59,774 bases of DNA from a virus. This document shows, piece by piece, positions 1 to 59,774 of the stretch (positions within the stretch are counted from its first letter, which is position 1; each line of letters begins with the position of its first letter). The position numbers were made by a program, and so were the translations under genes. The notes beneath the pieces are model-generated. The model searched no databases, had not been told where the DNA came from, and saw nothing but the letters and a program-made list of their open reading frames with translations. The stretch lies in IMG/VR virus record IMGVR_UViG_3300024259_000034; one strand, 5' to 3'.

Positions 1-127
1 TTCCTCGTTTACGACATGACGGATAAACTCTGATCGGGATTTGAAAAGACCAGCAGCAACCAAACCGTCAATCTTCGAAACCCGATCAGCGTACATCTTC
101 AGATATTTCCTTTCCATGACTCTCCTT
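1..127. repeat. Terminal direct repeat, left copy (identical to 59648..59774); circular-closure or assembly overlap
   Basis: Bases 1-127 are letter-for-letter identical to 59648-59774. Positions 1-117 duplicate the 5' part of the RHH gene that starts at 59764. Confidence 0.95.
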
Positions 128-596
128 AGAAATTCGGCATCGTATCACTATCCACCATTGAATGATAATCAGTCCCGCCGATGATTATATGATCCAGCAC
201 CTGAATACCGACCAGATCACCAACCTGCCTCAACCTTTTCGTTATCTGGATGTCCTGGCCAGATGGCGCCGGATCTCCAGAAGGATGGCAGTGCAGTAAA
301 ACAATCGCTGCTGCTCTCTGTTTGATCGCTTCTGAAAACACTTCTCTCGGATGCACAAGACTCTGATTCAGCGTTCCTTTCGTGACCATAAGCTCATCCA
401 TTACCTTATGCTTATTGTCCAACAGGATCACCCAGAACTCCTCCTGCTTCACGTTTGGCCACTTCTCAGTGAACCGTTTGACGATATCCATCGAGGAAGT
501 CAACGTGGGCTCCTCGACTTTATCAGCCAATAACATTCTCAGCGTTTTGACTTCTTCCTTCAATCGTCGGTTCTCAGCTCTCAATCGTTTGCTCAT
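126..596 (-). CDS. radC: RadC-like JAB/MPN-domain protein
   Basis: 156-aa ORF with the C-terminal motif LLHCHPSGDPAPSGQD...ITKRL, typical of the RadC/JAMM family. Confidence 0.85.
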   Translation of the reverse strand: MSKRLRAENRRLKEEVKTLRMLLADKVEEPTLTSSMDIVKRFTEKWPNVKQEEFWVILLDNKHKVMDELMVTKGTLNQSLVHPREVFSEAIKQRAAAIVLLHCHPSGDPAPSGQDIQITKRLRQVGDLVGIQVLDHIIIGGTDYHSMVDSDTMPNF

Positions 597-828
597 TTTT
601 CACTCCCAATTGTCGTGTGATGCTCTTCATGATCCCGCTCGTTTCCAGATACTCTTTTATCCGGCCAGGAATCTCATCGTAACTGATACCAGTGGAAACC
701 TGCACTCCATCAACAAACAACATCCAATTATCAAAACCGTGGCTGTTTGTCGGGGCGATCCTGACTGAGAAATCAACGCCTTCAATATTTCGGCCATTGG
801 AACCTAAAAACATTCTGTCCTTTTTCAT
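574..828 (-). CDS. hypothetical protein
   Basis: 84-aa ORF with an ATGA overlap to the upstream gene, in the same-strand gene array. Confidence 0.5.
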   Translation of the reverse strand: MKKDRMFLGSNGRNIEGVDFSVRIAPTNSHGFDNWMLFVDGVQVSTGISYDEIPGRIKEYLETSGIMKSITRQLGVKNEQTIES

Positions 829-941
829 CTCTCCTCCTCATCGTAATAACTGGTTTCTTCCAAATCTTCAGATCCGCATGAAGGGCATTCGTGGGCATCT
901 GGATCTTCGATTATCTCTCCGCAGTTCAAACAGGTTTTCAT
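825..941 (-). CDS. small zinc-ribbon protein
   Basis: Start trimmed to MKTCLNCG..., behind the RBS GAGAGGAG. Carries CxxC...CxxC (CLNCG / CPSCG). Confidence 0.45.
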   Translation of the reverse strand: MKTCLNCGEIIEDPDAHECPSCGSEDLEETSYYDEEER

Positions 942-942
942 C

Positions 943-1302
943 TCAACTCCTCTCTTTGGCTTGATAGTAAACGGCTTTCGTCGGCAATGATGGTAACATT
1001 TCGATAACGCCATCTCTCAACGCTTCTTCAAAAAGCTCGGTGAAACCTTGCTCTGATCGGCCTAAACCTTTTTTCTTCATCCGTTCTTTATACTGAACAA
1101 AAGTCACTGGATTTCGGCAGATGTGCTTGATATGCTCTGTGACTTCTCGCTTCTCCCAATTCGCTTCAACCTGCTTCTGATGATCGATCCTCTTCTGGAT
1201 ATGCAGTTCCAGCTTCTCAACAACGTCCGGATGGGTGTTTTTGTTCACACCAATCTGCTCCAGTGTCTCCAGGGCAACGATCAGATTTGTTTTGGCTACC
1301 AT
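943..1302 (-). CDS. hypothetical protein (alternative leaderless start at 1335)
   Basis: The ATG at 1302 is preceded by AAGGAGAAAGA. An in-frame ATG at 1335 lies at the predicted start site of the upstream promoter repeat. Confidence 0.6.
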   Translation of the reverse strand: MVAKTNLIVALETLEQIGVNKNTHPDVVEKLELHIQKRIDHQKQVEANWEKREVTEHIKHICRNPVTFVQYKERMKKKGLGRSEQGFTELFEEALRDGVIEMLPSLPTKAVYYQAKERS

Positions 1303-1345
1303 TCTTTCTCCTTGATTTTTGGGTTTTTGTGTCATACCACTTTCA

Positions 1346-1362
1346 ATGCAGACGGTGTGCCA
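1346..1362 (-). promoter_or_regulatory. sigma-54-type -24/-12 promoter element, repeat copy 1
   Basis: Minus strand reads cTGGCACaccgtCTGCATtg, matching TGGCAC-N5-TTGCA with correct GG/GC spacing. It is part of a ~55-nt repeat (1316..1368) also present at 4231..4286 and 49226..49280. Confidence 0.55.
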
Positions 1363-1459
1363 GAAAAGCATAGACTCTAAGCGCAGTTTTATAAACACCT
1401 GACAGGCAGATCATATCAACTTCAATTAGATTCCGGCAGAATTTGCCGAGCAAAAAGTG

Positions 1460-1891
1460 TCAGAAGGAACCTTGATTGCCATACTTCATTTCGTGCTGCT
1501 TCTCCTTCTCAGCCTTTCTCCAAACACTCAGCTCCATTGTCTTGAATCCGTTCGATTCCAAAAGCTCTGCAACATTTCTTCTGTGACAGGTCGTAAAATT
1601 CCAGCATCCGCACATCAGAATAATATTCCGATCTCCTATTTGCTGAATCCGTTTTACTCCCTCAAGCGGATCTGCCAGGATTATCTCATCCCCCTGATAG
1701 TTCTTATTCCCGAAATACTTTCCTCCGGCTTTATATCTGTTCCCAAATTCCTTGATCAGACCAGATTGACCCCACTGTTTGTCCTTGCTCCAGGGACTGA
1801 ACCGGACATCGACAATAATCGCGTCCAGTTTCTCAACATCTTCCTTCAACTTCTCGATCTTTTGACCAGCGTACCCAAATGTATAAATCAT
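1460..1891 (-). CDS. DUF488-family protein
   Basis: MIYTFGYAGQ...IIVDVRFSPWSK resembles the DUF488 N-terminal signature. Confidence 0.6.
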   Translation of the reverse strand: MIYTFGYAGQKIEKLKEDVEKLDAIIVDVRFSPWSKDKQWGQSGLIKEFGNRYKAGGKYFGNKNYQGDEIILADPLEGVKRIQQIGDRNIILMCGCWNFTTCHRRNVAELLESNGFKTMELSVWRKAEKEKQHEMKYGNQGSF

Positions 1892-2238
1892 CTTTTCCCT
1901 CTTTGATTGTTGGAGTTAAACCGGACAAACCGTAGCTCATCCGGTCCGAGAATTGTTTTCTCTATTTCATGGCGCCTCCTATATTTGCAGGTTAAGAAAA
2001 ATGATATACTCATACTATTGCATTCAGTGTGCCTGTTCAACCACTTCTCAAAAATTATAATCGTAATATTCATGGCGACCGGCAGAGCAGTATCCGTGAG
2101 CATCTCAACAATCGAACCTTCATCGTCAGATCCGACAAAATTCTGTGCGCCCCAAGCTCCTAATGCCCACTGATCTGCAAAACGGATCTGTTGGAGTATT
2201 GTATTGGGTACAAACATTTTCTCAGCTTGTTCGGTCAT
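1888..2238 (-). CDS. hypothetical protein
   Basis: 116-aa ORF with an ATGA overlap to the downstream gene. Confidence 0.5.
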   Translation of the reverse strand: MTEQAEKMFVPNTILQQIRFADQWALGAWGAQNFVGSDDEGSIVEMLTDTALPVAMNITIIIFEKWLNRHTECNSMSISFFLTCKYRRRHEIEKTILGPDELRFVRFNSNNQRGKR

Positions 2239-2239
2239 T

Positions 2240-2539
2240 TTACCCTCCTATCGTCCGTATTCGGACCGCTAAATGATTTACAGTTTGCAGATCCTCGATG
2301 TCCGTCATTTCATGCGGATAATCGCGATCTACCCTGGAATGAACAATCTCTCCTCTTTTCGACTCCCTGAATCCGTCATCCAAAACATCCTTATGGTTTA
2401 CCTCGATATGCGCCCAATACTCATTATCACTAGTTCTGCAGACCGCAATCGACCCACCCGGGAACTTGATAATATGCTCCGCGGATTCCGGATTCTTCGG
2501 ATCCCCTTTAAGCAGGATCACTTTTGCTGTCGCTGACAT
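2240..2539 (-). CDS. hypothetical protein
   Basis: 99-aa ORF behind the RBS GAGAGGAGAGAG. Confidence 0.55.
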   Translation of the reverse strand: MSATAKVILLKGDPKNPESAEHIIKFPGGSIAVCRTSDNEYWAHIEVNHKDVLDDGFRESKRGEIVHSRVDRDYPHEMTDIEDLQTVNHLAVRIRTIGG

Positions 2540-2753
2540 CTCTCTCCTCTCTGGTTTTGACCATCCGTTTATACAAATGCTCCAGCCGTTCGATGTCTCT
2601 CTTTACTGATTCCTTCCGGACACCATTGACTCTGAGCGGTGAAATCGAGCTGCCATGCTCAAGCAGATCCCGATACTCTCTGATTTTCGCGTGAAGCATA
2701 CCGGCAATCAACATCCGGTCGTACTCGCTCAATCTAACGTGTTCAAATTCCAT
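2508..2753 (-). CDS. hypothetical protein
   Basis: 81-aa ORF in the same-strand array. Confidence 0.5.
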   Translation of the reverse strand: MEFEHVRLSEYDRMLIAGMLHAKIREYRDLLEHGSSISPLRVNGVRKESVKRDIERLEHLYKRMVKTREERDVSDSKSDPA

Positions 2754-2761
2754 GCTTCCTC

Positions 2762-3034
2762 CTAAATCATGGTTCTGTGATGTTCAGTCAGGGCCAAATG
2801 GCCATCGACTATTCCGTTCTCAAGCGTTCTGCCAGATTCCGTGTAAATCGCGCCTCTAAAGAAGAACACTCCAGCATGATTACTTTTCCATCCGGCTTCC
2901 AGGCCATCTTCTGTTATATAAACCCCGACTTCGCTGTAATTGCCTCCGCCGTGGCTCTTTCTGGTTTCAAGCTCAACATCCCTGACCGTTTTCTCGCCTG
3001 AGATGATCGCCTTTGTCAGTTCTTCGATTGTCAT
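2762..3034 (-). CDS. hypothetical protein
   Basis: 90-aa ORF in the same-strand array. Confidence 0.5.
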   Translation of the reverse strand: MTIEELTKAIISGEKTVRDVELETRKSHGGGNYSEVGVYITEDGLEAGWKSNHAGVFFFRGAIYTESGRTLENGIVDGHLALTEHHRTMI

Positions 3035-3225
3035 ATCGTAACCTGTTCAACGTCTTTCGCTGCTACTCTGACCAGCTTTTTCAGCTCTTCCAGTTTTTCC
3101 TTCAGTTCCATAAAATCGTCGCCAATCAAATGCCAGCCAAGACCTTGCAGCGTGTTGACATGCTCATCCCACCGTTCGACGTATTTCTTTTTGGCTTCTT
3201 CGCCAATCAATGTTTTCTCGCTCAT
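3031..3225 (-). CDS. hypothetical protein
   Basis: 64-aa ORF overlapping its upstream neighbour by 4 nt. Confidence 0.5.
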   Translation of the reverse strand: MSEKTLIGEEAKKKYVERWDEHVNTLQGLGWHLIGDDFMELKEKLEELKKLVRVAAKDVEQVTI

Positions 3226-3453
3226 CTATATCTCCTTTTTTGTCAGATGACTTAAAATGGCACTATCAACTTCCTTCTTTTCTTTCTGCGCTCTCAATCC
3301 TGCTATCAAAATCTCAGACAACGTATGCAGGTAATACTCGGACACGTTTCCGGCTTCAAAAAACGCTTTCCATTCATTGACCAGATCAACCGTGGTAAAA
3401 TCTTTGAAGTGCAATTTTCCTAACTCCTTCAGCAGTTCTGTTATCATTTTCAT
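3226..3453 (-). CDS. hypothetical protein
   Basis: 75-aa ORF that abuts the next gene. Confidence 0.5.
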   Translation of the reverse strand: MKMITELLKELGKLHFKDFTTVDLVNEWKAFFEAGNVSEYYLHTLSEILIAGLRAQKEKKEVDSAILSHLTKKEI

Positions 3454-3456
3454 CTC

Positions 3457-3903
3457 CTATTTTTTCCACCATTTTTTCTTAGCTTCTTCATACGCTTCAA
3501 GTTTCGCTTCTTCAGGCTGTACTTCTCTGAATGGCGTTGTGTCCCAATAATCCAGCAGTTCTGACAACACTCCAGCGAAATGATAACCGTGATGATCGCC
3601 TCTTCTGAAAAGTCCTCTGTTCATGACTTCTAAGTGAGCATATTCGTGCAGGAAAACTGAGACTGAATGACGATATAAGGTGAACCTGTTCTCATGTGGC
3701 CATGCGGTTCCCCATCTCTGCTTCGTTTCCATATTTGACAATTCAACTCTACATGGTTTCAGTTCAGGGTTCATCTTAAAAAAATCTTCAAGCATCCTTC
3801 TCGTGATCGGTTCGTTGTTCATTCTGATCAGCCTCGCTTTATCGGCAGGAGGCATGCAGGAGTGACCAGTTCCGGAGCTGTTCGTTCTTTCGAGTGTTTT
3901 CAT
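3457..3903 (-). CDS. putative zinc metallopeptidase-like protein (HExxH; SprT/DUF45-like)
   Basis: 148-aa ORF containing VFLHEYAHLEV (an HExxH motif). Confidence 0.45.
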   Translation of the reverse strand: MKTLERTNSSGTGHSCMPPADKARLIRMNNEPITRRMLEDFFKMNPELKPCRVELSNMETKQRWGTAWPHENRFTLYRHSVSVFLHEYAHLEVMNRGLFRRGDHHGYHFAGVLSELLDYWDTTPFREVQPEEAKLEAYEEAKKKWWKK

Positions 3904-3913
3904 CTCAGTTCTC

Positions 3914-4096
3914 CTAATTCAGTTTGAATTTTTCGTTGATTTCATAAAAATTTTTGGTGATCTCAATCATTCTCGTTCGCGCAGTTCCGTTTTTCTCTGC
4001 ATGGTCTTTATGGAATTTCATCGCTTCCTCTTCTGTCTCGGCTTTTATATTGCCACTGAAAGCATGATGAAAACACTGAATCGAGTAATATTTCAT
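3914..4096 (-). CDS. hypothetical protein
   Basis: 60-aa ORF in the same-strand array. Confidence 0.45.
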   Translation of the reverse strand: MKYYSIQCFHHAFSGNIKAETEEEAMKFHKDHAEKNGTARTRMIEITKNFYEINEKFKLN

Positions 4097-4097
4097 A

Positions 4098-4253
4098 TCA
4101 ACTCCTATTGTGCAGGTTCAGTTCAGCGTAATACATGGAGCCGTCAACCGGATTCCAGAATTTCCCATCTTCATATCTGAGGGCTGTCAAAACGAATTTT
4201 ACTTTTCCGATTAAGTTTCTCATGTTCGCCTTTTTTTGGGGTTTTTGTTTCAT
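4098..4253 (-). CDS. small hypothetical protein (51 aa), first gene after promoter repeat copy 2
   Basis: My own translation gives MKQKPQKKANMRNLIGKVKFVLTALRYEDGKFWNPVDGSMYYAELNLHNRS. It falls below the ORF-track length cut-off. Its ATG at 4253 is the conserved ATG of the repeat. Confidence 0.4.
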   Translation of the reverse strand: MKQKPQKKANMRNLIGKVKFVLTALRYEDGKFWNPVDGSMYYAELNLHNRS

Positions 4254-4263
4254 ACCCAATACA

Positions 4264-4280
4264 ATGCAGTAGGTGTGCCA
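4264..4280 (-). promoter_or_regulatory. sigma-54-type -24/-12 promoter element, repeat copy 2
   Basis: Minus strand reads cTGGCACacctaCTGCATtg, followed by the conserved GGTATGAAACAAAAACCCC. Confidence 0.55.
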
Positions 4281-4409
4281 GAAAACCCCATTAAAAAGAC
4301 ATAAAAATACCGTTGATATTATTGACTATTTACTGGCCAAAGCCTTAATAGCCTATCAACGGCGATGCTGCCTGATCATTTTTGCCGTGCTTAAACGGCA
4401 TATTTTGCC

Positions 4410-5930
4410 TTAAAGCGATCTAATCTTTATATCATCCCCGACTAACACATGCGTTCCTTTGCTGGCAGCGTCCAATCTGTCATCGTGCCGGCCTTTATCA
4501 AATTCCTCTGCTTCATCGAAGAACGTATTCCCATCGCACTTCTTATGCAACCATGCTCCCTTCAGGCAGTACACATTCCCTGTCTCAGCTTTGTTCGCTA
4601 ACCGATCCACATAAAAATGCTTCGCTCTGCCTGTCCGATATTCCTTCCTTGTGTACTTTCCCAACAGCTTCAGATAATAACTCGAAACGTGCTTTCCGGA
4701 AGCTCCTCCCTCTTCTTCCCAAACCTGCATCACATCGCCATATTGATCCTCGTCCATCTGAGCGGTATGGACAACCATATCCTCAACCGTTTTTGGCGTT
4801 CCCCTGATGGCGACCATATCACACAAATAAACATTCCCATCCAGGTATCCAACCAAAGCTCCTGCTGTGAAATCCGGATCGTTGGCAGTCTTTTTCTCAG
4901 TTCCAGCGAAATCCCAGAACCTGACAAAAGCCATGTCGTCAACATTGGGCAAAACATCGATCAGTTTGAACCATGCCCTGTTGATGATATTCCCGCCTTT
5001 CGGCTGTGGCCTCTGCTGATAAAGCGAGTACCAATCATACTTATTCGCTTTGAACTGTTGCAGGAATGACATCGGAAATCTGGCTGGCCATAGAGCATCG
5101 CCGATCTTCCTGGGATCATCCTTATGTTTCCATCTCCAGGCTTCATCATCCATCTCTGCCGACAAACAAAGCACATCCCATAAACCATCAGACATTTCGT
5201 TCCATTCCGGACAACCCTCAGACGGAACGTGGCCATTGTACGATCGAATACCGTCCTGCTCTAATATCTGGCCAGCGAGATCCTTCCGGTTCCATCTGGT
5301 GTTGGTCAGCATAATTCGAGAATCCAATTCATCTTGCCTGTTCAGGAACGTGCCGCCGTACCATTCAAAAGTCTTGGTCTGGCTGTTCTCGCTTTCTGCA
5401 TCCTCCCTCGATTTCACTGGATCATCGATATATCCCAAAGTGAAACCTTCTCCCATGATGGCGCCACCTATTCCGGAAGCCAGAAAACCGCCTTTATAAT
5501 CTCCACCAATCTCCCATTTGGCTTGCATATCAATCGCATTGCGAGTATCAATCTCAGCAAACTTCGGGAACACCTGAATATGATTCTTATCCCTGATGTT
5601 GGATTTGACATTTCTGGACGTTTTGCTGGCTCTCGATTCACCGTAGGCGCACGAAATTATCCGTTCGTCTGGATCATTACCAAACGCATACGACATGGCT
5701 CTCTCTGCTCCCTCGGTTTTCATATGCCGGGGAGGAGCAAAAACCATCAACCTCAATATCTTCTTTTGAATTACCCGCTGATAATAATCGGCGATCAGCT
5801 TATGATGCCAATTCGGGTTCTTGTAGGTCCGGAAGGTGTATCTGATGTAATCGTACAGTTTTTTCTTAGCGAGGATCCTCTGTGCTTCTCTCTTCTTCAG
5901 TTGGGATAACGCCTCATTTTTTGTCACCAT
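4410..5930 (-). CDS. terL: terminase large subunit
   Basis: ~507 aa. The N-terminal ATPase region (MVFAPPRHMKTEG) and C-terminal nuclease region look like the Terminase_6 type. The first ATG is at 5930; the ORF-track start at 5936 is a TTG. Confidence 0.85.
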   Translation of the reverse strand: MVTKNEALSQLKKREAQRILAKKKLYDYIRYTFRTYKNPNWHHKLIADYYQRVIQKKILRLMVFAPPRHMKTEGAERAMSYAFGNDPDERIISCAYGESRASKTSRNVKSNIRDKNHIQVFPKFAEIDTRNAIDMQAKWEIGGDYKGGFLASGIGGAIMGEGFTLGYIDDPVKSREDAESENSQTKTFEWYGGTFLNRQDELDSRIMLTNTRWNRKDLAGQILEQDGIRSYNGHVPSEGCPEWNEMSDGLWDVLCLSAEMDDEAWRWKHKDDPRKIGDALWPARFPMSFLQQFKANKYDWYSLYQQRPQPKGGNIINRAWFKLIDVLPNVDDMAFVRFWDFAGTEKKTANDPDFTAGALVGYLDGNVYLCDMVAIRGTPKTVEDMVVHTAQMDEDQYGDVMQVWEEEGGASGKHVSSYYLKLLGKYTRKEYRTGRAKHFYVDRLANKAETGNVYCLKGAWLHKKCDGNTFFDEAEEFDKGRHDDRLDAASKGTHVLVGDDIKIRSL

Positions 5931-6498
5931 AAGCAATTTCCATTAGTTCCTCATCTGACAAATTTTCCAATCCCAACTTCTTTGCTAACTCATCTGAAAT
6001 ACCGTGATCTATTTCGATCCTTTCTCTCCAACGTCGTGGATCTCTGTTCATCAAAATCCATTTCGCAGCCGACACTTCTGCCGGGATGTGCCTCGTATGG
6101 GTTTCAACTCTGACAGTCCCATCGGCAGTCGCAGACGATCTTTTCTCTTCGACTTCATAACCATGAGCCCTCTGGTAAAGTTTGTTCTCGATGGCCATGC
6201 AGGATATTTTTTTGGCTTCAATGACAGCCGTACTCAGTTCCTCAAACTCATCCTTGTATCTCTGGAAGGTCCGGAGCCCTATTCCCAATTTCTTAACGAA
6301 CTCCTTCTCTGGAAAGCCGTCCCTCACCCATTGAGCGATTTGCTCAAGATTTGGGTGAATCAGTTTTCGATACCTTTTTAGTTTTGCCTTTGCCTGTCTT
6401 TCCTGCCTTGTCTCCTTTGGCTTTTTTGCTGGCTTTGGCTTTTTTATCGGCTGCTTCTTTTTCGCTGACTTTGGCTGCTTCTTCTTTTTCGATTCCAT
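5914..6498 (-). CDS. terS: terminase small subunit (HTH)
   Basis: LGIGLRTFQRYK forms an HTH, and the C-terminal ...AAKWILMNRDPRRWRE is typical of phage TerS. The gene sits directly upstream of TerL. The start is uncertain because it overlaps 6344..6799 by 155 nt. Confidence 0.6.
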   Translation of the reverse strand: MESKKKKQPKSAKKKQPIKKPKPAKKPKETRQERQAKAKLKRYRKLIHPNLEQIAQWVRDGFPEKEFVKKLGIGLRTFQRYKDEFEELSTAVIEAKKISCMAIENKLYQRAHGYEVEEKRSSATADGTVRVETHTRHIPAEVSAAKWILMNRDPRRWRERIEIDHGISDELAKKLGLENLSDEELMEIAYGDKK

Positions 6499-6799
6499 CT
6501 AAATACTCGCTAACGATTTCGACCATGCGATTAATAGCAATCGCGGAACTCTTGATATTTTCGACCTTCTTAATCTTCCGGAGCCTGTCGGCAAACTCAT
6601 CAAATATCGCCATATCAGCAATCCTGACTGATGACTTTGGCGATATGTGAGAATTATCCTCTAAATCCGTCATAATCTGGTCTAAATGATCAATTTCACC
6701 AGGAGCGAATAGTAAGATAAGCTCCTTGAAGTTTCCCATTTTAAAGTTCAAAGATACGTAAGATATTTTTTCGATCTCATCCTGAAGTCCAGTCGCCAT
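6344..6799 (-). CDS. hypothetical protein with Lys-rich C-terminal tail
   Basis: 151-aa ORF and the only ORF covering 6500-6740. The start is ambiguous (6799 or 6739). Confidence 0.45.
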   Translation of the reverse strand: MATGLQDEIEKISYVSLNFKMGNFKELILLFAPGEIDHLDQIMTDLEDNSHISPKSSVRIADMAIFDEFADRLRKIKKVENIKSSAIAINRMVEIVSEYLDGIEKEEAAKVSEKEAADKKAKASKKAKGDKAGKTGKGKTKKVSKTDSPKS

Positions 6800-7203
6800 C
6801 CTTTGCTGAATATCTCTGCCAATACTGCTTTGTCATCCATCCCGACCAGCGCATTATGACTCAACTGCTTGCTGATAATCTCATCCTGAGATGTCGGTCT
6901 GATAACAAACACCAGAACATATTCCAACTTCGCCTGTTTTGCTGCATCGATCCTGTGGTGTCCACTGATAATCAGATATTTCCCTTCAATATCCGGATGC
7001 GGATAAACCAAAGGAACGCTCTCCAATTGACCATCAGCCTTTACATTATCCACTAACTGCTGAAACACTTCCGGCGTGAAGTATCTCGCATTCTTATCCT
7101 GGCCCAGACAATCTTCCGGTTTGACCAATCCAAGCTCCGGCACATTGTACGATTTGAGCTGATTATTCAGCCTCGCCAGTAATTCCTTTGTCGTTTCATC
7201 CAT
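6748..7203 (-). CDS. ParB-like nuclease (ParBc) domain protein
   Basis: YLIISGHHRIDAAKQA is the GHHR motif of ParB/Srx N-terminal domains. Confidence 0.7.
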   Translation of the reverse strand: MDETTKELLARLNNQLKSYNVPELGLVKPEDCLGQDKNARYFTPEVFQQLVDNVKADGQLESVPLVYPHPDIEGKYLIISGHHRIDAAKQAKLEYVLVFVIRPTSQDEIISKQLSHNALVGMDDKAVLAEIFSKGWRLDFRMRSKKYLTYL

Positions 7204-8554
7204 CGGCTTTAACGTGTTTGGATTCTTTTTGCACCCATATCTTCAGACCATCCTCGGGGGTATCAAATATCTTATCCCGGTTCTGGTAGATTAGGCAGAA
7301 TTTGTAGTCGCTCGTTTTGTCCTCTTCTCGCTTTGCCAGTTTGAACAAACTCCGGTATTTCATCGACATCGGATTGTTGCTGAAGATCCGTGTCGTGAAT
7401 CCGGTATGCTCCCACATGATTTTGTCGTTGATGATCTTGATTACCTGCTTATTACAGATCAGGTACAACACCAATTTGCTCAACCTTTTGTACCTGCTCG
7501 TCGGAGCTGCGGGATCACTGTTGATGATCATTAGCTCACTTCCGAATTTCAGGCTATCGGCAAGCTGCACCATCCCGATCAGTTTCTCGTCCACCATGAT
7601 CAGGAAACAATATCCGCTGTCCGTCATCTGGGCCTTCTTTGTCCACATCATTCGATAATGATTACCGACTGCTGACGGCTGCTCAATAATCTCAACCTTT
7701 GACTTCTCGGTGATCACATCATCCTTCCCGATAATCCGGATGTTTTTCACGATCTCTTTCAATGGGCTCCATCGACCAACAAACTTCTGGAAATACTCGT
7801 TCGAGTACAGGCAATAATTGCCTCCCCATTTGTAGGTATACCGATAAACTTCTTCCAGTTCCTCAGGGGGAATCACAGGATTATTCGTTCGCCAGTAAAC
7901 CATGCAACCTTTGTACGATAAATCCTTCAGATGTGCTTCTTTGATTTCCTCTGTTATTTCAGTATATCCCACTGAATCAAAATCCAGACAGTCCTCCATC
8001 GCAGCATACATCTTTTCGTAATCTCCCAGGATCACCGGGGGATCGTAGAACACAAAATCACCTTTCTTACAATCCGGCAGAATATCACATGCGTCGACAC
8101 CGTAAAACTTGAATTTCGACTCGGCTTTAAACTGTTTCAGTTTCTCCAGAATCTTCCCGAAATACATCTCCTGCAGATCGATTGCCTCGTCATACATATT
8201 CTGGTAATACTGGATCTTCCCTTTCTTTAGCATTGCTGGAGCGACCTCTGTAAAAAAGATCACAATCGCTGCTTTCTCAAGTGGATCCTCTTTGCCGACG
8301 AGATGGGAGAAATCTTCCTGAAACTCCGATTTGATTTCCAGTTTGAAGTCCATATCATTCACTCCCAAACCAATGGCCCTGGAATAAATGCTGACATCTG
8401 TGCTGTGGATTTCTGCGGTAGGACAGGCCTTGTAAGCGATTTGCTCGACAACGAAATTACCGGCAAATGGAATATAGACCCTTTTGGGTGAGTGCTGTTT
8501 TAACTCTTTGAAAAGATACTGCGAGATAACCTGTGGCGTGGTTCCAAAAAACAT
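7196..8554 (-). CDS. DNA N6-adenine methyltransferase (Dam/D12-like) with an extra ~200-aa C-terminal domain
   Basis: Motif I-like YIPFAGNFVVE and motif IV FYDPPV. The C-terminal half has no motif I recognise. Confidence 0.6.
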   Translation of the reverse strand: MFFGTTPQVISQYLFKELKQHSPKRVYIPFAGNFVVEQIAYKACPTAEIHSTDVSIYSRAIGLGVNDMDFKLEIKSEFQEDFSHLVGKEDPLEKAAIVIFFTEVAPAMLKKGKIQYYQNMYDEAIDLQEMYFGKILEKLKQFKAESKFKFYGVDACDILPDCKKGDFVFYDPPVILGDYEKMYAAMEDCLDFDSVGYTEITEEIKEAHLKDLSYKGCMVYWRTNNPVIPPEELEEVYRYTYKWGGNYCLYSNEYFQKFVGRWSPLKEIVKNIRIIGKDDVITEKSKVEIIEQPSAVGNHYRMMWTKKAQMTDSGYCFLIMVDEKLIGMVQLADSLKFGSELMIINSDPAAPTSRYKRLSKLVLYLICNKQVIKIINDKIMWEHTGFTTRIFSNNPMSMKYRSLFKLAKREEDKTSDYKFCLIYQNRDKIFDTPEDGLKIWVQKESKHVKADG

Positions 8555-8566
8555 GATCCCCTAAGT

Positions 8567-8639
8567 TGGAGCGCCATTCCGGAGTTGAACCGTGTCTCCT
8601 TGCTGGAAGCAAGTCGCTCTGACGTTGAGCTATAGGCGC
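8567..8639 (-). tRNA. non-canonical tRNA-like element, possible tRNA-Gly(UCC)
   Basis: 73 nt within an 89-nt gap. D arm GCTC/GAGC. Anticodon stem CTTG/CAAG with loop CTTCCAG (U33, anticodon UCC, A37). T-loop TTCAACT. CCA is encoded. However, the acceptor stem has only 5 Watson-Crick pairs and the T stem only 3. Confidence 0.4.
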
Positions 8640-8643
8640 TTAT

Positions 8644-8940
8644 TCACTCGTTATCGGATCGGAGACCATCGAAGAGACCTTGCATCGCTGCAACAATTAT
8701 CATATCCAAGAATCCAATAAGCCAAGGCTCAAACGTGCTGTTCCAAAATGCCTTGGTATATTTCCATTTGATAAAAAATCCTGAGATCCCGGCTCCAATC
8801 GCAAAAAAGACTTTGTGGATCTTGTCTCTGATCGTTTCTGTCGGAACCTTTTTCAAGATCCAAGTCAGAATGACCACCCCAATGCTGCCTCCAATCGAAA
8901 CAGCTAGATGAGACATTATCCAGGCTGTAATAATTTCCAT
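8644..8940 (-). CDS. membrane protein (about 3 TM segments; holin candidate)
   Basis: 98-aa ORF with three hydrophobic segments. Confidence 0.5.
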   Translation of the reverse strand: MEIITAWIMSHLAVSIGGSIGVVILTWILKKVPTETIRDKIHKVFFAIGAGISGFFIKWKYTKAFWNSTFEPWLIGFLDMIIVAAMQGLFDGLRSDNE

Positions 8941-8971
8941 GCTAACCTCCTTTAAAAATTAAGTAAAGACT

Positions 8972-9199
8972 TCAGCATTTCCAAACAGCACTCCAAATGA
9001 ATTTGAATACTTCAAAAGAGAATAGCAAGAACATAAACACAGCACCCACTATGATGACATAAGTGACTGTGCCTCTGTTCACTCGCTTCTGTTTGACCAC
9101 AAGATGTGTGACCACCATGAAAAGCGCAATCATCACCAGCCATGTCTGGGGAACTCCCTCAAGCATGGTTGTGATCTGGCCTATCAGTTCAGTTGGCAT
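8972..9199 (-). CDS. membrane protein (2 TM segments; holin candidate)
   Basis: 75-aa ORF with two hydrophobic helices separated by KQKRVNRG. Confidence 0.5.
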   Translation of the reverse strand: MPTELIGQITTMLEGVPQTWLVMIALFMVVTHLVVKQKRVNRGTVTYVIIVGAVFMFLLFSFEVFKFIWSAVWKC

Positions 9200-9541
9200 C
9201 TATGCCTTTGGGAACTCATCTTTCACTGCTTTGATAGCCAGATACCAGCTGGATGACTTGGCTGCTGTGCTGACTTTTCCTTCATCAATATCATGCCAGA
9301 GCAAATCTAATTGCTCAACGATTGGTGGGTATTCCCCAGCTCTCAATCTTTGGTACTCAATGGAGGCCATGTGGCTTTCATACTCAACTATCCATTGAGC
9401 CTGCTCTGTTTTTGTCGGTTGCTTTCTGTCAAGATTCCAAACAGCAATGATTGGGCCTTCACCATCAGAATGATCTTCTATTTCAAAATCAGTTCCCGAC
9501 ACTACACCCAATTTAAAAGCAATTGCTAATGCTAAACTCAT
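9200..9541 (-). CDS. hypothetical protein (possible fibre-assembly or XkdW-like)
   Basis: 113-aa ORF directly downstream of the fibre genes. Confidence 0.45.
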   Translation of the reverse strand: MSLALAIAFKLGVVSGTDFEIEDHSDGEGPIIAVWNLDRKQPTKTEQAQWIVEYESHMASIEYQRLRAGEYPPIVEQLDLLWHDIDEGKVSTAAKSSSWYLAIKAVKDEFPKA

Positions 9542-9549
9542 AATCCTCC

Positions 9550-10209
9550 TTATTTAATTAAGTGTCCTTGGAAGTAAGTAGTAACTGGAGCATCATCCAC
9601 ATTTTTATTTCCACCCCCAGAATTTTCCCAGATCCAAACTTCAACATAGTCAGTTGTGCCATTCATATCAATCTCACATGAACCACCTATACCACTTACC
9701 TCTGCACCAGATGCAAACAAATAACTAAGGCCTTTCACATCAGCACCATTCTTTCTAATTCTAACATAAAGAGTGGCTTGGTCTGTCTGGGCACTGATAT
9801 GAATATGTCCAGTAAATAAGTACTTACCAGCGACTGATGGCGTGTATCTATTATTAGCATCATCAAAATCACCCTCAGTGTCCCACTCAGCATTAGCCCC
9901 ATCAAAAGTGATTTTAGTAGAAGTGCTGGCAGCAATTGATTGATCTCCAGAATTATTCTTATTTACACTGAACCCAACGTAATCCAAACCAGCATTTCTG
10001 GCATACATTGCATCTAAAGCAGCAAGCAACTGGACACCTGTCTCAGTGGATGCTGTTTTCAAAGTCAAACCAGCATCTTCAATCACAGTGACAAGTTCCT
10101 TTTGAACAGCATTCAACCAATCTTCCTCCACCGTAGTGCCTGGAGGACCATCGGTGAATTCCTTTTTTCCGCCGACTTCGGCATAATTTGCGCCTTCTGT
10201 TCTGTGCAT
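9550..10209 (-). CDS. tail fibre protein with C1q/TNF-like C-terminal domain
   Basis: The N-terminus (PPGTTVEEDWLNAVQKELVTVIEDAGL) is a common fibre motif. The C-terminus (GKYLFTGHIHIS...IRKNG...DYVEVWIWE...TYFQGHLIK) fits the C1q jelly-roll pattern. Confidence 0.6.
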   Translation of the reverse strand: MHRTEGANYAEVGGKKEFTDGPPGTTVEEDWLNAVQKELVTVIEDAGLTLKTASTETGVQLLAALDAMYARNAGLDYVGFSVNKNNSGDQSIAASTSTKITFDGANAEWDTEGDFDDANNRYTPSVAGKYLFTGHIHISAQTDQATLYVRIRKNGADVKGLSYLFASGAEVSGIGGSCEIDMNGTTDYVEVWIWENSGGGNKNVDDAPVTTYFQGHLIK

Positions 10210-10218
10210 TTATACCCC

Positions 10219-10803
10219 CTATGCGGTAATTGTCCATGCAGGATCAAACCGATAAACATCAGTCAATGAAGTGGTATGGGCGCTTCCTTCTGGTTCAGGA
10301 AAGCCAACATGCAATCTGGCAACCCCTGTCGGTGCTGCGGAAGCGATAGAACCGGCGTTGCCTGATATCAGCCACATCCCACCAATTTGCTGCCCGGAAA
10401 GGACATCGGACAAATCAGCATTCTTGACAAGTCCTCTTGCCAAAATCGTAATCTCTGTACTGGCTACAGTAACAGAATTCAATGCCAAAGCTGCCCTGAA
10501 TATGCTGGTTGTAGCGCCACTGAAGATCGCCTTGCTCCAAGTCCCGGATTGGGTCTGCATCAAAATATTCCCGAATGAACAGGTATCATCAACATTCTGA
10601 GAATAAAGTTTCCATCCCCTAGAATCCTTATCCCCGCTCAATTGTTGGGCATCCTCTCTCTTCCAAAAATCTCCGACATATGCAAATTCTGCCGGCATCA
10701 CACTAACCAGGAAATCACGCAAATCTTGGGCGCTGATTTGTCCGGTCACGTTGTCTGCAAATAGCGTTATTAACGCCGCTCTCGTTCTTTCTGTATCTGC
10801 CAT
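10219..10803 (-). CDS. tail fibre / baseplate-distal protein
   Basis: 194-aa ORF lying between the gp48-like gene and the fibre gene. Confidence 0.45.
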   Translation of the reverse strand: MADTERTRAALITLFADNVTGQISAQDLRDFLVSVMPAEFAYVGDFWKREDAQQLSGDKDSRGWKLYSQNVDDTCSFGNILMQTQSGTWSKAIFSGATTSIFRAALALNSVTVASTEITILARGLVKNADLSDVLSGQQIGGMWLISGNAGSIASAAPTGVARLHVGFPEPEGSAHTTSLTDVYRFDPAWTITA

Positions 10804-10813
10804 GATAAATCTC

Positions 10814-11605
10814 CTAAGTTAATGGATAAACCCCAAAATCTGTTTCTTCAAAAGCCTTCGTGTAAGCCACATTACGCGCTTTATTGAAAGCCTCACTCCA
10901 ATCATCCCAACCATAATCACCCTCAAGATGTTCTGGCGTATCAGATTGATATGAATTAAAACTGCTATCGAATCCGTAACCAAACTCAGGCCCGACAATC
11001 GAATGAATCACTATCGTATGCGCCGGTTTGTAAAGCTCGGCATAACAAAATACTGCCTCCAATAGATCAGTAATTTTCGCTAGTGGATCTCCGGAAGATC
11101 CCTCTCCGGATAAAAAATAAATTACATCTCCTGAATAGACGATATTAAAAGACCAATAAAACAAATTAATCTGATCACCGCACGGATCTCCCGCACCCAT
11201 AAGCCCACACCAAAAAGGCTCAAATTCTGTTATCGTTGCCGTGAAGCCCAACCTCTCTGCTATTTCAATAAAATAACCCTTGTCCTGCTGTCCAACGGCA
11301 AGCAATTTTGAATTCGCCCTCAATTGCCTTTCTGTCAAAGTTAAATTAGGAAAAAATGGTACTCCCCCAACCAGACATCCTTCTGGCAAACCCAAATCCT
11401 CTTCATGTTCTTCGATCAATTCGACAGTTGTCAGGGTATCACGCTCGGTGTGTAAGTCCTGTATTCTGTCATCGACCCTAGCCAATTCAAGCGATTGACC
11501 GTCAAAATATTCATACAATCTTGATCCGACTGCCTTGCTCCATGCCTTACCTCTCGGCAATAAAGACAGAAGTAAATTTCTATAATCAGCGGATTCTCTG
11601 GCCAT
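10814..11605 (-). CDS. baseplate protein, Mu gp48 / DUF2313-like
   Basis: YRNLLLSLLPRGKAWSK...LIEEHEEDLGLP matches the DUF2313 N-terminal pattern. Confidence 0.65.
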   Translation of the reverse strand: MARESADYRNLLLSLLPRGKAWSKAVGSRLYEYFDGQSLELARVDDRIQDLHTERDTLTTVELIEEHEEDLGLPEGCLVGGVPFFPNLTLTERQLRANSKLLAVGQQDKGYFIEIAERLGFTATITEFEPFWCGLMGAGDPCGDQINLFYWSFNIVYSGDVIYFLSGEGSSGDPLAKITDLLEAVFCYAELYKPAHTIVIHSIVGPEFGYGFDSSFNSYQSDTPEHLEGDYGWDDWSEAFNKARNVAYTKAFEETDFGVYPLT

Positions 11606-12720
11606 TAATAGCTGTCAAATGTGATTGTTCCCAAAACATGCACTTCGGTATTCGTCGCCACAATATCAGCTCCAGGTAAATCGATTCTCAATCTTTCGAG
11701 ATTCGCAGCGTCACCGATCATGAAATAAAGGTCAGACAAATAAACAGTTTCACCAGGACCGCCGTAAAGTTCTAAGGCATCCTGCACTTTTGTCGTTACC
11801 GCAGCCTGAATAGTTGTATTATTCGGATAAATCGCGAGAGTCAAATCGACTTCTTTTTCTACAAACGTCTGGCCGTCATTGTATCCGATAATAAAAAATC
11901 CAGGTTCAGCAGTTACCGGAATCCCGACAGTTTTTCCGGTAACTGGATCTTCGTGACTGATAACATAATCATAAACAGCTTTCATCTCTGTCGCGTCAGG
12001 AATAATCGAAGTATCCTCATCTCTTACAAAAGCTAATCCGACTGTCCCGACTCCAAAATACAATGGGAATGACCATGCTCTCGTTACTCCGGATACTTCT
12101 TTTGCCCAAGTTTCGTAATCGTGTTCAGCCCCTCCGTGTGGAGGACTCCTTTTTCTTGCGAGTAATCTATCCCGCCAATCTTCAATATCTTCTTCATCCA
12201 ATCCACCAGAAATTCCGTTTGCGCTAACCGTGGCAGTAGCATCAACCCCTGAAATTGGAGACACAAACGATAAACTTATTCCACCATCATCATTTGCATC
12301 GACTCCAGCATCCGAGGCAGTAAAAGCTAAAGTTCCTGCGCCTAAAGCATCTAAGGTCACAGCAGCGTCAGTAATATAAACTTGGCCTTCGTCAGATTCC
12401 AATTCTGTTTCTGCGGGGATAGTCGTAGCAGCAGTACCCGTCGCCGCGCATGTGCCGGTTGCTTTGACCGCGGCCTCTCTGTCCATTCCGTATTCAGTCC
12501 CATGTTTTATTAATCCATATTCATCGGCTGACAGGATAAAAAATTGCTTGGCTTCGTAATCCATGTATCCATAAATCAGATGAATGGCTCCAGCGTGAAC
12601 CTTTGCTAAAACACTCAAGACCGACCTTCTGAGCAGGGTATTTGCCCCCGTTATTCGGGTTTGAAGATCAGATTGTATCCGATTAAATATCGTGGTCAGT
12701 GTTGGTCTATCGAAAGGCAT
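11605..12720 (-). CDS. baseplate J-like protein (Mu gp47)
   Basis: 372 codons, in the expected position and with Baseplate_J-like sequence. Start set at MPFDRPTL. Confidence 0.7.
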   Translation of the reverse strand: MPFDRPTLTTIFNRIQSDLQTRITGANTLLRRSVLSVLAKVHAGAIHLIYGYMDYEAKQFFILSADEYGLIKHGTEYGMDREAAVKATGTCAATGTAATTIPAETELESDEGQVYITDAAVTLDALGAGTLAFTASDAGVDANDDGGISLSFVSPISGVDATATVSANGISGGLDEEDIEDWRDRLLARKRSPPHGGAEHDYETWAKEVSGVTRAWSFPLYFGVGTVGLAFVRDEDTSIIPDATEMKAVYDYVISHEDPVTGKTVGIPVTAEPGFFIIGYNDGQTFVEKEVDLTLAIYPNNTTIQAAVTTKVQDALELYGGPGETVYLSDLYFMIGDAANLERLRIDLPGADIVATNTEVHVLGTITFDSY

Positions 12721-12721
12721 A

Positions 12722-13180
12722 CTATGTCTCCATCCATTCAAGATCAAATCTCAGATTTTCTACAGTGTCATCGCTTTTATAAATGTCAGCTTGGAAATAA
12801 ACTCTTCCGTCATCTTTTCTTTCGACTGTTACCTGGATGTCCTTTGCTACATCGTCCTCTTTCATCCATTCCAGTGATTCTAAAACGTATTGTTCCACAA
12901 GGTTGAAATCTTTATCGATCATTATTGCCCTTTCTAACAGCCAGAGCTTCGACCCTAATTTATCACCGACGACATCCGGATCTAGTATATCTCCCCAAAA
13001 TCCTCTCCTGTCAGTCGATTCAGGGTCCGGTAATTGGTCGCCAATATCCGCCCTCATGTCAGAAAATAAGCTGATAATAACTGCGGATCCTAAGCCTTCG
13101 TCCATCTCCCAATCGTTATCGGCGAAAACCATATCACCGGTCATCAGATCAGAATCCCATCTTATTTTTAGATCGCTCAT
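12722..13180 (-). CDS. baseplate protein, Mu gp46-like
   Basis: MSDLKIRWDSDLMTGDMVF...DRRGFWGD is GP46-family-like. Confidence 0.6.
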   Translation of the reverse strand: MSDLKIRWDSDLMTGDMVFADNDWEMDEGLGSAVIISLFSDMRADIGDQLPDPESTDRRGFWGDILDPDVVGDKLGSKLWLLERAIMIDKDFNLVEQYVLESLEWMKEDDVAKDIQVTVERKDDGRVYFQADIYKSDDTVENLRFDLEWMET

Positions 13181-13392
13181 GATAAAATCAATGCATTATG
13201 GGTGTTACCAGCCGGAGCATCAACCCCACTGATTGCCGCATTAGTTGTATAAGTATTGATCGCATCTCCGATGGAATTCGCTAACGTCGTCATAGCAGCA
13301 TCAAAATTAGAGGGATCCGTTTCTGTTTTGGCCACCAAAAAAGCTGCCTTGATATCTGCTTTTAAGGTTGCAAGTTGCGCTGCGAGGCTCAT
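13177..13392 (-). CDS. hypothetical small baseplate-region protein
   Basis: 71-aa ORF with an ATGA overlap. Confidence 0.45.
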   Translation of the reverse strand: MSLAAQLATLKADIKAAFLVAKTETDPSNFDAAMTTLANSIGDAINTYTTNAAISGVDAPAGNTHNALILS

Positions 13393-13995
13393 CTAAATAC
13401 TCCCTTTTATTTCTGCAAGTTCAGATTTGATCGTTGCCGTTGCATTTATGATAGGCGTAATTAACGCACTATTACTCGGCGGTCCAGTAGGTCCACCACC
13501 ATTACTAAACGTAATTGTGTCTTTTGCGAAATCTAAAAGTTTATCAAATTCGTCTATTAATCTGTCAAACATATCAAGTAGTTCCCTGCCCGATGTCTTA
13601 TTCCCGATAGCCATTTTCCCGGATTGAAACCAGACTCTCGCGCCGTCACCGTCATATAAACAAACTTCACCTTCGCTCAAATCCGTGGGTCTCAAAGTTT
13701 TGTCCTGAATAACAACAACACACGCATTTTCGCGGTTCCCATTCAGAAAAGCGGCCAGAGCTTCAGCAGTCGTTTTCGGATAAGTCTCAAGGCCGTATTC
13801 CTGAAACCGCTCCATATCCGTCAGGATCTCTGACGACATAAATTCGGCCTGGATCCTTTGTGGATGTGAGCCTGATCTCGCTTTGAGTCCAACGGTTCCA
13901 GCGTTATTCACCCTTTTCAGCTCACCCCTGCCGACAAGCATCATAATCTTTCTTTGAACCGGAGCAATTAACCTGTAAAAATCAGATAATCTCAT
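13393..13995 (-). CDS. baseplate assembly/spike protein (Mu gp45 / gpV-like)
   Basis: Position and sequence (LVGRGELKRV...EVCLYDGDGARVWF) fit. The ATG at 13995 forms an ATGA overlap with the upstream gene. Confidence 0.6.
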   Translation of the reverse strand: MRLSDFYRLIAPVQRKIMMLVGRGELKRVNNAGTVGLKARSGSHPQRIQAEFMSSEILTDMERFQEYGLETYPKTTAEALAAFLNGNRENACVVVIQDKTLRPTDLSEGEVCLYDGDGARVWFQSGKMAIGNKTSGRELLDMFDRLIDEFDKLLDFAKDTITFSNGGGPTGPPSNSALITPIINATATIKSELAEIKGSI

Positions 13996-15200
13996 AATCG
14001 AGTAACCCACAAACCATATTTCGGCAATTCTCTTCTGTGTTTTGCGATATCTTTTTCCAGTTGAGTCGCGAAATATCCTTTTTTAAGCACTTTCCTTTGA
14101 GTGGATTTCAATTGATCAAAAGTTTCTGGCTTGACAAGTTCGAGGTTTGAGAAACTACCGGATCCGCTGTCTACAGTATTCTCGACTGAGACAATCAATC
14201 GATCCTCATCCAAGCCTAAATAGTCGTCCCTGATATGAACCAAAGCATTTATCGGCCAAGGCAGATCATTGCTTTGCGCCCATCCCTGGACTGTGATATC
14301 GACCTTCCTTGACTTCCCCGCTCTCACCCTAGCCTCCCAAGCGCATCTCGCCTGACAAGCATCTGGAGTATTCAGATTGTCATCCGTTATTACTATCGTT
14401 CGGTATCGATCGATCCCCTCATCTTCAATTTCGCCCTTTAATAACCTGGCAGGGAAAATTGATTCCCCCATTACATTTTTAGTCTTATAAACCTTGAATC
14501 GATTCCGATCTGACGCTCCTAAGGTAGCAGACAAGATATTCACGCCTCCCTCAAGGCCGTCAAACGCTAATCCAACTCCCGCTTTCCCGATAGTCAAATT
14601 ACCGTCTCCGATACTGTAAGGCAAAACGGCGTATCTTTTACATAATTTTGAGATCGAATCGAATACAGGACTACCAACATCGACAGTGAAATCCTCCATA
14701 GGATTCTTTGAATCATTCATTTCGACACTGGCATCAACGTCATGGTATTGGACATTTATTCCAAACGGATCACACAATTTTTCAAGTATTTTCCCCGCCG
14801 TTTGATTCTTAAAACTGTTTTTACCTTCAGCAAAATCGACTGAGCAATCAACCAGATCGGCAGTTTTATCGCGTCCGTCAAACGATATATTGTAACTCGA
14901 TGCAGAATAACCAAGGGGAATCTCGTCAATATATCCATCGATTATTTTTTTATCGTTCACTTTCACCTGACAAGGCGCACCCATATAAATCCCAAAATTC
15001 TCGACGACATTTTCTTTAAATTTCTGACTGACTTCAAACGAAAATTCACCAGCCATCTGAGTCATCGATCTAGTAATACTTATCGACGTAAAGTGCTGAA
15101 AACTTACACCATCGACAATAAGTTCAACTTTATCGTTGCCCAATGCTTCAGGTTTCTCAGATTGAGATGCTAAAAATCCGTCTATTAAATCAAGAGTCAT
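13992..15200 (-). CDS. baseplate hub protein (Mu gp44 P / gpD-like)
   Basis: 402 aa, in the Mu gene order downstream of the gp43-like gene. Confidence 0.6.
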   Translation of the reverse strand: MTLDLIDGFLASQSEKPEALGNDKVELIVDGVSFQHFTSISITRSMTQMAGEFSFEVSQKFKENVVENFGIYMGAPCQVKVNDKKIIDGYIDEIPLGYSASSYNISFDGRDKTADLVDCSVDFAEGKNSFKNQTAGKILEKLCDPFGINVQYHDVDASVEMNDSKNPMEDFTVDVGSPVFDSISKLCKRYAVLPYSIGDGNLTIGKAGVGLAFDGLEGGVNILSATLGASDRNRFKVYKTKNVMGESIFPARLLKGEIEDEGIDRYRTIVITDDNLNTPDACQARCAWEARVRAGKSRKVDITVQGWAQSNDLPWPINALVHIRDDYLGLDEDRLIVSVENTVDSGSGSFSNLELVKPETFDQLKSTQRKVLKKGYFATQLEKDIAKHRRELPKYGLWVTRL

Positions 15201-16606
15201 GCCGTCAGTATCCTAATGTCTTTACCTCCAGGCAAAAATCCTGGGTGCGGAATCAGTAGCGGGTTTTGTCTGATAATCTCGTTTGAACGCCCTAAATCTT
15301 CATATTGATTGTATGCGAGAGTTAAGGTGTTCTCCACATCGGGTTTTACACGATAATCCTTGCTCATTGCAAGGGTAGCCCCTAAATCTAGCATCGCTTT
15401 TACGAATACAGGCTTCAGCTCTTTTAACTTGGAATAAGTCTCATCATTTGAATATGTCACTCCCTGATTCGGGATTGTGGGATCCCCTGCTAAATCGCCA
15501 AGATATTCAACCAGATCATCTATGGCATTCGATATCAGATTCAACATTTGCTCCGCTTCGTCGTATGAATCGTATAATCCCCTAACCGCGATCATCGTAG
15601 CATTCGCTACAGCGTTGGCTCTAAACAAAGCCGTTAAATATAATTGATTCGCATAAGCCAAAGCAGAATTTTCAGATGTCACAGTAATATTCGAAACATT
15701 TCCGTCAGTGTCTCCAGTAGACGATCCAAAACTATTCATCGCGAGAGAAGCATTACAAAGCCCAAGGGCTTCATCCTTTGTCGGTTGATCTGCAGGTCTC
15801 GCTTCCGTTTCTTCGGTTACAACCTTCGACGACGTTCCGGTTGAACTCGACGATGCTCCCGCGTTAGTGTCAGAACATCTTTCAGTTATTCCCCTATCGA
15901 ATTCATCCTTCAATAATCCAGCAGCGTATTGGACTCCCTCGAATCCGCTAGTGATCGCCTGAGCTAACGCACAAGGACTATCCAAAACGGTACTCACTAA
16001 ACTGACGGCCTGACTTGTCAAAGCAGTTGACCTGGAAATGACTGCAGCCGGAAGTGATCGGATAAGCAAAATCGACGATTGTATTTGCTGCATTCCAGAA
16101 TTAATATCAGAAACAACGCCCTGAGCTTTATCCCATGCTTCGGTAAATTCATTGATTGCAGCATTTATTGTGGCCCAAGCACTCGTATCAACAACAACTT
16201 TCGATGTGGCAGCTTTTGGGTTTTTCTTGTTCCCCGCCTCTGTGAAGGACATCGAAAATCTAGCAACTCCCCCTTCCTGTATAGTCTCGTTCAATGAAAA
16301 ACTATTACAAACAACCTGCTTTTCTCCAAGGTAAGGATGATCGAGCTGGCCCTTTTTCCCCTCTTTTAAAGCCTTAATTAATTTGTCACGCTTCTTGAAA
16401 TAATTATAGAACGGCTTTTCCTGAATAATATAACCTTCGATACTGAACTGATCTGCAGATTTGCCCATGTCCTCTGCAAACGGCTCATCCTGAAAAGGAT
16501 ATTCATGAATAGCATTTCTGCGACCACCAGAATAACTGTGCGAAATTATGCTAAATTCCACATTCCTGAATTTCGCTGGTATCAAACTGTCACGCCATGA
16601 AAGCAT
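15197..16606 (-). CDS. Mu gp43-like DNA circulation protein
   Basis: The N-terminus WRDSLIPAKFRNVEFSIISHSYSGGRRNAIHEYPFQDEPFAEDMG matches the DNA_circ_N pattern. Confidence 0.75.
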   Translation of the reverse strand: MLSWRDSLIPAKFRNVEFSIISHSYSGGRRNAIHEYPFQDEPFAEDMGKSADQFSIEGYIIQEKPFYNYFKKRDKLIKALKEGKKGQLDHPYLGEKQVVCNSFSLNETIQEGGVARFSMSFTEAGNKKNPKAATSKVVVDTSAWATINAAINEFTEAWDKAQGVVSDINSGMQQIQSSILLIRSLPAAVISRSTALTSQAVSLVSTVLDSPCALAQAITSGFEGVQYAAGLLKDEFDRGITERCSDTNAGASSSSTGTSSKVVTEETEARPADQPTKDEALGLCNASLAMNSFGSSTGDTDGNVSNITVTSENSALAYANQLYLTALFRANAVANATMIAVRGLYDSYDEAEQMLNLISNAIDDLVEYLGDLAGDPTIPNQGVTYSNDETYSKLKELKPVFVKAMLDLGATLAMSKDYRVKPDVENTLTLAYNQYEDLGRSNEIIRQNPLLIPHPGFLPGGKDIRILTA

Positions 16607-18169
16607 TTATATTCCCGCCCATGCTTCGGCCAGACTCGGGCCGTTCTCTGATTTGGTCGTGGCATTAACTTTTGCCGGACCTTTTGAACTAAATCCTTTG
16701 ATATACGCTTCTGCTCCTCTTTGAGCAGATACCTGAACATTCACATCAGTCTTGCTATTCGCAGCCTTTGAATCATAATTTCCGCCAATTCCATCTCTGA
16801 TAAACGATGGCATGGCATTCCAAAGATTCTTAAATCCAGTGGCAATCTTACTGAAGAAATTGGCTACCTTCTCCCAATTTTTATAAACCAGAACGGCTCC
16901 AGCAACTAAAGCGCCGACAGCCAGGATAACTAGACCGATCGGACCAAGCATTAACGTGATTCCTGCTCCGATAATCGGCATCAAAGTTGCCAGTGATCCA
17001 AGCACAATCAGCAAGGGACCTAAAGCAGCTACTGCTCCCGCAACAATGACTCCTATCGACAACAGCTCAGGATTAACTTCTGACAATTTTTGCAGCCAAC
17101 TAGCAAATCCTCTAATGAGATCATTCACGAATTCACCAAGGCCACTTTCAACAATCGAAAGTTGCACTGACTCAAAAGCAGATGCCAGCAATTTGAATGC
17201 TCCTGGCAAACCTTCCATTTGTGCCTTCGCAACTCTCGCAGCAGTGCCTTCCTTGTTCAGATCATCGGTAAAATCGCTCAGTTTTTCAGATCCTGCACTC
17301 AATAGAGCCAGAAATTGCGGTCCACCACGATCACCAAATAACTGCAGAGCAGCTTCGGCAATCAGCGTTTGAGATGCGCCTTTTTTCTGCAGCTCTTCAA
17401 ACTGTTTCATAGCCTGAGACAGAGGCAACAAATCACCATTCGCGTCCTTAAAACTCAGACCAAGTTCCTTCATAATCTTCGTCTGTTTCGGAGTCTGATT
17501 CGCCATCTGTGTCATTATCCGGCGTAAACCAGTACCAGCCTCACTTCCCTGAATACCAGCAGATCCAAGCAGACCTAATGCAGCGGTCGTTTCCTCAAAG
17601 TTGAATCCCAAATTACTCGCAACTGGACCCACTTTTTTCATTGCCTCGCCCAACTGAACCAGATTCACATTTGATCCAGTGAAAGCATTTACCAGGACAT
17701 CATTCACATGACCAAGATCGCCAACCTTCTTTTTATAGCCAGCCATAATATTCGTGACAATATCAGCAGCCTGCCCCATCTCCAATTGAGCAGATGCAGC
17801 CAACTGTAAAACCTTTGGACTCGCGCCGATGATGTCATTCGTATTCATACCAGCCATACCCATAAACTTCATGGCCTCTGCAGCCTGTGAAGCACTAAAC
17901 TGAGTAGTGGCGCCAAGTTTTCTGGCAGTCTTTTGAAGTTCTCCAAACTGTCCTTTGGTCGCACTCGTGACAGCTCCGACCATATTCATCGAGGATTGAA
18001 AAGTCGTGGCCGTCTTAATCGATAATGCACCAAAAGCAGCGATGGGAGCAGTCAACCCAAGGGTCATCTTTTTCCCTGCTGCCTTTGTCGAATCACCGAT
18101 CTTCTTCATTTTACCTGAGAACTGATCTATCAACGTCAAGACCACACTCAGATCAAATTTCTTAGCCAT
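16607..18169 (-). CDS. tail tape measure protein
   Basis: 520 aa with a TP901-type core (GATTQFSASQAAEAMKFMGMAGM) and a hydrophobic C-terminal segment. Confidence 0.85.
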   Translation of the reverse strand: MAKKFDLSVVLTLIDQFSGKMKKIGDSTKAAGKKMTLGLTAPIAAFGALSIKTATTFQSSMNMVGAVTSATKGQFGELQKTARKLGATTQFSASQAAEAMKFMGMAGMNTNDIIGASPKVLQLAASAQLEMGQAADIVTNIMAGYKKKVGDLGHVNDVLVNAFTGSNVNLVQLGEAMKKVGPVASNLGFNFEETTAALGLLGSAGIQGSEAGTGLRRIMTQMANQTPKQTKIMKELGLSFKDANGDLLPLSQAMKQFEELQKKGASQTLIAEAALQLFGDRGGPQFLALLSAGSEKLSDFTDDLNKEGTAARVAKAQMEGLPGAFKLLASAFESVQLSIVESGLGEFVNDLIRGFASWLQKLSEVNPELLSIGVIVAGAVAALGPLLIVLGSLATLMPIIGAGITLMLGPIGLVILAVGALVAGAVLVYKNWEKVANFFSKIATGFKNLWNAMPSFIRDGIGGNYDSKAANSKTDVNVQVSAQRGAEAYIKGFSSKGPAKVNATTKSENGPSLAEAWAGI

Positions 18170-18589
18170 TTTGCTCTTTTGCTATCCATGATGCGCCGGA
18201 GATCCAAAACATCAGATCATTTACATCCATATTCCAAATCTCAGACGCTGGAAAGTGGAACCAGTATGCTATCCCCCAGACGATTTCTTTCCAGTCTGGA
18301 GGGAGTCTGATAAAAAAGATCCCAATGCCTCACCAACTTTCATCAGATCGGCAACGTCCATCTCTTCTACTGTTTCCAGTGGTATATTCGCTAAACCAGC
18401 GATCAATGGCATAACATCATGAGGTTTTACACTCTCACCGCCGTCATCAAACATCGATTCTGGCATCAACCTCAAATGCTTTGCTTTCAATCGCCCTAAT
18501 GTTAATTCTCTCACTTCTTTCATCCGCTCACCTTCTGGAGCATCAGGGTCCATGACCATGAGCGGATATTCGAGTTTGATCGTTTTCAT
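18162..18589 (-). CDS. tail assembly chaperone, -1 frameshift-extended form (gpE+E'-like)
   Basis: A slip at the in-phase T_TTT_TTA (18317..18311) opens a stop-free -1 frame. It encodes ...IRLPPDWKEIVWGIAYWFHFPASEIWNMDVNDLMFWISGASWIAKEQNG and ends at 18162, inside the tape-measure start. Confidence 0.65.
18269..18589 (-). CDS. tail assembly chaperone (Mu gp41 / P2 gpE-like), short form
   Basis: 106-aa ORF between the tube and tape-measure genes. Confidence 0.7.
   Translation of the reverse strand: MKTIKLEYPLMVMDPDAPEGERMKEVRELTLGRLKAKHLRLMPESMFDDGGESVKPHDVMPLIAGLANIPLETVEEMDVADLMKVGEALGSFLSDSLQTGKKSSGG
18311..18317 (-). promoter_or_regulatory. programmed -1 ribosomal frameshift slippery heptamer TTTTTTA
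   Basis: The X_XXY_YYZ heptamer is in the correct phase (codons 91-93, S-F-L) of the chaperone gene. Confidence 0.65.
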
Positions 18590-18975
18590 TAATAAGTGCC
18601 TTCAATCCAATTCGCACCGATGAAGGTCAGAGGAACCTCCCCTTCTCCACCAGTCAATTCAAAATTCCGCATACACGTTGCATTGTTCATCGTATATACT
18701 TTTCCCGACATAGCAGACCGGAAGATCACAGTACCATCTTCCCTGACAGCAGCTAAATCGTTCAAGCTGATGTCATCCCTGTCCGTCACAGTTACTTCAC
18801 ATTTGGCCACTATCGGCTCCTCAGTGAAACCGTGAATCCCGGTATCACCCATAACCTCTTTTAGCTCAAAGTTTGGTTGCCCCGAAAGGCCGATTCCACT
18901 GGCCTTTGCGCCAGCTTTATTGAGTAGAAGTTCTCCATTGACCAAGATTTCTACTCTCCCGGTGATTCTAGCCAT
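18589..18975 (-). CDS. tail tube protein
   Basis: 128 aa, directly after the sheath gene, with Mu-type tube-like sequence. Confidence 0.7.
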   Translation of the reverse strand: MARITGRVEILVNGELLLNKAGAKASGIGLSGQPNFELKEVMGDTGIHGFTEEPIVAKCEVTVTDRDDISLNDLAAVREDGTVIFRSAMSGKVYTMNNATCMRNFELTGGEGEVPLTFIGANWIEGTY

Positions 18976-18983
18976 CTAACCTC

Positions 18984-20498
18984 CTAAAGTAAGAATTGGA
19001 TCAGACCCGCAAGGATTCTGAACTGGTTAATCAAATCAGGTGGCATCAAGACGTTGACCCTGTTCACATCTGTCAAATCCCTTTCGACAATCAGGTTCTC
19101 TGCAAACTCATCAACTTCCTCGATTAAACCAACATCTCGCAACTGAGCAAACAGCGCGATAATCTCTTGAGCGATACTCGATGGAGTAGCAACATACGAT
19201 CCTGGTTGAACAGGAAAGCCATCGTCAGCCAGCTTGAATCGAGGCTGAATGAACCGATTGCTCATTCTGATTTTGAATTGATCCCTGATTTCGCCCAAAG
19301 TCGCGAGAGTCTGGATGTCCAGATAACTCGGATCGGCAATGCTCAAGGCATTCGTTTGGTAAGTTGTGATACACCTTTCGATCAGCACCTTGCCTGTATC
19401 AACTCTCCAGGTGGCGATGCCGTCATAAAGCAAGATGTCCCTCTCTGCTCTGGTGAATCTGCTCTCCGTAGGCGGAGGCATAATCCCTTTTAACTCAAGG
19501 AAATGCAGCGGTCTGGCCGGATCATTGTTCAAATTGAATGATGCAATCGCACCCAAAGCTGCTGCCCATTCTTCCGGAGAAGTCGGACTGTCATAAGCTC
19601 CGATGATCGTATTGTGAGGACTGTTTCGGCTATTGCCAAGAGTAGTACAGGAAGCCTGTGTTCCTCTCACTGCCGTAAAACCATGTCCCTGAAGATCGAC
19701 CAGTGGTTTGAACCGATCTGCCAGTTCATCTTCCACTTTTTCCAGTGCTGCAGCGACAATGTACGGCTGGATGATATAATTGAACCGTTCATCATCGATG
19801 ATCGTCCAAACATCGTCCAGATCGGGATCGACTGAACCGCCATCAAAAACTACTGTGGACAAAGCTACCGAAAATCCAGGTGGATACGAATTTCCAACAT
19901 CGTAATTGAACCGGATGTCCAGGTAATTCCCCAATGTGCCTGAGCAAACTGCACTGAAAATAATTAGACCGCCAGATGCAGGAACCCCAGAAACTGTGGC
20001 CGTAAATGGAAGGGTTGAATCACCGTTGATGGTCGAAACTATCGTCGAGGCAATGCTCGTTGTTGCTTGACCGGAAGTGATCGCAATGTCGAAATTTCCT
20101 CCCCGCTTTCCATTGACCATCATGAAAAGTGTTGCTGCTCCCGAATAACCGTCGTCACTATTCCTGACCAGCGACAAATCAAGTTCGGCAGATGCTGCTA
20201 CTCCCCCGATCCCTGAGCCGATACACATCCCCCAAAGCTCTGTGTTCGGGTTATTCTCTTTGAACTTGTTACACATCCTCGCCAGGACCGCTCCAGGCCC
20301 AAAGTAACCGTCTGCCAGACCGTCCTTTGTGATCTGTACCAGAGTGTCAAAATCGACTGTCCCTGCTGCGATCTTCTGTCCAATCATCAGAACCTTGTGA
20401 GGATTTTGGGCCAACCCCTGCAACGCACGACTGTTGTCAATCTCGGCAAATACACCGGGAGTCCTTTGCGTTTTTGGAATATTGTTAAACTGTATCAT
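18984..20498 (-). CDS. contractile tail sheath protein
   Basis: 504 aa. The N-terminus IPKTQRTPGVFAEIDNS is typical of sheath proteins. Confidence 0.8.
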   Translation of the reverse strand: MIQFNNIPKTQRTPGVFAEIDNSRALQGLAQNPHKVLMIGQKIAAGTVDFDTLVQITKDGLADGYFGPGAVLARMCNKFKENNPNTELWGMCIGSGIGGVAASAELDLSLVRNSDDGYSGAATLFMMVNGKRGGNFDIAITSGQATTSIASTIVSTINGDSTLPFTATVSGVPASGGLIIFSAVCSGTLGNYLDIRFNYDVGNSYPPGFSVALSTVVFDGGSVDPDLDDVWTIIDDERFNYIIQPYIVAAALEKVEDELADRFKPLVDLQGHGFTAVRGTQASCTTLGNSRNSPHNTIIGAYDSPTSPEEWAAALGAIASFNLNNDPARPLHFLELKGIMPPPTESRFTRAERDILLYDGIATWRVDTGKVLIERCITTYQTNALSIADPSYLDIQTLATLGEIRDQFKIRMSNRFIQPRFKLADDGFPVQPGSYVATPSSIAQEIIALFAQLRDVGLIEEVDEFAENLIVERDLTDVNRVNVLMPPDLINQFRILAGLIQFLL

Positions 20499-20752
20499 TT
20501 GTCAACCTCCTTCTTCTTTTTTTGGTTTGAGTGGTTCTGCGACAATGCAGCTTTTTGAGCCTTCACTGGCTTATCCAATGCCTCTGATTTTGCTCTATCA
20601 ATTCTGCAATCTCCGCTTCTAACTCGTCTCCTCCAAAATTTCCCCTCTGGTCCGTTCCAACTCACAGGTTCGCCCTGTGGGTCTATTTGGTTCATATTTG
20701 GACGGCGCACGATTAATCCTTTCCTTGGAATCAAAAATTTACGCATGATCAT
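20495..20752 (-). CDS. Mu gp38-like protein (DUF2635)
   Basis: LIPRKGLIVRRPN...PQGEPV...FWRRRVRSGDC resembles DUF2635. The alternative ATG at 20746 has better RBS spacing. Confidence 0.5.
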   Translation of the reverse strand: MIMRKFLIPRKGLIVRRPNMNQIDPQGEPVSWNGPEGKFWRRRVRSGDCRIDRAKSEALDKPVKAQKAALSQNHSNQKKKKEVDK

Positions 20753-21405
20753 CCTCCGAATAATTTGAATCCATAACCGAAACCTTTACCGTATGATCCG
20801 GCATCTGGATTCTCTGTAAAGTCAATATAGCTCTGCATATCCGTGATCGTAATATCAACTGGCAGTCCATCCGGACCAACCAACGGAATATCTTTACTTG
20901 GCACGAGTATCCAATCTGCATACAAGGAATTCAGGTCATTCAGATCACTGATATCGATGTCTCTGGTGATCCTGAATATCACGTTGAAATCGTATTGATA
21001 CCAAAGCCAAACTGGACTGATATCGAGCAATCTACCGCCTCCATACTCGACCAGTGAAACAACCTGTGTTCCAGGTTCTTCTGGCATCTGCCAACCTAAC
21101 AAAGTATCCAAAATCTCTTTCCGGACATCGTACAAACTATCGTATGAGATTATCCCGGTTTTATCGCTTTGCTCAGTGTCGTTTTTCAGTGCTACGATTA
21201 CCGCGAAAGTCTCTGTAACTTCCTGGGCAACTTCCCTGTCTAATTCGTTTGGCTGTGCATCTTCTGAAGTCTGGATAACAAAAGCAACTTCGGCGATCAA
21301 AGTATTGCCAAGAGCTAAACCAAGCTCTGCTGAACCGGCAATCCGTGTTTCAAACCGTGTCATATTTGCTTCACGCAATCTCAAAACAATCGGGGAAATT
21401 CTCAT
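20749..21405 (-). CDS. putative neck / tail-completion protein
   Basis: 218-aa ORF, called by position only. Confidence 0.4.
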   Translation of the reverse strand: MRISPIVLRLREANMTRFETRIAGSAELGLALGNTLIAEVAFVIQTSEDAQPNELDREVAQEVTETFAVIVALKNDTEQSDKTGIISYDSLYDVRKEILDTLLGWQMPEEPGTQVVSLVEYGGGRLLDISPVWLWYQYDFNVIFRITRDIDISDLNDLNSLYADWILVPSKDIPLVGPDGLPVDITITDMQSYIDFTENPDAGSYGKGFGYGFKLFGG

Positions 21406-21857
21406 ACTCTGATCCTGTTAATCGCTCTCATTATTCTCTGCTCCATGAACTTCGTTTTCTTCTTTACTGCTGGCTCCAGAAATGGCCTCGATGCCATGTC
21501 TTTTGTGCCTTCCTCAAGAAAAATAGGATACTTCGGTTTCTTGATATTCGATCCAACTTCCACTTCAAATCCGGACATCTTTCTCACGTTCATTTTGATG
21601 CTGCGTTTCAAGTCACCTGAATCAATTGCCGGTGGTCTGCCGGGAGATGACGCTATATGAATTTTCGGGCCTCTTTTGTAGTGCTTCCCGGTCTGTGGTG
21701 TCTGCTGAAAGGAAAGCAAAATCTCATTCCTTATCATATTCGCAGTATCGTGCATTTCGTCCTCGACTTCTTTCACTGCCTTCTTACTGAAGCCGGACAA
21801 TCTGATTTTACCCTTCTCAAAGTTTGATGTGATTTTTACCTTACTTCTGTCGCTCAT
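21402..21857 (-). CDS. HK97 gp10-family neck protein
   Basis: SSPGRPPAIDSGDLKRSI...FLEEGTKDMASRPFLEPA matches the HK97-gp10 pattern. Confidence 0.7.
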   Translation of the reverse strand: MSDRSKVKITSNFEKGKIRLSGFSKKAVKEVEDEMHDTANMIRNEILLSFQQTPQTGKHYKRGPKIHIASSPGRPPAIDSGDLKRSIKMNVRKMSGFEVEVGSNIKKPKYPIFLEEGTKDMASRPFLEPAVKKKTKFMEQRIMRAINRIRV

Positions 21858-22363
21858 GCCGGATACCCTGTGCCTTGTTCTTCTACTTCGCTCAATCGGA
21901 TCCTCAGATATTCCTGCTTTGAATCGACATCCTCATATCCCAGAATCTTATACAGATTTCCAACTACCCCTTCGGACTGATCACACTCAGTATTGAATCC
22001 TGCTCCAAATGCACCGACCGTTCCGCCTCTTTGCCGGAAGATAAAATAATTGTTTTTCAAAGCCTCCAAATCTGCAGAGGAGTTGAAACTTCTGGCCTGT
22101 CCATCACTGAAAGCTCCTCCCAAAGTCGAAACTGCAATCCTTCGGCATGTCATAATGTGGGTCGCAATATCTGATATTTGCGCTCCCCTGACATAAGCTG
22201 CCATTGCTGCAGATCCTTTGTTCTTTGATGCTATCGGTTTCACTTCCGCCCAGATCGTTCCAATCTTCGTGTAACCACGGATAAAACCAGCGTTTGTGCT
22301 GGATCCTTGGGTCGGTTGCTTTACCTGCACTCTCTCTTTCAGTTTATCGGCGATGAAAGTCAT
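21854..22363 (-). CDS. head-tail adaptor / head-closure protein
   Basis: 169 aa. LKERVQVKQP...IGTIWAEVKPI resembles head-tail joining proteins. Confidence 0.5.
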   Translation of the reverse strand: MTFIADKLKERVQVKQPTQGSSTNAGFIRGYTKIGTIWAEVKPIASKNKGSAAMAAYVRGAQISDIATHIMTCRRIAVSTLGGAFSDGQARSFNSSADLEALKNNYFIFRQRGGTVGAFGAGFNTECDQSEGVVGNLYKILGYEDVDSKQEYLRIRLSEVEEQGTGYPA

Positions 22364-22959
22364 ATTCTCAAAATCTTCTCTGAGTTCATGAGCGTTTTTG
22401 CCATGTCTGGCGGATCAGCGATCGGGACTCTGGTTTCGTACAGGACAGTCGCCCAAATCTTCATTGCTTCCTTGATATTCGATGGGACCACTGAAGCTGC
22501 TCCGTATCCTGCGACAAACTCAATCTCATAACCACCGTAATCTCGATCTTCATTTATCGGGAAACTGTATCCCTGTTTGATCACGACCTGCCCCGGTTCT
22601 GGAATCGTCTGGGCATAATAATTGTCACTGGAATAGGTAGTTTCAGTTCCTGATTCGTCTACTGTGCGGATTTCAGTTACTGAAATTAACTTCGGCCTCG
22701 GTAGCTTTATGACCATTCCAGGCCAGTAATCCATTGATAATATTAGCGATTGTGTCACCAATGCTCGTCCCAGATAATTCTCAGTCGCTATCCTGACTGA
22801 CTTGATAAAACTGTCCAGCAAATCATCTTCCGCCGATCCATCAATCCTGGCGTAAGTTTTCAGTTCATCTTTTGTGATCGGCTCCTCTGTCGGTTCGGTG
22901 GAAACATACCATTCCCTGTTCCCATCACCGCCGATGGCCAATCCTAAATCGATTGCCAT
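22360..22959 (-). CDS. gp6-like head-tail connector protein
   Basis: ITKDELKTYARIDGSAEDDLLDSFIKSVRIATENYLGRAL is the Phage_connect_1-type motif. Confidence 0.7.
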   Translation of the reverse strand: MAIDLGLAIGGDGNREWYVSTEPTEEPITKDELKTYARIDGSAEDDLLDSFIKSVRIATENYLGRALVTQSLILSMDYWPGMVIKLPRPKLISVTEIRTVDESGTETTYSSDNYYAQTIPEPGQVVIKQGYSFPINEDRDYGGYEIEFVAGYGAASVVPSNIKEAMKIWATVLYETRVPIADPPDMAKTLMNSEKILRI

Positions 22960-23336
22960 TATTGCCTTTTAACAACCAGTTTCGCCAGATCCTTCGCTGA
23001 CGTATTTGTTTTGGTGTCACTCAAGTCAATTTTTCTTTCCTTCGCCAATATGCGGATCTCTCCTGCTTTCAGCTTTTCCATGTCCTTAATGGTCAGCTTC
23101 TTTTCCGGAGCATCCTTGATAACCTGCTTATTGGGCGGTGTCAATTTGTCCTGGCCAACCACGACCGGGACTTCAGGAACGACTTCTTCTGCCTTGTGTT
23201 CAGCAACGAAAACATTCGCGACTTTGGTAGTCAAAACATCTTCATCGACTTCATACTCCTCACCGGCTTTGAAAAGGCTTACTTTCAAGCCTTCCCAATT
23301 TGCGCCGGGAGCAGATCGAATCATTTTAATTTTCAT
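22959..23336 (-). CDS. hypothetical head-region protein
   Basis: 125-aa ORF in the head region. Confidence 0.5.
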   Translation of the reverse strand: MKIKMIRSAPGANWEGLKVSLFKAGEEYEVDEDVLTTKVANVFVAEHKAEEVVPEVPVVVGQDKLTPPNKQVIKDAPEKKLTIKDMEKLKAGEIRILAKERKIDLSDTKTNTSAKDLAKLVVKRQ

Positions 23337-23350
23337 ACTGCTCCCCTGTT

Positions 23351-23878
23351 TTAAGCGTTAGCCTGTTGAGTGTAAGTGCTGTCATCGACAATCTGCCACG
23401 TTCCATCAACGGGACATACCAGATTAATCTTTCCTACTGCTGACAGTTCCATCGCGCTCAATCTAACACTTTGCGGATTGAGCAGAATTACACTCGCATC
23501 CGTGCTGATTGAAATGTTCGCATCACCGACCAAGGCATATCCGTCAAGATACAGCCTCGCCCCAAATGAAGCGACAGGAAGTAAGCAGGAAGCCAGCGAC
23601 ATATCCGTTGGAGCGGAAAAAATGTGCCTTCCGTATGCCGGACTCATCACTGCCGTAACTGAAAGCGATAACACCGAACCAACCATCGGATGATTCGTTA
23701 TGGTATGCTCACTGATCAAAAACAGTTGAAGTTCACGAGCCTCAAAATCAGACCCGTAAAAGGTGAAAATACCGGCTTTATCGGATTCTAACCGTCCACC
23801 GTCTTTCATGTAAAATCGATCTGCTTCTTGTGTCCTACCAACTAAAGCGTTGTAGGAATCTACATCTTTACGAGCCAT
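23351..23878 (-). CDS. hypothetical head-region protein
   Basis: 175-aa ORF behind the RBS GAGGGGAG. Confidence 0.5.
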   Translation of the reverse strand: MARKDVDSYNALVGRTQEADRFYMKDGGRLESDKAGIFTFYGSDFEARELQLFLISEHTITNHPMVGSVLSLSVTAVMSPAYGRHIFSAPTDMSLASCLLPVASFGARLYLDGYALVGDANISISTDASVILLNPQSVRLSAMELSAVGKINLVCPVDGTWQIVDDSTYTQQANA

Positions 23879-23901
23879 TGATCTCCCCTCGTTCGATGTT
23901 T

Positions 23902-23966
23902 AAAAAAGTGGCTAGGACGAGGCAGGAGACACCTGTGCCAAGGTGACTGACCCCCGCCCTAGCCAT
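23902..23966 (-). terminator. intrinsic terminator after the capsid genes
   Basis: The minus strand forms a 13-bp stem GGCTAGGGCGGGG/CCTCGTCCTAGCC (two G-U pairs) with an inner CACCT/AGGTG hairpin, followed by ACTTTTTT. Confidence 0.7.
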
Positions 23967-23970
23967 AGCC

Positions 23971-24444
23971 CTAATCGCCAGCCGGCGTATTGATTGGCCA
24001 ATTTGCAGGAAGTCCCAGAACCGCGACTGCACCGATACTCATTGTCGAGGCAGCGTTCACATCAGAAAATGCGACTCTGATCGTTCGATGTGGCCCTTTG
24101 TAACCAACCGCAATAACTGCGGATTGATCGGCAGAACCAAATGAGAACCACATTCCGCTATACAGAACAGAGAACGTCCCTGCCTCCCCGACCGAACATC
24201 CGATCATCTGAGATGGGTAACACTCCGACCATGCTCCAGCAGTGGAATTGTAATGCTCCAACAGTGCTTGCCACCATTGAGCTGTAAAGGCTCCACCGCC
24301 AGTATTGTCGCCAATATTGACGAGAATCGTGGCAGTTTCATAACCCTTGATGTCAATTGCGACACCAGTTCGTCTTGCACCCTCAATAAGATCCTGCGGT
24401 TCAAAACATTGGAAAAATTTAAAATTGCTATAACCGTCTCTCAT
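23971..24444 (-). CDS. hypothetical protein downstream of the capsid gene (possible decoration/cement protein)
   Basis: 157-aa ORF; the function is guessed from position only. Confidence 0.5.
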   Translation of the reverse strand: MRDGYSNFKFFQCFEPQDLIEGARRTGVAIDIKGYETATILVNIGDNTGGGAFTAQWWQALLEHYNSTAGAWSECYPSQMIGCSVGEAGTFSVLYSGMWFSFGSADQSAVIAVGYKGPHRTIRVAFSDVNAASTMSIGAVAVLGLPANWPINTPAGD

Positions 24445-24453
24445 TTTACTCTC

Positions 24454-25833
24454 CTATGCAGAAACAACTCCGATTTTGATTGCTTGGAAATCTGTGACAT
24501 CTCCACCGACGCGCTTTCTGGTGTAATACTCAACCATCGGCTTTGCAGTGTAAGGATCACGTTGGACAGAAATGCCTTGCCGGTCGACGATTGTGTACGC
24601 TCGCTTCCAATCTGCGAGATAGATCGCCAGTGCTGATGAGGCTGTAACTGCGACAGTCGTGGACATTCTGATCGGCAGTCCCAACAGGATACTCGGTTGG
24701 TTCAGCTCGATCCCCGGTCGCCAAATATACTGGCCATCACCATCTTTCAACTTCATGATGTCCCTGACATTCAGCCGGTTTGTCAGCCATGTTCCACGGT
24801 TCAGATACTGCTCGATCATCTGGTATTTGACATTCAACAGGCCATCGGTTGTGAACAAGGATGCGTGACCCATATTCACTCTTTCAACTGCTCCGTACTG
24901 ATAAGTCCCGGCAGTGTCCCAATCGCCGTAAGTGCCAAAACCAACTGGTTTGCCAACACCGTTTCCGGTTACAAAAGCTGCTCCCTCAGTCCGGCCCATT
25001 TTCTCGGCGACTTTATTGGACAGCCAGTTTTCCAGATTGATCCCTGAGTCATCCAAAACGGTCTGGGATGCTCTCGGTCGAGCTGCCAAAACATGAACAG
25101 GAATTCTTTTCATGTCCCAGTTTGGCGTATCGGAAGGATCATTGGCCTGAGTCTCGCCTTCCCAACTCGCATCGGCTTCATCAACATCTGCCAAAAACTC
25201 GATGGCTCCGGTGGTGATACTCAGAACTGTTGCCAGTTGCCTGATGGGATCGGATTCAAACATCCTTGACAGGATCGTTGCCGACATCTGAGGAGTCACG
25301 GTATAACCGCCACTCGTATCGATGCCAACCTGCAGGGCTTTGTATGCTTCCGGTGAAAGTGCCTTTTCGTCCTGATACAGAAACTCATCAAAGGCAGTTT
25401 TGTACGCCTTCAATGCTTCAGGATCGGCTTCCAGCAATCTCCTGGCTTGCCAATTGACAGTCTTTTCCTTCGCTGCCATGCACTGAACCTGGAAAGCCAT
25501 CGCTTCTTTGATCAACTGACGATCTTCCTCGATGGATGTGCCATGAGAAGGATGGGTCCTCTTCATCGCAACTTCAACCTGATCCATGCGCTCATTGGCG
25601 ACGGCAACCTGCTTGTCAATCTCAGCCTGTCTGGTGGACACATCAGCGGTCAATTTGTCCAGATGCTCTTTCGTTACAGGATCGATATCGCCTTGCCTTT
25701 CGACAACCGATTTCAACTCCTCGTAATTCCTGGACATCGTTTCAAAATTTTCCTTTGAAGTGGCTCCAATCGCGTCCAACTTCTTTTTGATTTCTTCCAC
25801 AATCGGTTCTGTGGTGGTGATATCTTCTGGCAT
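24454..25833 (-). CDS. major capsid protein, HK97 fold
   Basis: 459 aa with an N-terminal coiled-coil delta-like region followed by an HK97-family core. It lies directly after the prohead protease. Confidence 0.85.
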   Translation of the reverse strand: MPEDITTTEPIVEEIKKKLDAIGATSKENFETMSRNYEELKSVVERQGDIDPVTKEHLDKLTADVSTRQAEIDKQVAVANERMDQVEVAMKRTHPSHGTSIEEDRQLIKEAMAFQVQCMAAKEKTVNWQARRLLEADPEALKAYKTAFDEFLYQDEKALSPEAYKALQVGIDTSGGYTVTPQMSATILSRMFESDPIRQLATVLSITTGAIEFLADVDEADASWEGETQANDPSDTPNWDMKRIPVHVLAARPRASQTVLDDSGINLENWLSNKVAEKMGRTEGAAFVTGNGVGKPVGFGTYGDWDTAGTYQYGAVERVNMGHASLFTTDGLLNVKYQMIEQYLNRGTWLTNRLNVRDIMKLKDGDGQYIWRPGIELNQPSILLGLPIRMSTTVAVTASSALAIYLADWKRAYTIVDRQGISVQRDPYTAKPMVEYYTRKRVGGDVTDFQAIKIGVVSA

Positions 25834-25834
25834 T

Positions 25835-26608
25835 TTAAACTCCTTTAGTGAAATTTGATAAATCGTTTTTCGTGTTCTCTAACATTCTCAGAACACTTTT
25901 CAAATCTGCATCACCCTTAACCGACGCAATCTCTGCAACAGTCTGATCGATGCTTTCCAATATCTCTTGCTTACTGTCCTTATGCGTTTTGCCGACTTCT
26001 CTCAACCCGGGTTTGCACAAAGACACCAAAAATTCAGATTGTTTTTGGCTCAGTCCCATATCCCTTAACGCTCTTTCAAGCTCTCGCTCGTTTTCTGCGC
26101 CTTCCAGCGTTTTTACGCCAGTGATCCTAGCTCGGACCTGAGCTGGAAATGTTACGGGGCTAATCTCCCAAAGTTCAATCTGTTTCAAAGTCCTCGTTCG
26201 TTTCTTTTCATCGATTTCAAAACTCTCTTCAAGGGCTCTCCCATTCTTATCTCTGGGGAAATCCCAACCAATCGACAAACCTTTAATTGCGCCCATCTTC
26301 ATCAGAACATGAGCATCATGCCCAAGGGACGTTTCTACTGCGATTTGACCTTCAACCTTCAACCCTTTACCGTCCTCATGGATGTCTGGATATACACCAA
26401 TCGGCTGGTCTGAGTTGTGCTGCCATAGCATCGCGATTCCGGTTCCATTACGACCTCCATTGAGTACAGATTTGGAGAATGCTCCATGCGCGATAATATC
26501 TCCATGGCTGTCAGGCTTCCCGCCAAACACGCTCGCATATCCTTTGAAAATACCTGTTTCTGACACTTCCTTTGTCTCAAATGGGACCTCAAGATAACGC
26601 TCTTTCAT
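25835..26608 (-). CDS. prohead protease (HK97 / S78 family)
   Basis: GIFKGYASVFGGKPDSHGDIIAHGAFSKS...LWQHN is the protease signature. Confidence 0.85.
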   Translation of the reverse strand: MKERYLEVPFETKEVSETGIFKGYASVFGGKPDSHGDIIAHGAFSKSVLNGGRNGTGIAMLWQHNSDQPIGVYPDIHEDGKGLKVEGQIAVETSLGHDAHVLMKMGAIKGLSIGWDFPRDKNGRALEESFEIDEKKRTRTLKQIELWEISPVTFPAQVRARITGVKTLEGAENERELERALRDMGLSQKQSEFLVSLCKPGLREVGKTHKDSKQEILESIDQTVAEIASVKGDADLKSVLRMLENTKNDLSNFTKGV

Positions 26609-26621
26609 AAATCCTCCATGT

Positions 26622-27035
26622 TCATCTTTGCGAATCTAACATAGCAGAATCTAGCTCAAAATGTACCAGATCGTTGAACTTGTTATCGGAAACCTCCGTG
26701 TCCGAATCCCAATCTCCACCCCATCTGAGCTTAATTCCTAAATCACTGGCCTTCTGCATTACGCGACCGGCAAAATAATAAAACCTATGCAAATCATCCC
26801 AATCAACCGGCCACGGATGAGCATCAATCGCTTCACTCGGCAATTTGTTGTGCTTTCCGGACGGCCATTGGACTTTTGAATTTCCTTCACTAAACGCTTT
26901 ATTCTGATCAACTTCATTCCGATGACCGCAAGTAATTGAGCAGTCAAATTCTTCGATTACCTGATTAAATATCAATTTCAGAAGCGGATGTGCCGTTTCT
27001 AAATTCTTCCTGCTTTGTGGTCCGTATTTCGGCAT
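26622..27035 (-). CDS. peptidase M15 (VanY / L-Ala-D-Glu peptidase-like) cell-wall hydrolase
   Basis: SGKHNKLPSEAIDAHPWP...DLVHFEL gives an H..D...H zinc triad. The start MPKYGPQS forms a TAATG overlap. Confidence 0.7.
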   Translation of the reverse strand: MPKYGPQSRKNLETAHPLLKLIFNQVIEEFDCSITCGHRNEVDQNKAFSEGNSKVQWPSGKHNKLPSEAIDAHPWPVDWDDLHRFYYFAGRVMQKASDLGIKLRWGGDWDSDTEVSDNKFNDLVHFELDSAMLDSQR

Positions 27036-27310
27036 TACGACCTCGCTCCCTGAATCTGGATTCTGTGCTTCCTGGGAATATGAACGAAATCCAGAGCATA
27101 TCGTTTGCTCAGTTTCAGCAAGACCTCGAATAAGTCTGCTGGCGTAGTCTCTTCCTGAATGATATGCCCGAATAATCCACGTCCCCCAACAATCAGTTTT
27201 TTTACCGTTTCTTTGTCCTTCCCCTTCACTTTTATTTTTCCCGGCTGATTCCATTTGGCATCGATCCTGATGTCGCATTTATACGGTTGAGTAAATCTAG
27301 CGTGGATCAT
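27035..27310 (-). CDS. hypothetical protein
   Basis: 91-aa ORF with an ATGA overlap to the MuF gene. Confidence 0.5.
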   Translation of the reverse strand: MIHARFTQPYKCDIRIDAKWNQPGKIKVKGKDKETVKKLIVGGRGLFGHIIQEETTPADLFEVLLKLSKRYALDFVHIPRKHRIQIQGARS

Positions 27311-29010
27311 TTTTTCATAACTCCTATGGCGAAATCAAATAAGTCTGGCTCATCAAGAAGTAAATCAGCCATTCCTCGCTCAGAATGAAAAGCCTCTAAG
27401 GACATAGATACAACCTCTGTCGCAACATCCTCGCCTCTGGTCTGATAAACCCTGCCGATATATGGATCAAAGAAATCATCAGATACCGCAATCTCATCAA
27501 GACCGTAACTGCTATCTCCAGTTAAATCTCTCAACAGTTTCGGGTTTCCTTTAGCTCTATTATTCCGCCAGTGGAGGGCAGCCTGTCTTATGTCAATATC
27601 AACTTCCTCAACGACATGCGCCATTTCGTGAAATATTGCGTTCTTTTCTTGCAAATATCCGATATCGACTGTCGTGCCAGATGACTGCGCACGTTTTTCC
27701 ATCACATCGACGACCGTCGTTCTGGTTCCTTTGCCATTCGTCATCTTAATGAATTCTTCGATATTCCCCACGCTCTCATCAGTTACTACCGGAGAAATTC
27801 GACTTACTCTATGAAATTCGTCAAGCTGGTTTTCTGTCACACTCGTCCTTGTGACCATCTTATGTCTCAATTGTCCAATCGGCCTTTCAAGTTCAAACAG
27901 ATTAAAATCCCTTAATGATTCGTATTCCTGCAAATGAGATTCCCATAATCCTTCCAGTTTCGTTACTTCGTCTTTCAATGCTTGATATTGGACATTCCGT
28001 GGATTCATTCTAGCCAATCTGGCACTGGCCTGATCCATCTGAGATTTATATTTCTTGGCCAGTTTTAATTCCTTTTTCAAATCCTTTGCAGCTTTTCTTG
28101 CCTCATCCAACTGTTTCAGTAAATCAGGATCAATTTGCTGTTTTATAAACGCCTGTCCTCCAGCTTGGTAGCCTTCAAATCCCACTTGACCGGCAGTTAT
28201 TACCTCTGCGATTGGTTTAGGTTTAGTCGGCCTGGAAACAACCTTTTTACGTCGATATAAGACTGCACACCGACAATTGATGATATTCTTTGCCGATCCA
28301 TCAGGATCACCGGGGCGCATCAGAGCTTCATCCCAAACCAGAAATGCCTCTGCCTGTTCGCGCTTCTGCTTATTCGCTTTCAGATGTGGCTTCCGTGTCC
28401 GTTCGTTTATGGCAGAACTCCAAATCTTTAACATTGGGATCCCCGTTGCCTCAACCGATTTGTCGGTGGCGTAATTGTAAGCGCCATGCGTTTCAGTCCT
28501 GGCAATCATCTTCGCTCGATATGCAGTCGATATTCCACTGACCTCTCGAATCTTTTTGGCCATCTCTCTGGAGGAGAGCCCTTCATTAATTCCGCCTCTG
28601 ATGATCTTCTGGATATTCCGTTTCGTGGTTCCATTTATCTGCGTCACTTTGCCAGCGGTGTTGTCATTTATAAACCGAGCCATCGCACTCCAAAAGTCCT
28701 GTCCCATCGTCCGTTTTGATAACTCCGGAAGGATCTTTGCTTGCTCAATCAATTTTGCTGACTCATCTGCGCTGACTTGCATTACTCTCCGATAATGGAT
28801 CTCCAGCATTTTCTTCAAATCTGCTCCGTACTGATCGACAATATCATCTGTGTCAAATATGCCATTCTCAACTAATCTGGCCGATTCCCGAAACTGTCTC
28901 TTGATCAGGCGATCTGCCTTTTTCTGCAGCGATGCTCTCAACCTCAACCATAAGTTATCGAGGTATGCGTGGTATTGCTGCCGACCAGTTTCATTGGAAA
29001 TATCAATCAC
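27307..29010 (-). CDS. MuF / SPP1 gp7-like head morphogenesis protein with C-terminal HExxH metallopeptidase-like domain
   Basis: MuF core: ARTETHGAYNYA...RTRKPHL...NCRCAVLY. The ~300-aa C-terminal extension contains NAIFHEMAHVVEE. Confidence 0.75.
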   Translation of the reverse strand: MIDISNETGRQQYHAYLDNLWLRLRASLQKKADRLIKRQFRESARLVENGIFDTDDIVDQYGADLKKMLEIHYRRVMQVSADESAKLIEQAKILPELSKRTMGQDFWSAMARFINDNTAGKVTQINGTTKRNIQKIIRGGINEGLSSREMAKKIREVSGISTAYRAKMIARTETHGAYNYATDKSVEATGIPMLKIWSSAINERTRKPHLKANKQKREQAEAFLVWDEALMRPGDPDGSAKNIINCRCAVLYRRKKVVSRPTKPKPIAEVITAGQVGFEGYQAGGQAFIKQQIDPDLLKQLDEARKAAKDLKKELKLAKKYKSQMDQASARLARMNPRNVQYQALKDEVTKLEGLWESHLQEYESLRDFNLFELERPIGQLRHKMVTRTSVTENQLDEFHRVSRISPVVTDESVGNIEEFIKMTNGKGTRTTVVDVMEKRAQSSGTTVDIGYLQEKNAIFHEMAHVVEEVDIDIRQAALHWRNNRAKGNPKLLRDLTGDSSYGLDEIAVSDDFFDPYIGRVYQTRGEDVATEVVSMSLEAFHSERGMADLLLDEPDLFDFAIGVMKK

Positions 29011-29386
29011 TATTTGCCCAGATTAAAATTCCTTCAGTGCCTTTTTCATCAATTATAAACACCCAAGCCTCCATACTATCTGCTAATCTTTTCCTGTTAA
29101 CTCTCCAATACCAGCTACCATCTGACATTAAATGATTTATGAATTTGGAATCAGTCTTATTGATACCATCACAACACCAACCATTGTGAGGCCCATAATA
29201 AAACCAACCGTACAATGCTTTTTGGAGGAGCTTGTCAGCATCAGACAGATTATCTGCTTCATCAAAATACTGCACTCTGCCATTTGCTACAGGGTGTTTG
29301 CAAGCATATCCTCCTGACTGATTTGTGTACTCTTCACCATCATCAGACAATACGATAATGCCCATTCTTCCGTTCGTATCAATCAA
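29003..29386 (-). CDS. hypothetical protein inserted between the portal and MuF genes
   Basis: 127-aa Trp/Cys-rich ORF. Confidence 0.5.
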   Translation of the reverse strand: MIDTNGRMGIIVLSDDGEEYTNQSGGYACKHPVANGRVQYFDEADNLSDADKLLQKALYGWFYYGPHNGWCCDGINKTDSKFINHLMSDGSWYWRVNRKRLADSMEAWVFIIDEKGTEGILIWANSD

Positions 29387-30693
29387 TTTTTAAGCCCCAT
29401 AAGTTCTTCTGCATCTTCAGGTTTTACTCCGGCTTTATCAAGATCCTCGAATATCTCCTCCTCCTCATCGGCTTCATCTTCTTCCAGTTCAGTTCCCAAT
29501 GGAATCATACTAGCCTGTACCAAAACAACATCACCATCATCGATGGAATCAAGACCGACCATTTCCCTTTTTTCGTTGATCGTGAGGAATTCTGACTCCT
29601 GGGCTCTCTTCCATTTTTCAGTCTGCCTTGGCTCAAGTGCCGGAACACCGTCTAACACAAAATCGAGTGATATGGCATCCTCGTTCGTGAATAGCCAGTT
29701 ATTCAATTCATCCCTCATGTAACTGAGCATATAGAATACAATCTTCTCCCAAAATGACTGCTCCGCTGTTTCATAATTGGCAAAGGTAGAATCACCGATA
29801 ATCCCAATGATCTGCGATGGAGTAAAAAAGCCTCTCGCGATTTGCCTGGACTTCTCACGACCGCCTTGAATAAAATCTAACTCCTGCATATTGTAACCGT
29901 AAGGCTTTGCTTCACCATCACCTTCAATAATCAGACTCTTGCCAGCGTTTTCTGCTCCTGATTGGTTTTCCTTCAGATCCGCCTTGAATCGTTCGTACTG
30001 TTTGTCACCCAAAGCCTGTTTGAACATGAACAGCATTCCCGGTCTGGCTTCATTCTCCAGCAGCTTTTTGTTCCATTCCGTCGCTTCGTTTGCAGTGTCG
30101 ATATTTTTAGCAGATGCCTCAACCGGAGATGCCCCCATAATATCATTCGTCGGGTGAAACATTTTCAAATGCAGCAGATCACATTGGCCAGTGACAGGAT
30201 CGATTTTCCAAACCTTTTTCGCGACTCCTTCTTCGTTCAGCTCATATCCTAAAAGTTCCCCGGTGTCGTTATGGACAATCACCTTTATTCTGTCAGGACG
30301 AATAACTCCGATCTCTTTTGGAACTCCGGCATTATCTCCAGTGGTCGGCGATATCCTTTCAGGGAAAGTGTTCCCGGCAATCATAATATAAGATACTGTC
30401 TCCAATATCAGAGCTGACCAGCCTTGCTGCGGATTCGGTCTTTTCAAAAGTTTGTTGACCGGATGTTCTGTGTTGATCTCGCGAGTGCCATCCTCCTTCT
30501 CATTGTAAACTTTCCAAGGCACAGAAGCGCAAGCCATCGCGACCTCATTAACACACCGATACATATCAACGCTTTTCAGATAACCTTCATCGGCGAAATT
30601 CTGGTAATTCCTTTCCGGCCATCTGGCGGTCCCGGTATTCGGAATATTCACCGTTGTCGATTTTTTCCTGAACCAGTTTGTCCAAAATGCCAT
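29383..30693 (-). CDS. portal protein (HK97-type)
   Basis: ~436 aa with Phage_portal-like sequence and an acidic C-terminus. The ATG at 30693 lies behind GAGAGGGAAG. Confidence 0.85.
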   Translation of the reverse strand: MAFWTNWFRKKSTTVNIPNTGTARWPERNYQNFADEGYLKSVDMYRCVNEVAMACASVPWKVYNEKEDGTREINTEHPVNKLLKRPNPQQGWSALILETVSYIMIAGNTFPERISPTTGDNAGVPKEIGVIRPDRIKVIVHNDTGELLGYELNEEGVAKKVWKIDPVTGQCDLLHLKMFHPTNDIMGASPVEASAKNIDTANEATEWNKKLLENEARPGMLFMFKQALGDKQYERFKADLKENQSGAENAGKSLIIEGDGEAKPYGYNMQELDFIQGGREKSRQIARGFFTPSQIIGIIGDSTFANYETAEQSFWEKIVFYMLSYMRDELNNWLFTNEDAISLDFVLDGVPALEPRQTEKWKRAQESEFLTINEKREMVGLDSIDDGDVVLVQASMIPLGTELEEDEADEEEEIFEDLDKAGVKPEDAEELMGLKN

Positions 30694-30790
30694 CACTTCC
30701 CTCTCTTAATTGGCTTCATCCTGACTCTTTTTTTTCTTCTCAGAGCTTGCAAGACCGCAGCTCTCGTTCTCTTTCTTCACCAACCCATTT

Positions 30791-31042
30791 TCATCCTACA
30801 ATGAAATGCTTTACAAAATACCCAACTGCTCCACCAGCCAGACCTGTGACTCCAGAAAAAATAAGATATTGCTTGTTGACTTTATCCTTCAGTTTTTCGA
30901 TCCCGACACCCAATATACGAATATCTCCAGACATCTTCGTTTGGGTTTCCTTTATGGCTGAGACAGTTCCCTCAATAGTTCCCATCGATCTCATCAATTC
31001 TGGGTGTGCCGAACAAGGACCATCATGCATCGATTCCATCAC
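30791..31042 (-). CDS. hypothetical protein with C-terminal TM helix
   Basis: 83-aa ORF with the hydrophobic segment LIFSGVTGLAGGAVGYFV. Confidence 0.5.
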   Translation of the reverse strand: MMESMHDGPCSAHPELMRSMGTIEGTVSAIKETQTKMSGDIRILGVGIEKLKDKVNKQYLIFSGVTGLAGGAVGYFVKHFIVG

Positions 31043-31233
31043 TCCTCTCCATGCTTAAAGTGCTTAACAATCGGGCTTAACTGTAAGGCATCTGCCAACT
31101 GTGTTGCCCCTGAATCCCTGATAAACTGAATCGCGACATCATCAAAGGATTTATGAATTGCTTCGGTATCGCCTTTATGTCTTATCTGGGCATCCATCAA
31201 TCTTTTAAGCCCATCTTGCTCCAACGCATCCAT
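31039..31233 (-). CDS. hypothetical protein
   Basis: 64-aa ORF in the same-strand array. Confidence 0.45.
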   Translation of the reverse strand: MDALEQDGLKRLMDAQIRHKGDTEAIHKSFDDVAIQFIRDSGATQLADALQLSPIVKHFKHGEE

Positions 31234-31242
31234 CGTTTACTC

Positions 31243-31914
31243 CTAATAGATGTATTCGTGAATCCCATGATAAAAATCAAGCCAGGATGTGTTCTGGGTA
31301 TCTGCCCAACATCTAACCCATGCTTTCGTTCCTTTGTTTGATCTCCGATCCAGGAATTCAATTGGCGCTGCAGTAGCAAGACCGCCACCAGTTAGGAATC
31401 CAAACTCAGTCATTTCTTCTGCAGCAACCTTGTCGGGAAGATCGGCATACTCACCAGTAGCAACCTGCAGGAAATGATCTTGGGCATTGTTCTCATGATC
31501 AACCACCAAAAACTTATGGAAATCAAACTTATTATTCACCGCCTCAACTGGAGTGTCAGATGATCCAAGTATCTGAAGCCAATCGCCCCATTTATCATTC
31601 CCGGCATCAACTCGAAATGGATCTGGTAACAAAGTGATTCTGTCAGCCACATGGGTTTCACCAACAGCAACAGCAGCAGCTCCAAACCATTTTTCTCTGT
31701 TGTGTAAGTGCCTCTCAATTTCATAGATCGACTTGGCGGTTTTATCTCCATAAACTTCCATGTCGTCATTGAAACCAGTATCAAAAGCAGCCAGACCAGT
31801 TTTATTCAACAGGCGTTTTATCCAACCCATTGTCGTATCGTCTGGATGCCTATCAGTCGGCCCACCAAGTACAGGCTTTGCTCCGAAGATATTGCCGTCT
31901 TTTGTGTCTATCAT
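31243..31914 (-). CDS. hypothetical protein (possible virion protein)
   Basis: 223-aa ORF. Confidence 0.55.
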   Translation of the reverse strand: MIDTKDGNIFGAKPVLGGPTDRHPDDTTMGWIKRLLNKTGLAAFDTGFNDDMEVYGDKTAKSIYEIERHLHNREKWFGAAAVAVGETHVADRITLLPDPFRVDAGNDKWGDWLQILGSSDTPVEAVNNKFDFHKFLVVDHENNAQDHFLQVATGEYADLPDKVAAEEMTEFGFLTGGGLATAAPIEFLDRRSNKGTKAWVRCWADTQNTSWLDFYHGIHEYIY

Positions 31915-31920
31915 TTTACC

Positions 31921-32103
31921 TCAGATGACAGCTCTGAAATACTGTCCTTGAATTATGAATAGAGATTTGCCAATCAGTTTGCCTCCGGACCTCATCTCTT
32001 TCGATTTCGCCAATGTCCCGAATATATTGCCATGCACCCCCGTTTTTCTTCGTTTCGCGGTAAACGCATTGCTATATCCTAAACCGTATTCTCCGACTCT
32101 CAT
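31921..32103 (-). CDS. small hypothetical protein
   Basis: Start trimmed to MRVGEYG, which forms a TAATG overlap with the upstream stop. Confidence 0.35.
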   Translation of the reverse strand: MRVGEYGLGYSNAFTAKRRKTGVHGNIFGTLAKSKEMRSGGKLIGKSLFIIQGQYFRAVI

Positions 32104-32531
32104 TAGCTGGTCCCGAGCCTGACTGTGCAGCAACCTCCACTATAATCGCCAGACTTAACTCCAAGACGATATTCGGCGGTTTCCGGATCTGCTGTTGCAG
32201 TAATACTCTCAGATCCTCCCTCATCTGCTGAAGCGGAATCGATTGTCCATTCAGCGACAGTTCGCCAATGGAAATCCGTATCCTCCTCCGGCATTCTTCT
32301 TTGTAGTGTGATTGTTCCCGAAAATACTGATCCCAACGCTGAAACTGCTCCGTAGGAATAGTAATCGGCTAGACCCGACAGGATATCGGATATAGCATCG
32401 CCGACTCTGATGCCGACGTTTAGGTGTTGATGACCTTGGACGGCTATCACCGACGTATAGCTGATATGTGCTGTAACCAGCAACTGTGCAGCTTTACTGC
32501 CGTCACCAATGACAAAAATCTCAGTTCCCAT
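32103..32531 (-). CDS. hypothetical protein (first gene after the glycosylation operon terminator)
   Basis: 142-aa ORF behind the RBS AAGAGGGAG, with a Ser/Thr/Asp-rich C-terminal half. Confidence 0.55.
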   Translation of the reverse strand: MGTEIFVIGDGSKAAQLLVTAHISYTSVIAVQGHQHLNVGIRVGDAISDILSGLADYYSYGAVSALGSVFSGTITLQRRMPEEDTDFHWRTVAEWTIDSASADEGGSESITATADPETAEYRLGVKSGDYSGGCCTVRLGTS

Positions 32532-32573
32532 AGTGACTCCCTCTTATGATTTAAACATCATAATAGACAGCCC

Positions 32574-32611
32574 AAAAAAAAAGTCAAACCCGGTTTTTCA
32601 TGGATTTGACT
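32574..32611 (-). terminator. intrinsic terminator after the Maf gene
   Basis: The minus strand reads AGTCAAA-16 nt-TTTGACT followed by T9. Confidence 0.6.
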
Positions 32612-32727
32612 CGTATTCTATGGATTTTGCTCTGTTTTTAGTAAATAGCCCAACCTTTTGCTGAAGTGCTATTTACTTTTTGATATATTTAGCTGTTTTT
32701 CCCTCCTGCAACAAAAGTTGATCCAGA

Positions 32728-35430
32728 TCAAGTTTTCTTCACTCTCATAATTGATTTCAGCCGATTCGCCTTCGATAAAGCGTCTGCGCTCTTCTCTTTC
32801 TGGCCATCTTCCTCATAATATTCGGCCAGCCTTCTCCATGCTACTTCATCGACTTTGAATTCTTCGACATAAATCTCTAACGCAGTGATCGCTTCATTCA
32901 ACAAACCAGCCTTATGATACAACCTTCCCAACGGCTTCAGGAAGAAATTGAACTCATCTGTCTTTGTCATGACCTCCTTGAAGATCACGAACGCTTTGTC
33001 GGTATCTCCAGTGCTGAGAAGGACAGTAGCATATTCCATTTTGTATTTAACCTCATCCGGAAACTGCTCAAGCAATTTGTCGTACATTTTCAGCGATTCT
33101 TTATCTCTTTTCACATGCCAGTATGCAGTCGCTAATCCCCACAGTGCCTCCGGTTTATCCGGTTTCAATTCATGGGCTTCCTCAAGCAATTTGACAGACT
33201 CCTCAAAACTCTTATCCTCTCTGCCTATTTTCTGGGACTCTTCGATTAGGTTCAGATACTTTATCATATCATCGCCTGTCTCCTTATCCCTTATTTCATA
33301 TTCTTTCTCTGCGTCGAGTATTGCCCTACCCCGCATTGCCAATGCTTCACTTTTAACCTCGATTGCACGGTCAATATCGCTGATACTAAAGTCTGTCAAT
33401 GGACGAGTATTCAAAACTTTCTTAGCATCCAGCAGCGGTCTGGCAAAATTCCCGGCATCAAAATAGGTTTGAGAATCCCGGAAGTGCAGTTCCTCAACCT
33501 CATACTGATGAGGGATTCCATTCTGCATTTTCTCCAGCGTTTTCAGCGTCTCCTCGTAAGTCTTTTTTAGGGACTTTGACACCTTTATCGCTTCCTCAAG
33601 GATCATCTTCGACCGATTCTGCCTGATCTTCAGATTCTTCTTTCCCTTTTTGGATAACAGAAATTCAGTATCTGACCTCACATTATGCGCTCTCAGTTCA
33701 ATTTCTCTGGACTTCTTGAATAGCCCCAACCTGACAAGCGGATTCTTATTCGCAGCTTTGTGTGCAGCATCAGTCAAGTCAAATGCCTCCTTCATTCTGA
33801 CAGCCAGTTCTGGCATAACAGCTTTAACCACTTCCTCTGACTTTGCTACTGCCTCTGCTGATTTCTCGATAATAAAATCCAGGTTATCAATATCTTCCTT
33901 CACCATCGGGATCGCCTGATCAACCAGATCATCTCCATCCGGTCGTTCTGTTAACAGCGGTTCAATCACAGTCTTATCAATCGGATCTCCCATATGCTCC
34001 TTTATCGCTTTTTTCAGGGACATCTGATCAATATGCTTCATCTTGGCTCCACCTTCCGTGGCATTAATCAAAGTCCTCTCATCTTTGTAACGTGCAAATA
34101 GATGCTCGAAATTCGTAATGAAGGTGAGCAGCCCAATATTGGTCATCACCAGATCACCATAATAGCCAGGAACATTTTGCATCAATCCCATGCTGTGATC
34201 CTGCGAGATCAGGCTTTTACTTCGTGGATCTTTCACGTTCCACCTGATTTCACCTTCCTTGGTTACACTAACATCTCCTCCGGAGTCAGCTTGCGCGATA
34301 TGGGACTTCTCTCCGTCGTATGCTAAATCCTGACCGATGATAATAATCGGATCGCAACCCATAGCAATCGCAGTTCCGAATATCATGTGAGAAACCGAAC
34401 CACCCTGATCGAGCGAACCTCTATCCTGCGTCAATCCGAATACCGTTCCTTCAGTGCCAGGATTCCATGAAACTGTAACAAATTTTGGTCCCTGCCATTC
34501 CTTCAAAAGCGGGGCATAAGATCGGTTCAAAGCAATCAGCGGAACGTCGCTATCCATCAGGCCCAGATAATGAGAATGATTCACTATCCCGAAATCGACT
34601 GAGCAAATGAAATCCGGACGGATATCGTAAGACAGCAAAACTCTCAGTGCCTGTCCAACCGCGATAATGACGAATCTCTTCTGAACCTCTTTGTCCATCA
34701 GCAAATGGATATTCTTAAACAGGGACGGACCAGTGCTGACCAGGATTGCCGGCTTCTTCTCAAATAGGTTTTGCAGCTCTGCAACTCCTCTGTGCTTTAT
34801 AACGTATGGCAGTGTCGCCATGTCATTATCAGCGATCTGTCCTCCAGCACTTTCGACTGTTCCGGTATTGCATTTCAACTGCGATATGGTGTCCAAAGCC
34901 ATCTTCGTGATGTCATAATAAACATCCTGCATTCTCGTGTAATCCTCACGGAAAACAAACTGCTGCTCAAGCATTTTGCTTTGCTCCATCCTCGACAGGA
35001 TATAGATCACATCCTCAATCGTTGGAGTGAAGATCAACCGATGCTCTTTGATGTGCTTATCGAATTTGCTCAGACTGAGCCCTTCTTTAATAATCCCGGC
35101 AACTGGCTCAATCACTATCACCTTATGTTGTTTGTCGCACTTCTTCAGAATCTCATAGGTCAGATACCCACAACCGAATCCAATAACAATCGAGATTGAA
35201 TTCTTGTGGAAATCCGAAATCTTCGCGATCCCTCGTGGAATCTCCTTCGGGTTGCTCATATCGTAAACAGATATCGGAGCTTGAGAAGTCTGGACAATCA
35301 TATTGCTGATCCCTTTCTCGTTCCGATGGACTTTGTACCAATCAACTGGCTCCTGCTTTTCGATCCAGGCATGTTGTTCCGGAACAGTTTCCTTAATCGC
35401 CCTCATATTGATCAACAGCTTTTTCGTCAT
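32728..35430 (-). CDS. maf: Maf-type (motility-associated factor, DUF115/MAF_flag10) nonulosonic-acid protein glycosyltransferase with C-terminal TPR repeats
   Basis: 900 aa. Core motifs: KKPAILVSTGPSLFKN...IIAVGQALRVLLSYDIRPDFICSVDFG...GGSVSHMIFGTAIAMGCDPIIIIGQDLAY...NATEGGAKM. The C-terminal ~200 aa are TPR-like. ATGA overlap with the upstream GNAT gene. Confidence 0.75.
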   Translation of the reverse strand: MTKKLLINMRAIKETVPEQHAWIEKQEPVDWYKVHRNEKGISNMIVQTSQAPISVYDMSNPKEIPRGIAKISDFHKNSISIVIGFGCGYLTYEILKKCDKQHKVIVIEPVAGIIKEGLSLSKFDKHIKEHRLIFTPTIEDVIYILSRMEQSKMLEQQFVFREDYTRMQDVYYDITKMALDTISQLKCNTGTVESAGGQIADNDMATLPYVIKHRGVAELQNLFEKKPAILVSTGPSLFKNIHLLMDKEVQKRFVIIAVGQALRVLLSYDIRPDFICSVDFGIVNHSHYLGLMDSDVPLIALNRSYAPLLKEWQGPKFVTVSWNPGTEGTVFGLTQDRGSLDQGGSVSHMIFGTAIAMGCDPIIIIGQDLAYDGEKSHIAQADSGGDVSVTKEGEIRWNVKDPRSKSLISQDHSMGLMQNVPGYYGDLVMTNIGLLTFITNFEHLFARYKDERTLINATEGGAKMKHIDQMSLKKAIKEHMGDPIDKTVIEPLLTERPDGDDLVDQAIPMVKEDIDNLDFIIEKSAEAVAKSEEVVKAVMPELAVRMKEAFDLTDAAHKAANKNPLVRLGLFKKSREIELRAHNVRSDTEFLLSKKGKKNLKIRQNRSKMILEEAIKVSKSLKKTYEETLKTLEKMQNGIPHQYEVEELHFRDSQTYFDAGNFARPLLDAKKVLNTRPLTDFSISDIDRAIEVKSEALAMRGRAILDAEKEYEIRDKETGDDMIKYLNLIEESQKIGREDKSFEESVKLLEEAHELKPDKPEALWGLATAYWHVKRDKESLKMYDKLLEQFPDEVKYKMEYATVLLSTGDTDKAFVIFKEVMTKTDEFNFFLKPLGRLYHKAGLLNEAITALEIYVEEFKVDEVAWRRLAEYYEEDGQKEKSADALSKANRLKSIMRVKKT

Positions 35431-35984
35431 AACAACTCCTCCGGTATCATTCCATGCAGTTTGTACCATCTTCTCTCAAGGATGGCGTATCGGTAAACGT
35501 CCTCAAAATGACCGTCCAAAAATACTTCCTGTTTCAGGACTCCTTCTCTCAACATTCCGACCTTCTCAGCAACTTTGGCCATACCCTTATTGCCTTTGGC
35601 AGTCCCAAGCCAGATTTTGTTCAGGCCGAGCTTATAGAATCCATGGTAAAAAAGCAGTCTAATAGCAGCAGTAGCCAGTCCTTTTGCCCAATATTGTTTA
35701 TCGAATATACAGGTAAATTCAGCACTCCGATTTAACCATGAGATGTCCTGTAACATCACTGAACCAGCTAATGATGGCCTTGCTGGAGTTATTTTCCAGA
35801 CCGACCATAGAATATTCCCTTTTGGGTCCGCTTTCTCAAACCTGATTTTCGAGAACAGTCCATGAGAATTGTACTTGCAAATCTCCTGATCGAAAAACCA
35901 AATCTCGCTCATCTCTCTGGCGATATCATCCATTGGCCGGATTTGAACATCCTCGGTTTCGTAGATTACGATTTCTTCAGCCAT
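35427..35984 (-). CDS. GNAT N-acetyltransferase (PseH/RimL-like)
   Basis: 185 aa with YWAKGLATAAIRLLFYHGF, the acetyl-CoA binding motif A. Confidence 0.7.
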   Translation of the reverse strand: MAEEIVIYETEDVQIRPMDDIAREMSEIWFFDQEICKYNSHGLFSKIRFEKADPKGNILWSVWKITPARPSLAGSVMLQDISWLNRSAEFTCIFDKQYWAKGLATAAIRLLFYHGFYKLGLNKIWLGTAKGNKGMAKVAEKVGMLREGVLKQEVFLDGHFEDVYRYAILERRWYKLHGMIPEELL

Positions 35985-36204
35985 CTATCATCTCATGAAA
36001 TTTTAACTCGAATGGAATCTTTTGCCCATGTCGCTTCCGCATTTGCTGTCCAATTAATTCTTCAGCACCTTTATCGAGAATCAAATCTCTTTCAAACATC
36101 TCTACCAAGCAGTCAACCAAGACTTCGGGAGTTATTCTCTCATCTTCATCTCCACCACAATGCTTTTCCCAAATGTACCTTATGATCGGTTCAACCTCGC
36201 TCAT
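35977..36204 (-). CDS. hypothetical protein
   Basis: 75-aa ORF within the operon. Confidence 0.45.
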   Translation of the reverse strand: MSEVEPIIRYIWEKHCGGDEDERITPEVLVDCLVEMFERDLILDKGAEELIGQQMRKRHGQKIPFELKFHEMIDG

Positions 36205-36404
36205 AATTTCTCCGGTGTTTCATCCAAACAAATAACCTTAAACAAATCACGTTCCCAATTTCTCAACTGGATAGTGACCTCTTTCAGCTTATCCTTATCA
36301 ATTACACTTGAGCTATCAGCCACTATATCACGGAGCAAATTCAAAGCTGCAGACACCTTTACCCTATCAGAGACATCGGTATATTCCTGCTCCGTCATAC
36401 TCAT
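36201..36404 (-). CDS. hypothetical protein
   Basis: 67-aa ORF within the operon. Confidence 0.45.
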   Translation of the reverse strand: MSMTEQEYTDVSDRVKVSAALNLLRDIVADSSSVIDKDKLKEVTIQLRNWERDLFKVICLDETPEKL

Positions 36405-37345
36405 AATTCCTCCAGCATTTTTCCTAATTCGTCACGAGTCAATTGCCACGGATTGTTTCCTGATCCAAAAGTCCAACGATGCTCAGTTGGAGTGCTGGCT
36501 TTCCGTATCGTAAAATGTTTCATACGTTTATCCGTATAAATACTCTCCTCCTCTGTAATTAGGAACTCGTGCAACTTCTCTTGACCACGCAGACCTATGT
36601 ATTTTATCTCCGCCTCCGGAGCAATAAATTTCGCGATGTCCATCACTGACAAAGATGGCATATTGGGAACGTAAATCTCACCGCCTTTCATGTCCTCTAT
36701 CCTGTCACAAATAAATGCAGCGACTTCCTTCACCGTTATCCAGAATCGAGTCATCTTCGGGTCAGTCACTGTCAAAATGCCGAATTGCGCTTGTCTCCTG
36801 AATAGCTCAATCACAGATCCATTTGAACCAAACACATTTCCATATCGAATGCACGAGAATCTTGGGTCCCTCCCTCCCGAATAAGTGTTGGCCGTAATCA
36901 TCAGATCCTCGGCACACTTCTTCGTCGCCCCATATAGCGTAGTTGGATAAACGGCTTTATCGGTGCTGATCTGCACGACTTTTTCAACCACATTCCGGAC
37001 AGCAGCGTACACAATATTCTCAGCTCCACCAACATTCGTTTCGATACACTCCAGAGGATTCTCTTCGGCGGTATCAATTCTCTTGATCGCCGCGCAGTGG
37101 ATAATAATATCTGTGCCGATCGATGCCATGATAACTCGCTCTCGATCTCTGACATCTCCGATCAGGTAGGCAATATTTTCCGTGTATCCTTCCTCAGTCA
37201 ATTGCGCTCTCAACTCTGCCTGTTTATGCTCAGACCGACTGAAGATCCGTATTCCTCGTGGTTTGTACTTGTGCATGATCGTTCTTACCAGCATACTCCC
37301 TAAAGTGCCGGTTCCTCCAGTAATCAGAATCTCTTTACCGTTCAT
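36401..37345 (-). CDS. UDP-GlcNAc 4,6-dehydratase, PseB/FlaA1/SpsM-like (short CapD type)
   Basis: ILITGGTGTLGS Rossmann motif, SRSEHKQ, ISTDKAVYPTTLYGATK (YxxxK). Confidence 0.75.
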   Translation of the reverse strand: MNGKEILITGGTGTLGSMLVRTIMHKYKPRGIRIFSRSEHKQAELRAQLTEEGYTENIAYLIGDVRDRERVIMASIGTDIIIHCAAIKRIDTAEENPLECIETNVGGAENIVYAAVRNVVEKVVQISTDKAVYPTTLYGATKKCAEDLMITANTYSGGRDPRFSCIRYGNVFGSNGSVIELFRRQAQFGILTVTDPKMTRFWITVKEVAAFICDRIEDMKGGEIYVPNMPSLSVMDIAKFIAPEAEIKYIGLRGQEKLHEFLITEEESIYTDKRMKHFTIRKASTPTEHRWTFGSGNNPWQLTRDELGKMLEEL

Positions 37346-37557
37346 TCAATCCTCGCTGTAATTGTCCCAAATTTTGTCTTTTTTTGATCGATGTACTTCC
37401 GATAAAACGAACACTCAAACCAATCTGTCATCTTATCTCGATAGCAATACGGACCCATTTGTTTCCAGCATTTAGTGCAAAAAACCGCAGCTCTGTATCC
37501 TTTCTTGATTTCAGAGACAGTGACCGCAGCAAACCTATGCTCACAGTCATCCTTCAT
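37342..37557 (-). CDS. small Cys-rich hypothetical protein
   Basis: 71-aa ORF within the operon. Confidence 0.45.
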   Translation of the reverse strand: MKDDCEHRFAAVTVSEIKKGYRAAVFCTKCWKQMGPYCYRDKMTDWFECSFYRKYIDQKKTKFGTITARIE

Positions 37558-38386
37558 TGATTACCTTTCTACCTCTCAATCCGGTACCGGGATCGGCTTT
37601 CAAATACCGCTCAGTTTGCTGCTTCCTGATAATATCGAAATTGGGTGTTCCCCATGCCTCTTCTTGAACCCTGATACCAGTAATCGCACTCTCTAAAAAT
37701 GAAGCAGACCAGCAATGACCATGTACCGATTCCGCTCCTTTGTTGTCATCAAGATCAAAATGCGCCTCGATATATTCTGCTCCGGCTGCGACTGCTCCAT
37801 AAATCACATTCCTGTTTTTTGTATGATCAGACCAGCCCATTTTAAAACAATCTGGATATCGTTGACAAAAATCCTCAATCACCGCCAGATTGCATTCTTT
37901 TACTGCTGCAGGATACTTGGAAACACAGTGCATAATCGTCAGATCGATCTCATCTTCCTGAATCTCAGCCAACATTTCGAACAACTCTGTTTCATCCATC
38001 AGACCGATTGAAACAAACAGTGGTTTTTTGATCACCAATGCAGTTCTGTATAACTCAACCAGACCGGCTTCATGACTGGCTATCTTCAAGAAATCTGAAT
38101 ACTGATGATACATCGACATCCACGTTGGATCAAAAAACGAATATCCAATATTGATATGCTTCGCTATGGCATATTGTTTCATCACCGGGAGCCAGTGGGG
38201 TTTCAACTGTCTCTCCTCTGCCTGTCGATAATTCGGATGTGAGTATTCATAAAGCTGGTTGGCAGTGTAAAGCTGAAACTTCACTCCCCAACATCCAATA
38301 TCTTTCGCGACACTGATCAGATTCAGCGCACGGTCTAACTCTCCGTTGTGGTTGCTTCCCACTTCGGCAATAAATCTCGTTTCCAT
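37547..38386 (-). CDS. NeuB-family nonulosonic acid synthase (PseI/LegI/SpsE-like), no SAF domain
   Basis: FIAEVGSNHNGELDRALNLISVAKDIGCWGVKFQ. At 279 aa it is a TIM barrel only. Confidence 0.75.
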   Translation of the reverse strand: METRFIAEVGSNHNGELDRALNLISVAKDIGCWGVKFQLYTANQLYEYSHPNYRQAEERQLKPHWLPVMKQYAIAKHINIGYSFFDPTWMSMYHQYSDFLKIASHEAGLVELYRTALVIKKPLFVSIGLMDETELFEMLAEIQEDEIDLTIMHCVSKYPAAVKECNLAVIEDFCQRYPDCFKMGWSDHTKNRNVIYGAVAAGAEYIEAHFDLDDNKGAESVHGHCWSASFLESAITGIRVQEEAWGTPNFDIIRKQQTERYLKADPGTGLRGRKVINEG

Positions 38387-38883
38387 TCTTTCCTCGTTAT
38401 CGACGCTACATGGCTACTGTAGAACGTCTTGTTTTTCCAGAATCGATCAGTCAAGAAACCTTCATGGCGGAAACCCTGCTTTTTCCAGAATTTCCAGTTC
38501 TGTGTGGTGGCAATGACCTCGATAAAAATACAGTTCAGATTCGCGAGATTGAATCCGACCTCAAGCAATTTCCTGACAGCCTGTGTTCCATATCCCTGCT
38601 TCTGATAATCCGGTTTTACCAATAAACCCATCTCAGCAGTTCGATTCACAGCATCAATTTTATCAAGACCGCAGTAACCGATAAAATTAAACAACTTGAA
38701 TTCATTCCCATCATAAATGAAATAATACCGCTCCCGGTCTGACATATTCTTCACCCATTGCTCCTGACCCCAACCTTTTGCAGTCAGATCATCAGCTCTC
38801 AAGGAAAGCATCGATTCATTCCGCCATTGAGCGATCAGATCCAGTTCCGGCTGTTTGACTGTCATCTTCTCCAGCTTGATCAT
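38335..38883 (-). CDS. GNAT N-acetyltransferase
   Basis: 182 aa with YQKQGYGTQAVRKLLEVGF (motif A). Confidence 0.7.
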   Translation of the reverse strand: MIKLEKMTVKQPELDLIAQWRNESMLSLRADDLTAKGWGQEQWVKNMSDRERYYFIYDGNEFKLFNFIGYCGLDKIDAVNRTAEMGLLVKPDYQKQGYGTQAVRKLLEVGFNLANLNCIFIEVIATTQNWKFWKKQGFRHEGFLTDRFWKNKTFYSSHVASITRKEWKRDLLPKWEATTTES

Positions 38884-40202
38884 CTCAACTCCTCCACGTT
38901 CTCAGTGACCTTCTCAAACGCATTGATAATATCATCCAAATCTCCTCGGTTCGTTGGTGGCGCCAGATACAAGTGCAGGAATAGATCGTCTTTCCAGAGC
39001 TTTTCGACAACTGGAAGCGGTTTAATAAATCTATCAGCACCAATCGAATGATACCGCACTTCTTTATCTGGATTCTTGAACCGATCATCAAACAAAGGCA
39101 TCCTGTAAATCGGCTTGATATATCCACCACCAATCCTGACTCCCTCACTTTCTCGACCTCTCATCGGCTGTAATTCTGCCTTAACAGCTTCCAAAAATCG
39201 ATCTCGATGTAATTCAAGATAATCTTGATCGTAAAAAAACGCCTGGACATAGAACGTATGCGTACAGGATTCACGAATCGGCGCCGGGGTAATGAAAGGT
39301 ATGTTATTCAACCGAACTGCAAGATAATCGGCATTTTCGTTCCTTTTACCGATAAAGAAATCCAACTTCTTCAACTGCTCCTGCAGGATCGCTGCTTGAA
39401 TTTCGGTCATCCTCAGGTTCATTCCCCACAATTCTTTGTGCTTTTCCAGAACTGGTCGATGCTCCAAGTTCATCTCAGCGTCATTAATTACCGCCTCCGC
39501 ATGGTTTATGATCAACCGGCATCTCTCTGCCAACTCATCATCTATTGCAGTAATCATCCCGCCTTCTCCGGCTGTCATATGCTTGCCCTGAGTAAAACTG
39601 AAGCAACCGATATCTCCCAAATCCCCGGTATACAAATTCTCTGGATTTCCCATCAACCATGCTCCCGGTGCTTGCGCTGCATCTTCGATCAGATATATGC
39701 CTTTTTCCTGTGCAAATGCGATCAGCCTTTTATCAAATGGCTGGCCAAATAAATCGACGGCAATAATCGCTTTCGTATGTTCAGTGATCTTCGATTCCAC
39801 CGATTCCACATCGAGACAGAAATAATCTCTCTCAACATCTGCAAAAACTGGGGTAGCTCCACAAAGCATTGGAGCAGTAGCACTGCAAGCCATCGAATAT
39901 GGCGTGACAATCACTTCATTTCCCGGCTTTAATCCAATTGCCAGACAAGCGACATGCAAAGCGGAAGTGCAGCTATTCACAGCAATCGCGTGTTTGTGCT
40001 GAAACCTCTCCTTCCACATTTCCTCAAACTTCTGGACTTCAGTTCCGCCTCGATACTTCTGCCAGTTTCCTCGGTATCCAGACAGCATCTGAGATTCCAT
40101 AACTCTCTGGGCTGCTGATGCTTCCTCATACCCGATACAAGCCTGATTCGGGAACAGCTCTGTTCTGATCGGCTCACCGCCGTTGATTGCTAGTTTTGCC
40201 AC
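38880..40202 (-). CDS. DegT/DnrJ/EryC1/StrS-family sugar aminotransferase (PseC/LegC-like)
   Basis: 440 aa with the PLP-lysine motif CFSFTQGKHMTAGEGG. Confidence 0.8.
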   Translation of the reverse strand: MAKLAINGGEPIRTELFPNQACIGYEEASAAQRVMESQMLSGYRGNWQKYRGGTEVQKFEEMWKERFQHKHAIAVNSCTSALHVACLAIGLKPGNEVIVTPYSMACSATAPMLCGATPVFADVERDYFCLDVESVESKITEHTKAIIAVDLFGQPFDKRLIAFAQEKGIYLIEDAAQAPGAWLMGNPENLYTGDLGDIGCFSFTQGKHMTAGEGGMITAIDDELAERCRLIINHAEAVINDAEMNLEHRPVLEKHKELWGMNLRMTEIQAAILQEQLKKLDFFIGKRNENADYLAVRLNNIPFITPAPIRESCTHTFYVQAFFYDQDYLELHRDRFLEAVKAELQPMRGRESEGVRIGGGYIKPIYRMPLFDDRFKNPDKEVRYHSIGADRFIKPLPVVEKLWKDDLFLHLYLAPPTNRGDLDDIINAFEKVTENVEELR

Positions 40203-40212
40203 GCCATTCTCC

Positions 40213-41148
40213 TTATTTATTCGATGTCAACTTCTTCTGCAGATTCACTGCTGCATCGGCTCCCAACAAAGTCAGGAAATCCACGCCGTTAGTGCTTCCG
40301 CCTTTACCGTTTCCACCAATCACAATGGAAGGGACCAGTTGTGCTTTGCCAAGACTTCCGTACAGCGTCGTCATGATCTTCACCTGAGCCTCGATCTCTT
40401 TATCAAAAACATACTTAGGATCCAGTGCATTCTTCGCTGCTTTCTTCCTGGCTGCTGCCATAACCATCAAACCTTCAGCAATCTTACGCTGTTTGGCCAG
40501 GATCTCAATCTGCTTCAATTTCGCCTGTCGCTCAAGCTCAACCTCCTGACTCGCATTAATCACAGCAACTTCTTTGCGCTGTTCGGCACTGATTCTGGCT
40601 TTCTCTTTATCCTTCAGGGATTCAGCTCTCTGATCTTCCAAAGTTTTCAGACCTAACGCTTTGGCAGTTTCGGCTTCCTGTTGGGCTTTCTTCAGGTTCT
40701 GCCGTGCAAGTGCTTCATCTGCAGCCGATTTTTTCTGGCTTTCAAGACGTTCCAAAACCTTTTCTTCATAAACCACATCGATAATGGAAGCATCAACAAC
40801 CGTGATCCCATAATCAGTCAGAGGAGATTTCGTTCGCATATCCTTGCCGTCATCAGCTTTCCGCTTTCTTATGGTCACTCTCTGGCGGTCAGACAACTCA
40901 TCTTTGGTCTTTGCTCTTGATCCGGCTTTATCAATCTGCTGGTCAACAACAAAAATACCATTAATCATCTGGTCACGGAAATCCATACTCAACTGGCCAT
41001 TTCCACCAGAATAATGCTCTTCAACCGACATCAATCTGGCTGACGCTTTGGCAGTCTCTTCGGTCGCTCTCACCATCACATTTGAAACCAGAGTATCCTG
41101 ATCTCCAAATTCCCGGTGGATCTTCAGAAGCGGTTTTCCTGCCGGCAT
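40213..41148 (-). CDS. SPFH/band-7 (flotillin-like) protein, C-terminal part
   Basis: 311 aa with a coiled-coil EA-rich region. The upstream frame stays open to within the end of 41150..41500. Confidence 0.55.
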   Translation of the reverse strand: MPAGKPLLKIHREFGDQDTLVSNVMVRATEETAKASARLMSVEEHYSGGNGQLSMDFRDQMINGIFVVDQQIDKAGSRAKTKDELSDRQRVTIRKRKADDGKDMRTKSPLTDYGITVVDASIIDVVYEEKVLERLESQKKSAADEALARQNLKKAQQEAETAKALGLKTLEDQRAESLKDKEKARISAEQRKEVAVINASQEVELERQAKLKQIEILAKQRKIAEGLMVMAAARKKAAKNALDPKYVFDKEIEAQVKIMTTLYGSLGKAQLVPSIVIGGNGKGGSTNGVDFLTLLGADAAVNLQKKLTSNK

Positions 41149-41149
41149 T

Positions 41150-41500
41150 CTAAATCTGGCAACACCCTTCGCTCCGCCTGTCGTAGTGTCCAGAAATCAA
41201 TCTGGGGTTCGGCTCCAATTTTGAGGATGCCTTCGCGCTCGGTGTCCCTGTAAAGTTAACAGCAATCACCCTTTTGTAAATCGTGGGCGTTCCAAACAGT
41301 CTCATGTACGGTCCCGGCGTATCAATTACCGACATCGTTCCACCAACACTCTGCAGCACAATCCTCTCATCGGCATCGTTGAAATCGACGGTCTTGATTC
41401 CAAGTACCAAAAGCACAATAAACAAAATTACCGCTGGCACTCCGATTTTTACCATCTTTCGGAATGGCTTAGGAATCATACCTTCAATTGTTTCAGTCAT
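41150..41500 (-). CDS. TM anchor plus start of an SPFH domain (possibly the N-terminal part of a split gene)
   Basis: N-terminal TM helix (VPAVILFIVLLVLGI) followed by DERIVLQSVGGTMSVIDTPGPYMRLFG, an SPFH-like start. Confidence 0.5.
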   Translation of the reverse strand: MTETIEGMIPKPFRKMVKIGVPAVILFIVLLVLGIKTVDFNDADERIVLQSVGGTMSVIDTPGPYMRLFGTPTIYKRVIAVNFTGTPSAKASSKLEPNPRLISGHYDRRSEGCCQI

Positions 41501-41518
41501 CTTTAAACTCCTTCAATT

Positions 41519-41902
41519 TTAATTTAACAAAATCCTCAACTTCAGTCCCTGGCAGTGAAAGAACCTTGGGAAGAAACTCCCGCTTCTATGGAGATCAATC
41601 AGCGTTCCCTCAATCTCCGAAAGGCTGGAATCCGCCCCTTTCTGGCGGTCCAGTTCAATCAAGCCATCGATTAACCGATTCACAATGCTATCCGGATCCT
41701 CGATTAGCTTCCTCTGCTGGATCTTCTTTTCTTTCTCGCTTTTTGCCAGTTCGACAATCCAAAAGAAAACGCCAGCACCCATAACAACAAATATAACATT
41801 CACCACCATCGATAGTGCAATCATCACGATTTCCAAATTGCAAGTGTAAACGAACCTGCGATTATCAAAATCCACAGGATTACATAAAGCACCTTGTGCC
41901 AT
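41519..41902 (-). CDS. small membrane protein
   Basis: One TM helix (MIALSMVVNVIFVVMGAGVFFWIV). The start is ambiguous (41902 or 41824). Confidence 0.45.
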   Translation of the reverse strand: MAQGALCNPVDFDNRRFVYTCNLEIVMIALSMVVNVIFVVMGAGVFFWIVELAKSEKEKKIQQRKLIEDPDSIVNRLIDGLIELDRQKGADSSLSEIEGTLIDLHRSGSFFPRFFHCQGLKLRILLN

Positions 41903-41936
41903 CTTTTCGTCAAGACTCCTTCAACTACTTTCATCA

Positions 41937-42884
41937 TCATCCCTCCAAAACTTTATGGACAGCAATCGCATCTTCCGCATCACATTTCAGATCCTCTGAG
42001 CCGTCCAGGTATTTGACTGCGTTTTCCAACATAAAATGCAGATTCCATCCCATGTTCGTTGCCTGAGTTTTCGGCATTCCCAATTGCGGATAGCTGCCGT
42101 AAATACTTTCGTTCTCTATCGGATAAGTCGCCAATCTAGTTCCGTACTGGTAAAACTGGAACCTTCCGACTGAGCTGATTACATCTATCTCGAACGTGTA
42201 GGCTTTCCGGCCATCGACTCCGGTGAAAACCACATAAGGGCATCTCCCATACACAAAATCAGTTGTCAGGGTCGGGTCATCGCCATCTCTATCATAAATC
42301 GGCGTATGTTTTGGCGCTGCTCCCTCCAATGCACCAAACCACCAATTGCAGAGATCAATAGCGTGAGATCCATCATGCTTCAATCCTCGACCGTAAATCA
42401 CTCTCGCGTTGTAAATCTCAACTCCAGGCTTACTCAGTTTCTCATAAACTCCCTGATGGAATGCTTCAAATCTTCTGGAGTAATCGACCATTAGCGGGAC
42501 TCCAGCAGCCTCACAATAACCGTGCATCCACATCGCTTCATTAAGATCCATGCCAAACGGCTTCTCACAGATAATCAACTTCGGTTTCATATCAGCACAA
42601 TGCTTCACAACCTCCAGATGGAATTTCGTCGGCACTGCCACGATCATAATATCTGCCTCTGAAGTCACAATTGACGACCAGCCACAATCCCATTTCTCTC
42701 CGGCTTCCTTTGCTTTCCTATGATCCTCATCAAAAATGCTCACCAGATCGATTCTCTTGTGCGCCCAACATGCGTGTCCGTGGGTTAGAGGGACAGTCCG
42801 TTTATCCTTTTTGTCCTTTGACTCTGGCTTCAACGCTCCAATGGAACCGGCTCCGATAATCGTTGCTGTGTAATTTTTCATCAT
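41937..42884 (-). CDS. Gfo/Idh/MocA-family NAD(P) oxidoreductase
   Basis: TIIGAGSIGA Rossmann motif plus the ICEKPF motif. Confidence 0.75.
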   Translation of the reverse strand: MMKNYTATIIGAGSIGALKPESKDKKDKRTVPLTHGHACWAHKRIDLVSIFDEDHRKAKEAGEKWDCGWSSIVTSEADIMIVAVPTKFHLEVVKHCADMKPKLIICEKPFGMDLNEAMWMHGYCEAAGVPLMVDYSRRFEAFHQGVYEKLSKPGVEIYNARVIYGRGLKHDGSHAIDLCNWWFGALEGAAPKHTPIYDRDGDDPTLTTDFVYGRCPYVVFTGVDGRKAYTFEIDVISSVGRFQFYQYGTRLATYPIENESIYGSYPQLGMPKTQATNMGWNLHFMLENAVKYLDGSEDLKCDAEDAIAVHKVLEG

Positions 42885-43132
42885 CCTCTCTTTTTTTCAT
42901 TGGAAGTCAAACGCCGATCAAATAGTCCCACCTTCTTCTGGTAATACGCCTCGATCTTTTTCAATGCAGGGACTTCCTGATTCAACAGATTCGCATAATC
43001 GACACATGCCTGAACCATTGCATCCTGGGCTTCATAGGCATAAACAATAAACTCCTGATCATCAATAAACGTGACTCTGTATGGTCTGGCTGCAGTGTTG
43101 TTCACATCTTCTCCCAAAGATAATGAGCGCAA
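42881..43132 (-). CDS. hypothetical protein
   Basis: 83-aa ORF. Confidence 0.45.
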   Translation of the reverse strand: MRSLSLGEDVNNTAARPYRVTFIDDQEFIVYAYEAQDAMVQACVDYANLLNQEVPALKKIEAYYQKKVGLFDRRLTSNEKKRG

Positions 43133-43293
43133 TGCCTCGGGTAATCCTTACCTTGCCAAACATCGATTATCGTTTTGGCATCCGTCGCAATTCCAGCAGT
43201 ATCTCTTTGCCATAGCTCAAAAACTTCAACCAGCCTTTCAAGTGTCACTGTTTTAGTCGGCTGTGGTGGAGCTGTCGGTGATTCTTGTGTCAT
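43102..43293 (-). CDS. hypothetical protein
   Basis: 63-aa ORF with an ATGA overlap to the cytidylyltransferase gene. Confidence 0.4.
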   Translation of the reverse strand: MTQESPTAPPQPTKTVTLERLVEVFELWQRDTAGIATDAKTIIDVWQGKDYPRHCAHYLWEKM

Positions 43294-44024
43294 CCTTCCT
43301 CCGGTGCTTTGGTTTTCACACTGCGATTTAATTCCAACAGGTTCGGATGTGCCTTCAAAAACCTGACAACATCCAATGCAGTAAATCCAGGCGTGGATCT
43401 GAAGTGATGCCAGATGATATCAATCAACGCATAATCCTCTGGCGTATCTAACGTAATGCGGAGATCAGGCCATTTCAACTCTCCTTTTGCTTCGATATTA
43501 GCACATCGAAATGACGAGTCTTGCATGATATTCCAACCGACATGGATCGGATTCAGGATCTTATTCCTGATTTGATCTAATGCGGTAAAGGAGTAAACTT
43601 GCACATCTAACCCATCAGGAAACGACCTGATCCCAACATTGGAGGCATAATCAACCGCTTTATCACTGATGAATCGCTCGATCACATCATCCATAATATC
43701 CGGATCGATCAATGGACAGTCAGCGGTGATCTCAACAATGACATCAATTCCATATTCTTTCGCACACCGATAAATCCTTTCCAAAACATTATCCGGATCG
43801 CCATCGAACAAATAGATTCCGGCGCCAGCTTCATGGGCAACGGGAATCAGTTCGATATTTTTCTCAGACAAATAAGTTGCTACTATGGGGTTTAGACACC
43901 AGAACGAATTTCTGACTCTCTCGATCACACGCTGTAAGGCAGGTTTTCCGGCAAGCGATAGCATGGCTTTTCCCGGCAATCGGGTACTCTCCATGCGACA
44001 CTGAATGATTGGCACGATTCTCAT
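43290..44024 (-). CDS. CMP-sugar cytidylyltransferase (SpsF/PseF/NeuA-like, CTP_transf_3)
   Basis: IVPIIQCRMESTRLPGKAM matches the IQARxxSxRLPGK motif of the SpsF type. Confidence 0.7.
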   Translation of the reverse strand: MRIVPIIQCRMESTRLPGKAMLSLAGKPALQRVIERVRNSFWCLNPIVATYLSEKNIELIPVAHEAGAGIYLFDGDPDNVLERIYRCAKEYGIDVIVEITADCPLIDPDIMDDVIERFISDKAVDYASNVGIRSFPDGLDVQVYSFTALDQIRNKILNPIHVGWNIMQDSSFRCANIEAKGELKWPDLRITLDTPEDYALIDIIWHHFRSTPGFTALDVVRFLKAHPNLLELNRSVKTKAPEEG

Positions 44025-44067
44025 TTTATGTCTCCTGTACTATTTATAAACGATCTAAAAATTAAGT

Positions 44068-44301
44068 TCAAATTTTGTATTTCGCATACATCTTTTCGAC
44101 CGGCATACCTTCGCTCAATAGCTCCTTCGCCTTGGTCACTTTTATTCTCAGCAACTTGTAAAACTCACTCTTGAGAATCACTTTGCCGTTCAAATAAACC
44201 GTGGCTCCCTTTGGAGTTGTCGTGTTCTTGTAATTCCCAAAATACTTACTTTCCACGGTATCTCCACTCCTCGATCCACCGAAATACCAGAGCAATCTCA
44301 T
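44068..44301 (-). CDS. hypothetical protein
   Basis: 77-aa ORF that overlaps the upstream ORF by 56 nt. Confidence 0.4.
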   Translation of the reverse strand: MRLLWYFGGSRSGDTVESKYFGNYKNTTTPKGATVYLNGKVILKSEFYKLLRIKVTKAKELLSEGMPVEKMYAKYKI

Positions 44302-44452
44302 ACTTCAATCTCGCCCTGAAATACTGACAGCGACCGCAAATCCAGGCAGACCATTTCCACCGATGCTCGTGACGAACGAAATTACTGCATGTCCAGATAA
44401 ACCTGATCTTTTTTTTCTTCACCTTCTTATCCAGCTTAAATTGTTTTTCCAT
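44246..44452 (-). CDS. small Cys/His-rich basic protein
   Basis: Start trimmed to MEKQFKL. Confidence 0.4.
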   Translation of the reverse strand: MEKQFKLDKKVKKKKIRFIWTCSNFVRHEHRWKWSAWICGRCQYFRARLKYEIALVFRWIEEWRYRGK

Positions 44453-44453
44453 T

Positions 44454-44636
44454 TTACCTCGGGCAATAGCATGGTCTTGCACTGCATTTCTTCCTCCATT
44501 CCAGCCCACCATCCAGACAAGTGATCGATCCGTAATCTATTGCCGGCGCATTTGCCGTGGAGCAGGTTTCCAGAAAAATCACAGCGATTATCATAATTAT
44601 CAGCGTAATGATCGTTATCAGTTTCTCCCAAGTCAT
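44454..44636 (-). CDS. small membrane/secreted protein
   Basis: 60 aa with the N-terminal hydrophobic helix LITIITLIIMIIAVIFL. Confidence 0.45.
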   Translation of the reverse strand: MTWEKLITIITLIIMIIAVIFLETCSTANAPAIDYGSITCLDGGLEWRKKCSARPCYCPR

Positions 44637-44953
44637 TTCCCCTCCTTTATTTTTTCAAGTGCTGCATCAGCTTGTTTCATGAACATTTCTAGGAATTTGT
44701 GAGGATCATCTTTGTTCTTCAAGAATTCGTAAGCACCTAGAAATGATTTATAAACCTCATGGGTGGATTGCTCTGCTGCCTTGTATCCATTTCTGAATTC
44801 TTCAATTTCTTCTTCCGTCATTAGATCAGGATGAAAATTTTTCTTTTCCTCTCTTAAAGCATCTTCAAAAGTCATCTTTCCTCCTATTGGTATATCCCCA
44901 CAAGCTGCTGATGGATGGTGACGTTTACCGCATATATCGCAATATTCAAACAT
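44633..44953 (-). CDS. hypothetical protein (N-terminal CxxC)
   Basis: Start trimmed to MFEYCDICG behind AGGAGAGAAG. The upstream part of the track ORF is the structured RNA instead. Confidence 0.55.
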   Translation of the reverse strand: MFEYCDICGKRHHPSAACGDIPIGGKMTFEDALREEKKNFHPDLMTEEEIEEFRNGYKAAEQSTHEVYKSFLGAYEFLKNKDDPHKFLEMFMKQADAALEKIKEGK

Positions 44954-44970
44954 CTTCTCTCCTGTTGAAC

Positions 44971-45100
44971 TGCCCCGGCAGGATTCGATACCTGCAACCC
45001 TACTAACTCCGGAGATTTCGGGAGCTGCTACCGGATAACCATTGTTATCACTCACACGCTTTAATTCTCCCATCTTCAATGCGACTTCAGCCACGGGGCA
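44971..45100 (-). ncRNA. ~130-nt tRNA-like structured RNA, copy A
   Basis: 7-bp terminal helix TGCCCCG/CGGGGCA, an adjacent T-arm-like hairpin GCAGG-TATCGAAT-CCTGC, and a GCTG...CAGC helix. It fills the gap between two CDSs. Confidence 0.5.
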
Positions 45101-45108
45101 GCATCTGG

Positions 45109-45411
45109 TTATATCAATTTGTTGTGCTTATACGGACGCTTCAGATTTACTGCGTGTTTTTCACCAATTTCAGAATCCAAATCGATCCCAAAATGTTCAG
45201 CTAGATCAAACACCCTAATTGCTGTATCTGCCAATTCTTCAGCAAAATTTACATTGTCACCTTTCCGAAATGCCTCAAGTGCTTCTGAAACCTCAGAATG
45301 AATTAGGCATAATTTTTCTGGAACATCTGACCACCCCTTTCCTTCCCAAAAGCCGTGTTTAACTGAATTGTCGTGGACTTCCTTTTGCCATTCTCTGATC
45401 GTTTTAGGCAT
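45109..45411 (-). CDS. MazG-like nucleotide pyrophosphohydrolase
   Basis: LIHSEVSEALEAFRKG...EELADTAIRVFDLAEHFGIDL. Confidence 0.75.
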   Translation of the reverse strand: MPKTIREWQKEVHDNSVKHGFWEGKGWSDVPEKLCLIHSEVSEALEAFRKGDNVNFAEELADTAIRVFDLAEHFGIDLDSEIGEKHAVNLKRPYKHNKLI

Positions 45412-45442
45412 TGTTTCTCCTGTTAAATAAGTAGAATTATAA

Positions 45443-45661
45443 CTACACTTTGGCTTTGAATAATACGGCAGCTCGATTCGCTGCTAGTTGTATTTTTTCA
45501 ACTTCAGAAGATTCCCCTTCATCCTTATCATTCCAATCGGATGTGTGGTGGTACCCTTTACCAGCCGTTGCGACTGCCGAAAGTATTTCATCAATGCACC
45601 TTACTCCGGTTTCGGTAAAATCATAATAATAAGCATCCATCCTTAATTTTTCTTCACTCAT
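45443..45661 (-). CDS. hypothetical protein
   Basis: 72-aa ORF. Confidence 0.5.
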   Translation of the reverse strand: MSEEKLRMDAYYYDFTETGVRCIDEILSAVATAGKGYHHTSDWNDKDEGESSEVEKIQLAANRAAVLFKAKV

Positions 45662-45887
45662 CCTTCACTCCGTTTGGTTTCATTTCTCTTGCTGCTCTAA
45701 ATCCGCATATATAACCAGCAAACACTTTCGCTTCTTCTGACTCCCATGCTTTGTTAACATTTTCAAAGCGGTATGGGGGATTTTTCTGACCTGCCTTGTA
45801 CGCTTCTTCCATATCCTCAAAAGTATATAAATCTTCTGGGTGCAGATCCTCTCTAGTATATGTTAAAACCCATTCTTCAGGTGTCAT
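45654..45887 (-). CDS. hypothetical protein
   Basis: 77-aa ORF. Confidence 0.5.
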   Translation of the reverse strand: MTPEEWVLTYTREDLHPEDLYTFEDMEEAYKAGQKNPPYRFENVNKAWESEEAKVFAGYICGFRAAREMKPNGVKDE

Positions 45888-46236
45888 CCTTCGCTCCGTT
45901 TGGTTTCTCTATGATTGGAAAATTAAAGCGGTTCACAACATCAGGAAAGTGTTCCTGAAATTCTCTAACCATCTGGTCGAACTCAAGCAAATCCTCATAG
46001 AAAAAAACGCTATTGCTCCCTGGTCTTTTATCTATTGAGTAATCCCAGAATGCTAAAGCAGTCCAGCCGTCTTTTTGATGAAGCTCAGTTATACCTTGAT
46101 CTCTGGTTCCATCGGGGCACAATCCACCATCTATTTTCCCCCAAGGCAAAAACCGCCAATCTAAAGAGCGACCACCTTTTGGGTCATGTAGATAATGGCC
46201 AACTTCTCCCCTGCATCCAAAGTAATAAATTCTCAT
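45877..46236 (-). CDS. hypothetical protein
   Basis: 119-aa ORF. Confidence 0.55.
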   Translation of the reverse strand: MRIYYFGCRGEVGHYLHDPKGGRSLDWRFLPWGKIDGGLCPDGTRDQGITELHQKDGWTALAFWDYSIDKRPGSNSVFFYEDLLEFDQMVREFQEHFPDVVNRFNFPIIEKPNGAKDDT

Positions 46237-46268
46237 AATCCCCCGTTGTAGTTATAGTTTAGTTGTAG

Positions 46269-46466
46269 CTACACTTTAACTGTTCCTGTACCGTCACACT
46301 TTCCGCAAGTTGTCCCGGCTACTCTATGCAATTCGTCGTGCCCGCATACTGGACAACCAAGCCTTCCAGTTTCGCCGGCAACTGCACCAATGAAGCCATG
46401 ATCAGGGTTATCACATATTTCTTGCCCAGTCCCGTTACATTCATCGCATTCTATTTCTTCACTCAT
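46269..46466 (-). CDS. DnaJ-type CxxCxGxG zinc-finger miniprotein
   Basis: Carries CDECNGTG, CPVCGH and CGKCDGTG. Confidence 0.6.
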   Translation of the reverse strand: MSEEIECDECNGTGQEICDNPDHGFIGAVAGETGRLGCPVCGHDELHRVAGTTCGKCDGTGTVKV

Positions 46467-46488
46467 CCTTCACAATCTCCGTTTGGTT

Positions 46489-46632
46489 TTACGGATATTC
46501 ATCTGCGTAACTTTGACGAATTATCTCGTTATGGTACTCATCAACATTCATTTTTACAGACCAAAGAAAAATACTAAAACCTATTGATCCAATAAAGCCC
46601 CTTATCTTTTCAACTAATAATTGTTTCCCCAT
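46489..46632 (-). CDS. small hypothetical protein (47 aa)
   Basis: My own translation gives MGKQLLVEKIRGFIGSIGFSIFLWSVKMNVDEYHNEIIRQSYADEYP, behind the RBS GGGAGAAAA. Confidence 0.35.
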   Translation of the reverse strand: MGKQLLVEKIRGFIGSIGFSIFLWSVKMNVDEYHNEIIRQSYADEYP

Positions 46633-46657
46633 AATTTTCTCCCAATGTAGTTATTGA

Positions 46658-46789
46658 ACCGCTGACAGGATTTGAACCTGCGCCTAGTGTTACAGTCGCA
46701 CACCAGTTTTACCTTTTTTCGTCACAGTCAGCGTCCTGACCTTTACCTACTTGTTTCAAGGCACGATTACCAGACTCTCGCACAGCGGT
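46658..46789 (-). ncRNA. ~132-nt tRNA-like structured RNA, copy B
   Basis: Acceptor-like helix ACCGCTG/CAGCGGT, U8, D arm CGA-GAGTCTGGTAA-TCG, and a canonical T arm GCAGG-TTCAAAT-CCTGT. About 80 nt of extra hairpins replace a normal anticodon/variable region. Confidence 0.5.
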
Positions 46790-46826
46790 ATTTTCTCCAA
46801 TTGTGGTTATAATATCGGTTATAATT

Positions 46827-47084
46827 TTACCACCAAATTTTTGAATAAGAACACTCACTCCTGATCTCTCTTCTGATCAAATCGGGAGTCATCCTGAATT
46901 CTGCAGCCTTCTCTTCAATCGAATCAGGACCCCAAAGCGACCAACATGCCTTGTAGCTTCTTCCTCCCGTTTCAATCACCTTACAATTCGCATTAATTGG
47001 GAACCGATAAAATATCTTATATCTCTCTACTTCAGTAAAACTGGACAGGATAAACACAGCCAGCAGCAATAATATCTTTCTCAT
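46827..47084 (-). CDS. small secreted protein (signal peptide)
   Basis: MRKILLLLAVFILSS is signal-like. Confidence 0.5.
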   Translation of the reverse strand: MRKILLLLAVFILSSFTEVERYKIFYRFPINANCKVIETGGRSYKACWSLWGPDSIEEKAAEFRMTPDLIRREIRSECSYSKIWW

Positions 47085-47093
47085 CTTTACCCC

Positions 47094-47351
47094 CTACGGA
47101 GTGTCAGAAATGCCACAGTCGAATCCCAGGAATTCGTCAACTTCATTTAACCCATTGGTATCACTCAGAATCTGCTCCCTTGTTTTCGGCTTTAGCTCAA
47201 TCCTATTAATCACTCCACCAGCGCACAAAAACTCTTCAACCGCCATCTCTAAGAATGATCTGGATGGATTAAATGCAGCGAGTCCTCTTTTCCGGCCTCT
47301 TTTCATCATTTTCGATTCGATTATATCAACATTATCAGCTTTGCCCATCAC
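47094..47351 (-). CDS. hypothetical protein
   Basis: 85-aa ORF. Confidence 0.5.
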   Translation of the reverse strand: MMGKADNVDIIESKMMKRGRKRGLAAFNPSRSFLEMAVEEFLCAGGVINRIELKPKTREQILSDTNGLNEVDEFLGFDCGISDTP

Positions 47352-47863
47352 TCCTCCAAAATGAATAGGGTTTCGTTTTCGGGTATGTTCACCATCTTAA
47401 AGTCATACCATATTTTGATTTTGATCTTTTCCCACAAATACGGTTTGATCTTTAGATCCTGACGATATTCCGGATCGATGTTCAACCGATAGGATCTGTT
47501 AGGATGCAGCATTAATGTCGCCTGAATCGTCGCTAGATCCATTGGACTGCTTTCCTTATGGATTGTATAAGTCATTCCGTCGAGATGGTCAAGAACTCGA
47601 TTGTGTTGAACTGGAATCGAGGAGTACAAATAAATCTTCTGCGCCGGATTCCAGGCCTTCAATCTTTTTATTATAGTCAAAGTTCTTTCTGGATCGAGCA
47701 TCGGTTCGCCACCAGTTATCAAAACCATATCGTAATGGCCTATCGTCTTTAAATCTTCAGGCTTTATACAATATCCCTGATCCATAATCCTCGGCACTTT
47801 GTTGACGCAAAACTCGCAATCTCGAATGCAGTCAAACGTCGTGATCAGTCTCGCGATCTTCAT
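47348..47863 (-). CDS. small radical-SAM protein (QueE/NrdG-sized)
   Basis: CIRDCEFC is a CxxxCxxC cluster motif, and LITGGEPML is a SAM-binding motif. The ATG at 47863 forms an ATGA overlap. Confidence 0.7.
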   Translation of the reverse strand: MKIARLITTFDCIRDCEFCVNKVPRIMDQGYCIKPEDLKTIGHYDMVLITGGEPMLDPERTLTIIKRLKAWNPAQKIYLYSSIPVQHNRVLDHLDGMTYTIHKESSPMDLATIQATLMLHPNRSYRLNIDPEYRQDLKIKPYLWEKIKIKIWYDFKMVNIPENETLFILEE

Positions 47864-48045
47864 ACAACCCATCCGTGAAATTCCGTGTGCGCTGCAAAAC
47901 TGACGGCATCGATCTCTTTTTCAAACTCCTCCTGATCAATGGCCTCGGTTTGACAAAAATCGTCAATCGTTTCTTTTACACATCCGCAGAACTCCAGGCA
48001 GTTTTCAATCTCTCCCTGCAGGAGTGCTTTTTGTTCTTCGGTCAT
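47860..48045 (-). CDS. hypothetical protein
   Basis: 61-aa ORF. Confidence 0.45.
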   Translation of the reverse strand: MTEEQKALLQGEIENCLEFCGCVKETIDDFCQTEAIDQEEFEKEIDAVSFAAHTEFHGWVV

Positions 48046-48215
48046 TCTACCTCCAAAACGGTTATCGTACCGTCATCTGAATCAATTTCAACACTCAGAT
48101 ATTCGCCATATTCCACATACTTTTTGGCAATCTCTCTGATCTTGTCGGCATCTTCGTCATTATCCGGCAATTGATCGAGAACATCTGGCGTTTTAAAAGT
48201 CAATACCATTTTCAT
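48042..48215 (-). CDS. small acidic hypothetical protein (57 aa)
   Basis: My own translation gives MKMVLTFKTPDVLDQLPDNDEDADKIREIAKKYVEYGEYLSVEIDSDDGTITVLEVE. The RBS is GAGGAGGGGAA, and there are ATGA overlaps at both ends. Confidence 0.5.
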   Translation of the reverse strand: MKMVLTFKTPDVLDQLPDNDEDADKIREIAKKYVEYGEYLSVEIDSDDGTITVLEVE

Positions 48216-48427
48216 TTCCCCTCCTCTCTCGCCATATACTCCTCGGCGTTGATTATGTCTTTGATCCCTGAATGTGGGCTATTCGGGGAACCGTCCCACA
48301 AAATCACTGAATACAAAAACAGTTTGCTTTTGAATATCAAATTCAATCGCTTCACCAGCCCTCTGTTCGTTTTATAAAGGCCGATACATTTTTCATCTCG
48401 ACTGATTTCATAAAACTGTCTGGCCAT
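48212..48427 (-). CDS. hypothetical protein
   Basis: 71-aa ORF. Confidence 0.45.
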   Translation of the reverse strand: MARQFYEISRDEKCIGLYKTNRGLVKRLNLIFKSKLFLYSVILWDGSPNSPHSGIKDIINAEEYMAREEGK

Positions 48428-48825
48428 TATGCCCCCATCCTTCTTTCGGCTGCTCGTTCAGCCTCATATTCCCACATTTCAGAGTGGTACTCGTTTAACA
48501 TCTTAATATCTTCAGGATCTATCAACTCAGGAACAACTCGGTTTCCATTGCATTCGGCACAAACAACATCGTAGACACCTGAAAAATACGATTCTTTGAA
48601 TTCCTCATCTTCAAAATCGCTGGCTGTCAATCCGTCGCAGTCGATACTCGGATTAACGTGTGAACCCTTTCCGTCGCATGTCGGACAGACAGTCCAGCGA
48701 AATTTAACCTCGACCGGCTCTTCATATTCGAGACGCATCGTGCAGGTCATGTTCTGCTCGTCGATATCGGTAAAAACCTCTTCACGTTCTCCGGCTCTTA
48801 CTCTGTGATCGTCGTAGTAACTCAT
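48427..48825 (-). CDS. DnaJ-type zinc-finger protein
   Basis: Carries CPTCDGKG and CAECNGNR. Confidence 0.55.
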   Translation of the reverse strand: MSYYDDHRVRAGEREEVFTDIDEQNMTCTMRLEYEEPVEVKFRWTVCPTCDGKGSHVNPSIDCDGLTASDFEDEEFKESYFSGVYDVVCAECNGNRVVPELIDPEDIKMLNEYHSEMWEYEAERAAERRMGA

Positions 48826-48834
48826 TTTCTCCTC

Positions 48835-49017
48835 CTATGCTTGTTCAAACAGTTTTTCAGCAGATTCCTTGTGATCGCGGTATTTCTTCATGATCAACCG
48901 ACCGCCACCGTCAGGATGTAAAGTGACAACTTTCACCATGTACGCTTCGTGGATTTCCCAAAGTTCGATTCTGTGACAATTATTCCATTTCATGTTCAGC
49001 AGTTTCGTTCGACTCAT
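48835..49017 (-). CDS. hypothetical protein
   Basis: Start trimmed to MSRTKLL, which forms an ATGA overlap. Confidence 0.45.
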   Translation of the reverse strand: MSRTKLLNMKWNNCHRIELWEIHEAYMVKVVTLHPDGGGRLIMKKYRDHKESAEKLFEQA

Positions 49018-49208
49018 TTTCCCCTCCTGATTTTTCCGTCTTTTAAGTAAATCCACTTGGTTTCGTAGCAATCGTCATTTACACATTCCAGCAATTGTTT
49101 CAGACCTACTGGATAGACACCGGCTAATATCGGACAACCTTGGCTTAATGCGGGTTGCCAGCTATGCGCCTTTGATTCCTTTTTGCAAGCTGAATACGGT
49201 TTGTTCAT
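49014..49208 (-). CDS. hypothetical protein (alternative leaderless start at 49247)
   Basis: First ORF after promoter repeat copy 3. Confidence 0.5.
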   Translation of the reverse strand: MNKPYSACKKESKAHSWQPALSQGCPILAGVYPVGLKQLLECVNDDCYETKWIYLKDGKIRRGK

Positions 49209-49257
49209 TTTAAAGCCTTTTTTCGAGTTTTTGGTTTTTTTAGTCATACCTCTAACA

Positions 49258-49274
49258 ATGCAGACGGTATGCCA
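49258..49274 (-). promoter_or_regulatory. sigma-54-type -24/-12 promoter element, repeat copy 3
   Basis: Minus strand reads aTGGCATaccgtCTGCATtg, followed by GGTATGACTAAAAAAACC. Confidence 0.5.
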
Positions 49275-49343
49275 TAAAACCATAAGTCTCGAAACATAGG
49301 ATTGATAGTTCCTGGAGGAGTCCATCGCATTTGCAATCTGATA

Positions 49344-49811
49344 TTATTCAACTTTCCCCGGCAATTGATTCCGGGCTTTATCGGCATATTGTTCCCCTTT
49401 CTTCACCTTCTCGAAATAGAAAACACCGTCGAAGGGATGGAATTCAATGACTCCGTAATCTCTGGCAACCTTCACCAAATAGTCATTCATTACTCTCTGA
49501 TGTATGGTGGTAAGCAGCATTCGGAAGTATCCCAACTTCGTGGCCCTTTTGTATCCATTGCATCGGCGACAGGCCGGCATAAGATTATCATCAAAATTCG
49601 CATCATTAGGATCACTAAAATTTCTTACCGGAACCAAATGATCGACCTCCATCTCTCCATAATCTAAACCCTTGCCACAGTAAGCACAGCGACCGTCGTA
49701 TTTTTTGTAAATCTCCATTCTCTGATCTTTAGTCAATTGCTTTGGTCGTTTTCGCTTCTTATCCGCTTTTGATTTCTTTAATCCTGGCTTTGGGAATGCT
49801 GGTTTTTCCAT
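49344..49811 (-). CDS. HNH endonuclease
   Basis: CAYCGK...EVDHLVP...NLMPACRRCN. Confidence 0.8.
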   Translation of the reverse strand: MEKPAFPKPGLKKSKADKKRKRPKQLTKDQRMEIYKKYDGRCAYCGKGLDYGEMEVDHLVPVRNFSDPNDANFDDNLMPACRRCNGYKRATKLGYFRMLLTTIHQRVMNDYLVKVARDYGVIEFHPFDGVFYFEKVKKGEQYADKARNQLPGKVE

Positions 49812-50242
49812 GTTCTGTTTTTTATTATATTATTTATTGAGGAAGTACAGACTCCAAAAATAACCGAAAGCTCATGTTGGAAATATGAACCTGTTCCATA
49901 CATATCTCTAATTTCATTTGCTTTTTCCAAATTCAACGTGGTGTTCCGTCTTTTCTTTGCGTTTTCTGAGAATGGAATAAAACAACAATTAGATGGCTCA
50001 TAATTTCTTTCATTATCAATGCGGTCAATAGTGAGATCATCTCGGTATCCATTTGCCAAAGCCCAATCTCGAAAGGGGATGTATGCGCTCCATTCATCGC
50101 AATATCTTATCCCTCTTCCGCCGTAATTTTTATATTCAGGACTATTTTTATTTCTGCATCTGGTTTTCATCGCTCCCCAAATATTGTAAAGCCTCGTCCC
50201 AATTTCACCGTGGAATGTTGGTTTCTCAATCTCATTTTTCAT
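49778..50242 (-). CDS. AP2/HNH-like DNA-binding (homing-endonuclease-like) protein
   Basis: RLYNIWGAMKTRC...YGGRGIRYCDEW...TIDRIDNERNYEPSNC is a pattern common in phage HNH_3/AP2 proteins. Confidence 0.55.
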   Translation of the reverse strand: MKNEIEKPTFHGEIGTRLYNIWGAMKTRCRNKNSPEYKNYGGRGIRYCDEWSAYIPFRDWALANGYRDDLTIDRIDNERNYEPSNCCFIPFSENAKKRRNTTLNLEKANEIRDMYGTGSYFQHELSVIFGVCTSSINNIIKNRTWKNQHSQSQD

Positions 50243-50592
50243 ATCATCCCCTTCAGCCAATCTTCAAACAGCTTCTTTTCTGCAAATGTTTTCCTTGCCC
50301 AGAGAAGGCCGAACTCTTCTGGATCAAACGCTGCCAGCTTATTAATGATCCCGGCTGCACTCTCTCCTTTATCTCTCGGGACATAAAACGAACACTGCGT
50401 ATTGCTCAATCCGTCCTCACTTCGCTGGATCATCTTATGCAGAATCGATTCCTTATTATTGCATTCATCGTAATTCCAGAGCATATGGGCATCCCAACAG
50501 GGACAACCATTTTTCGGATGTTGATGAACACATTTATCACAGTATGCAGCCTCGTAGCTGCAACCTTCTGAACCATTGCTAAAATATCCCAT
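50239..50592 (-). CDS. hypothetical Cys-rich protein
   Basis: 117-aa ORF. Confidence 0.5.
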   Translation of the reverse strand: MGYFSNGSEGCSYEAAYCDKCVHQHPKNGCPCWDAHMLWNYDECNNKESILHKMIQRSEDGLSNTQCSFYVPRDKGESAAGIINKLAAFDPEEFGLLWARKTFAEKKLFEDWLKGMI

Positions 50593-50593
50593 G

Positions 50594-50926
50594 TCAGAAC
50601 TCCTTGCCTCCGTGTTTGTATTCTCGGCCAGAATTAAACTGAATCTTCGCGATCAACGCCTCGGCAATCTTATGACCTTTGGCATGTCCGAAATCCATTA
50701 TCCGAATAATGACATCAGCCAGCTCTTCTTCAACTGCAGAAAACTCAGGAATATGATCGCTCGGAGGATTACCATGTCTTAGACCTTCAAGGCATTCGCT
50801 CAATTCTGAGTGCATCAATGCTATCATCTCACCGTTATTCCGATCCCCCTTCCACCATCCTTTTTGAATCGCCATGTCGTTCACATATCCGGCAAGTTCA
50901 TTGTAACTTTTTATAAATCCAGTCAT
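50594..50926 (-). CDS. MazG-like nucleotide pyrophosphohydrolase (second copy)
   Basis: LMHSELSECLEGLR...EEELADVIIRIMDFG. Confidence 0.75.
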   Translation of the reverse strand: MTGFIKSYNELAGYVNDMAIQKGWWKGDRNNGEMIALMHSELSECLEGLRHGNPPSDHIPEFSAVEEELADVIIRIMDFGHAKGHKIAEALIAKIQFNSGREYKHGGKEF

Positions 50927-51135
50927 ATCCCTCTCACTTTAAGCTCATCGATCAAATCAACTCTCCCGGCTAACCATGCTTTCCTGGCGAAACTGACCAT
51001 CCCCATCGGGCCTAACATCACATAATCACGACGAGCTTCTGCATTGATCGTTTCCAGCCATGCTTTGAATTTTTCTTCTTCGTTTGCGACAATCTCTTCA
51101 TCGCCCTTCTTTTCATTGCACTTTGCACATTCCAT
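50923..51135 (-). CDS. hypothetical protein (N-terminal CxxC)
   Basis: 70-aa ORF behind the RBS AGGAGAGATT. Confidence 0.5.
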   Translation of the reverse strand: MECAKCNEKKGDEEIVANEEEKFKAWLETINAEARRDYVMLGPMGMVSFARKAWLAGRVDLIDELKVRGI

Positions 51136-51155
51136 AATCTCTCCTGATTTTGAAC

Positions 51156-51282
51156 TGCCCCGGCAGGATTTGATACCTGCACCCGCTTAGGAGTATCGCC
51201 TACTTTTATACAATTTGGATCACCTCGTTAATGTATCCATTCTCAAAAGTTTAACTTAGGGGTTTTCTTTCCCTACGGAGCA
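51156..51282 (-). ncRNA. ~127-nt tRNA-like structured RNA, copy C
   Basis: Terminal helix TGCTCCG/CGGGGCA (one G-U pair) and T-arm-like GCAGG-TATCAAAT-CCTGC. Its 3' 32 nt match copy A at 31 of 32 positions. Confidence 0.5.
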
Positions 51283-51290
51283 GCTTTCAA

Positions 51291-52205
51291 TTAAATAACT
51301 CCTCTCAAAACATCAACCAACGTCCCACCATATGTGCTTTCAGAATCGAATCCTTCGCTCATATTTCCGTCAGTCACTCTCTTGCAAATCTTTTCAAAGG
51401 CTCTCTCCTTCAGCTTTTCGATCTGGTCAATGAGATACCAGAATCTTGCAGTTCCGCCTTGGGTCCGGTGAAACAATTTGATAGTCACCTGGAACAGATC
51501 ACCTGATTTGTAGATCGGGATCGCCAAAACAAACTGAGGAGGAGGAGAAAAATTCTTCTGTCCGACTTCCTCATTCTCATAGTGCAGAATCTGCCGGCCT
51601 GATTGCGGATCGAATTTTGAGCTCAATTTCTCCTGGGCGGTAACTTTCAGATCAAGGATCATCCTCGCCAATTCCTGGGCTGAGATGTTCTCAATCTCTT
51701 TATTGTCATCGCCTTCGATCTTCCCGCACATGAAATCGGATCGGTTCTCTTCAAGGAACATCGCCAAATCTTCCTGATCGAAATGATCATTCCGGTTGCC
51801 CTTCTGGTTTCTAAACCAAGTATCGTACTGTTTCGAGAATCCCAAATTCAAAAAAGCGGTATGATCACCATAACCGGCTTTTTTATCAGCGTGGTCATTC
51901 AATATCGCCTTAATCTGGCCTCTTTCCTCATCGGCAATGATAATGGTTTCGTTGAAATCTTTGTGCTTCGAGACATACGAATTAAAGCTCTCAACCGCTG
52001 TAAATGTCCGGCTTCCGCGCTTTCTGGTTGGCCTCTCCAGTTCGTTCTGGATCGTTTGCAGATTGAATCCATTTGGCACAAGCACCGTCGTTTCCTCAAC
52101 TCCTTCCTCTCTCGGCACTTGTTTGATCTCCGCTGTTTTTCTACCAGCAGTCAGAATCGAATCTACAAAATTCGACAATACCTTCACTTCGGTAACTTCA
52201 TCCAT
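51291..52205 (-). CDS. DUF2303 (YfdQ)-like protein
   Basis: 304 aa with overall resemblance to phage YfdQ-family proteins, judged from memory. Confidence 0.4.
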   Translation of the reverse strand: MDEVTEVKVLSNFVDSILTAGRKTAEIKQVPREEGVEETTVLVPNGFNLQTIQNELERPTRKRGSRTFTAVESFNSYVSKHKDFNETIIIADEERGQIKAILNDHADKKAGYGDHTAFLNLGFSKQYDTWFRNQKGNRNDHFDQEDLAMFLEENRSDFMCGKIEGDDNKEIENISAQELARMILDLKVTAQEKLSSKFDPQSGRQILHYENEEVGQKNFSPPPQFVLAIPIYKSGDLFQVTIKLFHRTQGGTARFWYLIDQIEKLKERAFEKICKRVTDGNMSEGFDSESTYGGTLVDVLRGVI

Positions 52206-52214
52206 AATTTCTCC

Positions 52215-52559
52215 TTATGGTTTATTCACGGTTTGTTTTTCTTCTCCCTTATCAATCTTGTGGACGTTCTTAGGGTCGAACACCAATTGATCGGGATTCT
52301 CTTCATGCAAATCATTCGCATCATCGGCAAACATGATCACGCTCAACAGTCCTGTCCTCGGGATCTTTGACTTGATATCAGCCTTCACTTCGATATCATT
52401 GTTCCCTCGTCTGATAAAATCCAGGGTCAGGGTCAACTTTCCCTTCTTGGCAGTTTGCCGTACTGCCGACACAATCTTTTTTTGCTCATCTACCATCTGC
52501 TCCAATAAATCACCTAGACCGTAAGTCTCTAGGTTCTCAACAAACTTATGCTCACTCAT
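52215..52559 (-). CDS. hypothetical protein
   Basis: Start trimmed to MSEHKF behind the RBS TAGGAGGCAG. Confidence 0.5.
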   Translation of the reverse strand: MSEHKFVENLETYGLGDLLEQMVDEQKKIVSAVRQTAKKGKLTLTLDFIRRGNNDIEVKADIKSKIPRTGLLSVIMFADDANDLHEENPDQLVFDPKNVHKIDKGEEKQTVNKP

Positions 52560-52566
52560 CTGCCTC

Positions 52567-52992
52567 CTACATAAATCCAACAAATTTCTGTGCTTCGTTT
52601 TCGATCTGATCCTTAGTCGATCCAATGCAATACTTCTTGAAAGCCAAATCCAGCGTTGCTGAATAAAACTCTCCGAACTCAAGATCATCCATATCCTCAA
52701 ACGAGATCGAAAGGGGAGTCAAAACCAAACGTCCGGCGATCACAGTTTCGAGACAGTGACCAACCTCCAGTTTGACCTTGATTAAAAAATGCTTAAACAC
52801 ATCCAACTCATCCTGATTGTCAAACATCAACTGAATGAGCGCCATTCCCTTCTTGTGAAACTGCGGATTCCTCGGTTTCTTGATGTCGGCTTTTAGGATA
52901 CCGCCATTCTTAAACCGCTGCATGATCTCTTCATCTTTCTCACTATCAGGAATCAGAACACCGCCGCGCTCTTTCCGAAAAAATATTTTCAT
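52567..52992 (-). CDS. hypothetical protein (DUF1367-like)
   Basis: RNPQFHKKGMALIQLMFDNQ...PLSISFEDMDDLEF. The start MKIFF forms an ATGA overlap. Confidence 0.4.
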   Translation of the reverse strand: MKIFFRKERGGVLIPDSEKDEEIMQRFKNGGILKADIKKPRNPQFHKKGMALIQLMFDNQDELDVFKHFLIKVKLEVGHCLETVIAGRLVLTPLSISFEDMDDLEFGEFYSATLDLAFKKYCIGSTKDQIENEAQKFVGFM

Positions 52993-53312
52993 TTCTCGTC
53001 CTCTTTTTCCTGGCACTCAACACAAATACAAATCATTTCCATAAAAGGGCTGCACTCTTCTGAACCTGCATCCTTTGGGCCAAGATAGAATATCTCTTCA
53101 AGAGTTTTCTCTTCTCCGCATTTATCGCATGTAAAATCTATTTTTATCGTCTTTAATATGTTGTTTATTACTTCATTAATTTCATCGCTAATTGCCCAAA
53201 TTAAGATCATGGTGCCAACTGTCGGTCTAAAACAATCAATATCTAGCATGGTAGCGCGAGCGATTTCCATCATCCTGTTTTTAATGTTATTCCTATCAAT
53301 TTTTGTTTTCAC
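52989..53312 (-). CDS. Cys-rich hypothetical protein
   Basis: CDKCGEE...CICVECQ. The start is uncertain: either the GTG at 53312, which forms a GTGA overlap, or the ATG at 53273. Confidence 0.45.
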   Translation of the reverse strand: MKTKIDRNNIKNRMMEIARATMLDIDCFRPTVGTMILIWAISDEINEVINNILKTIKIDFTCDKCGEEKTLEEIFYLGPKDAGSEECSPFMEMICICVECQEKEDEK

Positions 53313-53695
53313 CAGACCCTCTCTTCGGGGAACCGGCCACCGAATATGATCTCTTTGAACCTCGTCCGTAGGTGTGATCTCAAAAACAGTTTCCGCTTCA
53401 GACGGTACTCGGCATTTTTTTCCGTCGCAATGGACTTGACATCGATCACCCACTCTTTTTCGTTTTGGATGATCTCAAAATCAGCAACATAATAAATCGG
53501 CAGAATCTTTTTATCGTACCTTGTGAATCCAGGGATCAATAGAAACTTCGGCTGCAGTCTCAAAATTTTGATGTCCGGATCCAGTTTAAATTCCGAATAA
53601 ATCTGAGCTTCATACTTCGACCCAAATTTATAACCGTCGATCTCAACTTTTTCGTTTGAGTATTTGTTCGATCTTCGATACATATTCTCCTCCAT
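53309..53695 (-). CDS. DUF1064-like protein (PD-(D/E)XK-like, putative resolvase/endonuclease)
   Basis: KVEIDGYKFGSKYEAQIYSEF...YYVADFEI...VIDVKS is the DUF1064 pattern. Confidence 0.55.
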   Translation of the reverse strand: MEENMYRRSNKYSNEKVEIDGYKFGSKYEAQIYSEFKLDPDIKILRLQPKFLLIPGFTRYDKKILPIYYVADFEIIQNEKEWVIDVKSIATEKNAEYRLKRKLFLRSHLRTRFKEIIFGGRFPEERVW

Positions 53696-53939
53696 ATAAT
53701 CGCTCCCATTTCAATAATTGTTTCAACTGGCCAATCTTCAAACCCTGGAAAGCCTCTCGATCTCTGGCAGTTCCGTTGTCTGCTTTGTTCTTCATTTTCT
53801 TCGGTTCTTTCGTCAAGGCATCCCTATCAGACCAGCCTTTCAACTTCCGATCATAAATAACCTGATATGGAAACCCTGTAATTCTCGCCCATTGCCCTAT
53901 CGGTAATACTTCGCCGTTCAATTCTAAAAACATCGTCAT
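53643..53939 (-). CDS. putative DNA-binding protein
   Basis: GQWARITGFPYQVIYDRKLKGWS is HTH-like. Confidence 0.45.
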   Translation of the reverse strand: MTMFLELNGEVLPIGQWARITGFPYQVIYDRKLKGWSDRDALTKEPKKMKNKADNGTARDREAFQGLKIGQLKQLLKWERLYGGEYVSKIEQILKRKS

Positions 53940-53942
53940 GGC

Positions 53943-54536
53943 TCATCCTCCGGTCAGTTTTTTGACAGCCTCCCTTTGAAATTCAACACCTTTTTTCAAT
54001 TCTTGTTCGATCTGCTTCGTGTCCTCATCATGCGAATAACCAATAAATTTAAACTCTGGATCATTTATACCGGACAGCTCCGGTAAATAATCACCGCCAC
54101 GCTTCCGATAAATCTTATACATCGCGACAAAATCTTTCTGCCTCCATTGTAATTCATCGGTTTTCCATCGACAAACAGCGACCCAACCTCCCAAACCTCT
54201 CAGCGTTTCAGCGATAGCAGCGTTTTTGAATACCGGGGAAACATAAGCGTTCAGATTTTGAACAACCAACCTCCAGGCTTCCAGGGCTTCATCCTCGATA
54301 TTTTCAACACCGGATCCGGTCATTGCCAGTTCTTTAAATTGACCAATGGTCGGCATAAACGGCTCTGATCTATCGAGAACCTTCTGGACTCCCCACATAA
54401 TTTGTTGATCTGTGAAATCCTTCAAACTGATATGCCATATTTGAATCGTTCTATCTAAATGCTTCAGCTCAATATTACTATTGGCTGAAATCATTTCAAT
54501 CGCATCAATTATCACTGGCCGTTTTGAATATTCCAT
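53943..54536 (-). CDS. hypothetical replication-region protein
   Basis: 197-aa ORF. Confidence 0.5.
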   Translation of the reverse strand: MEYSKRPVIIDAIEMISANSNIELKHLDRTIQIWHISLKDFTDQQIMWGVQKVLDRSEPFMPTIGQFKELAMTGSGVENIEDEALEAWRLVVQNLNAYVSPVFKNAAIAETLRGLGGWVAVCRWKTDELQWRQKDFVAMYKIYRKRGGDYLPELSGINDPEFKFIGYSHDEDTKQIEQELKKGVEFQREAVKKLTGG

Positions 54537-55440
54537 CCTGCCCCTTATCTAAATTGATTGTTTGCTGTGCAGCTTCTTCTCGATACTTATCAAACACGGA
54601 TTTTTGACTACCACTCTCTTTTTTCTTTTCGTTGTTCATTTTACTGAGTAATTTATCATATTTTTCTCTCAGAGATTTTGGGGATTCCACCCTAAAGCAA
54701 TATTGTTCTCCATTATTATGCCCTTTCAGTTCATTAGCTGCGAACACTATGACAACATTAATCTGCGGTATCGACCTTTTATCTTTTTCTACCATCAGTC
54801 GCATTGTCTTGTCCCAAGCTACAAATGAGGAAGGCACTTTAAAGGGTATGCCTTCGGGTGTCGTATTAGCGGTGATAAAATGTTCTCGTAATTCGATTGC
54901 GAATTTCGGAGTATCTTCTCTACTCTCCTCTACTTTACTTTCCTCTTTCTTTACTTTACTTTGCGGTTTTTTGTTAACATTAAACTCTTTTATGTCTACA
55001 TAATCCCCTTTTATGTTAACATAAATAATCTCTTTGGGTTTCTTTTCCATCGAATCAACATCGACTAAAAGATACTCCGCAATCAAAATAAGTTTCTTTC
55101 TTCGCTCACAAGCACTGATATAACGCTTCTGGATGCCTTTTGAAGTGAGGACATTAAAGGCTTTATGGTTATCATTATCAAAGATAGTTTCAGCAATCAT
55201 CGTATTAATGATCGCATCTAACTCATTTATGTTAACATTTACTTTTGATCGATAAATCTTCGCCTCTCGTTCCGTCCATTTCAAATAGTAACCATTTCTA
55301 TATATTTTTGTGAGGAGTTGAATAAAAATTGCAAACCCAAGCAAACCATGTTCCGCTATTAAAAACTCTGTTTTCGGATCCGCCAGAATATCGGTATCAA
55401 GCGAAAAATAATCCAAACCAACTTTATGATCCCTCCCCAT
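54505..55440 (-). CDS. replication organiser, DUF4373 (Lin1244/Lin1753-like) N-terminal domain
   Basis: LDYFSLDTDILADPKTEFLIAEHGLLGFAIFIQLLTKIYRNGYYLKW. Confidence 0.6.
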   Translation of the reverse strand: MGRDHKVGLDYFSLDTDILADPKTEFLIAEHGLLGFAIFIQLLTKIYRNGYYLKWTEREAKIYRSKVNVNINELDAIINTMIAETIFDNDNHKAFNVLTSKGIQKRYISACERRKKLILIAEYLLVDVDSMEKKPKEIIYVNIKGDYVDIKEFNVNKKPQSKVKKEESKVEESREDTPKFAIELREHFITANTTPEGIPFKVPSSFVAWDKTMRLMVEKDKRSIPQINVVIVFAANELKGHNNGEQYCFRVESPKSLREKYDKLLSKMNNEKKKESGSQKSVFDKYREEAAQQTINLDKGQDGIFKTASDN

Positions 55441-55633
55441 CTTCCAGCTCCCCGAAATATTGGTTTAGCTTGAAAAGCGTTTTTGCAAATGGAATAGACC
55501 TGCCTTTCTCTATTTCAATCAGAGCAGGTTTTGAGATGCCGGATCCTGAAGCTAAAACATCAAAAGTTAAGCCATATTTGATTCTGAGTTGGCCTAGCTT
55601 TTTCCCGGCAGTATTCGGATTTTTGAATATCAT
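55424..55633 (-). CDS. XRE/Cro-type HTH transcriptional regulator
   Basis: LGQLRIKYGLTFDVLASGSGISKPALIEIEKGR. Confidence 0.75.
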   Translation of the reverse strand: MIFKNPNTAGKKLGQLRIKYGLTFDVLASGSGISKPALIEIEKGRSIPFAKTLFKLNQYFGELEDGEGS

Positions 55634-55642
55634 ATTATGACC

Positions 55643-55662
55643 TATCTAAAATTGTTTAGATA
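55643..55662. promoter_or_regulatory. inverted repeat (candidate operator) upstream of the Cro-like gene
   Basis: TATCTAAA-attg-TTTAGATA has perfect 8-bp arms and lies 10 nt upstream of the start codon, in an AT-rich gap. Confidence 0.4.
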
Positions 55663-55733
55663 TAATATAGAACTTACTAAAAAAATATTAATTAGTCAAT
55701 ATAAAAGCACATTAAAATATTTCAGGTAGCAGA

Positions 55734-55763
55734 AACCCGTTTGATGTTAACAATAAACGGGTT
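55734..55763 (-). terminator. hairpin after the early-left operon (putative terminator)
   Basis: 9-bp stem AACCCGTTT/AAACGGGTT with a 12-nt loop, 12 nt after the stop at 55775. The T-tract is weak. Confidence 0.35.
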
Positions 55764-55774
55764 ATTGCTTACAT

Positions 55775-56113
55775 TTACTTACCATTTGCCAGCGCAAATA
55801 ATTTTGCCTTCCCGACTTTCTCCATTTCAATTAAGCCTTTTTCCAGCATTTTATACAAAGCAGCATTCCTGATAACTGGAGAGTAACCGCCAGTTTGTGC
55901 GCCAATCTCTGACAATGATTGAGTGCCGCATCTCTTCAGCAGTTCCATAATAGCTTTCTCAATTGGCATTTTGAACCGCTGTCTTTTCTTCGGCTTTTTG
56001 AATTGATCAAAATCAAGCTGAGAATCCTCAACAGCTTTCGGTTCAACTTCTGTTTTTCTTGAACACTCTTTCAAATTACATCCGCAGTTTGGGCAAAAGT
56101 TCATTATTGGCAT
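55775..56113 (-). CDS. zinc-ribbon plus winged-helix DNA-binding protein
   Basis: Start MPIMNFCPNCGC behind AAGGAGA. The C-terminus is MarR/wHTH-like. Confidence 0.5.
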   Translation of the reverse strand: MPIMNFCPNCGCNLKECSRKTEVEPKAVEDSQLDFDQFKKPKKRQRFKMPIEKAIMELLKRCGTQSLSEIGAQTGGYSPVIRNAALYKMLEKGLIEMEKVGKAKLFALANGK

Positions 56114-56123
56114 GGTGTCTCCT

Positions 56124-56531
56124 TTAAAATGGGATATCATCGTCCACAAAATCATCATTTGTAGCTTGATTTGGTGGTGTTTGTGGGTTGAATTGTTGAT
56201 CTTGCTGGCTCTGTGGCTTCGCATCAAGCAATCTGAAAGCCTCGACAACATGAACCACTTTGTACTTTTTTTGGCCCTCATGCTCCCAGGATTGCGTTTC
56301 CTGTCTAGCCCTTACCCAAATTTGAGATCCTTTTCGACAATACTGTTCAATGATCTCGGCTGGTTTATTCCAGAACACCAACGAAATCCACTCAGTGTTT
56401 TCTGTCTGACCAAATTTCGTCGTGACTGCAATTGAAACATTCGTCACGGCCTTGCCGGATGAAGTAAATCTCTTCTCCGGATCCTGGCCCATTCGACCGA
56501 TAAAACAACACTCATTCAATCCTCCTGCCAT
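56124..56531 (-). CDS. ssb: single-stranded DNA-binding protein
   Basis: OB-fold N-terminus (IGRMGQDPEKRFTSSGKAV), a Gln/Pro-rich linker and an acidic DDDIPF tail. Confidence 0.9.
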   Translation of the reverse strand: MAGGLNECCFIGRMGQDPEKRFTSSGKAVTNVSIAVTTKFGQTENTEWISLVFWNKPAEIIEQYCRKGSQIWVRARQETQSWEHEGQKKYKVVHVVEAFRLLDAKPQSQQDQQFNPQTPPNQATNDDFVDDDIPF

Positions 56532-56532
56532 C

Positions 56533-56670
56533 TTATCTCCTATTGATTAGCTTTGAATTCACAACCACAATGCTCACAGAAAGTTTCACACGGCGGATCA
56601 GGAATAAAATATCCTCCTTGCAATTCGGACACTCCGCCATCCAAACTTCAAAACCAGTGACTTCTTCCAT
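56533..56670 (-). CDS. small hypothetical protein (45 aa)
   Basis: Strong RBS TAGGAGGTAAG and a CPNC motif. An alternative frame encodes CETFCEHCGC, so the frame is uncertain. Confidence 0.3.
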   Translation of the reverse strand: MEEVTGFEVWMAECPNCKEDILFLIRRVKLSVSIVVVNSKLINRR

Positions 56671-56678
56671 CTTACCTC

Positions 56679-57659
56679 CTAATAATTGATCGTCAGATGT
56701 CTGACCATCTTTTTTGAAATCACAGCAACCACTTTCGAGGCAGTCGCTGAGTCTATGCCATGAAGTATCAATCCACTTATGGCCTGAGTCTCAATCGTCC
56801 GGCGATGCTCTTTGTCAGCAGCTTTCCGGTCGGCTTCCTTTTGGTTCTGTACCTCAACCTCATCGGCCAACCTTTTCTCTTCGGCTGCACGGCGTTTCTC
56901 GGCTTCAACCGCTTCCTTCTTTTCTTTCTCAGCATTGGCGATTGCCTCTTCCTTTTCACGTTCGGCACGGTCGGCTGCGATCCTGGCATTGGTTTCCTTA
57001 TCTCTCAATTCCTGTTTCTCCTTCTCAGCCTTCTCCTCGACTTCCTTCTTTGCCTGATCAGCAGCCTGTTTCTGCAGGAATACTTCACGTTCCTTTTTGG
57101 CCTGTTCATCACGTTCTTTCTGAATCTCGGCCTCCTGCTCTTTGACTTTCCGTTCACGCTCAAACAGATCATCCATACCGACAGCCTCATCCCAATCTTT
57201 CAGATATTCTGCAAGTGCTAAGGCTTTGGCCTGTATTTCCTTCATTTGAGTCTCATAGACGGTCAAAGGATCGCGAATCTCAGCTTTCAGATATACTAGG
57301 GAGTCTCTGATCATTTTCCGCGCTGAATCTACCTTACCGATCTCGGCTTTCTTATCAGCAACCAGATTCTTTCCAAGATCATCCAGCCACACTTTGGCAC
57401 TGGCAACTTGCGCTGCTCTACTCGCAATCTCTTTCCGTCCTTTGTCCGTTGAAAGGTCCGGAGTAAAATCCTTTGCCTTCGTTTTCATATCCTCCAACAA
57501 TGGCAATGAATTTGTGTCCATGAAAAAAACTGCTGGTGTAACGCTCTCCTTCTTAATTAATTCATCCATCTTTCCTCCTGTTGTTATATTAAGACCTTCA
57601 GCATCACCTGATTTCTGTAATTTTCCATGAACTATGGCTGCTCTATCGATTGCCATCAT
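56679..57659 (-). CDS. coiled-coil Glu/Lys-rich protein (DUF1351-like)
   Basis: 326 aa, positioned between the ERF and SSB genes. Confidence 0.5.
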   Translation of the reverse strand: MMAIDRAAIVHGKLQKSGDAEGLNITTGGKMDELIKKESVTPAVFFMDTNSLPLLEDMKTKAKDFTPDLSTDKGRKEIASRAAQVASAKVWLDDLGKNLVADKKAEIGKVDSARKMIRDSLVYLKAEIRDPLTVYETQMKEIQAKALALAEYLKDWDEAVGMDDLFERERKVKEQEAEIQKERDEQAKKEREVFLQKQAADQAKKEVEEKAEKEKQELRDKETNARIAADRAEREKEEAIANAEKEKKEAVEAEKRRAAEEKRLADEVEVQNQKEADRKAADKEHRRTIETQAISGLILHGIDSATASKVVAVISKKMVRHLTINY

Positions 57660-58489
57660 TCCTCCTTGCCGTCTTTATCGGCTTCTTCTGACATCTTCTG
57701 AATGAAATTGATCAGCGAATATTTGCCTTTATGCTCCTCACCGCCTTCCTTCATTTCAATCGGAAGCTCCTCAAAAATGACATGCGCTTCTTCATACAGA
57801 GGATTCAATCTGGCCGTGATTTTGTCATGCCATTCCGTCAGATTCTTTTTCGACCGTTTGGCATTGAGCCCTTCTCTTTCCTCTTCATTCAGCAGGTTCT
57901 CTTCGCTCAGGAAGTGAAGCATATTTTTGATCACTTCAAACTCTTCCTTCTCGGCTTTCTTTTTGGAATCGACCTCGGCTTCCTTCTGCTCACGTTCGGC
58001 TTTCTCATCGTCGCTCTCGGTCTGTATCTCTTTGTCCTTGCTATCCGGATCGGTTTCCTCTTTGCTCGATACCTTGAACAGTTTGAACATGAAATACTTC
58101 ACGCAGGACGTAACTGCTTGCTGGTAATCTTTTCCACCAGTATCCTGATCAACTCCGTACCAATCATAGAATTCAGAGTATCCGGTTTCGGTATCGACGA
58201 CTTCAAATGCGATCTTCACTCGCGTCCGAAACGTCATCTTATTCTCTTTGCCTCTGAACTCCTTTGTCTCATGCTCAATGATCTCCTGGGCAACATTGAC
58301 ATGGAATTCTGCCAACTTTCCACGCAATGCAGCCATCAACTGATCACTCGAGATGTAAGTGTAATTGCTGAACGTGTTTTTTCCGTCCTGGTCAACCTTT
58401 CCAATCGCCGCCGTGATCTGAGTAATCTTGGAATGCAGTTTGGCTTTCAACTGGCTCATGTACTGAGTCTCAAAGAAATTATCACTCAT
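57656..58489 (-). CDS. erf: ERF-family single-strand annealing protein
   Basis: GKNTFSNYTYISSDQLMAALRGKLAEF...DTETGY...GKDYQQAVTSCVKYFMFKLF. Start MSDNFF behind GGAGGATGAAG. Confidence 0.7.
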   Translation of the reverse strand: MSDNFFETQYMSQLKAKLHSKITQITAAIGKVDQDGKNTFSNYTYISSDQLMAALRGKLAEFHVNVAQEIIEHETKEFRGKENKMTFRTRVKIAFEVVDTETGYSEFYDWYGVDQDTGGKDYQQAVTSCVKYFMFKLFKVSSKEETDPDSKDKEIQTESDDEKAEREQKEAEVDSKKKAEKEEFEVIKNMLHFLSEENLLNEEEREGLNAKRSKKNLTEWHDKITARLNPLYEEAHVIFEELPIEMKEGGEEHKGKYSLINFIQKMSEEADKDGKEE

Positions 58490-59360
58490 CTTCATCCTCC
58501 TTCGTGAAACCGTAATATGGGATTCCAATGTTCTTCCATTGCGGATTCGGTTTACCTGCTTTGATCGTTGCAATCAATTGTGACATCACTTTCTCACCTT
58601 CATCCAGAGTCTCGTCAAACACTCTGAAGAAATCAGTTTCAAACGGTGGCGTATTCCGGACAGACGCGATATAAACATCATCCATGAATATCCCGGTTGT
58701 TCTCATTATCCCTTCCCGGTAAAAATGCAGGGAAAAATGATACAGATAATCGAACATATCTTTCGAGAACATAAAATCACTCTCTGTTTTCGTGGACTTC
58801 CAATCAAGAAAGAACCTGTGCCTGAAACTGAGCAAATCTGGCCGGCACTTGCAGAGGATCCCGCTCATATCACGCCAAAACATACTAATCTCACAGTGGA
58901 AGTCATCGAATAGCCCGACTTCCTTGGCATCGTTGTATAGCTTCTCTGACATAATATAAGAGTTGATTTTTTCATGCTCTGGCAGGACAAAACATTCCGA
59001 ACTATTGGCATCTCTAACTGCAAACCAATCTTTCGTCAGAATCGTTTTCGTGGAGCAAGTTTTGATCCAGGCATCCCATTGATCGATCCAGCCTTCTGCT
59101 CTGGCTTGCATCCCAAGATGGAATGCGTTTCCGCGCTCAAGAGCTATCGTCGTATCAAGGCCGACTCCTTTGCACATTTCGTAATTCTCGAACGATCGTT
59201 TGGCAGTTTTCATCTGTGTACTGCCGTTGAACTCTGTCAGGGAATGGTAAAGCTGGATCGGAAGATTGGCGTAACATTTACCAAGCTCCGGTTTGAAGTT
59301 CGTAAGATCCTTTCCTTTCAGATCGATGATCTCGGGATCTTGCGGTTTCGCATCTGTCAT
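58482..59360 (-). CDS. PD-(D/E)XK exonuclease (RecE/DUF3799/Cas4-like)
   Basis: GNAFHLGMQ...CRPDLL...FLDWKSTK gives a D...D/ExK motif. Confidence 0.65.
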   Translation of the reverse strand: MTDAKPQDPEIIDLKGKDLTNFKPELGKCYANLPIQLYHSLTEFNGSTQMKTAKRSFENYEMCKGVGLDTTIALERGNAFHLGMQARAEGWIDQWDAWIKTCSTKTILTKDWFAVRDANSSECFVLPEHEKINSYIMSEKLYNDAKEVGLFDDFHCEISMFWRDMSGILCKCRPDLLSFRHRFFLDWKSTKTESDFMFSKDMFDYLYHFSLHFYREGIMRTTGIFMDDVYIASVRNTPPFETDFFRVFDETLDEGEKVMSQLIATIKAGKPNPQWKNIGIPYYGFTKEDEDE

Positions 59361-59479
59361 GATAACCTCTAGGTGTCGTGGTTCAATAGGAAAGCTCGAC
59401 GGTTTCGCCGCTGTCGGGCTTTTATTTTGTCAATAATAGACAAGTATATACTAATATAGAAAAGTGCAAATAACAACAA

Positions 59480-59764
59480 TTAATCGCCTTTTGTCGCTAT
59501 TTTTGCCAGATATTTTCCGATTCCGAACTCAATTGCTCCAGAAATCTTCCCTCCGAACTGTTTTTTAGCAATTTTATCCAGTTTCCGTATATCTTTTTCT
59601 TCCATCGTAACGCTCACTCTTCGGATATTCCCAAGACCATCCTCCAGTTCCTCGTTTACGACATGACGGATAAACTCTGATCGGGATTTGAAAAGACCAG
59701 CAGCAACCAAACCGTCAATCTTCGAAACCCGATCAGCGTACATCTTCAGATATTTCCTTTCCAT
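59480..59764 (-). CDS. ribbon-helix-helix (CopG/Arc-type) regulator
   Basis: YLKMYADRVSKIDGLVAAGLFKSRSEFIRHVV is an RHH signature. The start codon and its AAGGAGAG RBS lie in the terminal repeat, 8 nt after the radC stop once the contig is circularised. Confidence 0.7.
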   Translation of the reverse strand: MERKYLKMYADRVSKIDGLVAAGLFKSRSEFIRHVVNEELEDGLGNIRRVSVTMEEKDIRKLDKIAKKQFGGKISGAIEFGIGKYLAKIATKGD

Positions 59765-59774
59765 GACTCTCCTT
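59648..59774. repeat. Terminal direct repeat, right copy (identical to 1..127)
   Basis: Exact 127-nt identity with the left end. Confidence 0.95.

What the first reader, a model, noticed from the sequence alone, without database searches (positions are those of the whole stretch)
44971..45100. Paired ~130-nt tRNA-like structured RNAs (copies A and C) with a shared 3' module and a compensating 5' strand
The intergenic segments 44971..45100 and 51156..51282 share a nearly identical 32-nt 3' block (44965..44996 vs 51150..51181, 31 of 32 positions): TGCAGGTATC(G/A)AATCCTGCCGGGGCAGTTCAA. This is a T-arm-like hairpin, GCAGG-8 nt-CCTGC, followed by CGGGGCA.

The ~85-nt interiors are unrelated in sequence. 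Even so, each copy has the complement of CGGGGCA at its extreme 5' end (TGCCCCG in A; TGCTCCG in C, which keeps pairing through a G-U). The conserved feature is therefore a closing, acceptor-like helix.

Both elements start 8 nt after a stop codon and end 17-20 nt before the RBS and ATG of a small CxxC protein. No canonical anticodon arm can be drawn. Candidate roles are RNase P/Z processing punctuation, tRNA mimicry (decoy or Y-RNA/YrlA-like), or a 5'-UTR regulatory domain.
Basis: seen in the sequence. Interest (0 to 1): 0.7.

Follow-up and report, generated by a model that had tools for sequence, protein, structure and literature searches.

The report
Phage tRNA-like RNAs with swappable cores
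The two ~130-base intergenic segments are real structured RNAs from a large, uncatalogued, phage-restricted family: a shell derived from leucine tRNA (closing stem, D arm, altered T arm) around a middle part that carries no anticodon and differs completely even between near-identical phages.

Summary
Copy A (44971-45100) and copy C (51156-51282) lie on the minus strand. Each starts 8 nt after a stop codon and ends 17-20 nt before the next start codon. They share a T-arm with an 8-nt loop plus CGGGGCA, and each has the complementary 5' strand.

They are not tRNAs for ARAGORN or Rfam 15. In 79% of these a 7-nt complement lies upstream, against 17% at control positions. It is usually followed by U8-G9 and a D arm identical to that of tRNA-Leu.

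A covariance model built only from other phages scores A at 55.8 bits and C at 44.9 bits; real tRNAs score 25 or less. A third, generic tRNA-like element (B, 46658-46789) scores 17.6.

Family traits: virtually absent from cellular genomes; encoded CCA enriched about tenfold; mostly packed between small co-oriented ORFs; no conserved neighbouring gene. At orthologous loci the flanks are 86-99.75% identical while the interiors are unrelated.

Best reading (inferred): host tRNA-processing enzymes excise a stable RNA whose variable core is the payload. Function is unknown. I found no prior description.

The parts
44971..45100 (-). Copy A, a 130-nt tRNA-like RNA and member of the phage tRNA-Leu-derived family with an 8-nt T loop
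   Evidence: Model R1 scores it 55.8 bits, E=1e-12, over the full model length. The fold closes the terminal helix. Sequence.
45094..45100 (-). A: 5' acceptor-like strand UGCCCCG, followed by U8 G9 at 45092-45093
   Evidence: Seven Watson-Crick pairs with 44971-44977. U8 is invariant in the family.
45081..45091 (-). A: reduced D-arm region GCUGAAGUCGC. With U8 G9, UGGCUGAAG matches the family consensus UGGCGGAAG at 8 of 9 positions.
   Evidence: Alignment A1 and the R1 alignment. The D stem is weak here (2 pairs).
44996..45080 (-). A: variable interior with three predicted hairpins, no anticodon arm, ending in the conserved U before the T stem
   Evidence: ARAGORN calls it only at an 80% threshold with a forced 35-nt 'intron'. 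No similarity to C.
44978..44995 (-). A: T arm GCAGG-UAUCGAAU-CCUGC (5-bp stem, 8-nt loop)
   Evidence: The T stem covaries in family members found through the D arm.
44971..44977 (-). A: 3' acceptor-like strand CGGGGCA. The discriminator G is at 44970; no CCA is encoded.
51156..51282 (-). Copy C, a 127-nt member of the same family. 5' strand UGCUCCG at 51276-51282, T arm at 51163-51180, 3' strand at 51156-51162.
   Evidence: R1 scores it 44.9 bits, E=8.5e-10. Fold; sequence.
46658..46789 (-). Copy B, a 132-nt generic tRNA-like element: ACCGCUG-UG-D arm with GG ... GCAGG-UUCAAAU-CCUGU-CAGCGGU. It has a canonical 7-nt T loop, an ~80-nt interior and no anticodon loop.
   Evidence: Descriptor scan, sequence and fold. 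R1 gives 17.6 bits, within the range of ordinary tRNAs. The Rfam tRNA model gives 20.1 bits, below its threshold of 29.
45109..45411 (-). Upstream ORF of A (100 aa, MazG-like). Its stop codon lies 8 nt before A.
44633..44953 (-). Downstream ORF of A (CxxC protein). The likely true start is the ATG at 44953, preceded by AGGAGAG. Public gene callers extend it to the GTG at 45094, through A.
51291..52205 (-). Upstream ORF of C (304 aa, DUF2303 / phrog_210). Its stop codon lies 8 nt before C.
50923..51135 (-). Downstream ORF of C (70-aa CxxC protein). Its ATG lies 20 nt after C.

Best explanation
A and C are two paralogous genes for tRNA-like small RNAs. They belong to a large, phage-restricted family that descends from tRNA-Leu.

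The family keeps the 'top half and elbow' of a tRNA:
- a 7-bp acceptor helix of free sequence;
- U8 and G9;
- a D arm of the type GCGGAAG..AGACGC;
- a U before the T stem;
- a 5-bp T stem with a derived 8-nt loop, UAUCRAAU.

The anticodon and variable-arm region is replaced by a structured insert of 20-200 nt with no conserved sequence.

Proposed mechanism (inferred, not shown). The elements are transcribed as part of the long minus-strand operon of small accessory genes. RNase P recognises the shell at the 5' end. RNase Z or exonucleases, plus the CCA-adding enzyme, act at the 3' end. This releases a discrete, nuclease-resistant RNA of about 130 nt and at the same time cuts the polycistronic mRNA 8 nt after one gene and about 10 nt before the next ribosome-binding site.

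In this reading the shell is a processing and stability chassis, a natural counterpart of the engineered 'tRNA scaffold'. The fast-changing interior is the specific payload, whose target is unknown. The altered T loop, and the loss of G18-G19 in most members, would keep the RNA out of translation.
For: Shown:
- 79% of these have a 7-nt complement 30-300 nt upstream, against 16.6% at control positions. 65% have the complement followed by UG or UA, against 1.9% at controls.
- On the shell alignment 99.2% of cells are paired and 12 of 15 pairs change on both sides. These include 4 of 5 T-stem pairs and one D-stem pair, neither of which was used to select the sequences.
- Model R1, built from 34 members of other phages, scores A 55.8 and C 44.9 bits. 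Class II tRNAs score 20-25 and other tRNAs 10-17.
- The D arm is 100% identical to that of E. coli tRNA-Leu genes over 21-22 nt.
- In the family U8 is 100%, G9 92%, and the U before the T stem 99%. Encoded CCA is 15% against a chance rate of 1.6%. Pairing does not extend clearly beyond position -1:73.
- The family is viral. Cellular genomes (596 Gb) gave 54 hits, about 35 of which I calculate would arise by chance. About 14 of the 54 carry the family signature.
- The modal context equals that of the window: a stop codon 0-9 nt upstream and a start codon 10-30 nt downstream, co-oriented small ORFs, and no conserved neighbour.
- Only 15% of elements lie next to tRNA genes.
- Two lineages show orthologous loci with flanks 80-99.75% identical and interiors unrelated in sequence and length.
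- Interiors fold better than shuffled sequence, -0.215 against -0.184 kcal/mol per nt.
- No promoter or terminator lies at the elements.

Inferred from established knowledge: RNase P, RNase Z and the CCA-adding enzyme recognise the acceptor/T minihelix. The scaffold analogy follows from that.
Against: - There are no RNA data, so excision, end positions and stability are not demonstrated.
- A and C have weak or atypical D arms, a G discriminator and no encoded CCA.
- In A and C the helix can extend 2-3 bp beyond the 7-bp stem, which could shift or hinder RNase P cleavage.
- If processing alone were the purpose, any tRNA type would serve. The strict conservation of the Leu-type D arm and the odd T loop then hints at a specific partner that this model does not name.
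- No target was found for the interior. It has no antisense match in the phage genome, no anticodon-loop mimicry, and interiors are not shared between contigs.
- Interior turnover could be neutral, driven by recombination between the conserved shell ends.
- No divergent relative of this phage was found, so A and C have no orthologue-level covariation.
Confidence: 0.6

Rival explanations
1. Pure mRNA punctuation. The shell exists only to recruit RNase P/Z and separate the upstream and downstream cistrons, as in mitochondrial tRNA punctuation. The interior has no function and drifts or is swapped neutrally.
For: Elements are tightly sandwiched between co-oriented ORFs. No neighbour or target is conserved. 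The conserved shell ends could act as recombination anchors, which would explain interior replacement.
Against: Interiors are long (20-200 nt) and more structured than shuffles, although minimal members of 56-70 nt exist. About 15% of elements sit in tRNA arrays with no ORF to separate, as in phAPEC8. The sequence-level conservation of the D arm and the derived T loop exceeds what RNase P needs.
Confidence: 0.2
2. A cis-acting 5'-UTR element that controls translation or stability of the downstream small gene, for example by sequestering the ribosome-binding site or protecting the 5' end.
For: The 3' end lies 17-20 nt from the ATG, and in the family this gap peaks at 10-30 nt. Anti-Shine-Dalgarno-like CUCC and CUCCU are modestly enriched in interiors: 24 against 13.9±3.3, and 9 against 3.2±1.8.
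Against: Downstream genes are unrelated across loci. Some members have no downstream ORF or lie in tRNA arrays. Encoded CCA is enriched. MFE folds of A and C with their RBS leave the SD outside the element.
Confidence: 0.08
3. A functional aminoacyl-acceptor or enzyme decoy. The Leu-type shell is charged by, or sequesters, LeuRS or another factor that reads the tRNA elbow or acceptor, such as a defence nuclease or nucleotidyltransferase acting on class II tRNAs.
For: The D arm is identical to tRNA-Leu. By established knowledge, LeuRS does not read the anticodon. A73 is the commonest discriminator at 48%, and CCA is enriched. Hypervariable payloads fit an arms race.
Against: The discriminator is not conserved; it is G in A and C. 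G18-G19 are lost in most members and the T loop is altered, and both are LeuRS-relevant tertiary elements. No anticodon-loop mimicry was found. There is no biochemical evidence.
Confidence: 0.08
4. Decayed tRNA pseudogenes, or recombination (attP-like) sites that merely retain tRNA 3' sequence.
For: Phage attP sites often carry the T arm and 3' acceptor strand of a tRNA; BLAST of the 3' block hits such sites in actinophages. ARAGORN and Rfam reject the elements as tRNAs.
Against: The 5' strand is maintained by compensatory change in more than 100 phages. The derived 8-nt T loop is itself conserved. There are three copies in a compact genome. No integrase was found among the 20 ORFs scanned (19 of them 250 aa or longer). 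Virulent phAPEC8-type phages carry a member.
Confidence: 0.03
5. Copy A is coding: the 153-aa ORF 44633-45094 is the real gene.
For: The frame is open, and public gene callers report the 153-aa product.
Against: The GTG at 45094 has no SD, while a strong AGGAGAG lies 6 nt before the ATG at 44953. The stretch matches an RNA model at 55.8 bits. Paralogue C is not inside an ORF. A 47-codon open frame arises by chance about 10% of the time. No homologue has the extension.
Confidence: 0.02

Closest known systems
Canonical class II tRNA-Leu
   Same: 7-bp acceptor stem, U8, a D arm identical at sequence level (GGUGGCGGAAUUGGUAGACGC in some members), a 5-bp T stem, CCA encoded in some members, and occasional location in tRNA arrays.
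   Different: No anticodon arm. The T loop has 8 nt (UAUCRAAU). Most members lack G18-G19. The interior is 20-200 nt of unrelated sequence. ARAGORN and Rfam RF00005 reject the elements.
Phage T4 species 1 RNA (rnaC, 139 nt), a stable RNA of unknown function in the T4 tRNA cluster
   Same: A phage-encoded stable RNA of about 130-140 nt with a T arm near its 3' end, sitting among tRNA genes. Its function has been unknown for decades.
   Different: rnaC has a canonical 7-nt T loop (CCGGG-UUCGAAU-CCCGG) and no Leu-type D arm. R1 scores it only 9.4 bits, so no homology is detectable.
Engineered tRNA scaffold for recombinant RNA expression (Ponchon and Dardel; from my own knowledge)
   Same: The architecture is the same: the acceptor, D and T arms are kept, and the anticodon arm is replaced by an arbitrary structured insert. 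The chimera is processed by tRNA enzymes and is stable.
   Different: The scaffold is man-made. Here the arrangement is natural, phage-specific, and has an altered T loop. Processing of the natural elements is not shown.
tmRNA tRNA-like domain
   Same: The RNA ends form an acceptor stem next to a T arm. A large non-tRNA insert lies in between, and there is no anticodon.
   Different: No G3-U70, no D-stem-less TLD, no tag ORF and no pseudoknots. ARAGORN tmRNA mode and the Rfam tmRNA families give no match. The shell is of Leu type, not Ala type.
Bacterial Y RNA YrlA (tRNA-mimicking module; Chen et al. 2014, PMC4201824)
   Same: A non-coding RNA with a tRNA-like T/D/acceptor module. Some are phage-encoded.
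   Different: In YrlA the RNA termini form the Ro60-binding stem and the tRNA-like part is internal. Here the termini form the acceptor stem. Rfam gives no match. An Rsr/Ro60 gene was not specifically searched for; none appeared among the ORFs annotated.

Membership tests
Phage tRNA-Leu-derived tRNA-like RNAs with an 8-nt T loop (family defined here; model R1) | 7-bp closing helix directly adjoining the T stem, maintained by compensatory change | tested here: met
   A has 7 of 7 Watson-Crick pairs. C has 6 Watson-Crick pairs plus one G-U. In the family, 79% of T-arm hits have the complement against 16.6% of controls.
Phage tRNA-Leu-derived tRNA-like RNAs with an 8-nt T loop (family defined here; model R1) | T arm of a 5-bp stem plus loop UAUCRAAU, preceded by U | tested here: met
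   A has U-GCAGG-UAUCGAAU-CCUGC and C has U-GCAGG-UAUCAAAU-CCUGC. The U before the stem is present in 85 of 86 members.
Phage tRNA-Leu-derived tRNA-like RNAs with an 8-nt T loop (family defined here; model R1) | U8 plus purine 9, followed by the Leu-type D arm GCGGAAG..AGACGC | tested here: inconclusive
   U8 is present in both copies. A has UGGCUGAAG-UCGC, which is 8 of 9 for the first block but lacks the loop and has a weak stem. C has UA plus a different hairpin, GGG-AAAGAAAA-CCC.
Phage tRNA-Leu-derived tRNA-like RNAs with an 8-nt T loop (family defined here; model R1) | Score with a covariance model trained on other members clearly above that of genuine tRNAs | tested here: met
   A scores 55.8 bits (E=1e-12) and C 44.9 bits (E=8.5e-10). 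Class II tRNAs score 20-25 and other tRNAs 10-17. B scores 17.6 and is therefore not a specific member.
Phage tRNA-Leu-derived tRNA-like RNAs with an 8-nt T loop (family defined here; model R1) | Non-conserved structured interior without an anticodon arm, in an intergenic position co-oriented with the flanking ORFs | tested here: met
Canonical tRNA (Rfam RF00005 / ARAGORN) | Anticodon stem with a 7-nt loop, a 7-nt T loop, and a score above threshold | tested here: not met
   ARAGORN at default settings finds none. It calls the elements only at an 80% threshold with forced 35- and 57-nt 'introns' and inconsistent anticodons. Rfam gives no match for A even at E<=10.
tRNA interrupted by a group I intron | Group I catalytic core inside the anticodon loop | tested here: not met
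   The window has no Rfam intron match. Inserts of about 85 nt are too short for a group I intron (established knowledge).
tmRNA | Alanine identity pair G3-U70, a tag reading frame and pseudoknots | tested here: not met
   ARAGORN -m finds nothing at an 80% threshold. Rfam gives no match. Pair 3-70 is C-G in both A and C.
YrlA / bacterial Y RNA | Terminal Ro60-binding stem with an internal tRNA-like module, and an associated rsr gene | tested here: not met
   Rfam gives no match. Here the termini form the acceptor-like stem. The rsr gene was not specifically searched for.
Substrate of RNase P / RNase Z / CCA-adding enzyme (works like a pre-tRNA) | Cleavage at +1 and after the discriminator, followed by CCA addition | not testable with these tools
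   Only indirect evidence exists: the 12-bp acceptor/T stack is present, and encoded CCA is enriched tenfold in the family. Testing needs RNA end-mapping or in-vitro cleavage.

The most novel reading that the evidence does not exclude
Phages carry a natural 'tRNA scaffold' system. A conserved tRNA-Leu-derived chassis is processed and stabilised by the universal tRNA maturation machinery. It displays hypervariable RNA payloads that are replaced wholesale between near-identical genomes. This would make it an RNA-level counterpart of fast-evolving anti-defence or host-takeover accessory genes. The altered D/T-loop elbow would act as the mark that diverts the RNA from translation to a dedicated partner.
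Probability: 0.3. Interest if true: 0.85.

Novelty: new variant of a known kind. Interest (0 to 1): 0.72.

Why it matters
If the family is what it appears to be, it is one of the more widespread phage non-coding RNA classes still missing from Rfam and from genome annotation.

- Narrow exact-match scans alone gave well over a hundred viral contigs.
- 88 cultured Escherichia-type phage records carry an unannotated member.
- Because E. coli phages of the phAPEC8 group carry a member, the function can be tested directly.
- The family gives a natural precedent for the tRNA scaffold used in RNA engineering.
- Its constant-shell, replaceable-core behaviour at orthologous loci raises the question of what phage small RNAs are selected for.
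- On the practical side, gene callers currently translate through such elements, as with the 153-aa ORF here. A covariance model would correct these annotations.

Tried and rejected
- **ARAGORN** with intron, relaxed-threshold, tmRNA and mitochondrial modes gave only forced calls (tRNA-Ala(agc) and tRNA-Val(aac) with 'introns'). I rejected these as artefacts of the low threshold.
- **Rfam** at gathering threshold and at E<=10 gave nothing for A or for a typical member.
- **Close relatives of the phage:** megablast against phages, the search for related loci with the DUF2303 protein and a metagenome scan for the A/C-specific 3' block all gave none. Protein look-ups returned only 100%-identical copies of the same phage. 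No orthologue-level covariation is therefore possible.
- **Conserved neighbouring protein:** none found.
- **Antisense targets of the interiors within the phage genome:** none beyond chance.
- **Anticodon-loop decoy idea:** 7-nt YU...R loops are not enriched.
- **Cassette sharing:** two interiors searched in IMG/VR occur only in their own contig.
- **D-loop GAUA / T-loop UAUC kissing pair:** complementary in many members. But members with other D loops keep the same T loop, and the sister group keeps the D loop with a different T loop, so there is no covariation. Not adopted.
- **SD sequestration:** motif enrichment is weak and the folds do not support it.
- **Promoter or terminator reading:** nothing lies at the elements.
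- **First CM design:** mixing shell-only and full sequences was abandoned because MAFFT split the D arm.
- **Literature:** searches, including the sequence motifs as text, found no description. The library holds only open-access papers.

Full report
**1. The observation**

The window is a complete, circularly assembled phage genome: bases 1-127 repeat at 59648-59774. It is a myovirus with Mu-like tail and head genes and has no close cultured relative. Almost all genes lie on the minus strand, and so do the two elements.

Read 5'->3' on that strand, copy A is 45100->44971 (130 nt) and copy C is 51282->51156 (127 nt).

- The shared 32-nt block matches at 31 of 32 positions. Its 26-nt core occurs only twice in the window, and none of 100 shuffles gave a match.
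- Each copy has at its 5' end the complement of CGGGGCA: UGCCCCG in A, and UGCUCCG in C with one G-U pair.
- Each copy begins 8 nt after a stop codon. A ends 17 nt and C ends 20 nt before an ATG that is preceded by AGGAGAG.
- The interiors show no similarity.
- Both fold with the terminal helix closed and the T hairpin formed (z = -2.3 and -2.8).

A descriptor scan found a third element that the finding does not describe. Copy B lies at 46658-46789 on the minus strand. It is 132 nt long and has a canonical UUCAAAU T loop and GG in its D loop.

**2. These are not tRNAs for the standard tools**

- ARAGORN at default settings finds nothing in the window.
- Rfam 15 finds nothing at gathering thresholds, and nothing for A even at E<=10.
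- ARAGORN calls A and C only at an 80% threshold, with forced introns of 35 and 57 nt and arbitrary anticodons.
- B gets a sub-threshold partial tRNA match of 20.1 bits against a threshold of 29.

**3. A large family appears**

- In 77 of 97 distinct hits with enough upstream sequence, the 7 nt after the T arm have a complement 30-300 nt upstream. At control positions the rate is 16.6%.
- In 65% the complement is followed by UG or UA, against 1.9% of controls.
- The acceptor sequences differ freely between contigs. What follows them is strikingly constant: U8, G9 and GCGGAAG(A)UAGACGC.
- In members with GG in the loop, this D arm is identical over 21-22 nt to the D arm of E. coli tRNA-Leu genes.
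- Element length runs from 56 to about 250 nt, and the interior has no conserved sequence.

A second scan anchored on the D arm (TGGCGGAAGATAGACGC) recovered three kinds of partner:

- members whose T stems differ but keep the 8-nt loop (GUAGG/CCUAC, CCAAG/CUUGG, ACCAG/CUGGU and others);
- a sister group whose 3' hairpin has a 7-bp stem and a UGARAGU loop;
- a few with canonical T loops.

On a 64-sequence shell alignment, 99.2% of cells pair and 12 of 15 pairs show changes on both sides. The covariation score is 0.659, against 0.150 in shuffles and about 0.1 when the 3' partners are slid. The acceptor part of this count is partly circular, because I selected elements by their complement. The T-stem and D-stem changes, and the control rates, are independent of that selection.

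**4. Formal membership**

I built covariance model R1 from 34 members of other phages and ran it over the whole window without filters. It finds exactly:

| Element | Coordinates | Bits | E-value |
|---|---|---|---|
| A | 44971-45100 | 55.8 | 1e-12 |
| C | 51156-51282 | 44.9 | 8.5e-10 |
| B | 46658-46789 | 17.6 | 0.018 |

It finds nothing else of note.

For comparison, genuine class II tRNAs score 20-25 bits, other tRNAs 10-17 bits, and T4 rnaC 9.4 bits. A and C are therefore true members, although their D arms are atypical. B is only generically tRNA-like.

**5. Properties of the family**

- **It is viral.** In 596 Gb of bacterial and archaeal genomes the same T-arm pattern gave 54 hits. By my calculation about 35 are expected by chance. 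About 14 of the 54 carry the family signature, mostly in MAG contigs and one Petrimonas genome, probably prophage.
- **Cultured phages carry it unannotated.**
  - A 76-nt member lies between tRNA-Asn and tRNA-Thr in phAPEC8. Its anticodon arm is replaced by a hairpin with a tetraloop.
  - That member is conserved at 95% or more in 88 phage records.
  - Another member is in Lactobacillus phage SAC12B.
- **Most members are not in tRNA arrays.** Only 20 of 132 lie within 300 nt of a tRNA gene.
- **The typical setting matches the window.** Small ORFs are co-oriented on both sides, the stop codon lies 0-9 nt upstream and the start codon 10-30 nt downstream. No neighbouring protein family is conserved.
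- **Sequence features.** The discriminator is A in 48%. CCA is encoded in 15%, against a chance rate of 1.6%. Pairing does not clearly extend beyond -1:73.
- **Interiors.** They are more stable than shuffled sequence but show no excess of anticodon-like loops. One interior holds a complete canonical tRNA: L022, tRNA at 2766-2838 inside the element at 2720-2866.

**6. The interior is replaceable**

Five orthologous loci (L005, L031, L053, L089 and L094, the last identical to the Petrimonas locus L219) have identical shells and flanks 86-99.75% identical. Their interiors are 52, 72, 97 and 136 nt long and show no detectable similarity. The divergence starts inside the D loop and ends at the U before the T stem.

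A second lineage (L011 against L068 and L153) behaves the same way. Two such interiors, searched across IMG/VR, are singletons.

The window's A and C, with the same 3' module and unrelated interiors, are the paralogous version of this pattern.

**7. Mechanism**

Shown: a conserved, covarying tRNA-like shell descended from tRNA-Leu, with no anticodon, restricted to phages, embedded in operons, and carrying a hypervariable structured core.

Inferred: the acceptor/T minihelix plus elbow is what RNase P, RNase Z and the CCA-adding enzyme recognise (established knowledge), and the tenfold CCA enrichment fits that. I therefore propose the following.

- The elements are excised from the operon transcript as stable RNAs of about 130 nt.
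- The same cuts sever the mRNA at gene boundaries.
- The shell acts as a chassis and the core as the payload.

The purpose of the payload is unknown. I tested four ideas for it:

- antisense pairing to the phage genome: not supported;
- anticodon-loop decoy: not supported;
- sharing of interior cassettes between contigs: not supported;
- sequestration of the Shine-Dalgarno sequence: only weakly hinted.

The conserved Leu-type D arm and the derived T loop suggest a specific, still unnamed, reader of the elbow.

Rival explanations are pure punctuation, a cis 5'-UTR element, an acceptor or decoy for LeuRS or a defence enzyme, a pseudogene or att site, and coding sequence. They are weighed in the rival-explanations section of this report.

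The ORF through A is most simply a caller artefact, for four reasons:

- the GTG at 45094 has no SD, while a strong SD precedes the ATG at 44953;
- the stretch matches the RNA model;
- C lies in no ORF;
- no homologue has the extension.

**8. Comparison with known systems, and novelty**

The closest known systems are tRNA-Leu itself (the ancestor), T4 species 1 RNA, the tmRNA tRNA-like domain, YrlA, and the engineered tRNA scaffold. The last is the closest in how it would work. The elements fail the membership tests for tRNA, tmRNA, YrlA and intron-containing tRNA.

I found no description of the family in Rfam 15, in GenBank phage annotation, or in the searchable literature. A 2023 catalogue of viral candidate RNAs mentions generic tRNA-like candidates without characterising them (PMC10690425). 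The literature library is open-access only, so a prior description cannot be excluded.

I rate this a new variant of a known kind (tRNA-like non-coding RNAs).

**9. Verdict**

- The elements are members of a widespread, apparently undescribed phage RNA family with an unusual constant-shell, variable-core behaviour.
- Function and processing remain to be shown experimentally. phAPEC8-type E. coli phages offer a ready system for that.

Noticed in passing
window 46658-46789 (minus strand): A third ~130-nt tRNA-like element ('copy B') sits between two small ORFs. It has a 7-bp acceptor helix, U8 G9, a D arm with GG, a canonical T arm GCAGG-UUCAAAU-CCUGU, and an ~80-nt interior without an anticodon loop. 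It is followed by UCAA, much like A and C.
   Followed up: yes
window 1316-1372, 4234-4290, 49228-49284: A 57-nt repeat occurs in three copies (81-84% identity). On the gene (minus) strand each reads TGGCA(C/T)-N5-CTGCAT, a sigma-54-type -24/-12 promoter pattern. About 15 nt later comes GGTATGA and a small ORF starting M-(T/K)-(Q/K)-K. The copies may be phage promoters dependent on host sigma-54.
   Followed up: partly
window about 32700-44030 (minus strand): A sugar pathway unusual for a phage. It comprises a 913-aa MptE-like/TPR protein (Maf-like), NeuB, a DegT-type aminotransferase, a GNAT acetyltransferase, a GFO_IDH oxidoreductase, an epimerase/dehydratase and a CMP-sugar cytidylyltransferase. 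Together these form a nonulosonic-acid (pseudaminic/legionaminic/sialic-type) biosynthesis and transfer set.
   Followed up: partly
window 1-127 and 59648-59774: An exact 127-nt terminal direct repeat, showing the window is a circularly closed assembly of a ~59.6-kb phage genome. The same phage occurs at 99.96-100% identity (all but one 100%) in the seven public contigs examined (ENA ERZ272..., Logan SRR7618778, SRR8437085).
   Followed up: yes
loci L178, L151, L181, L174, L124, L127 and others (D-arm-anchored scan): A sister group of the RNA family. It has the same tRNA-Leu-like 5' part (N7-UGGCGGAAGAUAGACGC) and a covarying closing helix. Its 3' hairpin, however, has a 7-bp stem and a UGARAGU loop (e.g. 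GCAAGGGUGAAAGUCCCUUGC). It accounts for 24 of 68 new loci.
   Followed up: partly
L022 2720-2866; L138; L141: Interiors can hold tRNA parts. A whole canonical tRNA (Rfam 43.7 bits, 2766-2838) is nested inside the L022 element. Extra T-arm-like hairpins (GGUUCAAGUCC, GGUGAAAGUCC) occur inside L138 and L141. Some members carry the insert inside the D loop instead (L035, L227).
   Followed up: partly
L121 (phAPEC8, NC_020079) 2452-2527; 88 phage records: A 76-nt unannotated family member lies between tRNA-Asn and tRNA-Thr in the tRNA array of Phapecoctavirus-type E. coli phages. It is conserved at 95% or more. The neighbouring annotated 'tRNA-Asn' is itself 86 nt long and has a class II shape.
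   Followed up: partly
window 44633-45094 (minus strand): Public gene calls (ENA/Logan) annotate a 153-aa protein whose first 47 codons run through RNA element A. This is probably a mis-called start; the likely start is the ATG at 44953.
   Followed up: yes
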